From the NCBI GenBank assembly GCA_900234795.1, contig LT962688.1, forward strand, positions 3,540,001 to 3,572,000: 32,000 nt of DNA. The letters run 5' to 3'. The position numbers and the translations under genes were made by a program. The DNA is from Methylorubrum extorquens. Its GTDB lineage: Bacteria > Pseudomonadota > Alphaproteobacteria > Rhizobiales > Beijerinckiaceae. Shown one piece after another: positions 1 through 32,000 of this stretch (the first letter of the stretch is position 1; each line of letters starts with the position of its first letter). A model generated the notes under the pieces. That model saw only the letters and a program-made list of their open reading frames with translations. It had not been told where the DNA came from and did not search any database.

Positions 1-109
1 CCGTCGCCCCCATCCAGACCGGCACGACGCCCTTGTTCGGCGACGCGTTTCCGGCGACGATCCCGCTGCGACGAAGAACGCTCCCGAGGGAGCCCGCCAC
101 GGGGCGAGG

Positions 110-2383
110 ATGCGGGTCGGCCGGAAGATTGCCCTGGTCGGCGGTGTCCCGATCCTCGTCGCCGCGGCGATCGCGGCGGCGGGCTGGTTCCTGCTCGCCC
201 AGGGGGAGCGGGCCCGGGCCGGCGCCCTGCTCGCCGCCCGCGTCTATCACGACCTCACCCTGGCGCGGATGGTCCGCGACGATTCCGTCTCCGCCCGCGC
301 CGACGCGCGCGCGGCAATCGAGACGCGGTTCTTCGACCTGACCGCCCGAGCCGGACGGGGCCTGGAGGCGCTTCAGAATCAGGCCCGCACCCGGAGCCAG
401 GCCGAGCGGGCCGCAGCGGCGCGCCAATCCCTCGGCCGCTACGTGGCGCGGATGCGGGATTTCTCGGCGGTCGCCCGCGAGAATGACGGCCTCATCGCCG
501 AGATGGGACAGCGCGCGAACCGCCTGACCGACCTTGCCGAACAGGCGCGCCAGCGCCAGCAGGCCGCCAACGTCGATCTTGCCTGGACGATGACGGGGAA
601 AGTGAACCGGCTGCGTGCCACTCGCGACGTCGTGGCGGGGCTCAACGCCGTGCTGGCCGCCGCGTGGCAAGGTGCGCTTGCCCGGCAACGCGGCGAGGAG
701 GCCGCACGCTCCGAGCGCACCCGCCTCGTCGATGCCGGCCGCGACCTCGCGGCGGCCCTGCGCGCCACCTCCCGCGAGACCGAAGCGACGGAGGCCGAGG
801 GGCTGACCGCCTCGGAGCCGGCCGCCGGCGACCGGCTGACCGATTGGGGCGAACGCTGGCTCAAGACCGCAACCTCCGAGCAGCGCATGCTCGACGACGC
901 GGTGGCGCAGCTCCTCGCCTCCGCAGGCGAGGCCAATGCGACCGAGCAGGCGACGCAGAATATCGGCATCGCCACGCTCAAGCTCGGCCAGCGCACCGCC
1001 GAGGCGCTGGCCCGGCGGGACGCGGAGGCCGTCTCCGCCATGCTCGGCGAGGGCGAGCGGCTCTCGGCGAGCGCCTCCGCCCTGCCGATCTCGCCGCTCA
1101 TCCAATCCGACATGATCGAGGCCATCGACGGCTGGCGCGCGCGGCTCGCCACCACGATCGACGGGCTCAAGCGCCAGAACGCGATGATTGCCGAGATGGA
1201 CGGCCTCGCCGCCGGCCTGAGCGAGGCCGCCCGCGACCTCAACGACGACGCGGTCGAGGATGCCGACCGGTTCGGCACTTTCCTCGGCCGGCTCCTCCTC
1301 GCTGGGGCGGCCATCGGCCTGCTGCTCGGAGCCCTCGTCGCATTGGCCGTCGCCCGCTCGATCCTCGTGCCGCTGCGCCAGCTTCAGGGCGACATGATCG
1401 CGCTCGCCGCCGACCCGAAGGCGGAGGGGCTCTCCGGCACGCAGCGCACGGACGAACTCGGCGACATCGCCCGCGCGACGAACTTCTTCGTGACCGAGAT
1501 CGGCCGGCGCGAACGGGCGCTGCGGCGGGCCAAGGATCAGGCGGACACCGCCCTGCACGATCTCCGCCAGGCCCAGGACGACCTGATCCGCGTGGAAAAG
1601 CTCGCCTCGCTGGGGCAGCTCGTGGCCGGCGTCGCCCACGAGATCAACACGCCGCTCGGCATCGCGCTGACCACCGCGACGCTGGTGCGCGACGAGACGC
1701 GGGCCTTCCAGGATTTGGTCGCGGCGGGCACGCTCTCGCGCTCGCGGCTGACCCATTTCGTCGATCGGGTCGGCGAGGGCGCGCAACTGCTCTGCGCAAA
1801 CCTGACCCGCGCCGCCGACCTCGTCCACGGCTTCAAGCAGGTGGCGGTGGACCGGGCGAGCGACGAGCGCCGGAGCTTCGACCTCGATGTCTGGCTCGGC
1901 GAACTGCTCGCGAGCCTCCAGCCGATGCTGCGCAAGGGCGGCCACAGGATTCGGTGTGAGGTCCCGCCCGGCATCGTCCTCGACACCTATCCCGGCGTGC
2001 TCGCGCAGGTCGTCACCAACCTCGTCGCCAACGCCGTCGTGCACGGTTTTGCCGGCGCCGAGCGGCCCGGAACCATCACGGTGCGGGTCTCGGCGCCCGG
2101 AGCGCTCGTGCGGCTGGAGGTGAGCGACGACGGCGGCGGCATCGTGCCAGAGCATCTCGGGCGGATCTTCGACCCGTTCTTCACCACCGCCCGCTCCCGC
2201 GGCAGCACCGGGCTCGGCATGCACATCGTGCACAACCTCGTCACGGCCAAGCTCCAGGGCCGCATCGCCGTCGAGAGCGCTCCGGAGCACGGCACCCTCG
2301 TGCGCCTGGACTTCCCGCGGGTGCCCGGCGGAACCGAGCGGCCGGGCACGGCCCGCCGCCCGACCGGAGCGGACGCGCGATGA
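110..2383 (+). CDS. membrane sensor histidine kinase (2 TM segments, large Ala-rich helical extracytoplasmic region, HAMP-like linker, HisKA, HATPase_c)
   Basis: 757-aa ORF with ATG at 110. TM segments are VGGVPILVAAAIAAAGWFLLA and LLLAGAAIGLLLGALVALAVA. H-box LVAGVAHEINTPLG, N-box VVTNLVANAVVHG, G1 SDDGGGI, G2 GSTGLGMHIV. Confidence 0.85.
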   Translation: MRVGRKIALVGGVPILVAAAIAAAGWFLLAQGERARAGALLAARVYHDLTLARMVRDDSVSARADARAAIETRFFDLTARAGRGLEALQNQARTRSQAERAAAARQSLGRYVARMRDFSAVARENDGLIAEMGQRANRLTDLAEQARQRQQAANVDLAWTMTGKVNRLRATRDVVAGLNAVLAAAWQGALARQRGEEAARSERTRLVDAGRDLAAALRATSRETEATEAEGLTASEPAAGDRLTDWGERWLKTATSEQRMLDDAVAQLLASAGEANATEQATQNIGIATLKLGQRTAEALARRDAEAVSAMLGEGERLSASASALPISPLIQSDMIEAIDGWRARLATTIDGLKRQNAMIAEMDGLAAGLSEAARDLNDDAVEDADRFGTFLGRLLLAGAAIGLLLGALVALAVARSILVPLRQLQGDMIALAADPKAEGLSGTQRTDELGDIARATNFFVTEIGRRERALRRAKDQADTALHDLRQAQDDLIRVEKLASLGQLVAGVAHEINTPLGIALTTATLVRDETRAFQDLVAAGTLSRSRLTHFVDRVGEGAQLLCANLTRAADLVHGFKQVAVDRASDERRSFDLDVWLGELLASLQPMLRKGGHRIRCEVPPGIVLDTYPGVLAQVVTNLVANAVVHGFAGAERPGTITVRVSAPGALVRLEVSDDGGGIVPEHLGRIFDPFFTTARSRGSTGLGMHIVHNLVTAKLQGRIAVESAPEHGTLVRLDFPRVPGGTERPGTARRPTGADAR

Positions 2384-2392
2384 GTCGCCTCC

Positions 2393-2751
2393 CCCGCGCT
2401 GCGGTTCACCGTCCACGCCGGCAAATCGTCCATGATGGTCGACCGCTGGACCAGCGAGAACGGCGACCCCGACAACTTCATGAACGTGCTGATCGGCGGA
2501 AGGCGGGGGGCGCCAACCTCGCCCGCTAGTCCGACTCAGGCCGCAATGCAGCAATCTTCGACACATGCCACATCGACGAGCATGAGACTCGCACCCGGCG
2601 CAACCGGGATACTCAGCCCGACTCCGCGAGGCTGTTCAATGGGTTCAGCTCGCCGGAACCGTTGTCCACAGGGCAGCCCGAGCATGGTGCGCGGCGTCCG
2701 GACGAACCTGCTCAGGTGCACCCTATTCGAGGGGGTAAAGTTGGCGGATGA
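2393..2751 (+). pseudogene. decayed C-terminal relic of a family-5 (DppA/OppA-type) ABC transporter substrate-binding protein
   Basis: Directly after the kinase stop, the same frame reads HAGKSSMMVDRWTSENGDPDNFMNVLIGG (nt 2414-2500). This matches the conserved GW-x-DNGDPDNF block near the C-terminus of DppA-like binding proteins. The similarity continues only after a -1 shift in the G-run 2501-2510 (GGANLAR*SDSGRNAAIFD...ARLF..P.PL..). That continuation has an in-frame TAG at 2527-2529, where this family usually has Tyr. The N-terminal ~400 codons are absent. Confidence 0.45.
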
Positions 2752-3048
2752 GCGTTTTACCCAGCCATGCTTCTCGCATTGCAGCATAGCATATGTTATC
2801 CAGCGGCGAGTTCGCATGGATGCTAAGCTCGTGCGATGGGTTGCACCGCAGCTCGCCAGTCGCCAGATGTGCGCCTTCCCCCGCCGTATCCGTGTGCTTT
2901 GGCCCGCGGGTTGCAGCGGGCGTCTCTCGTTCGGGTCTCCGGACGAGCGGATGGTGTTCCAGACGCGAGGTCGAGGCCTCGCCGGAACTGTTCGGCATGG
3001 ATGCGGATCGAGGCGGGCGTCGGAAAGGACGATGAAGTGAGTGGGGCC

Positions 3049-3948
3049 ATGACCGACGCGGCCGATCAAGAAGCGAGCTTCCTCAACGAACTCGGCCGGC
3101 GCGTGCGCCACGCGCGGACGGTGCGCGGACTGTCGCGCAAGCTGCTGTCGCAGGCCTCCGGCCTGTCCGAGCGCTACATTGCCCAGCTCGAGAGCGGCCA
3201 GGGCAACGTCTCGATCATCCTGCTGCGGCGCGTCGCCAATGCGATGGGGATGCGGCTCGACGATCTCGTTGCGACTCAGGAAGCCTCGTCTGATTGGCGC
3301 GTCATCCGCGACCTGCTCGATCAGGCCAGCCCTGACCAGATCGCCCTGGCCAAATCGGCGCTTGCAGGCTCGACCGGCACGGAATCGCGGACGATCCGGC
3401 GGCGCGTGGCGCTGGTGGGCCTGCGCGGTGCCGGCAAGTCGACGCTGGGCCGGATGGCAGCGGCCCATCTCGGCTGGCGCTTCGTGGAGCTCAACACGGA
3501 GATCGAGCGCGAGAATGGCCTGTCGGTACGCGAGATCTTCGCGATCTACGGCCAGGAAGGCTATCGCCGGCTGGAGCAGAAGGCCCTGCGCGGCCTCGCC
3601 GAGCAGCCGGGGCCGATGGTGCTCGCCACCGGCGGCAGCATCGTCGCCGAGCCGCTGACCTACGACCTGCTGCTCTCCTCCTTCTACACGATCTGGCTTC
3701 AGGCGCGCCCCGAAGAGCATCTTCAGCGGGTGCGCGACCAGGGCCATGTCGAGGGCAAGGGCGATCCGGCCTCTGTGCTGGAGGATCTGCGCGCGGTGCT
3801 GCTCAGCCGCGAGCCGCTCTACGCCCGCGCCTCCGCCGTCGTGGACACCTCCGACGTGCCGGTCGAGGTCATGGCCGAGCGTCTGATCGAAGTGATCGAG
3901 ACCCGCTTCAGCGGCAACGACTCCGGTGGGCGTCGCCCGGCCGCGTGA
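3049..3948 (+). CDS. XRE-family helix-turn-helix domain fused to a shikimate-kinase-like P-loop domain (BzdR/BoxR-type regulator architecture)
   Basis: ATG at 3049 lies inside the 2836..3948 ORF (299 aa). The N-terminus LGRRVRHARTVRGLSRKLLSQASGLSERYIAQLESGQGNVSIILLRRVANAMGMRLDDLV is a typical XRE HTH. The C-terminus has Walker A VALVGLRGAGKSTLG and shikimate-kinase-like blocks FVELNTEIE, IFAIYGQEGYRRLE and VLATGGSIV. Confidence 0.85.
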   Translation: MTDAADQEASFLNELGRRVRHARTVRGLSRKLLSQASGLSERYIAQLESGQGNVSIILLRRVANAMGMRLDDLVATQEASSDWRVIRDLLDQASPDQIALAKSALAGSTGTESRTIRRRVALVGLRGAGKSTLGRMAAAHLGWRFVELNTEIERENGLSVREIFAIYGQEGYRRLEQKALRGLAEQPGPMVLATGGSIVAEPLTYDLLLSSFYTIWLQARPEEHLQRVRDQGHVEGKGDPASVLEDLRAVLLSREPLYARASAVVDTSDVPVEVMAERLIEVIETRFSGNDSGGRRPAA

Positions 3949-3954
3949 TCGCAG

Positions 3955-3979
3955 CCTTGCGGCGCCATCCGCCGCAGGG
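3955..3979 (+). terminator. stem-loop immediately after the regulator stop codon (candidate terminator, no U-tract)
   Basis: CCTTGCGGCG-CCATC-CGCCGCAGGG forms a 10-bp stem with one G-U wobble. It starts 7 nt after the TGA at 3946-3948. No T-run follows it. Confidence 0.3.
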
Positions 3980-4229
3980 TGTAACCCGGCCCCTTGATGC
4001 GGCGCGGGATCGCCCCAAGCTGTAGGGCTTGACCCGGCGCGGGCGAAGACGCTTCTCTTCCGCGCTCTTTTCGCGATACGCGTCGTAACCCCACGCCCTG
4101 CCCGGCGACATAACCCGTCTCGCGGGTCGCCTCGGCGAGGCCGTGCGGGGCGGCGCGAACACGCTGCCGGAAGCGGGCACGTTGCGGCCTCAAGCCGGAT
4201 GGACAGCCCACGCTGTCGAGGAGGAATGC

Positions 4230-5090
4230 ATGTCCGCCAGTCCGTCGCTCAGCCCGGCCTCCGGGCGCGAAGGCATCGCCGGAATCGTCGATCCGCTCTG
4301 GACGCGTGTGCGCACCGAGGCGGAAACGGTGGTGCGCGACGAGCCGCAGCTCGCCTCGTTCTTCGTGGCGACCATCCTCAACCATCCGAGCCTGGAGGCG
4401 GCGGTGGCGCATCGCGTCGCCACCCGCCTCGGCCACGCCTCGCTCTCGAGCGAACTCGTCGCCCACGGTTTCCACGAAGCGCTTCAGGACGACGTTCGCA
4501 TCGGCCAGAGCATGCGCGCCGACATCCTCGCGGTGATGGACCGCGACCCGGCGACGACCCGGGCGCTCGAGCCGCTGCTCTACTTCAAGGGCTTCCACGC
4601 GATCCAGGCGCACCGCCTCGCCCATTGGTACTGGGGTCAGGGCCGGCGCGACCTCGCGCTCTACCTGCAGAGCCGGTCGTCGGAAGTGTTCCAGACCGAC
4701 ATCCACCCGGCCGCGCGGATCGGGCGCGGGGTGTTCTTCGACCACGCCACCGGGGTCGTGATCGGCTCCACCGCGGTGATCGAGGACGACGTGTCGATCC
4801 TGCACGCGGTGACGCTCGGCGGCACGGGCAAACACGGCGGCGACCGCCACCCCAAGATCCGCCGCGGCGTGATGATCGGCGCGGGCGCCAAGATTCTCGG
4901 CAACATCGAGGTCGGGGCCTGCGCCCGGGTCGCGGCCGGCTCGGTCGTGCTCCGGTCGGTGCCGGCCCACACCACCGTCGTCGGCGTGCCCGCACGCGTC
5001 GTCGGTGCGGCCGGCTGTGCCGAGCCCGCCCGCTCGATGGACCAGCTCGTGGCGATGAGCGAGTTCATCGATATCGCCGGCGGAATCTGA
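4230..5090 (+). CDS. cysE: serine O-acetyltransferase
   Basis: ATG at 4230 preceded by GAGGAG (4219-4224); 286 aa. N-terminal SATase helical region (DPLWTRVRTEAE..EPQLASFF..ILNHPSLEAAV). Left-handed beta-helix hexapeptide repeats GVVIGSTAVIEDDVSILHAVTLGGTGKHGGDRHPKIRRGVMIGAGAKILGNIEVGACARVAAGSVV. Confidence 0.9.
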   Translation: MSASPSLSPASGREGIAGIVDPLWTRVRTEAETVVRDEPQLASFFVATILNHPSLEAAVAHRVATRLGHASLSSELVAHGFHEALQDDVRIGQSMRADILAVMDRDPATTRALEPLLYFKGFHAIQAHRLAHWYWGQGRRDLALYLQSRSSEVFQTDIHPAARIGRGVFFDHATGVVIGSTAVIEDDVSILHAVTLGGTGKHGGDRHPKIRRGVMIGAGAKILGNIEVGACARVAAGSVVLRSVPAHTTVVGVPARVVGAAGCAEPARSMDQLVAMSEFIDIAGGI

Positions 5091-5225
5091 AGCCGCTCTC
5101 CGCGTCCGGCGGGTTGCCTGCCCTCCCCCGACGTGGCAAGCCGCCGGCCACCATCACAAGCCCCTCAGCGCTGCCGCCGGGATCACGCGTCCCGGCACGC
5201 ACCGCCTCGCAAGAAGGTTGACGGC

Positions 5226-5441
5226 GTGACCAAGACCGAAGTCGCCAAGCTGCAGGATTACCTGCGCCGCAAGTTCGCCAATGCCAGCATCCGCGTCGTG
5301 GCGATGAAGACCGGTGATTCCGCCGAGGTGTTCATCGGCGACGAGTCGATCGGTGTCCTCGCCGACGACAAGGAAGACGGCGACGATTCTTTCACCTTCC
5401 GCATGGCGATCCTCGACATCGATCTCGAAGAAGACGCCTAA
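5226..5441 (+). CDS. DUF3126-family small protein
   Basis: GTG at 5226 with AAGAAGG 7 nt upstream; 71 aa. (M)TKTEVAKLQDYLRRKFANASIRVV...DSAEVFIGDESIGVLADDKEDGDDSFTFRMAILDIDL matches my recollection of the conserved alphaproteobacterial DUF3126 pattern. Confidence 0.7.
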   Translation: MTKTEVAKLQDYLRRKFANASIRVVAMKTGDSAEVFIGDESIGVLADDKEDGDDSFTFRMAILDIDLEEDA

Positions 5442-5611
5442 CCCCGCGAGCCGGCTTCCGTTTCGGCCTGCCACGCCGCTCCAGGCTCGATGACCGCTTT
5501 CGGCGTCGAGCCTGTGGGCGGCGTTAATGTTAACGAAACGTCTTTCTTAACAACACGTAAACGATCGGTCAGACTGCGCGTTACATCCTGAGAAGGAGAG
5601 TCGAGCGCGTC

Positions 5612-5941
5612 ATGACCGTGAGCCCGTCTTCCGTCGAATCCATCCAGGCGCTCATCGTCGGTCTCGCGCTGGCGGGGCTGCTGGCGAGCGCCTTCGAATA
5701 CGCCACGAACCGGCGGGCGAGCTTTCGTCTGTTGGAGGCCGGCGGCGTCACCGCCTTGGCCGCGCTGCCGATGATCGCGGTGGTCGCGCCCTTCATCATC
5801 CTACGCAACACCCTGCGGGGTCGGCGCATCGAGCGCCGGCCGATCCCCTTCGTGATGATCGCGACGATGATCGCCTGCGGCTGGAGCCTGCTCTCGGGCC
5901 AGATCGCCCTCGGCATGGCCCATCGGCTGGCGGGGCTGTAG
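5612..5941 (+). CDS. small integral membrane protein (about three predicted TM helices), function unknown
   Basis: ATG at 5612 with AAGGAGAG upstream; 109 aa. Hydrophobic helices are ALIVGLALAGLLASAF, VTALAALPMIAVVAPFIIL and FVMIATMIACGWSLLSG. Third-codon positions are GC-rich in this frame. Confidence 0.6.
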   Translation: MTVSPSSVESIQALIVGLALAGLLASAFEYATNRRASFRLLEAGGVTALAALPMIAVVAPFIILRNTLRGRRIERRPIPFVMIATMIACGWSLLSGQIALGMAHRLAGL

Positions 5942-5952
5942 CCAGGCGCCTT

Positions 5953-6585
5953 CTACTGCCGCACCCACATCACGCGGGCCATCCAGGCGACCTCCGCGAG
6001 CGGCACCGCCCGATCCTCGTGGTCGGGGTTGAGTGAGGCGAGTTCGATGGTGCGGGCGGTGCGGCGGCGCAATTCCTTGGCCAGCACCTCACCGTTGTTG
6101 AGCCGTGCCACGATCCGGTCGCCCTTGCGGATGCTGGCATTCGGGGCAACGATCAGCACGTCGCCGTCGCGATAGAGCGGCAGCATCGAATCGCCCTGAA
6201 CCTCCAGCGCGAAGGCGCGGTCCCCGCCGAGATCGGGAAACTCGATCTCGTCCCAACCGGGGCCGCCGGTCGGAATCCCCTCCTCGTTGAACAGACGGCC
6301 GGAGCCGGCCTGGGTCAGGCCGATCAGCGGCACCATCGTCCGAGTCGGACCCTGCCCGGAATCGACCAAGTGCAGGAAGTCGTCGAGGCTGGCGCCGGTG
6401 GCGGCGAGCACCTTCGCGATCGATTCGGTCGAGGGCCAGCGCTTGCGCCCATCGGGCCCGACCCGCTTCGAGCGGTTGAAACTCGTGGCATCGAGACCCG
6501 CACGCCGGGCGAGCCCCGACGCGGAGAAGCCGTGGCGCTCGGCCAACCGGTCGATCGCAGTCCAGATCTGCTCGTGCGACAGCAT
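5953..6585 (-). CDS. HTH / S24-peptidase (LexA- and phage-repressor-like) transcriptional regulator
   Basis: ATG at 6585 (MLSHEQIWTAIDRLAERHGFSASGLARRAGLDATSFNRSKR), 210 aa. The C-terminal S24 domain has the Ser nucleophile motif QGDSMLP and Lys in IRKGDRIV. Confidence 0.85.
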   Translation of the reverse strand: MLSHEQIWTAIDRLAERHGFSASGLARRAGLDATSFNRSKRVGPDGRKRWPSTESIAKVLAATGASLDDFLHLVDSGQGPTRTMVPLIGLTQAGSGRLFNEEGIPTGGPGWDEIEFPDLGGDRAFALEVQGDSMLPLYRDGDVLIVAPNASIRKGDRIVARLNNGEVLAKELRRRTARTIELASLNPDHEDRAVPLAEVAWMARVMWVRQ

Positions 6586-6809
6586 GGTGGCCTCAGACCG
6601 GCGCGTGTGCCGTTGAGACATACGGCCTACAGTTAGGAAACTAGAACCCGCTGACCCCGGACGCAATCGGAGCATCCGGAGAAGCGAGTGTCGCATCTGA
6701 ACGGCAAGCGGTGAAGGCGTGGCACCCCGTATCCGGTATCATCCCGCATCGGTTGCCGTCGGCCAGCGCGCGTTCTATCGCTCCGGAAGATTGACCCCCC
6801 GGAGACCGG

Positions 6810-7160
6810 ATGGCCCTCGTCTACAAGATCTGTCCGCGCGGCCTCTGGCGGGAGGCCGAGGCGCTCGGCCGCTTCACGGGCGCACCCGTCGATCACGCCG
6901 ACGGCTTCATCCACTTCTCCACCGCGGAGCAGGTCGCCGAGACCGCCGCCCGCCACTTTTCCGGGCAGGACGATCTGCTGCTCGTGGCGATCGAGGGCGA
7001 CGACCTCGGGTCGGCTCTGCGGTTCGAGCCGTCGCGGGGGGGCGCGCTGTTCCCGCACCTCTACGGCGACCTCCCCTTGAGAGCCGTGCGCTCCGTGACC
7101 GACATGCCCCTCGGGCCGGAGGGGCGGCACGTGTTCCCGGCGGAGATCCCGCAGGCATGA
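6810..7160 (+). CDS. DUF952-family protein
   Basis: ATG at 6810 with GGAGA upstream; 116 aa. The pattern [49 protein letters not shown]....[20 protein letters not shown] is typical of DUF952. Its TGA overlaps the pyrD ATG (ATGA at 7157-7160). Confidence 0.85.
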
Positions 7161-8234
7161 TCGACGCGCTCTTCCCCCTCGCCCGGCCGCTGCTGCACGG
7201 GCTCGACGCCGAGACGGCGCACGACGTGACGATTCGCGGCCTGTCGCTGCTGCCGCCGCGGCGTCCGCCGGCCGACGACGCGTCCCTCGCCGTCGAGTTG
7301 TTCGGGCAGAGCTTTCCCAATCCGGTCGGCCTCGCCGCCGGATTCGACAAAGGGCGCGCGGGTGGCCGACGCGCTGCTCGGCCTCGGTTTCGGCTTCGTC
7401 GAGGTCGGCGGAGTCGTGCCGCAGCCCCAGCCCGGCAATCCACGCCCGCGGGTGTTCCGCCTCCCCCGCGACCGGGCGGTGATCAACCGCTTCGGCCTCA
7501 ACAGCGAGGGGCTCGACGCGGTGGCCGACCGGCTCAAGGCCCGCGCCGGCCGCGAGGGGATCGTCGGCGTCAACATCGGCGCCAACAAGGAATCGGCGGA
7601 CCGCCTCGCCGACTACGTCGCCTGCACCGCGCGGCTCGCCCCGCATGTCGCCTTCATCACCGTCAACGTCTCCTCGCCCAACACGCCGGGCCTGCGCGAC
7701 CTTCAGGGCGAAGCCTTCCTCGACGACCTGCTCGCCCGCGTCGTCGCCGCCCGCGACGCCAGCGGATCGAGCGCCGCCGTGCTCCTCAAGATCGCGCCCG
7801 ACATCGCGCTCGAAGGGCTCGACGCCATGACGGCGACGGCGCTTCGGCGCGGCATCCAGGGCCTCGTCGTTTCGAACACGACGATCGCCCGGCCGACGTC
7901 CCTCGTGGAATCCTCCGTCGCAAAGGAAACCGGCGGCCTGTCCGGACGGCCGCTGTTCGGCCCGTCAACGCGGCTGCTGGCCGAGACCTATCTGCGCGTC
8001 GGCGACCGGATCCCGCTGATCGGCGTCGGCGGCATCGATTCGGCGGAGGCCGCCTGGACCAAGATCCGGGCCGGTGCGCGCCTCGTCCAGCTCTACTCCG
8101 CCCTCGTCTACGAGGGACCGGGGCTGGTCGGCACGATTAAGCGCGGCCTGAGCCAGCGGCTGCGGGCGGAGGGCCTGACGAGCCTCGCCCCGGTCGTCGG
8201 GCGGGACGCGGCCGCCCTCGCGCGGGACGCCTAA
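7157..8234 (+). pseudogene. pyrD: dihydroorotate dehydrogenase (quinone), with the reading frame interrupted by one extra base in the AAAGGG run at 7349-7354
   Basis: The N-terminal 65 codons ([22 protein letters not shown]...[13 protein letters not shown]) are in frame 2, inside the 6719..8140 track ORF. The remaining ~293 codons ([37 protein letters not shown]...[11 protein letters not shown]...VSNTT...GVGGI) are in frame 0, the 7362..8234 track ORF. Deleting one base from GACAAAGGGCGCG restores a continuous [13 protein letters not shown]. Confidence 0.85.
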
Positions 8235-8482
8235 CCCGGCCCCACGCCTTCGCACGGCCTCTTTGGTGGGCTCGGCGCTCCGGATCACCGCGGCTCCGCC
8301 TGACGATGACGGAGCAGGTCCCGTTCTGCGCGCCTGCGCCAGCGTCCGTGACATGATCCGGCGCCCGCGACGGGCGCAGGACTCGCGTCGCATTCGTCCT
8401 GCCCCAGCAAAGAAACGGATCGGCCCTGAGACGGAGCGGGCGGGCCACATGAACCGATCCGCCACGCGATTTCCTACCATGT

Positions 8483-8509
8483 GAATTTTGATGCAATGCA
8501 CCAAAATTC
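8483..8509. promoter_or_regulatory. 27-bp near-perfect palindrome (candidate operator) overlapping a sigma-70-like -35/-10 pair upstream of the YdeP-family gene
   Basis: GAATTTTGATGCA-A-TGCACCAAAATTC has 12 of 13 arm positions complementary. It lies in an AT-rich island (about 8470-8600). TTGATG (8488-8493) and TATAAG (8510-8515) are separated by 16 nt on the plus strand. Confidence 0.4.
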
Positions 8510-8757
8510 TATAAGTCACGCGGCACTCTGACCCAAATTTAGCTTTGAGCTATTCCAGGAACGGGCATCTTCTGGAGTCGAGTTAAATTGCCCTGCGTGC
8601 GACGAATGCCTCCCCCATCATCGGCCATGCATCAACTCGCATCTGCGAGATGTTATTTCCCGATCACGGCATCTGAAACCGCTCACCCGCCAGGGGGCGA
8701 AGCGGCGGGCGCGGATCGTCGAAAACATCTCCCACATCGCGAAGACCGGGCTCACGG

Positions 8758-11076
8758 ATGGATCGTTCGCAAGGCCTACCCAAGCGTTCTTCCGCCGCGG
8801 GCGGCTGGGGCGCGCTGAAGAGCTGCGGCAAGTTCCTGTTGGGAAGCCGGGCGCCGCTCTCCGGCGCACGCGCCCTGCTCAGCGCCAACCAGCCCGACGG
8901 CTTCGATTGCCCCGGCTGCGCCTGGGGCGACCCGGCCCACGGCTCCTCGTTCGAGTTCTGCGAGAACGGCGTGAAGGCGGTCTCCTGGGAGGCCACCGAC
9001 AAGCGCGCGACGCCGCGTTTCTTTTCCAAGCATCCGGTCTCGGAGCTGCGCGGCTGGACCGATTACGCGCTGGAGAGCGAGGGCCGCCTCACGCATCCGA
9101 TGCGCTACGACGCCGAGACCGACACCTATCGCGCCGTGGAATGGGACGAGGCGTTCGCCGAGATCGGCGCGACCCTGCGCGGCCTCGACCATCCCGATCG
9201 CGTCGAGTTCTACACCTCCGGCCGTGCCTCCAATGAGGCGGCCTACCTCTACCAGCTCTTCGCCCGGGCCTACGGCACCAACAACTTCCCCGACTGCTCG
9301 AACATGTGCCACGAGGCGAGCGGCATCGCCCTCGTCCAGGCCATTGGCATCGGCAAGGGCACGGTGCTGCTCGAGGATTTCGAGAAGGCGGACGCGATCT
9401 TCGTCGTCGGCCAGAACCCCGGCACCAACCATCCGCGCATGCTGGGCGACTTGCGCCGGGCCGCCGAGCGCGGCGCGCGGGTCGTGGTGCTCAACCCCGT
9501 GCGCGAGCGCGGGCTGGAGCGTTTCGCCGATCCGCAGAACAGCGTCGAGATGCTGCGCGGGGCGAGCCGCCCGATCGCCAGCCATTACTTCCAGCCGAAG
9601 CCCGGTGGCGACATGGCCGCCTTCCGCGGCATCGCCAAGGTCGTCTTCGCCCGCGACGCGGCGGCGATCGAGGCGGGCAAGCCCTCGCTCCTCGACCACG
9701 CCTTCATCGCCGCGCATACCAGCGCCTTCGCCGATTACCGCGCGGCGGTCGAGACGACGGCGTGGGAGGCAATCCTCGACCAGTCCGGCCTGACCCGCGA
9801 GGAGATCGAGACCGCGGCGGACGTCTATCTCGGCGCCGACAAGGTGATCGCGACCTGGGCGATGGGCGTGACCCAGCATCGCCACTCGGTGGCGACGATC
9901 CGCGAGATCGCCAACCTGCTGTTCCTGCGCGGCCATATCGGCCGGCCGGGCGCGGGCCTGTGCCCGGTGCGCGGCCATTCCAACGTGCAGGGCGACCGCA
10001 CGGTCGGCATCAACGAGAAGCCGCCCCTCGCGCTCCTCGAAGCGCTGGACCGCGAGTTCGGCCTCAATGTCCCGCGCAAGCACGGCCACAACGTGCTCGG
10101 CGCCATCGCGGCGATGCTCGACGGCTCGGCGAAGGCCTTCATCGGGCTCGGCGGCAATTTCGTGCGCGCGACGCCGGACACGCGGCTGGTGGAGAAGGCG
10201 CTCGCCGGCTGCGAACTCACCGTCCACATCGCGACGAAGCTCAACCACTCGCACCTCGTGCCGGGCCGGGTCTCCTACCTGCTGCCCTGCCTCGGGCGCA
10301 CCGAGATCGACCGCAACAGCCGGGCCAAGGTCCAGATCGTGACCGTCGAGGATTCGATGAGCATGGTCCACGGCTCGGGCGGCATCAACAAGCCGGCCTC
10401 GCCGCATCTGCGCTCGGAGATCGGCATCATCGCCGGCATGGCCGCGGCGGCGGTGGGTTCGGAGCGGATCGACTGGGCCGCGCTGGCCGACGATTACGAC
10501 CTCATCCGTGACCGCATCGAGCGGACGATCCCGGGGTTTTCCGGCTTCAACACCCGGGTGCGGAGGCCCCGCGGCTTCATGCTGCGCAATCTGGCCGCCG
10601 AGCGGGTGTTCGAGACCGCGACCGGCCGGGCGGGCTTCTCCAGCGGACCGCTGCCGGTGGCGACCGAGCACCAGCGCGCGAGCCTTCGGGGCGATACCTT
10701 CGTGCTGCAGACCTTCCGCAGCCACGACCAGTACAACACCACGATCTACGGACTCGATGACCGCTACCGCGGCGTCTATGGCGAGCGCCGCGTCGTGTTC
10801 GCCAACCCGGACGACCTCGCCGAGCTGAAGGCGCGGGCGGGCGAGCGGGTCGATCTCGTCTGCGTCCATGCCGAGGACGGCGTCGAGCGGGTGGCGGAGG
10901 ATTTCCGCCTCGTGCCCTTCGACATGCCGCGCGGCGCGCTCGCCGGCTACTATCCGGAACTCAACGTGCTGGTGCCGCTCTCGGCCTTCGGCGAATTCTC
11001 GGACACGCCGACCTCGAAGTCGGTGCTAGTCCAGGTGCGGGCCCGTGCCGCCAATGATCTGGGCAAGGCCGCGTGA
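8758..11076 (+). CDS. FdhF/YdeP-family molybdopterin oxidoreductase (formate-dehydrogenase-like; Fdh4A-like)
   Basis: 772 aa. An in-frame TGA at 8674 with no alternative start before the ATG at 8758 fixes the start. N-terminal Cys cluster FDCPGCAWGDP...FEFCENG. Mo-ligand region PDCSNMCHEASG. MopB-type blocks FVVGQNPGTNHPR, ATWAMGVTQH and GHSNVQGDR. Confidence 0.9.
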   Translation: MDRSQGLPKRSSAAGGWGALKSCGKFLLGSRAPLSGARALLSANQPDGFDCPGCAWGDPAHGSSFEFCENGVKAVSWEATDKRATPRFFSKHPVSELRGWTDYALESEGRLTHPMRYDAETDTYRAVEWDEAFAEIGATLRGLDHPDRVEFYTSGRASNEAAYLYQLFARAYGTNNFPDCSNMCHEASGIALVQAIGIGKGTVLLEDFEKADAIFVVGQNPGTNHPRMLGDLRRAAERGARVVVLNPVRERGLERFADPQNSVEMLRGASRPIASHYFQPKPGGDMAAFRGIAKVVFARDAAAIEAGKPSLLDHAFIAAHTSAFADYRAAVETTAWEAILDQSGLTREEIETAADVYLGADKVIATWAMGVTQHRHSVATIREIANLLFLRGHIGRPGAGLCPVRGHSNVQGDRTVGINEKPPLALLEALDREFGLNVPRKHGHNVLGAIAAMLDGSAKAFIGLGGNFVRATPDTRLVEKALAGCELTVHIATKLNHSHLVPGRVSYLLPCLGRTEIDRNSRAKVQIVTVEDSMSMVHGSGGINKPASPHLRSEIGIIAGMAAAAVGSERIDWAALADDYDLIRDRIERTIPGFSGFNTRVRRPRGFMLRNLAAERVFETATGRAGFSSGPLPVATEHQRASLRGDTFVLQTFRSHDQYNTTIYGLDDRYRGVYGERRVVFANPDDLAELKARAGERVDLVCVHAEDGVERVAEDFRLVPFDMPRGALAGYYPELNVLVPLSAFGEFSDTPTSKSVLVQVRARAANDLGKAA

Positions 11077-11102
11077 GCGAGGAAAAAGGCCGCGTGAGCG
11101 AG
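11065..11102 (+). repeat. perfect 17-bp direct repeat (21-bp period) spanning the stop/start junction of the two coupled genes
   Basis: AAGGCCGCGTGAGCGAG occurs at 11065-11081 and again at 11086-11102. Each copy contains GTGA, the overlapping GTG start / TGA stop. Confidence 0.95.
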
Positions 11103-11396
11103 CCCGCCGCCGACGCCGAGACCTTTCTCGCCGCGACCGACACGATCGCGGCGCTGCGTCCCGAACTCAGCCTTCTGGAGGCTGGCATCCTCGCCGGCCT
11201 GCATCTCGGGCTGGCAGCCGACAGCCGGAGCTTCGCCCGCATCTTCGGCGTCGAGCACGCCCTGGTGCTGCGGGCGGTGGAAAGCCTGACCGCCGAGACC
11301 CTCATCACCGTGACCGCCCGTGACGGCCGTACCCAGCGCACCCGCTACGAGGCGAGCCCGGCGGGCAGCGCGGTGCTGACGGCGCTCGCCGCCTGA
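11073..11396 (+). CDS. small conserved-looking protein translationally coupled to the YdeP-family gene (winged-helix-like; Fdh4B-like)
   Basis: GTG at 11073 overlaps the upstream TGA (GTGA). A second in-frame GTG at 11094, in the duplicated copy, is an alternative start. 107 or 100 aa. High GC3. SFARIFGVEHALVLRAVESLTAETLITVTARDGRTQRTRYEAS resembles a recognition helix plus wing. Confidence 0.6.
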   Translation: MSEEKGRVSEPAADAETFLAATDTIAALRPELSLLEAGILAGLHLGLAADSRSFARIFGVEHALVLRAVESLTAETLITVTARDGRTQRTRYEASPAGSAVLTALAA

Positions 11397-11418
11397 TCCT
11401 CGACTCGCACGGCGACGA

Positions 11419-13386
11419 TCAGGCCGTGCTCATCTGCCCGAACCGCTCGCCCAGCGGCAGTTCGATGGCGCAGCGCAGCCGCGTCTCACCGAGTTCGTAG
11501 TGCGTCTTGGCGTTGAGCGCGTAGGGCATCGCCTGCTCGATCAACTCGCGTCCATAGCCGCGCCGCGTCGGGCTCTGTTCCTCGCGCGGCCGGCTGATGC
11601 CCTCCTCGATCCACTCGATCAGCAGGTTTCCTCCGCCCTGGTCGTCGCGGTCGGCGCGCCATGTCACCGAGAGGCGGCCGTGCTCGGTCGTCAGGGCACC
11701 GTACTTACGGGCATTGGTGGCCAGTTCGTGCACGGCGAGCGCCAGGGTCTGCACCGACGCCTTGCGCAGGCGCACCGGCGGCCCGGCGATATGGATTCGA
11801 TTGGCGAAGTCGCCGCCCCCGAGGGCGTCCAGCTCGGTTCGAATCAGGGCGCGCAGGGTGATCGGCTCCTGCTCCGAGCGCGACAGCAGCCCTTGAACCC
11901 GCGAAAGGGCGGCGAGCCGGTCGTTGAACTGCTCGCGGAAGCGCTCCGTCGGGCCGGTCTGCGCCATGGTCTGGTGGGCAATGGAGCGCACGACGCCGAG
12001 CAGGTTGCGGGTGCGGTGCTGCAACTCGGCGACGAGGATGGTCTGGCGCTCCTGCAGATCGTGCAGATCGTGGATGTCCATGGCGGCCCCGATCCACTGC
12101 GTGACCTGTCCCTCGGTGTCGAGGAGGGGCGCCTGCCGTACGAGGAACCACCGATATTGCCCGTCGTACTGGCGGATGCGCTGCTGCACCTCGATCAACC
12201 GCTGCTGCTCGCGTCCGGAGCGGAAGGCCTCGCTCACCGCGCCGCGGTCGGCGGGATGGATCGCTTCGAGCCAGCCGCCGGCCTGCGATTGCTGCAGGGT
12301 CTGGCCGGTATAGGCGAGCCAAGCCTCGTTGAGGGAGTTGTGCTGCCCGCTCTCGTCCGAGCGCCACAGCAGGACGGGGATGAGGCTCGCCAGGGTGCGA
12401 AAGCGTTCCTCGCTCTCGCGCAGGGCCGCGTTTGCGCTCTCGTCGCGAAGCCGCAGCATCTCGTTCTGCGCCGCCTTCCAGGCCGAGATTTCCTTGGTGG
12501 TGATGGCCACCCCGTCACCGAGCTTCACCGCGCACTGGAAGAACCAGCCGTCGAACTGCTCGTGGGCGTAGCGGCGCTCCGCGGTCGCGGGCTGGCCGGT
12601 TTCCGTGACACGCTTGAAGGTGTCGAAAATGCCCTCCTGAATCACGCCCGGATTGCGTTCGAGCAGGCTCTGACCGCCCACATCGCCGTAGCGGCTCGCC
12701 GAGGTGGAGTTGTTCAGGAGCCAGCGGAAATCGATGATCTCGCCCGCTGGATCGCGCACGGCCTTCAAGACCTGAATCATGTCCATGGAACTGTCCATGG
12801 TCGCCTTGAGCAGGTCTCGGCTCGCCTGAAGCTCCGCCGTCCGCTCCTGGACCTGACGTTCCAGCTCGGCCCGGAAGCGCGCCTCGCTCTCGCGCAACGC
12901 CCGGTCGGACAGCACGCGGGCCGTGCTCTCGACCAGGGTGACCAGGATGCCCGCAATCCGCTCCGCCTCGTCCCGCAGCGGGCTGTAGGTCAGCGTGAAC
13001 CACGCGTCTTCGAGGCGGCCCGACCGGAACAGCGGGTAGAGCGCGTCTTCGAAGGTGAACGTCTCGCCGTTCCAGACCCGCTCGTAGATCGGCGCGGTGA
13101 TGTGCCAGATCTCAGGCCAGCACGCGCGTGCCGGCTGACCCAGCCCGGCCGGGTGCTTCGATCCCATCAGGTCCCGGAAGTCGTCGTTGTAGACCTGGAT
13201 CAGATCCCGGCCCCACAGCGCGATCATGGGGAAACCGCAGCCGAGGATCAGGCTGATCGTGGCCCTGAGGCTCGGCGGCCAAGCGTCCGCCGCACCGAGC
13301 GCCGTCGCGGTCCAGTCATGCGCCCGGATCCGCTCGGCCATCTCGCCGCGACGCGACTGTGCAGGTGGACTGTCGCTCCCATCCAT
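11419..13386 (-). CDS. multi-PAS sensor histidine kinase of the HWE/HisKA_2 type
   Basis: Track ORF 11419..13401 begins with GTG. I prefer ATG 13386 (AAGGTG upstream); ATG 13341 is also possible. It has the N-terminal sensory block RIRAHDWTATALGAADAWPPSLRATISLILGCGFPMIALWG and PAS-like repeats. H-box ELQHRTRNLLGVVRSIAHQT, N-box VHELATNARKYGAL. Confidence 0.85.
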   Translation of the reverse strand: MDGSDSPPAQSRRGEMAERIRAHDWTATALGAADAWPPSLRATISLILGCGFPMIALWGRDLIQVYNDDFRDLMGSKHPAGLGQPARACWPEIWHITAPIYERVWNGETFTFEDALYPLFRSGRLEDAWFTLTYSPLRDEAERIAGILVTLVESTARVLSDRALRESEARFRAELERQVQERTAELQASRDLLKATMDSSMDMIQVLKAVRDPAGEIIDFRWLLNNSTSASRYGDVGGQSLLERNPGVIQEGIFDTFKRVTETGQPATAERRYAHEQFDGWFFQCAVKLGDGVAITTKEISAWKAAQNEMLRLRDESANAALRESEERFRTLASLIPVLLWRSDESGQHNSLNEAWLAYTGQTLQQSQAGGWLEAIHPADRGAVSEAFRSGREQQRLIEVQQRIRQYDGQYRWFLVRQAPLLDTEGQVTQWIGAAMDIHDLHDLQERQTILVAELQHRTRNLLGVVRSIAHQTMAQTGPTERFREQFNDRLAALSRVQGLLSRSEQEPITLRALIRTELDALGGGDFANRIHIAGPPVRLRKASVQTLALAVHELATNARKYGALTTEHGRLSVTWRADRDDQGGGNLLIEWIEEGISRPREEQSPTRRGYGRELIEQAMPYALNAKTHYELGETRLRCAIELPLGERFGQMSTA

Positions 13387-13741
13387 CCCGCACCTTCGCA
13401 CAGCTTTCTATAGCGTACTACGCAGACGCAGCGGGCAGCATCAACCGCAGTCGCGGCGATTTCGTTACGGCATCTCTCGCCCGGGCACGAGATGGAACAT
13501 ATCGGCGTCGGACTTTCCTTTCATAAATCCTGACCTGCCTCGATCGATACGCTCCATCTACGCTATACTGAGGAGAGACGACGTATGACTGCGCGCGACC
13601 TGATGCGATCGGCCGCAGTGCCCATGCTTCAGAACGCTCAAAACGACCGGCCATCGTGAACGGGTTCCGCACCGCCCCCTTGGCGAGACCGGCACGTCGG
13701 AGGGCGTGGGTAGGGTTCGAACCAAGCGTCGCCCCGGATCG

Positions 13742-15901
13742 TCAGAACCGTGCCGTGAGGAAGAGCCGCACGTTGCGGCCCGGCAGCACGACCTCGTCCT
13801 TGCGGAAGGAGGCGGCGTTGCGGATCACGTCGTCGAGCAGGTTCGTGCCGCGCAGGCCGAGCGTCACCTCGCTGAGACCATGGACCGCCGGATCGAGCGG
13901 ACGGCTGTAGGCGATCTCCGCCTTGAGGTCGTTGTAGCCCGGCGTCGGCGTTTCCAGCGTGCCGGTCTGCGTCTGAGCGAAGGCGTGCAGCAGGCTGAGT
14001 TGAGCGAACCAGCCGTCGGCCCGCAAAAACACGCCGCCGCCGACGCGATGGGGCGGGATGCGCGGCACGAAGCGGCCGTCGTCGAACTGGGCGCGCACGA
14101 AATCGTACTGGGCGCTGATGCCGGCAAACCCGTCGCCGACCGGCACGATGTCGATCTGGCTCGCGATCTCGGCGCCGGCGAAGGTGGCGCCGGCCTGCGA
14201 ATAGGCGACCTGCCGTAGATCCCCGCCGCCGATGCCGCAACTGTCGAAGGTGTCGCCGCAGGTGAAGCCGGTCAGGCGCTTGTAGACGAAGCCGGTATAG
14301 CGCGTGACGTAGCCGGTCGCGTCAAGGCGGAACGGCCCCTCCGCCCGCCGGATCGCCACTTCGACGGTGCGGGCCCGCTCCGGCTTAAGGTTGGGATCGC
14401 CGATCTCGAAGGTCGCGGAGGCCTCGTGCGGACCGCGCGAGAACAGTTCGGGCGAGGTCGGGGCGCGCTCGACATAGGAGCCGGTCAGGCTCCCCACGAA
14501 CCCGTGGGGCAGGTCCTGGAGCGCGCCAAAACTCGCACTTTTCGGGGCGAAGCGGCGGATGCGGCGCGATTCCACCGGCTCGTCGCCGGGGCCGTCGGGC
14601 AGGAAATCGGAGGGGAACAGCGCCTGCGTGCCGGCGACGCGGTTGCCCTCGATGCGGCCCGCCGCCTGGAACCGCAGGCCGCCGCCGAGGGCCAGTTCCT
14701 CGAACAGGTAGGCGGCCTGCACCCGCGTGTCGGTCGGGCGCAACAGGCCCCCTTCCGCCCCCGAGATGCGGAGCTTGCGCCGGTCGGCCTGGAATCCGAG
14801 CTGTCCGCTGAAGGTGCCGAAAGCGGTCTCGACCGGCACGTGGTCGAACTCGATCCGCCCCTCCGCCGCGCGGTTCTTGAACACCGCCTCGATCCCCTCG
14901 ACGCCGTTGGCATCGGTGCCGAACTCGTTGTGGCGGTAGTTCGAGCCGCCCGCCCAGAACCGGATCGCCGCGAACGGCCCGTCCAGCGGCCGGTACTCGC
15001 CCCGGGCCTGGAGCTTGTCCTGCACCGGATCGAGGCGGGTGCGCTGCGCCGCGGAGCTGATTCCGGGAATGCCGTAGACCGAATCGAAGTGGCTGAAGGA
15101 CATCCCGACGAAGCCGCGGTCGAACAGGTAGGAGGTGCCGAAGGCGCCCCCCTGCGATTCGTTGAAGGAATTGCGCTGGATGCCGAGCGGCGTGTTGTAG
15201 TCGTCCGCCGCACTCCGGAACGCATCGGCATGGACGGCGACATTGCCGCTGCCGGCATCGACCGTGGCGGCGGCGTTGCGGCCATTGTCGACGGCCGAGT
15301 AGCCGGTGGTCACCCTTCCCGCGACGCCGCCGGGCGGAATGCTGGTCGGGATGCGGTTGTTCTCGACCGAGACCACGCCGCCGACGGCCTGGGAGCCGTA
15401 GCGCAGGCCCGCGGGCCCGCGGATCACCTCAATACGGTCGTTGATCAGCGGGTTGATCGGGACGGCGTGGTCCTCACCCAGATCGGACATGTCCTGCACA
15501 CCGGTGCCGTTCTCGAGGATGCGGACACGGTGGTTGTCGAGGCCGCGGATGATCGGCCGCGAGGCCGAGCCCGGCGCGAAGGTGGTCGCGGACAGGCCCG
15601 GCTTGTCGAACAGCGCCTCGCCGAGCGAGGTCGGCTGCGAGCGAGCGAGTTCGGCCCCGGAGACGACGGTGACCGTCGAGAACCGGTCGCTCACCACCGG
15701 CAGGACGCCGACCGGGTCGGCCGGCTTCGGAACCGGCCCCGCCGCACCCGGACCCGCGCGTCGTGCCGGCTTGTCCGAGACGACGCTGATCTCATCGAGG
15801 GCAACCTCTTCGGCCTGGATCGGCGACACGACGAGGCCGGCAATGCCGAGCCCAGCGAACGATCGGAACCACGGGCCAAGACCATAGCGCTTTCTCGACA
15901 T
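13742..15901 (-). CDS. TonB-dependent outer-membrane receptor (plug region resembles ZnuD/heme-type receptors)
   Basis: 719 aa with ATG at 15901. Signal peptide FAGLGIAGLVVSPIQA-EE. Plug motifs RPIIRGLDNHRVRILENGTGVQDMSDLGEDHAVPINPL and IEVIRGPAGLRYGSQAVGGVV. C-terminal beta-barrel signature NVRLFLTARF. Confidence 0.9.
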   Translation of the reverse strand: MSRKRYGLGPWFRSFAGLGIAGLVVSPIQAEEVALDEISVVSDKPARRAGPGAAGPVPKPADPVGVLPVVSDRFSTVTVVSGAELARSQPTSLGEALFDKPGLSATTFAPGSASRPIIRGLDNHRVRILENGTGVQDMSDLGEDHAVPINPLINDRIEVIRGPAGLRYGSQAVGGVVSVENNRIPTSIPPGGVAGRVTTGYSAVDNGRNAAATVDAGSGNVAVHADAFRSAADDYNTPLGIQRNSFNESQGGAFGTSYLFDRGFVGMSFSHFDSVYGIPGISSAAQRTRLDPVQDKLQARGEYRPLDGPFAAIRFWAGGSNYRHNEFGTDANGVEGIEAVFKNRAAEGRIEFDHVPVETAFGTFSGQLGFQADRRKLRISGAEGGLLRPTDTRVQAAYLFEELALGGGLRFQAAGRIEGNRVAGTQALFPSDFLPDGPGDEPVESRRIRRFAPKSASFGALQDLPHGFVGSLTGSYVERAPTSPELFSRGPHEASATFEIGDPNLKPERARTVEVAIRRAEGPFRLDATGYVTRYTGFVYKRLTGFTCGDTFDSCGIGGGDLRQVAYSQAGATFAGAEIASQIDIVPVGDGFAGISAQYDFVRAQFDDGRFVPRIPPHRVGGGVFLRADGWFAQLSLLHAFAQTQTGTLETPTPGYNDLKAEIAYSRPLDPAVHGLSEVTLGLRGTNLLDDVIRNAASFRKDEVVLPGRNVRLFLTARF

Positions 15902-15919
15902 GAAACTTCAGCCTCGTAA

Positions 15920-15937
15920 TTATAGCTGATGCTATAA
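15920..15937. promoter_or_regulatory. perfect 7-4-7 palindrome embedding a TATAAT box, 18 nt upstream of the receptor ATG (candidate metalloregulator operator/promoter)
   Basis: The minus strand reads AACTTATAGCATCAGCTATAATTACGAGGCTGAAGTTTCATG. TTATAGC-ATCA-GCTATAA is a perfect inverted repeat. TATAAT lies within its right arm and GAGG follows as the SD. Confidence 0.4.
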
Positions 15938-15975
15938 GTTCGAGCGTAGCCGTTGTCGAGTCGGGGCAGGCCCCG

Positions 15976-16015
15976 AAACGCGAAAGCGCGCCGCCCTCGA
16001 ACGAGGGCGACGCGC
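15976..16015 (-). terminator. rho-independent terminator downstream of ftsK
   Basis: The minus strand reads GCGCGTCGCCCTCG-TT-CGAGGGCGGCGCGC (14-bp stem, one mismatch) followed by TTTCGCGTTTC. It starts 37 nt after the ftsK stop. Confidence 0.55.
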
Positions 16016-16051
16016 TGGACGATCAATCGATGAAGGCGGCGGGTCGGCCGG

Positions 16052-18667
16052 TCAGTAAGCCTGCGGTTCGGGCTCGACGAGGATCTCGCGTTTTCCGGCG
16101 TGGTTGGCCGGTCCGACGAGACCTTCGGTCTCCATCCGCTCCATCAGCGAGGCGGCACGGTTGTAGCCGATCTGCAGGCGGCGCTGGATGTAGGAGGTGG
16201 AGGCCTTTTTGTCCCGCAGCACCACGGCCACCGCCTGCTCGTAGAGGTCACCGCTCTCGCCGCCGCCGCCGAACTGGCCGGCATCGAAGACCGGACCGTC
16301 CTCGGACGCAGGCCCCCCGGCCGGAATCTCGCCCTCCTCCGCCGTGACGGCTTCGAGGTAGGACGGCCGGCCCTGACGCTTGAGGTGGGCGACCACGGTC
16401 TCGACTTCCGAGTCCGAGCAGAACGGCCCGTGCACGCGCGTCGTGCGCCCGCCGCCGGCCATGAACAGCATGTCGCCCTGGCCCAGCAACTGCTCGGCGC
16501 CCATCTCGCCCAGGATCGTGCGGCTGTCGATCTTGCTCGTCACCTGGAAGGAGATGCGGGTCGGGAAGTTCGCCTTGATCGTGCCGGTGATGACGTCGAC
16601 CGAGGGGCGCTGCGTCGCCATGATGAGGTGGATGCCCGCCGCACGCGCCATCTGCGCCAGCCGCTGGATCGCGCCCTCGATGTCCTTGCCCGCCACCATC
16701 ATCAGGTCGGCCATCTCGTCGACCACGATCACGATGTAGGGCAGCGGGTTGAGGTCCATGACCTCGTCCTCGTAGACCGCCTCGCCTGTGGAACGGTCGA
16801 ATCCGGTCTGCACGGTCCGGGTCAGGGTCTCGCCGCGGGCACGGGCCTCTTCGAGGCGCGCATTGAAGCCGTCGATGTTCCGGACACCAACCTTGGACAT
16901 CTTCTTGTAGCGCTCCTCCATCTCGCGCACGGCCCATTTGAGGGCGATGACCGCCTTCTTCGGGTCGGTGACGACGGGGGAGAGCAGGTGCGGGATGCCG
17001 TCATAGACCGACAGTTCCAGCATTTTCGGGTCGACCATGATCAGGCGGCACTCCTCCGGCTTCAGCCGGTAGAGCAGCGACAGGATCATGGTGTTGATGG
17101 CGACCGACTTGCCCGAACCCGTGGTGCCGGCGACGAGCAGGTGCGGCATGCGGGCAAGGTCGGCGATGATCGGCTCGCCGCCGATGTTCTTGCCGAGGCA
17201 CAGGGCGAGCTTCTGCTTGGTCTCGACGAAATCCTCGGAGGCGAGAAGTTCGCGCAAGAACACCGTCTCGCGCTTGGCGTTCGGCAGTTCGATGCCGATG
17301 GCGTTGCGGCCGGGGACGACGGCGACACGGGCGGAGACGGCGGACATGGAGCGGGCGATGTCGTCGGCGAGCGCGATCACGCGGCTCGACTTGGTGCCCG
17401 GCGCCGGCTCCAACTCGTAGAGGGTGACGACGGGGCCGGGGCGCACGGCGAGGATGTCGCCGCGCACGCCGAAATCCTGCAGCGTCGCCTCCAGCATGGT
17501 GGCGTTCTGCTCCAGCGCCTCTGCCGAGACCTCAGAGCCGGGCGCCGCCTCGCGGGGACGGGCGAGAAGCTCCAGGGCAGGCAGCCGGTACTCGCCGGCT
17601 TCCGGCCGAGGTTCGGCCGGGCGCGGACGCGCCGCCGGGGCCTGCGGCAGCGGGCGGGAGACGCGGGTGGGCAGCTCGTCGGCGGTCGTCTCCGCCCCGG
17701 CGGCACTCGGCGCGGGGCGCTGGGGGACGGCACGGGCGGGCGCTTCGTCCGAATCGTCCTCCTCCGAGTCGAATTGCGGCTCGCGGCGGCCCGAGACGTC
17801 GGCCCGCTCGCGGGCCTGCGGCGCCCAGGGTGCCTCGTCCGAGTCGGCGAAGGCGCGGCGCGCGGCGAGCGCGGGCGAGGCGCCGGCATAGGCGAGCCCC
17901 TCCGCCTCGTCGGCCGGGGCCTGCCAGGATTCGAGCCGGGTGCGCAGCGAGGCGCGGCCGCGCATGACGGCTTGTGCGAGTGCGCCGAGCGACAGGATGC
18001 CGAGGCTCGGCTCGTCGGCATCGTGGCGCTCCTCGTGGGTCGAGGCACGGCCGGAACGGGGCGCCGGGCGCGCGGCGCCGTAGGGCCCCTCCTCGTCCTC
18101 CTCGAAGTCCGGCTTGGTCACGCGGCAGGCGGCGGTGAGGCTGAGGATGGCGGAGGCCGCGAACAGGAAGCCGGCGAAATGCGCCAGCGGCCCGACCAGC
18201 ATCCGCGTGCCGGCAAGCAGTGCGTCGCCCGCGACGCCGCCCATGCCGGTGGGCAAGGGCCAGCGATCCGTCGGCGGCAGGGCACTCGCGACCGCACTCG
18301 CGCAGAGAACGCCGACGAACCACAGGACGATGCGCAAACCGCCATGCGGCAGGTCGCGCTCGCGCATCAACCGCACGCCCCACAGGGCGGGAGGCAGTGC
18401 GAGCGCGATCGAGCCGAGCCCGAGAAGCTGCATGGCGAGGTCCGCCACGACGGCTCCGGGACGACCGAGCACGTTGTGCGCCCGTTGGTCGGTGGCGTGG
18501 TTGAGGCTCGGGTCGTTGATCGACCACGTCGCCAGGGCGACGGTCAACGCGACCGCGCCGGTAAAGAGGATCAGGCCGCCGCACTCCGTCAGCCGCTTGG
18601 CCAGGAATGGCCTCAGGCTGTCGACGAAGGTGTCGTAGGGCGACGCGGAACGGCGAAGGGAACGCAT
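16052..18667 (-). CDS. ftsK: DNA translocase FtsK
   Basis: 871 aa with ATG at 18667. It has N-terminal TM helices and a Pro/Ala/Glu-rich linker. Motor domain motifs are Walker [11 protein letters not shown] and Walker [15 protein letters not shown]-terminal gamma winged helix [29 protein letters not shown]. Confidence 0.95.
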
Positions 18668-18843
18668 GCGCAGACCGGTCCGGTGTCAACGATCCGGTAA
18701 GGCTAATGCGGGGCGGTTAACGCGGGGCTAAGTCTGCGCCGCAAAGCGGTGGACCGTCGGCGGCCGGGGTCCGGGCCAGGGTGCCGCCCGAAATGCAGGA
18801 AGCCCCGGATTTCTCCGAGGCTTCCCAAAGCGAGGTGGTGTCC

Positions 18844-18859
18844 CGCCGGCGAACCGGCG
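18844..18859 (-). terminator. short GC hairpin abutting the porin stop codon (weak terminator candidate)
   Basis: CGCCGG-CGAA-CCGGCG is a perfect 6-bp stem. On the minus strand it follows TGAAAACCG and lacks a clean U-tract. Confidence 0.25.
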
Positions 18860-18865
18860 CGGTTT

Positions 18866-20128
18866 TCAGAAGGTGAAGCCGGTCTCCACGAGGTAGCGCT
18901 CCTGCGAGCGCTTGGTGCCGTCGCGGCCGAAGCCGAAGCCGGGGGTCACGTCGTAGGCCTGGACGGTCGCGAACTCGCCGCGGAGGAAGTAGCGATCCCA
19001 GGTGAAGGTCGGGGTGATCGTGAACGAGAAGGCCGAGCTGCCCGGACCGTAGAGGACGCTGGTGCCGCCGCGGCCGGTGACCACGCCCCGCGTGCCCGAC
19101 TGCTCGATGTATTCGAGGCGGCCGGCGAGCGCGAAGTTGTCGGTGAAGGTGTAGCCGGCCAGCAGCGTGCCGCCCCAGGTCTCCGCGCCCTCGATCGGGG
19201 AGAAGTACCCCTCCTTGCGCGCGACGTTTGTGTACTGGAAGTACGGCGAGATGATCCACGGCCCGTTGGCGTAGGTGTAGTTCACGCTGATGATGCTGCT
19301 GTTCTGCAGCGAGTTGATCGTCGCGAACTGGAAGCGCGGGCTGCGGGTCGAGGCGTCGAAATCGCTGAAATGCGTGCCGCCGTTGATGCCGATCGTGTTC
19401 GCGTCGTTGAGCTTGTAGGTGGCAAAGCCCGTCACCCAGTTCAGCTCACCCGAGTAGAAGCCGTCGGTCACCGCGAGCGCGGCCGCGAACGGGCCGTTGG
19501 CGTAGTTCACCTGGACGCCGTGGTTGATGAAGTTCTCCTGGTTGAACAGCAGACCGCGGGAGATGTTCAGGTTCTGGTAGGTGAACAGCAGCTCGGAGCC
19601 GATGTTGGTGAACATCCGACCGGCCTGGATCGACCACTCGTCGTTGATCTGCCACTTGCCGAAGGCCACCGGGATCGGCCCGAACAGCGATTCGGTCTGC
19701 TCGAACGCGGAGTAGAGCGGCAGGCCGAGCGCCGGGATCGAGTACAGGCCGGCATGGACGTAGAATTGCAGCGGGCCGTCGGCCTTCTGGATCCAGCCCT
19801 GGAGGTTCGAGAAGTCGACGCGGCCGAAGCGGTCCTGCTCAGCGCTGGGCGAGAGGATGCCGAAGGCGTTGGTCTGGGTGTAGGCGAAGCCGGTGACCGC
19901 GCCGCCGACATAGATGTCGCCCAGTCCCGTCACGATGCAGGCCGGGTTCGGGTTCGCCTTGATGAGACCGCCGAAGGTCGGGGTGGAGATCGCAGCCTTA
20001 CAATGCTCCTCGACGATGACGGGCGCCGACTTGGCGGCGGGCATATCTGCGGCGAGGACTGGCAACGCGTTGATGCTCAGGGTGGAAAGCACCGCGGTCG
20101 CGGCCAGAAGCTTTGTTTTGATTGTCAT
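18866..20128 (-). CDS. outer-membrane beta-barrel porin, uncharacterised family
   Basis: Track ORF 18866..20185 starts at a TTG. ATG 20128 gives MTIKTKLLAATAVLSTLSINALPVLA-AD, a clean signal peptide; 420 aa. Alternating beta-strand pattern rich in G/Y/F/N/T. C-terminal signature YLVETGFTF. Confidence 0.7.
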   Translation of the reverse strand: MTIKTKLLAATAVLSTLSINALPVLAADMPAAKSAPVIVEEHCKAAISTPTFGGLIKANPNPACIVTGLGDIYVGGAVTGFAYTQTNAFGILSPSAEQDRFGRVDFSNLQGWIQKADGPLQFYVHAGLYSIPALGLPLYSAFEQTESLFGPIPVAFGKWQINDEWSIQAGRMFTNIGSELLFTYQNLNISRGLLFNQENFINHGVQVNYANGPFAAALAVTDGFYSGELNWVTGFATYKLNDANTIGINGGTHFSDFDASTRSPRFQFATINSLQNSSIISVNYTYANGPWIISPYFQYTNVARKEGYFSPIEGAETWGGTLLAGYTFTDNFALAGRLEYIEQSGTRGVVTGRGGTSVLYGPGSSAFSFTITPTFTWDRYFLRGEFATVQAYDVTPGFGFGRDGTKRSQERYLVETGFTF

Positions 20129-20180
20129 TGTAGTCAGCCCCACATTCGATACGGCCAAGGTGCCGAACTCGCCGCCGCGC

Positions 20181-20199
20181 CGCAAAATGAAGTTTTGCG
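20181..20199. other. perfect inverted repeat in the porin leader/promoter region
   Basis: CGCAAAA-TGAAG-TTTTGCG (7-bp arms), 53-71 nt upstream of the porin ATG. Confidence 0.3.
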
Positions 20200-20223
20200 C
20201 AAGTGCCTATTTTTTGGGCGTTT

Positions 20224-20237
20224 TTGACCTATATCAA
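20224..20237. promoter_or_regulatory. FNR/FixK-type box candidate
   Basis: TTGAC-CTAT-ATCAA matches the Crp/Fnr-family consensus TTGAT-N4-ATCAA at 9 of 10 positions. It is centred ~102 nt upstream of the porin ATG. Confidence 0.35.
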
Positions 20238-20251
20238 CCTGAGGGCGGAGA

Positions 20252-20271
20252 ATGTTGCACGAAGGCAACAT
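20252..20271. other. perfect inverted repeat ATGTTGC-N6-GCAACAT
   Basis: ATGTTGC-ACGAAG-GCAACAT, followed on the plus strand by CTTTT. It directly abuts the next hairpin. Confidence 0.3.
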
Positions 20272-20272
20272 C

Positions 20273-20308
20273 TTTTGAGGCGCACAAAACTGCACAATCG
20301 CCTCAAAA
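20273..20308. other. perfect 10-bp-stem inverted repeat with a 16-nt loop
   Basis: TTTTGAGGCG-cacaaaactgcacaat-CGCCTCAAAA. Confidence 0.3.
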
Positions 20309-20400
20309 CCGGATGCAATCTTTACGTTTTGTTGACTAAGCCGGCCGCCAAGCCCCGGAGCAATAAGGTGGAAGACGGCCCGGCATCACCCACAGGGCAT

Positions 20401-20462
20401 AAAAAAGGCCCCGGCGAATCACCGCCGAGGCCCTGGTTCAGGATGCCTGCCGAGACGGCAGG
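20401..20462 (-). terminator. amtB terminator region: two hairpins, the second a canonical rho-independent terminator
   Basis: The minus strand first shows CCTGCCG-TCT-CGGCAGG (20446-20462). It then shows GGCCTCGGCG-GTGATT-CGCCGGGGCC followed by TTTTTT (20401-20432), 8-70 nt after the amtB stop. Confidence 0.75.
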
Positions 20463-20469
20463 CCCTCAC

Positions 20470-21966
20470 TCAGTAGTTGTAGGCGCGCTCGCCGTGGTCG
20501 GCGATGTCGAGGCCCTCGCGCTCTTCTTCCTGCGTCACGCGCAGGCCGATCGTCAGATCGACGAGCTTGTAGAGGATCGCCGAGCCGATGCCGGACCACA
20601 GGATGGTGAAGCCCACCGCCTTCGCCTGGATGATGACCTGGGCGGCCATGTCGTAGGCACCGACGGTCAGTTCACCGGGCTTGGTGGTGTAGTCGGGGAT
20701 GCCGGCGCCGCCGAGATCGGGCGAGACCAGGATACCCGTGGCGATGGCACCGAGGATGCCGCCGATGCAGTGCACGCCGAACACGTCGAGGGAGTCGTCG
20801 TAGCCCAGCGCGTTCTTCACGGTGGAGCACATCACGAAGCAGATCGCGCCCGCGGCGAGACCCAGAACGATCGAGCCCATCGGGCCGGCAAAGCCCGCGG
20901 CCGGGGTGACGGCGACGAGGCCGGCAATGGCGCCCGAGAGCATGCCGAGGAGCGACGGCTTACCCTTGGCGGCCCATTCCACGAACAGCCAGGAGACGGC
21001 AGCAGCGGCAGTGGCGACGAAGGTGTTGATCATCGCCAGACCCGCGGCGCCGTTGGCTTCGAGGTTCGAGCCGGCGTTGAAGCCGAACCAGCCGACCCAG
21101 AGCAGCGAGGCGCCGATCGTGGTCATGGTCAGCGAGTGCGGAGCCAGCAGGTCGCGGCCGTAGCCGATGCGCTTGCCGAGCATCAGGCAGCCGACGAGGC
21201 CGGCGATGCCTGCGTTGATGTGCACGACGGTGCCGCCGGCGAAGTCGAGGGCGCCCCACTTGAAGAGCATGCCGGCATCGCCCAGCACCGCGTCGTACTC
21301 GGCCTTGGCCGCGGCATTGGCCTCGCCACCGGCGGCGGCGAGCTTGCGGGCCGCGTCGGCGAAGACGTCCGGGCCGCCCCAGTACCAAACCATGTGGGCC
21401 ATCGGGAAGTAGATCAGCGTGACCCAGAGGATCGTGAACACGACCAGCGCCGAGAACTTCATCCGCTCGGCGAAGGCGCCGACGATGAGGCCGGGGGTGA
21501 TCATCGCGAACGTCATCTGGAAGCAGATGTAGACGTATTCGGGGATCACGACGCCGTTGGAGAAGGTGGCCGCCACCGAGTTGGCGTCGACGCCCTTGAG
21601 GAAGGCCTTCGAGAAGCCGCCGACGAAGTCGTTGAGGCCGCCGCCATTGGTGAAGGCGAGGCTGTAGCCGTAGGTGACCCACAGCAGGCAGACGATCGAG
21701 GCGATCGCGAAGATCTGGGTCAGCACCGAGAGCATGTTCTTGGTGCGCACGAGGCCGCCGTAGAACAGGGCGAGGCCGGGCACGGTCATCAGAAGGACGA
21801 GGATCGCCGAGAGCAGCATCCACGCCGTGTCGCCCTTGTTGGGCACCGGTGCAGCCGCGGTGACGGCGGGCTCGACCGCCGGCGCCTGCGCGAGCGACGG
21901 CTCGACGAAGAGGAGGCCAAGGGCGGCTCCTCCCAGTCCGAGCGCGAGAAGATTACGAAGTTTCAT
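20470..21966 (-). CDS. amtB: ammonium transporter AmtB (with cleavable signal peptide)
   Basis: The track ORF starts at TTG 21972; ATG 21966 (MKLRNLLALGLGGAALGLL...) is preferred; 498 aa. Motifs LALFYGGLVR, DFAGGTVVHINAGIAGLV and SLDVFGVHCIGGILGAI (twin-His pore). Confidence 0.95.
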   Translation of the reverse strand: MKLRNLLALGLGGAALGLLFVEPSLAQAPAVEPAVTAAAPVPNKGDTAWMLLSAILVLLMTVPGLALFYGGLVRTKNMLSVLTQIFAIASIVCLLWVTYGYSLAFTNGGGLNDFVGGFSKAFLKGVDANSVAATFSNGVVIPEYVYICFQMTFAMITPGLIVGAFAERMKFSALVVFTILWVTLIYFPMAHMVWYWGGPDVFADAARKLAAAGGEANAAAKAEYDAVLGDAGMLFKWGALDFAGGTVVHINAGIAGLVGCLMLGKRIGYGRDLLAPHSLTMTTIGASLLWVGWFGFNAGSNLEANGAAGLAMINTFVATAAAAVSWLFVEWAAKGKPSLLGMLSGAIAGLVAVTPAAGFAGPMGSIVLGLAAGAICFVMCSTVKNALGYDDSLDVFGVHCIGGILGAIATGILVSPDLGGAGIPDYTTKPGELTVGAYDMAAQVIIQAKAVGFTILWSGIGSAILYKLVDLTIGLRVTQEEEREGLDIADHGERAYNY

Positions 21967-22098
21967 GGACAAGAAGCTCCAGATCGCAGTGCGTCGAGCG
22001 CTGAGGAGAATGGGTGGGCGGCGCGGCCGGGCGCGTTCCGCCGGAACGGGTGAAGAGCTGTCAGGGCATCGAAGAGGAAAGCGATGCGGGACAGAGTG

Positions 22099-22635
<537 letters not shown>

Positions 22636-22639
22636 CTAA

Positions 22640-22656
22640 TGCACAAAATATCGGCA
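22640..22656. promoter_or_regulatory. possible NtrC-type upstream activator site
   Basis: TGCAC-AAAATAT-CGGCA has a perfect TGCAC left half and a 3/5 right half. It lies ~90 nt upstream of the sigma-54 candidate. The adjacent palindrome GTTGC-C-GCAAC is at 22626-22636. Confidence 0.2.
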
Positions 22657-22699
22657 TAAAGTACTTTTGGGCGGCAGAATGCGCGCGAACCGGCTCGCT

Positions 22700-23563
22700 T
22701 CAGCTGCGCCGGGAGCGGATCAGCCCTTCCTGTGCAACGGAGGCGACGAGCCGCCCTTCCTCGTCGTGGAACGTGCCGCGGGCGAAGCCCAGAGCGCCCG
22801 ACGCGCTCGGGCTATCCTGCGAATAGAGCAGCCAGGAATCGGCCCGGAACGGGCGGTGGAACCACAGAGCGTGGTCGAGACTCGCCGACTGGATCTCGGG
22901 GTCGAACACCGTGCGGCCGTGGGGGATCAGCGTGGAATCGAGCAGCGTCATGTCCGAGGCGTAGGCCAGCACCGCCCGGTGCACCGCCGGATCGTCCGGC
23001 AGAGGCTTCGTCGCGCGCATCCAGACATGGTAGCGCGCGGGCCTCGGGCTGCGGTCGCGATAGCGCTCGGTCTCGACCGGCCGCAGCTCGATCGGCCAAG
23101 CCTGGGTGAAGTAGGCGAGCATCGGCTCGGGTACGATGCTGCCGCCGTCCCGGACGAGGGTCCGTGCATCCGCCAGCTCACCCGGTCCCGGCACATCGGG
23201 AAGACCGGCGGCGTGATCGACGCCCTCCTCCGTGATGTGGAACGAGACCGACATGGCGAAGATCGCCCGGCCCTTCTGGATCGCCTTGACCCGGCGGGTG
23301 GTGAAGCTGCCGCCGTCGCGGATGCGCTCGACCTCGTAGACGATCGGTACCGCCGGATCGCCGCCGAGGAGGAAATAGGCGTGCAGGGAATGGGGCGGGC
23401 GGAGCGCCTCGACCGTGCGGGAGGCGGCCACCAGCGCCTGCGCCACGACCTGCCCCCCGAACACCCGCGGCCAGCCGATTCGCGGGCTGATCCCGCGGAA
23501 CAGATCGGTCTCCAGGCGCTCCAGATCGAGGATCGCGAGGAGCGCGTCGACGGGGTCGGGCAT
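22700..23563 (-). CDS. tesB: acyl-CoA thioesterase II
   Basis: ATG at 23563 (MPDPVDALLAILDLERLETDLFRG...FGGQVVAQALVAA...SLHAYFL..GD...PIVYEVERIRDGGSFTTRRV.AIQ.GR.IF); 287 aa. Double hot-dog TesB pattern. Confidence 0.9.
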   Translation of the reverse strand: MPDPVDALLAILDLERLETDLFRGISPRIGWPRVFGGQVVAQALVAASRTVEALRPPHSLHAYFLLGGDPAVPIVYEVERIRDGGSFTTRRVKAIQKGRAIFAMSVSFHITEEGVDHAAGLPDVPGPGELADARTLVRDGGSIVPEPMLAYFTQAWPIELRPVETERYRDRSPRPARYHVWMRATKPLPDDPAVHRAVLAYASDMTLLDSTLIPHGRTVFDPEIQSASLDHALWFHRPFRADSWLLYSQDSPSASGALGFARGTFHDEEGRLVASVAQEGLIRSRRS

Positions 23564-23687
23564 GGCGGCTTCGCTGCGGCTTTCGAACGAGGAGGGCGGA
23601 CGGCCTGACCCGCGCGGCGGCACCGCGGAGGCCCGAAGGCACCGTCCGCACGGGGTGGAGAGTGATGAGGCGGGCGGCGCGGGTTGT

Positions 23688-23721
23688 GAAGGCCTGTCCG
23701 GTGCGAAGGTCTGGCCGGTGC
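23688..23721. repeat. tandem imperfect 17-bp direct repeat in the divergent tesB / giant-gene intergenic region
   Basis: GAAGGCCTGTCCGGTGC (23688-23704) is immediately followed by GAAGGTCTGGCCGGTGC (23705-23721), 15 of 17 identical. Confidence 0.9.
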
Positions 23722-23958
23722 CTGCGTGCCGCGGAGCCGGCCCGAAGCCGCCGATTGTCCCGAAAGCTTCACAGGACTGTTGTGGAGCGGCGCTAGCGAG
23801 GGGCCGGGGTGGAAACGAGCCGAAACCGTGCCTCCGGACCGTGATCGTCCTTCGCGGGGCGGTCGGAATCGGCGTGCGGATTCGGCCCCGGGCGAACCCC
23901 TTCGCTTCGCAGGACGCGGCAGCCGCGACAGGACTGCTCTGCCGCCTGGAGACGTACC

Positions 23959-26900
23959 ATGGCCACGAGCCTTGCCGCCGGTGACATCGCCATCGTCGGG
24001 TACGATGCGGACAACCCCGACGATTTCGCTTTCGTCGTCCTGCGGGACATTGAGGCCGGCACAGCCATCAGCTTCACAGATAACGGCTGGAGTTCGAGCG
24101 GCAACGCGCTTCGCACCAGCGAGGGCACCTACACCTACACCTACACGGCGCCGAAGGCCGTTGCGGCCGGCACCGTCATCCAGCCGACATCCGACGGCAG
24201 CGCGGGCGGCCCCGACAGCTCCGTCTACACGTCGGCCCTCGCCCCGAGCTTCTCGTTCAGCACCGACGGCGACCAGATCCTGGCCTATCAGGGCACCGCC
24301 GCGAACCCGACCTTCCTGTACGCGATCAACTTCGCCGACGGAGCAACCGGCTTCGCGGCCAACGGCACGAACGCCAACACCTCGGCCCTGCCGCCCGGCC
24401 TCGTCCTCGGGCAGACCGCCGTCGCGCTGGGCGCCGACAATGGCCGCTACGCCGGCACCCTCTCGGGCACCCGCGACGAGCTCCTGACCGCGATCGGCGC
24501 CGCCGGATCCTGGTCCCAGAGCGACACGGTCCGCATCGGCGCCCCCGGCTACAGCGCCTTCACGGTCACCACCGCGCCGACCATCCCGGCCCTGTCGATC
24601 GACGACGTGCAGGTGGCCGAGGGCGATACCGGCACCCGGCAGCTGACCTTCACGGTCTCCCTGACGGCGGCGGCCCCGTCGGGCGGCGTCAGCTTCGACA
24701 TCGCGACCGCCGACGGCACCGCCACCGCCGGCAGCGACTACGTCGCCCGGACCCTCACCGGCCAGTCCATCGCGGCCGGCCAGACCGCCACGACCTTCAC
24801 GGTGGACATCCCCGGCGACACGGTGATCGAGCCGACCGAGACCTTCACGGTCACGGTCTCGAACGTCCGGGGCGCCACGCTGGTCGACGGCCAGGGCACC
24901 GGCACCCTCATCAACGACGATACCGGCCCGCGCATCGGCGGCACCGCGATCTTCGAGGCGGCCCCCTCGCTCCAGGGCGTCTCCGGCGCCACGGCCACGG
25001 CGCCCCCGGTGCCGACGAACGCGCTTCAACTGGTGCGTCTCGGCGCCTACGCCGCGACCAACGATCCGGCGACGTCGGCCGCCCCCAACGCGGAGGTGGT
25101 GGCCTACGATTCCAGCACCGGCCGCCTCTACATTCAGAATACTGCCGAGAACCGCATCGAGATCGCCTCGCTCGACGCCACCGGCGCCCTGAGCAAGGCC
25201 GGCGAGATCCTGCTGTCCGGTCTCGAGCAATACGGTGCGGTGAACTCGGTCGCGGTCTTCAACGGCCTCGTGGCGGTCGCCTACGCCAACGCGGCCGGCG
25301 ATGCGCCGGGCCGGGTCGCCCTGTTCGATGCCAGCGGGACGCTGCTGCGCTCGCTGACCGTCGGCGTCGGCCCGGACCAGATCGTGTTCACGCGCGACGG
25401 CAGCCGGATCCTCGTCGCCAACGAGGGCGAGCAGGCGAGCGCGACCAGCAACCCGGTCGGCGGCGTCTCGATCATCGACGTCTCGGGCGGTGCGGCCAAC
25501 GCCGCCGTCACGGCGACGGTCGGCTTCGAAGGGCTCGACGGCAGCGAGGCCACCCTTCGCGCCCGCGGCCTTGCCATCAAGTCGGGCAACGGCGCGGCGG
25601 CCGACATCGAGCCCGAATACATCGCGATCTCGCCCGACGACCGCTTCGCCTACGTCACTCTGCAGGAGGTGAACGCCGTCGCGATCATCGATCTGACCAA
25701 TCCCGGCACGGCTCCCATCGCGATCCAACCGCTCGGGTCGGTGAACCATTTGCTGGCCGGAAACGAGTTCGACGCCTCCGACCGCGACGGGCCCGCCAAC
25801 CCGCAAGGCGTCGGCACGCCCTCGATCCGCATCGCGGCGACGCCCGCCAACGCCCCGATCTACGGCCTGCTTCAGCCGGACGCGGTGGCGAGCTTCTCGA
25901 CGGGCGGCGCGACCTACTTCGTCACGGCCAACGAGGGCGACCAGCGCGTCATCGGCGGCGGCGATGACACGGGCGATGTCGCCCGGCTCAGCAGCATCGC
26001 CAACAGCCGCCTGACCCCGGAGCTTCAGGCGCTGAAGGCCGACCCGGCCTATGCCCGCCTCAACGTCCTGCTGCGCACGGGCGACACCGACGGCGACGGC
26101 GTGATCGACCAGCTCCACACGCTGGGCGGGCGCGGCATCTCGATCTTCCGCCAGAACCTCGACGGCACGATCACCAAGGTGCGCGAGACCGGCGGCGAAT
26201 TCGAGAAGATCTTCGCGCAGATCGCGCCGGAACGGTTCAACAACGATCAGGTCACCGGCAACACGCCGGACGACCGTTCGGACAACAAGGGCCCCGAGCC
26301 CGAAGGCATCACGATCGGGACGGTCAACGGGCGGATCTACGCCTTCGTCGGCCTGGAGCGGCAGAGCGGCGTCATCGTCTACGACGTGACCGACCCGGCC
26401 AACGCGGCCTACGTCTCCTACGTCCCGCCCCAGCCCGGCGCGACCACCGATCTCGGCCCGGAGGTGCTGACCTTCATCGCCGCCGACCGCAACCCGACGG
26501 GCACGCCCCTTCTCGTCAGCGCCAACGAGGTCGCCAACGGTGGCGCGGTCGTCTACGCGGCCCTGCCCCAGGGCTTCACCCAGGAGGTCGCTTTTTCCGC
26601 GAACTCGCTCGCCGTGAGGCGGGCGGAGGGCGATACGGGTGAGACCGTGCTCACCTTCACGGTCGAGCGCAGCAACGGCACGCTGGGCGCCGTCACCTTC
26701 ACCGCCGAGATCACCGGCAGCGGTGCGAACGCGGCCGACGGAAGCGACTTCGCCGGTGCCCCGGCCCTGCCGCTGACGGTGACGGGCACGATCGCCGCCG
26801 GCGCCGCCTCCGCGCAGGTCAGCGTCCGCGTCCAGGCGGATGCCGTGCCGGAGGCGGACGAGACCTTCGCCCTGACCCTGCGCAGCGCCAGTTCGAACCA

Positions 26901-29900
26901 GCCCGGCATCGCGGCGGCGGTGCGCCCGGCGGCGGGCACCGCGACGGGCACGATCGTCAACGACGACGCGAGCCTGATCTCGGCGGTGCAGGGGGCCGGC
27001 GCGGCGAGCCCGCTGGTCGGCCGGACCGTCACGGTCGAGGCGATCGTCGTCGGCGACTTCCAGAACGGCGATGCCGACGCCAAGCGCAACCTCGGCGGCT
27101 TCTACCTGCAGGAAGAGGCGGCCGACCAGGACGGCAACCCGCTGACCTCGGAGGGCGTCTTCGTCTTCGAGGGCACCGGCAACCGCCTCGTCGATGTCAA
27201 CGAGGGTGACCGGGTGCGCGTCACCGGCACCGTGACCGAGTTCAACGGCGAGACCCAGATCGCGGTCTCGAACGCCGCGGCGGTCCAGGTGGTCCGCGCC
27301 GGTGCGCTGAGCCCGGCCGAGGTCAAGGCCGCGGCGGTCGCCGTCGAACTGCCGGCGGCGGGGGTCATCGGCACCGGCACCACCGCGCAGCCCGATCTGG
27401 AGCGCTACGAGGGCATGCTGGTCCGCTTCGCCCAGACCCTCTCGATCTCCGAGCAGTTCAACCTCGACCGCTTCAACGAGATCCGCCTCGCCGCCGGCGG
27501 CCGGACCGAGACCTTCACCAACGAATTCGAGCCGAACGCGGCGGCCTACGCCGCCTATCTCGCCCAGACGGCGGCGCGCTCGATCACCTACGACGACGGC
27601 TTCAACACCCAGAACCAGCCGGTCGAGAATCTGGACGGCTTCGGCCCGGTCTATGCCACCGCGACGGCGCCGCGCATGGGCGACACCGTGACCGGGCTCA
27701 CCGGCACCCTCGGCTTCGGCCCGGCCGGCGCCTACCGCGTGCGGGCGATCGACGACGGCGACAACCGCTTCGTCACGGCCAACCCGCGCCCCACCGAGCC
27801 CGACCCCGTAGGCGGCACGCTCAAGGTCGGCAGCCTCAACGTCCTCAACTACTTCACCACCCTCGACACCGGTTCGGCCGCCCGCACGGCGATCGGTCTC
27901 GAGCCGCGCGGCGCGAACTCGCCGGAGGAACTCGCCCGGCAGACGGAAAAGCTCGTCACGACCCTGATCGGCACCGGGGCGGACGTGCTCGGCCTGACCG
28001 AGATCGAGAACCAGTTCCGCCCGGGCGACCCTGGCAACGCGCTGGAATACCTCGTCGGTCAACTCAACCTGCGCGCGGGCGCCGGCACCTACGCCTCCGT
28101 GAATCCGGGCGCCCAGCTCGACCAAGGCCAGTTCCTCGGCGGCGACGCGATTGCGGTCGGCTTCATCTACAAGCCGAGCAAGGTCAGCGTGGCGATGAAC
28201 ACCACGATCGAGCGGCTCGACGATACGGACGTGGCGGCCTTCAACCCGGCCCTGCTGGAGCAGAGCACCCTCGGGCGCCTCTTCAACGGCGGGAACACCA
28301 GCCGTGCCGCGCTCGCGGTCACCTTCAACGAGATCGCCACCGGCGAGGACTTCACCGCAATCATCAACCACTTCAAGTCGAAGGGCGGCACCGGGACCGG
28401 CGCGGATGCCGACCAGGGCGACGGCCAGGGCGCCTGGCAGCAGCAGCGCGAACTCGCGGCCACGGCTTTGGCCCAGTGGGTCTCGATGCGGCCGACGGGC
28501 ACCCAGGACAGCGACGCGCTCCTGCTCGGCGACTTCAACGCCTATCTCAAGGAGGACGCGCTCGACATCCTCAAGGCGTCCGGGTTCACCAACCTCGCCG
28601 AGGACCGTATCGCCAACCCGTATTCCTACGTCTTCGATGGGGCCTACGGCGCGCTCGACCACGCCCTGGCCAGCGCGAGCCTGAACCGGCAGGTCACCGG
28701 CGTCACCGAGTGGCACATCAACGCCGACGAGGCGGACGCGATCGACTACAACCTCGATTTCGGCCGCTCGCCCAGCTCCTTCGACGGCCGCTCGCCCGCG
28801 CGGGAATCCGACCACGATCCCGTCCTCGTCGGCCTGCGCCTCGACCAGACCGCGCCGGTCCTCGTCGCCTCGACGCCGGCCGACGACGCCGCGCGGGTGG
28901 CCGTGAACGCCGACATCGTCCTGCGCTTCAGCGAGGCGGTCCGGGCCGGCACCGGCAGCATCACCCTCACCGACGGCGCCGGCGACCTGCGCACCATCGC
29001 GGTCTCGGACACCGCGCAGGTCGCGATCGCGGGCGACACCGTGACGATCAACCCGAGCGCCGATCTGCGGCCCGGGACCGCCTACGACGTGATCGTGCCG
29101 GCCGGCGCCTTCACGGACGCGGCCGGCAACGCCTCCGCCGCCATCCCCCAGAACCGCCTCGACTTCACCACTGAGCAGGCCAAACCGATGACCTACACGC
29201 TCCAGATCCTGCACGCCTCGGACTGGGAGGGCGGGCTGCTCGCGACCCAGCGCGCGGCGAACTTCGCGGCCATCGTCGATCGGCTCGAGGATACGACGCC
29301 GAACTCGATCACGCTCTCGACCGGCGATGCCTGGATCCCGAGCCCGTTCTACATCGCGGGGGCCGACCCGCAGATGGCGGCGACCTATAACGGCGTCTAC
29401 AACCAGTTCTACGGGCTGTCCGGCGCCGGCGCCTACGGCCGGCTCGCGGCCTCCCCCGGCCGGGCCGACATCACCATCCAGAACATCGTCGGCGTCCAGG
29501 CCGCGGTGTTCGGCAATCACGAGTTCGATGGCGGACCGACGGAGGTCGCCAACATCATCGGCGCCAATCTCGGCGCCGCGGCGGGTGCTGCCGACGACAC
29601 CTGGCTCGGCGCGCAATTCCCCTACCTGTCGGTCAACCTCAACTTCTCCCGCGAGGCCGCCCTGTCCGGCCTCGTTCACCGCGACGGCGACGGCGCCACC
29701 TTCGCCCAGACCGGCCCGACCTCGACTCAGACCGGCACCGGCGCGGACAAGATCGCCCGCTCGACGATCCTCGTCGAGAACGGCGAGCGAATCGCCGTCA
29801 TCGGCGCGACGACGCAGATCAACCCGCTGATCAGCACGCTCGGCAACGTCACGGTTGATGGGTTCACCGGCCGCGACGAGATCGCGCTGCTGGCGAGCCA

Positions 29901-32000
29901 GATCAACGCCGAGGTCGACCGGGTGCTCGCGGCCAATCCCGGCCTCAACAAGGTGATCGTCGGCACGCACCTGCAAGCGCTCTCCAATGAGCAGGCGCTG
30001 GCCCCGCTCCTGCGCAACGTCGACGTGCTGATCGGCGGCGGCTCCCACACCCTGCTCGCCGATGCCGACGACCGGCTGCTGTCCGGCGATCGGGCGGGCG
30101 GCGGCTACCCGCAATTCTTCACCAACGCCAGCGGCCAGACCCTGGCCCTGGTGAACACCGCCTCCGAATATTCCTATGTCGGCCGCCTCAACGTCACCTT
30201 AGACGACCAGGGCCACGTGATCCGCGACTCGATCAACCCGGCCACCTCCGGCGCCGTCGCGGTGGACGACACCACGGTGACGCAGCTCTACGGCTCGACC
30301 GCCGCCGCCTTCACGCCCGGCTCCAAGGGCTTCCTCGTGCAGCAGGTGATCGAGGGCCTGGACGTCAACAACGACGGCATCCAGGAGACCGCGGGCATCG
30401 CCGACATCATCCGCCAGCAGGACGGCAACATCCTCGGCCGCTCCAGCGTGTACCTGGAAGGCCGCCGCGGCGAGGTCCGCACGGAAGAGACCAACCTCGG
30501 CAACCTCACGGCGGATGCCAACCTCTGGTACGCCAAGCAGTTCGACGGGGCGGTCGCGGTCTCGATCAAGAACGGCGGCGGCATCCGCGACTCGATCGGC
30601 TCGTTCTCGACGACCGGCGGCAGCACGGCGGAGCTTCCCCCGGCCGCCAACCCGGCGGCGGGCAAGGCGGCGGGCGACATCTCGCAGCTCGACGTCACCA
30701 ACTCGCTGCGCTTCAACAACGCGCTCGCCATGGTCACGGTCACCGCCTCCGAGCTGGAGCGGGTGCTTGAGCACGCCGTCTCCTCGGCCGCTCCGGGTGC
30801 GACGCCCGGCGCGTTCCCCCAGATCGGCGGGATCAGCTTCTCGTTCGACGCGACCCGGCAGGCCCAGACCGTGGACGTCAACGGCACCGTCACCCGCGAG
30901 GGGCAGCGGATCATTTCGGCGGCAATCGTCGATGTCGACGGCTTTCTCGTCGACACCCTGGTGCAGGACGGCCAGCTCGTCGGCGATGCGAACCGGAGCA
31001 TCCGCGCGGTGACCCTCGACTTCCTCACCACGGGCACGAGCACGGCCCCGGGGCTCGGCGGCGACAACTACCCCTTCCCGGCCTATGGCGAGAACCGGGT
31101 GGCGCTGAGCAGCGCCGCGCCGGCCTCGCTGCCCAACGCCGCGACTTTCGCGGCCCAGGGCAGCGAGCAGGATGCGCTCGCCGAGTACCTCAAGGCGTTC
31201 CACAGCGTGACGCCCTTCGCGCAGTCTGACACGGCGCAGGCGGCCGACGCACGGATCCAGAACCTCGCTGCCCGCTCCGACAGCGTGCTCGCCCGCGGCG
31301 TCAGCCGGACGGGAGCCGAGGACAACGACGTGCTGCAGGGAACGCCCTTCGCCGACCGCCTCTTCGGCGGCGCGGGCGACGACATCATCGTCAACAGCGC
31401 GGGCGACGACGTCCTGTCGGGCGGGCGCGGCAACGACACGCTGGTGTTCAACACAAGCTTCGCGTCGGTCACCGTCACGGAGGCCGGCAGCCTCACGGCC
31501 ATCACCGGACCGGATGGCCGCGACCTCGTCAGCGGCTTCGAGCGCTACCTGTTCTCCGACGCCACGATCGTGGTGAACGACGGCCAGCCGCTCGTGGACG
31601 ACCTGTTCTACCTTTCCCGCAACAAGGACGTGTTCCAGGCCGGCCAGGACGCCGACGCGCACTACACCCAATACGGTGCCCGCGAAGGCCGCGACCCGAA
31701 TGCCTTCTTCTCGACCAAGGGCTATCTGGCGGCCAATCCCGAGGTGAGAGCCTCCGGGGCGAACCCGCTCGACCATTACGAGCAGGCCGGCTGGAAGGAA
31801 GGCCGCGATCCGGGCGTGCGCTTCGACAACGAGTTCTATCTCGCGGCCAATCCGGACGTGAAGGCCGCCGGCCTGAACCCGCTCGCGCATTACCTTGCCA
31901 ATGGCCAGGCCGAGGGCCGCGCGATCCATGACGCCGTCGGACGCAGCGGGGACATCCGCGGCGGCTTCGACGCGGAGTACTACCTGCTCGCCCATGCCGA
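23959..32000 (+). CDS. giant secreted multidomain hydrolase, 3'-truncated by the window end: unassigned N-domain, Calx-beta, phytase-like/choice-of-anchor-I beta-propeller, Calx-beta, ExeM/NucH extracellular nuclease (EEP fold), Ig-like module, 5'-nucleotidase/metallophosphoesterase, RTX repeats, 38-aa C-terminal repeats
   Basis: This gene is not in the ORF track because it has no stop in the window. My hand translation of frame 1 from ATG 23959 is open for 2,680 codons to nt 32000; GGAGA lies 8 nt upstream, and an in-frame TGA at 23842 with no other start between fixes the start. Calx-beta motifs: [23 protein letters not shown]...GSDY...TFTV...ETF.V (24590-24921 and 26587-26970). Propeller: [95 protein letters not shown] (25021-26565). 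Nuclease: [52 protein letters not shown] (26971-28845). 5'-nucleotidase: [27 protein letters not shown] (29188-31290). RTX: [9 protein letters not shown] and SGGRGNDTL (31312-31452). Confidence 0.9.
   Translation, partial: [2680 protein letters not shown]
24127..24146 (+). repeat. in-frame hexanucleotide microsatellite (ACCTAC x3.3) encoding TYTYTYT
   Basis: ACCTACACCTACACCTACAC, read directly from the sequence inside the N-terminal module of the giant gene. Confidence 0.95.

What the first reader, a model, noticed from the sequence alone, without database searches (positions are those of the whole stretch)
23959..32000. Untracked >2,680-codon gene fusing three phosphoester-hydrolysing enzyme classes on one RTX polypeptide
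The largest gene in the window is absent from the ORF track because it runs off the 3' end. In its place the track offers a 2,388-aa antisense ORF. Reading frame 1 from ATG 23959 gives an uninterrupted protein with the following domain order. (1) An unassigned module of ~210 aa. (2) Calx-beta (aa ~211-321). (3) A beta-propeller with choice-of-anchor-I/phytase-like motifs (aa ~355-869). (4) A second Calx-beta (aa ~877-1004). (5) An ExeM/NucH-type extracellular nuclease with an EEP catalytic core (aa ~1005-1629). (6) An Ig-like module (aa ~1630-1737). (7) A UshA-like metallophosphoesterase/5'-nucleotidase (aa ~1744-2444). (8) RTX nonapeptides and further repeats. Each catalytic unit is individually known from extracellular DNA or nucleotide or organophosphate scavenging; ExeM and UshA in Shewanella are examples. 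Chaining nuclease, then nucleotidase, then phosphatase-like propeller in one secreted chain suggests a processive eDNA-to-nucleoside-plus-phosphate salvage assembly line. The lack of a signal peptide and the presence of RTX repeats suggest type I secretion. To my knowledge this architecture has not been characterised experimentally.
Basis: partly seen in the sequence, partly recalled or inferred. Interest (0 to 1): 0.75.

Follow-up and report, generated by a model that had tools for sequence, protein, structure and literature searches.

The report
Giant secreted DNA-to-phosphate scavenging enzyme
This is a real ~2,800-residue Methylorubrum gene that joins a DNA-cutting enzyme, a nucleotide-dephosphorylating enzyme and a calcium-type propeller on one exported chain, probably to harvest phosphate from extracellular DNA; the parts and the pathway are known and only the fusion is untested.

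Summary
Frame +1 from ATG 23959 is open to the window end (2,680 codons, GC3 0.94). The 2,388-aa antisense ORF is a shadow (GC3 0.67). The gene is Methylorubrum extorquens (97% to a 2,796-aa protein NCBI already names "ExeM/NucH family extracellular endonuclease"), so only ~116 codons are missing.

- The ExeM/NucH nuclease is solid: 551 bits against a 300 cut-off, with catalytic residues invariant.
- The "UshA-like" unit belongs to the 5'-nucleotidase superfamily but to a distinct subfamily. Two canonical metal ligands are replaced (DxH→DxE, GH→GG).
- The propeller is a generic 7-bladed choice-of-anchor-I fold with no phytase or PhoX similarity and no known activity.

New support found here:
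- The three modules recombine in different orders across lineages.
- A Pho-box-like element is conserved upstream in 20 of 22 loci, and also upstream of split versions of the gene.
- A stand-alone copy of the C-terminal 1,055 residues sits next to a PrtD-type T1SS ABC gene in one genome.

No T1SS genes flank this gene itself. Processivity is unsupported. Verdict: an uncharacterised fusion variant of a well-known eDNA phosphate-scavenging pathway, of moderate interest.

The parts
23766..23783 (+). Conserved 18-nt promoter element GCTTCAC-AGGA-CTGTTGT (Pho-box-like: 8/14 to CTGTCAT-N4-CTGTCAT here, 9-12/14 in relatives)
   Evidence: TTCAC-N5-TGT is invariant in 14 aligned loci whose upstream genes differ. 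It is present at -189 to -228 in 20 of 22 loci. It occurs once per ~20-kb locus. The window has one match against 0.21 expected. The same element lies upstream of the stand-alone 5NT+RTX genes and of a COAI gene.
23794..23795 (+). Invariant TA 10 nt downstream of the element (candidate -10 core)
   Evidence: Invariant columns T166 and A167 of alignment A2. Reading this spacing as the Pho-box to -10 layout is an inference.
23948..23951 (+). Shine-Dalgarno GGAG, 7 nt before the ATG
   Evidence: Sequence. GGAG is invariant in all 14 aligned loci.
23959..32000 (+). Coding sequence, 2,680 codons, cut by the window end (~116 codons missing)
23959..24588 (+). N-terminal module (aa 1-210): widespread domain with no Pfam model, probably a divergent lamin-tail-like beta-sandwich
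   Evidence: No Pfam or PDB sequence hit. 3,289 cluster representatives at E<=1e-3, with 1-7 copies per protein. Also fused to Endonuclease_NS+RTX and to EEP+RTX proteins. The model is low-confidence (pLDDT 63, pTM 0.67), and its top 15 Foldseek hits are all lamin tail domains.
24601..24921 (+). Calx-beta 1 (aa 215-321)
25078..26538 (+). Choice-of-anchor I seven-bladed beta-propeller (aa 374-860); activity unknown
26632..26967 (+). Calx-beta 2 (aa ~892-1003)
27034..28842 (+). ExeM/NucH extracellular nuclease unit: OB-like region plus EEP catalytic core (aa 1026-1628)
   Evidence: NF033681 551 bits, model positions 1-546 of 546. PDB 9sf8/9sf9 at 1e-14, including the N-terminal OB part. SLNVLN, TEIEN, GDFN, LDH and SDHDP are invariant.
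28843..29172 (+). Big_5 Ig-like linker domain (aa 1629-1738)
29188..31290 (+). Atypical 5'-nucleotidase-family metallophosphatase (aa 1744-2444). Motif I is SD1755-W-E1757, GD is at 1789-90, GNHEFD starts at 1852, H2004 is retained, and GGS is at 2027-29
   Evidence: It begins at the residue that is the start Met of the stand-alone homologues.
31312..31449 (+). Short RTX block (~3 nonapeptides)
31588..32000 (+). Start of six ~38-aa C-terminal repeats (YLaaNPDVkaAGlNPLxHYxxxGwxEGRdP), cut by the window end; no Pfam family
22948..30114 (-). 2,388-aa antisense ORF: a non-coding shadow
   Evidence: GC3 0.67 against GC1 0.89.

Best explanation
The gene encodes a ~2,798-residue extracellular multi-enzyme of Methylorubrum extorquens.

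Shown: it is an intact gene with the domain order LTD-like module, Calx-beta, choice-of-anchor-I propeller, Calx-beta, OB+EEP ExeM/NucH nuclease, Big_5, atypical 5'-nucleotidase-family metallophosphatase, short RTX block, 38-aa repeats. The nuclease keeps all EEP catalytic motifs. The nucleotidase unit keeps the GNHEFD catalytic motif, the Arg-rich NGGGIR and RxxVRxxE motifs and the aromatic residues that align with the base clamp of solved 5'-nucleotidases, but has a subfamily-wide altered metal site.

Inferred: the chain is exported without a signal peptide by a type I secretion system encoded elsewhere, and folds on extracellular Ca2+ (RTX, Calx-beta, propeller). The nuclease cuts extracellular DNA/RNA to 5'-phosphorylated products. 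The neighbouring nucleotidase unit removes the phosphate, giving nucleosides plus Pi close to the cell. The LTD-like module probably targets nucleic acid or the envelope. The propeller is an accessory Ca-binding or substrate-binding module, or an undescribed hydrolase. Transcription is probably PhoB-activated from a Pho-box-like element about 190 nt upstream of the start codon. The benefit of fusion is co-export and co-localisation, not demonstrated processivity.
For: Gene and domains. EEP motifs are invariant across orthologues down to 50% identity, and there is a PDB relative. For the 5NT unit, a profile of 19 subfamily members hits T. thermophilus 5'-NT at 5.5e-47 and CD73 at ~1e-41, with GNHEFD, NGGGIR, RxxVRxxEtnLGnL, LrFnn and GGDnY aligned.

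Functional coupling of the modules: 29 proteins carry COAI+ExeM+5NT in at least four different orders, and 19 carry COAI+5NT in both orders. In L027 a COAI gene and a 5NT+RTX gene are divergent neighbours.

Pathway precedent: Synechocystis phoA-nucH form one Pi-stress transcript. A cyanobacterial 'phoA' has been re-identified as a 5'-nucleotidase, and JGI labels cyanobacterial members of this 5NT subfamily 'alkaline phosphatase'. V. cholerae uses Xds/Dns plus UshA/CpdB/PhoX, and xds is PhoB-dependent. ExeM needs Ca2+ plus Mg2+/Mn2+.

Pho regulation: the conserved 18-nt element is described under parts. The same element scores 9-12 of 14 against the rhizobial PHO-box consensus upstream of three stand-alone 5NT+RTX genes in unrelated contexts.

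T1SS: there are no Cys in 2,796 residues, D+E is 318 against K+R 161, there is no K/R or hydrophobic core at the N-terminus, and RTX repeats are present. P0122 is co-linear with residues 1742-2796 at 78% identity through the last residue, and is followed by a PrtD-type T1SS ABC gene.
Against: No T1SS genes lie near this gene or near any of the 20 orthologous loci, and neighbourhoods are not conserved. T1SS adjacency was seen for only one of four stand-alone paralogue loci. The RTX block is only about 3 repeats.

The window's own Pho-box match is weak (8/14), and a stricter scan found none. The element could simply be a -35-like TTCACA or the site of another regulator. No Methylobacterium pst promoter was available for comparison.

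Two of the canonical metal ligands of the nucleotidase are missing, so its activity and substrate are unproven. The propeller has no evidence of catalysis. There are no expression, secretion or activity data for any member.
Confidence: 0.6

Rival explanations
1. It is a biofilm-matrix or surface-remodelling factor. A large Ca-binding, Ig/Calx-rich RTX protein stays at the cell surface and trims extracellular DNA in the matrix, as ExeM and Xds do, with phosphate release as a side effect.
For: ExeM is needed for normal biofilm formation and stays cell-associated. The chain carries several Ig-like/Calx-beta/LTD-like spacer domains of the kind found in RTX adhesins. The N-module recurs in many surface proteins, including T9SS-sorted ones.
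Against: No LapA-type retention module or LapG/LapD partners were seen in the locus. A nucleotidase fused to the nuclease, and the Pho-box-like element shared with stand-alone nucleotidase genes, fit nutrient release better than matrix trimming.
Confidence: 0.2
2. It is a plant-interaction factor. The leaf or root coloniser degrades extracellular DNA and nucleotides (eDNA, eATP) that act as plant danger signals or traps, converting them to nucleosides.
For: Nuclease plus 5'-nucleotidase pairs are used for host evasion by pathogens (reviews listed). Methylobacterium/Methylorubrum are plant-associated (my own knowledge).
Against: Related fusions occur in marine, soil and cyanobacterial lineages with no plant link. 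The Pho-box-like promoter points to P nutrition.
Confidence: 0.08
3. The 5'-nucleotidase-like unit is not a nucleotidase. It is either a broad-specificity alkaline phosphatase/phosphodiesterase (like the cyanobacterial 'atypical PhoA') or a non-catalytic nucleotide-binding module, because two canonical metal ligands are lost.
For: DxH→DxE and GH→GG are invariant in the subfamily. Pfam Metallophos is below threshold. JGI names some members 'alkaline phosphatase'.
Against: Strict conservation of GD, GNHEFD, the motif-IV His and the nucleotide-binding motifs across hundreds of proteins argues for an active enzyme that binds nucleotides. A cyanobacterial 'phoA' was re-called as a 5'-nucleotidase.
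Confidence: 0.25

Closest known systems
ExeM (Shewanella oneidensis), NucH (Aeromonas, cyanobacteria) and Xds (Vibrio cholerae) extracellular nucleases
   Same: OB-like region plus EEP catalytic core matched end to end by NF033681. There is probably an LTD-like N-terminal module. It is extracellular, and Ca2+/Mg2+ dependence is expected.
   Different: ExeM is 871 aa, Sec-exported and has a GlyGly-CTERM/rhombosortase anchor. Here the ExeM-GG model scores 202 bits against a 1300 cut-off. There is no signal peptide, the nuclease lies in the middle of a 2,800-aa chain, and the C-terminus is RTX plus repeats.
Cyanobacterial phoA-nucH Pi-stress operon (Synechocystis sll0654-sll0656)
   Same: The partnership of an extracellular NucH nuclease with a large 'atypical' phosphatase under Pho control is the same. 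Cyanobacterial members of the same 5NT subfamily, and COAI+5NT two-module proteins, are labelled alkaline phosphatase.
   Different: These are separate genes, not one chain, and the Pho box (PyTTAAPyPy) is different. I could not retrieve Sll0654 itself, so its membership in this 5NT subfamily is inferred, not tested.
UshA / CD73 / T. thermophilus 5'-nucleotidase
   Same: Two-domain fold. GD, GNHEFD, the motif-IV His, NGGGIR and the aromatic clamp positions all align.
   Different: The His of DxH is Glu and the His of GGH is Gly throughout the subfamily. There are about 150 extra residues. The UshA equivalog scores 43.7 against 600.
Bacillus subtilis YhcR (nuclease fused to a 5'-nucleotidase-family domain)
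   Same: It is a characterised precedent for a high-molecular-weight extracellular nuclease with a unique multi-domain structure (cited). The nuclease-nucleotidase fusion itself is from my own knowledge of Oussenko et al. 2004.
   Different: The YhcR nuclease is a different catalytic class that releases 3'-nucleotides, it is sortase-anchored in a Gram-positive, and it has no propeller and no RTX.
MSP130 / choice-of-anchor I proteins
   Same: Seven-bladed propeller of the same Pfam/NCBIfam family, with predicted Ca2+ sites.
   Different: MSP130 proteins are linked to biocalcification and are not enzymes. Here the propeller is repeatedly fused to phosphoesterases.

Membership tests
ExeM/NucH family extracellular endonuclease (NF033681) | Full-length match to the family model above the curated cut-off | tested here: met
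   551 bits against 300, model positions 1-546 of 546, aa 1026-1628.
ExeM/NucH family extracellular endonuclease (NF033681) | EEP catalytic and metal-binding motifs (N, E, GDxN, D, SDH) | tested here: met
   SLNVLN, TEIEN, GDFN, LDH and SDHDP are invariant in an alignment reaching 50% identity, and they align to PDB 9sf8.
ExeM proper (NF033680, exonuc_ExeM-GG) | Sec signal peptide, GlyGly-CTERM anchor and equivalog-level score | tested here: not met
   202 bits against a 1300 cut-off. There is no signal peptide. The C-terminus is RTX plus repeats.
5'-nucleotidase / UshA family | C-terminal nucleotide-binding domain (PF02872) | tested here: met
   2e-17, 64 bits against 23.6. NGGGIR, RxxVRxxE and the aromatic positions align to 2z1a and 5h7w.
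5'-nucleotidase / UshA family | Canonical dimetal ligand set (D-x-H, GD, GNH, H, G-H) | tested here: not met
   Motif I is SD-W-E and motif V is GGGSH, where 'GGs' aligns to 'GGH' of 2z1a. This holds across the whole subfamily. Pfam Metallophos scores E 0.23.
5'-nucleotidase / UshA family | UshA equivalog score | tested here: not met
   NF007109 scores 43.7 bits against 600.
Choice-of-anchor I (PF22494 / NF038117) | Family model above cut-off and a beta-propeller fold | tested here: met
   278.6 bits against 32 and 427 bits against 300. The AF2 model has pLDDT 86 and pTM 0.90, and is a 7-bladed propeller by Foldseek.
Beta-propeller phytase / PhoX-type propeller phosphatase | Sequence or fold similarity to solved phytase or PhoX propellers | tested here: not met
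   No PDB sequence hit. None appear in the top 50 Foldseek matches. The best hits are hydrazine synthase beta, WD40 proteins, the 5hrm phosphotriesterase (TMq 0.50, 12% identity) and lactonases.
RTX type I secretion substrate | GGxGxD nonapeptides near the C-terminus, no N-terminal signal, acidic and Cys-poor | tested here: met
   HemolysinCabind 31.9 bits against 23, and 41.9 bits on the sub-sequence. There are 0 Cys, D+E is 318 against K+R 161, and there is no K/R in the first 15 residues. Only about 3 repeats are present.
RTX type I secretion substrate | Cognate ABC/MFP/OMP genes and demonstrated export | tested here: inconclusive
   None lie within 10 kb here or in 20 related loci. A stand-alone homologue of aa 1742-2796 is followed by a PrtD-type ABC gene (TIGR01842, 435 bits on a truncated 369-aa fragment) in one of four loci. 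Export cannot be tested with these tools.
Pho regulon member | PHO box (2 x CTGTCAT, 4-nt spacer) at the -35 position; PhoB-dependent induction | tested here: inconclusive
   The conserved element is at the right place but scores 8/14 here, and 9-12/14 in related promoters. Induction cannot be tested with these tools.

The most novel reading that the evidence does not exclude
The chain is a PhoB-controlled, T1SS-exported single-polypeptide 'DNA-to-phosphate' machine with two new biochemical features. First, the choice-of-anchor-I propeller is a third, so far undescribed Ca-dependent phosphoesterase or nucleic-acid-handling module, which would give the first biochemical function for the MSP130/COA-I family. 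Second, the DxE/GG 5'-nucleotidase subfamily, the likely home of the cyanobacterial 'atypical PhoA', uses a new metal centre.
Probability: 0.2. Interest if true: 0.6.

Novelty: new variant of a known kind. Interest (0 to 1): 0.42.

Why it matters
Extracellular DNA is a major organic phosphorus pool in soil, on leaves and in water. The nuclease-to-nucleotidase-to-Pi route is known only as sets of separate proteins in Vibrio, Shewanella and cyanobacteria. A single exported chain carrying the whole route would be a compact model for studying enzyme co-localisation outside the cell. Repeated fusion of the propeller to phosphoesterases gives a testable lead to the function of the choice-of-anchor-I/MSP130 family. 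The chain also points to a large, unstudied 5'-nucleotidase subfamily with an altered metal site that is often mis-annotated as alkaline phosphatase. None of this overturns current understanding, so the value is incremental.

Tried and rejected
- Canonical Pho-box scan (TGTCA-N6-TGTCA, up to 2 mismatches). No hit in the promoter, and the single hit lies inside the ORF.
- Sigma-70 and terminator scan of 23500-24100. Nothing found.
- Rfam scan of the ~190-nt leader. Only a sub-threshold chance hit (nhaA-II, 20 bits against 70).
- Synteny. Neighbours are unrelated housekeeping genes that differ between species. The ABC gene downstream in L002/3/4/7 is ABC-F type, not T1SS.
- Search for pstS/phoU in all fetched loci, to get a reference Methylobacterium Pho promoter. 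None found.
- Ray et al. 1991 (atypical PhoA) is not held in the library, so I could not verify the Synechococcus/Synechocystis PhoA sequence link directly.
- Methylobacterium secretome and Ruegeria exoproteome papers. Neither mentions this protein.
- Pfam on the C-terminal repeats. No family found.
- PDB sequence searches for the propeller and the N-module. Nothing found.
- 'Phytase-like' reading of the propeller. Rejected on fold evidence.
- The antisense 2,388-aa ORF as a gene. Rejected on codon-position GC.
Full report
OBSERVATION. Frame +1 from ATG 23959 is open for all 2,680 codons to the window end. The ORF lister does not report ORFs that run off the window. In this region it shows a 2,388-aa antisense ORF (22948-30114) instead. 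The window is ~70% G+C, where long spurious ORFs are expected, so I used codon-position GC to decide. The + frame has GC1/2/3 of 0.67/0.51/0.935, steady in every 900-nt slice. The antisense ORF has 0.89/0.56/0.67. The + frame is the gene and the antisense ORF is its shadow. ATG 23959 is the only start codon after the in-frame stop at 23842. It is preceded by GGAG at 23948-23951. The N-terminus MAT[ST]LAAGD and the GGAG are conserved in orthologues.

DOMAINS.
- Calx-beta at 215-321 and ~892-1003.
- Choice-of-anchor I at 374-860 (1.4e-82; NF038117 427 bits against 300).
- ExeM_NucH_DNase at 1026-1628 (551 bits against 300, whole model).
- Big_5 at 1629-1738.
- 5_nucleotid_C at 2160-2360.
- HemolysinCabind at 2452-2486.
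The one predicted hit that fails is Pfam Metallophos (E 0.23).

SOURCE AND COMPLETENESS. The best database match is a 2,796-aa Methylorubrum extorquens protein, 97% identical over the whole query, which NCBI already names 'ExeM/NucH family extracellular endonuclease'. The window therefore lacks about 116 codons. Its locus (L001) has the same upstream genes as the window: tesB-like thioesterase, glnK, amtB, a porin, ftsK and a TonB receptor. Downstream it has a hypothetical gene, a TRAP transporter, transketolase, an SDR and a LysR regulator. No ABC/MFP/TolC genes lie within 10 kb on either side. Twenty Methylobacterium/Methylorubrum reference genomes carry a full-length relative of 2,775-2,881 aa. 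Their neighbourhoods differ from species to species, and none contains a T1SS.

NUCLEASE UNIT. The ExeM/NucH call is firm. The EEP motifs SLNVLN, TEIEN, GDFN, LDH and SDHDP are invariant down to 50% identity. The unit aligns to the recently solved EEP proteins 9sf8/9sf9 at 1e-14, including the N-terminal OB-like part. It is not an ExeM orthologue. The ExeM-GG model scores 202 bits against 1300, and the Sec signal and GlyGly-CTERM anchor described for ExeM are absent.

NUCLEOTIDASE UNIT. Residues 1744-2444 belong to the 5'-nucleotidase superfamily. The single sequence hits T. thermophilus 5'-NT at 2.7e-21 and CD73 at ~1e-17. A 19-member profile hits them at 5.5e-47 and ~1e-41, but hits UshA at only ~1e-12. 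The unit defines a large separate subfamily, with 1,680 clusters at E<=1e-10 in alphaproteobacteria, cyanobacteria and Bacteroidota.

In that subfamily the motifs H-A-S-D-x-E, GD, GNHE-D, the motif-IV His and GGS are invariant. So the His of D-x-H is Glu, and the His of G-H is Gly ('aGGsntlL' aligns to 'gGHsHtlL' of 2z1a). The catalytic GNHEFD, the Arg-containing NGGGIR and RxxVRxxE motifs, and the aromatic residues at the positions of the base clamp are all kept (residue roles in CD73/UshA are from my own knowledge). I conclude that it is an active, nucleotide-binding phosphoesterase with a non-canonical metal site. 'UshA-like' holds only at superfamily level (UshA equivalog 43.7 bits against 600).

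PROPELLER. A 24-row alignment gave a confident model (pLDDT 86.4, pTM 0.90). Foldseek against the PDB returns generic seven-bladed propellers: hydrazine synthase beta, WD40 proteins, a YVTN S-layer propeller, 6-phosphogluconolactonases and the Sphingobium phosphotriesterase 5hrm (best TMq 0.50, 12% identity). No beta-propeller phytase or PhoX appears in the top 50. There is no PDB relative by sequence. The only papers that mention the family concern MSP130 biomineralisation proteins with predicted Ca2+ sites. The 'phosphatase-like/phytase-like' label is therefore not supported, and catalysis is unproven.

N-TERMINAL MODULE. This module has no Pfam or PDB sequence match, but it is a very common domain. 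It has 3,289 cluster representatives at E<=1e-3, with one to seven copies per protein. A sample of carriers includes a protein with this module plus Endonuclease_NS plus RTX, one with Big_5 plus EEP plus RTX, and T9SS-sorted proteins. Its model is of low confidence (pLDDT 63, pTM 0.67), yet the top 15 Foldseek matches are all lamin tail domains (probability 0.96-0.99). The lamin tail domain heads ExeM. A divergent LTD-like targeting module is the best reading, held loosely.

ARE THE MODULES FUNCTIONALLY COUPLED? I used the window's segments as phmmer queries on all retrieved proteins. Twenty-nine proteins carry propeller plus nuclease plus nucleotidase, in at least four orders:
- COAI-ExeM-5NT in Methylobacterium and Xanthobacter.
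- ExeM-COAI-5NT in Salipiger.
- 5NT-5NT-COAI-ExeM in P0060.
- 5NT-COAI-..-ExeM in P0066.
Nineteen more carry COAI plus 5NT in either order. In one Methylobacterium lineage the parts are separate, divergently transcribed neighbours: a COAI protein of at least 1,614 aa and a 910-aa 5NT+RTX protein. Repeated independent fusion and adjacency argue that the three modules work on one task. This is the best evidence that the propeller belongs to the same process.

SECRETION. The complete orthologue has no cysteine in 2,796 residues. It is strongly acidic (D+E 318, K+R 161). It has no basic or hydrophobic N-terminal signal, about three RTX nonapeptides, and six ~38-aa C-terminal repeats that match no Pfam family. 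These are typical of type I substrates (established knowledge of RTX proteins).

A stand-alone protein, P0122, is co-linear with residues 1742-2796 at 78% identity through the last residue, and starts at the equivalent Met. In Methylobacterium sp. J-090 it is followed 852 bp downstream, on the same strand, by a PrtD-type T1SS permease/ATPase (TIGR01842, 435 bits on a contig-truncated 369-aa fragment). Three other stand-alone loci have no T1SS neighbour. Type I secretion is therefore likely but rests on indirect evidence.

REGULATION. A strict Pho-box scan found nothing. However, I aligned 342 nt upstream of the gene from 14 loci with different upstream genes. This showed an invariant TTCAC-N5-TGT inside an 18-nt block (window 23766-23783), an invariant TA 10 nt downstream, and the GGAG. 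The block is present at -189 to -228 in 20 of 22 loci. It occurs once per ~20-kb locus and once in the window, against 0.21 expected.

The same block lies upstream of stand-alone 5NT+RTX genes in unrelated contexts:
- L030: GTTTCAT CGCC CTGTCAT (12/14 to the consensus).
- L026: TTTTCAC GCAA ATGTCAT (10/14).
- L028: GCTTCAT TTCA CTGTCGC (9/14).
It also lies upstream of the separate COAI gene in L027. The rhizobial PHO box is two CTGTCAT repeats with a 4-nt spacer. The window copy matches at only 8/14, so PhoB control is a reasonable hypothesis and not a finding. The element may instead be a -35-like TTCACA or another regulator's site.

COMPARISON WITH WHAT IS KNOWN. The chemistry is a known pathway carried out by separate proteins.
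- In V. cholerae, Xds/Dns cut eDNA, then UshA, CpdB and PhoX release Pi. xds and phoX are PhoB-dependent.
- In Shewanella, ExeM is a Ca2+ plus Mg2+/Mn2+ endonuclease.
- In Synechocystis, phoA and nucH are one Pi-stress transcript.
- A cyanobacterial 'phoA' has been re-identified as a 5'-nucleotidase, and JGI calls cyanobacterial members of this 5NT subfamily 'alkaline phosphatase'.
B. subtilis YhcR is a characterised nuclease with a unique multi-domain structure (cited). What is different here is the fusion of all parts, plus a propeller, on one signal-less RTX chain, and the altered metal site of the nucleotidase. I found no experimental work on any protein of this architecture.

VERDICT. Two of the three proposed enzyme classes are real. 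The third, the propeller, has unknown activity. 'UshA-like' and 'phytase-like' are too specific, and processivity is unsupported. Type I secretion and Pi control are plausible and gained indirect support here. The protein is already annotated and widespread in its genus, and the pathway is known. It is an uncharacterised architectural variant of a known kind, of moderate interest (0.42).

Noticed in passing
window 23959-24588; proteins P0255-P0402: The N-terminal 210-aa module is a very common domain with no Pfam model: 3,289 cluster representatives at E<=1e-3, up to 7 copies per protein. It is also fused to Endonuclease_NS+RTX and to EEP+RTX nucleases, and to T9SS-sorted proteins. A low-confidence model resembles lamin tail domains.
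   Followed up: partly
window 31588-32000; P0001 residues 2542-2796: There are six ~38-aa C-terminal repeats (F-x3-YLaaNPDVkaAGlNPLxHYxxxGwxEGRdP) after the RTX block. They match no Pfam family and are shared with the stand-alone 5NT+RTX proteins. They may be part of the secretion or Ca-folding region.
   Followed up: partly
L015-L019 (M. frigidaeris, M. platani, M. komagatae and relatives): A natural variant of 2,483-2,494 aa lacks exactly the N-module plus the first Calx-beta. It keeps the MATT start and goes straight into the propeller, a clean domain-level indel.
   Followed up: no
L014 (Methylobacterium alsaeris) 10001-13522 and following ORF: The gene is split into 1,173-aa and 1,706-aa ORFs. 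This is either a frameshifted pseudogene or an assembly error.
   Followed up: no
window 23689-23722: A 17-nt unit GAAGGyCTGkCCGGTGC is duplicated in tandem upstream of the conserved promoter element. The 97%-identical locus L001 has one copy.
   Followed up: no
window ~24135-24150 (aa 57-63): The protein reads TYTYTYT where the closest orthologue has TYTYT, a 2-codon repeat-length difference.
   Followed up: no
alignment A2, M. aquaticum-clade loci L005-L018, -200 to -20 of the start: Beyond the 18-nt element, the ~200-nt leader has several blocks conserved within this clade (CCCATACAGAGCGAACACAGTCCGAAACA, CGAACGATCGCGGGCGAGCC, AAGCCCTAACAGC, and a GC hairpin before the SD). The upstream genes differ. 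There is no Rfam match for the window's leader.
   Followed up: partly
L028 13212-14399 (-): Next to a stand-alone 5NT+RTX gene lies a gene with an APP1_cat (phosphatidate-phosphatase-type) domain. This may be another phosphate-related neighbour.
   Followed up: no
L006 18836-20875 (+); L020 upstream (-): Downstream of the orthologue in M. ajmalii is a 679-aa Peptidase_M10 + serralysin-C + Hint_2 protein, which is another likely T1SS substrate. In M. oxalidis a second giant gene (2,346 aa) is divergent from the orthologue.
   Followed up: no
window 8758-23623: The rest of the window is ordinary chromosome: a molybdopterin oxidoreductase, an HWE/PAS histidine kinase, a TonB-dependent receptor, ftsK, a BBP2 porin, amtB-glnK and a tesB-like thioesterase. 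None of these relate to phosphate or secretion.
   Followed up: yes
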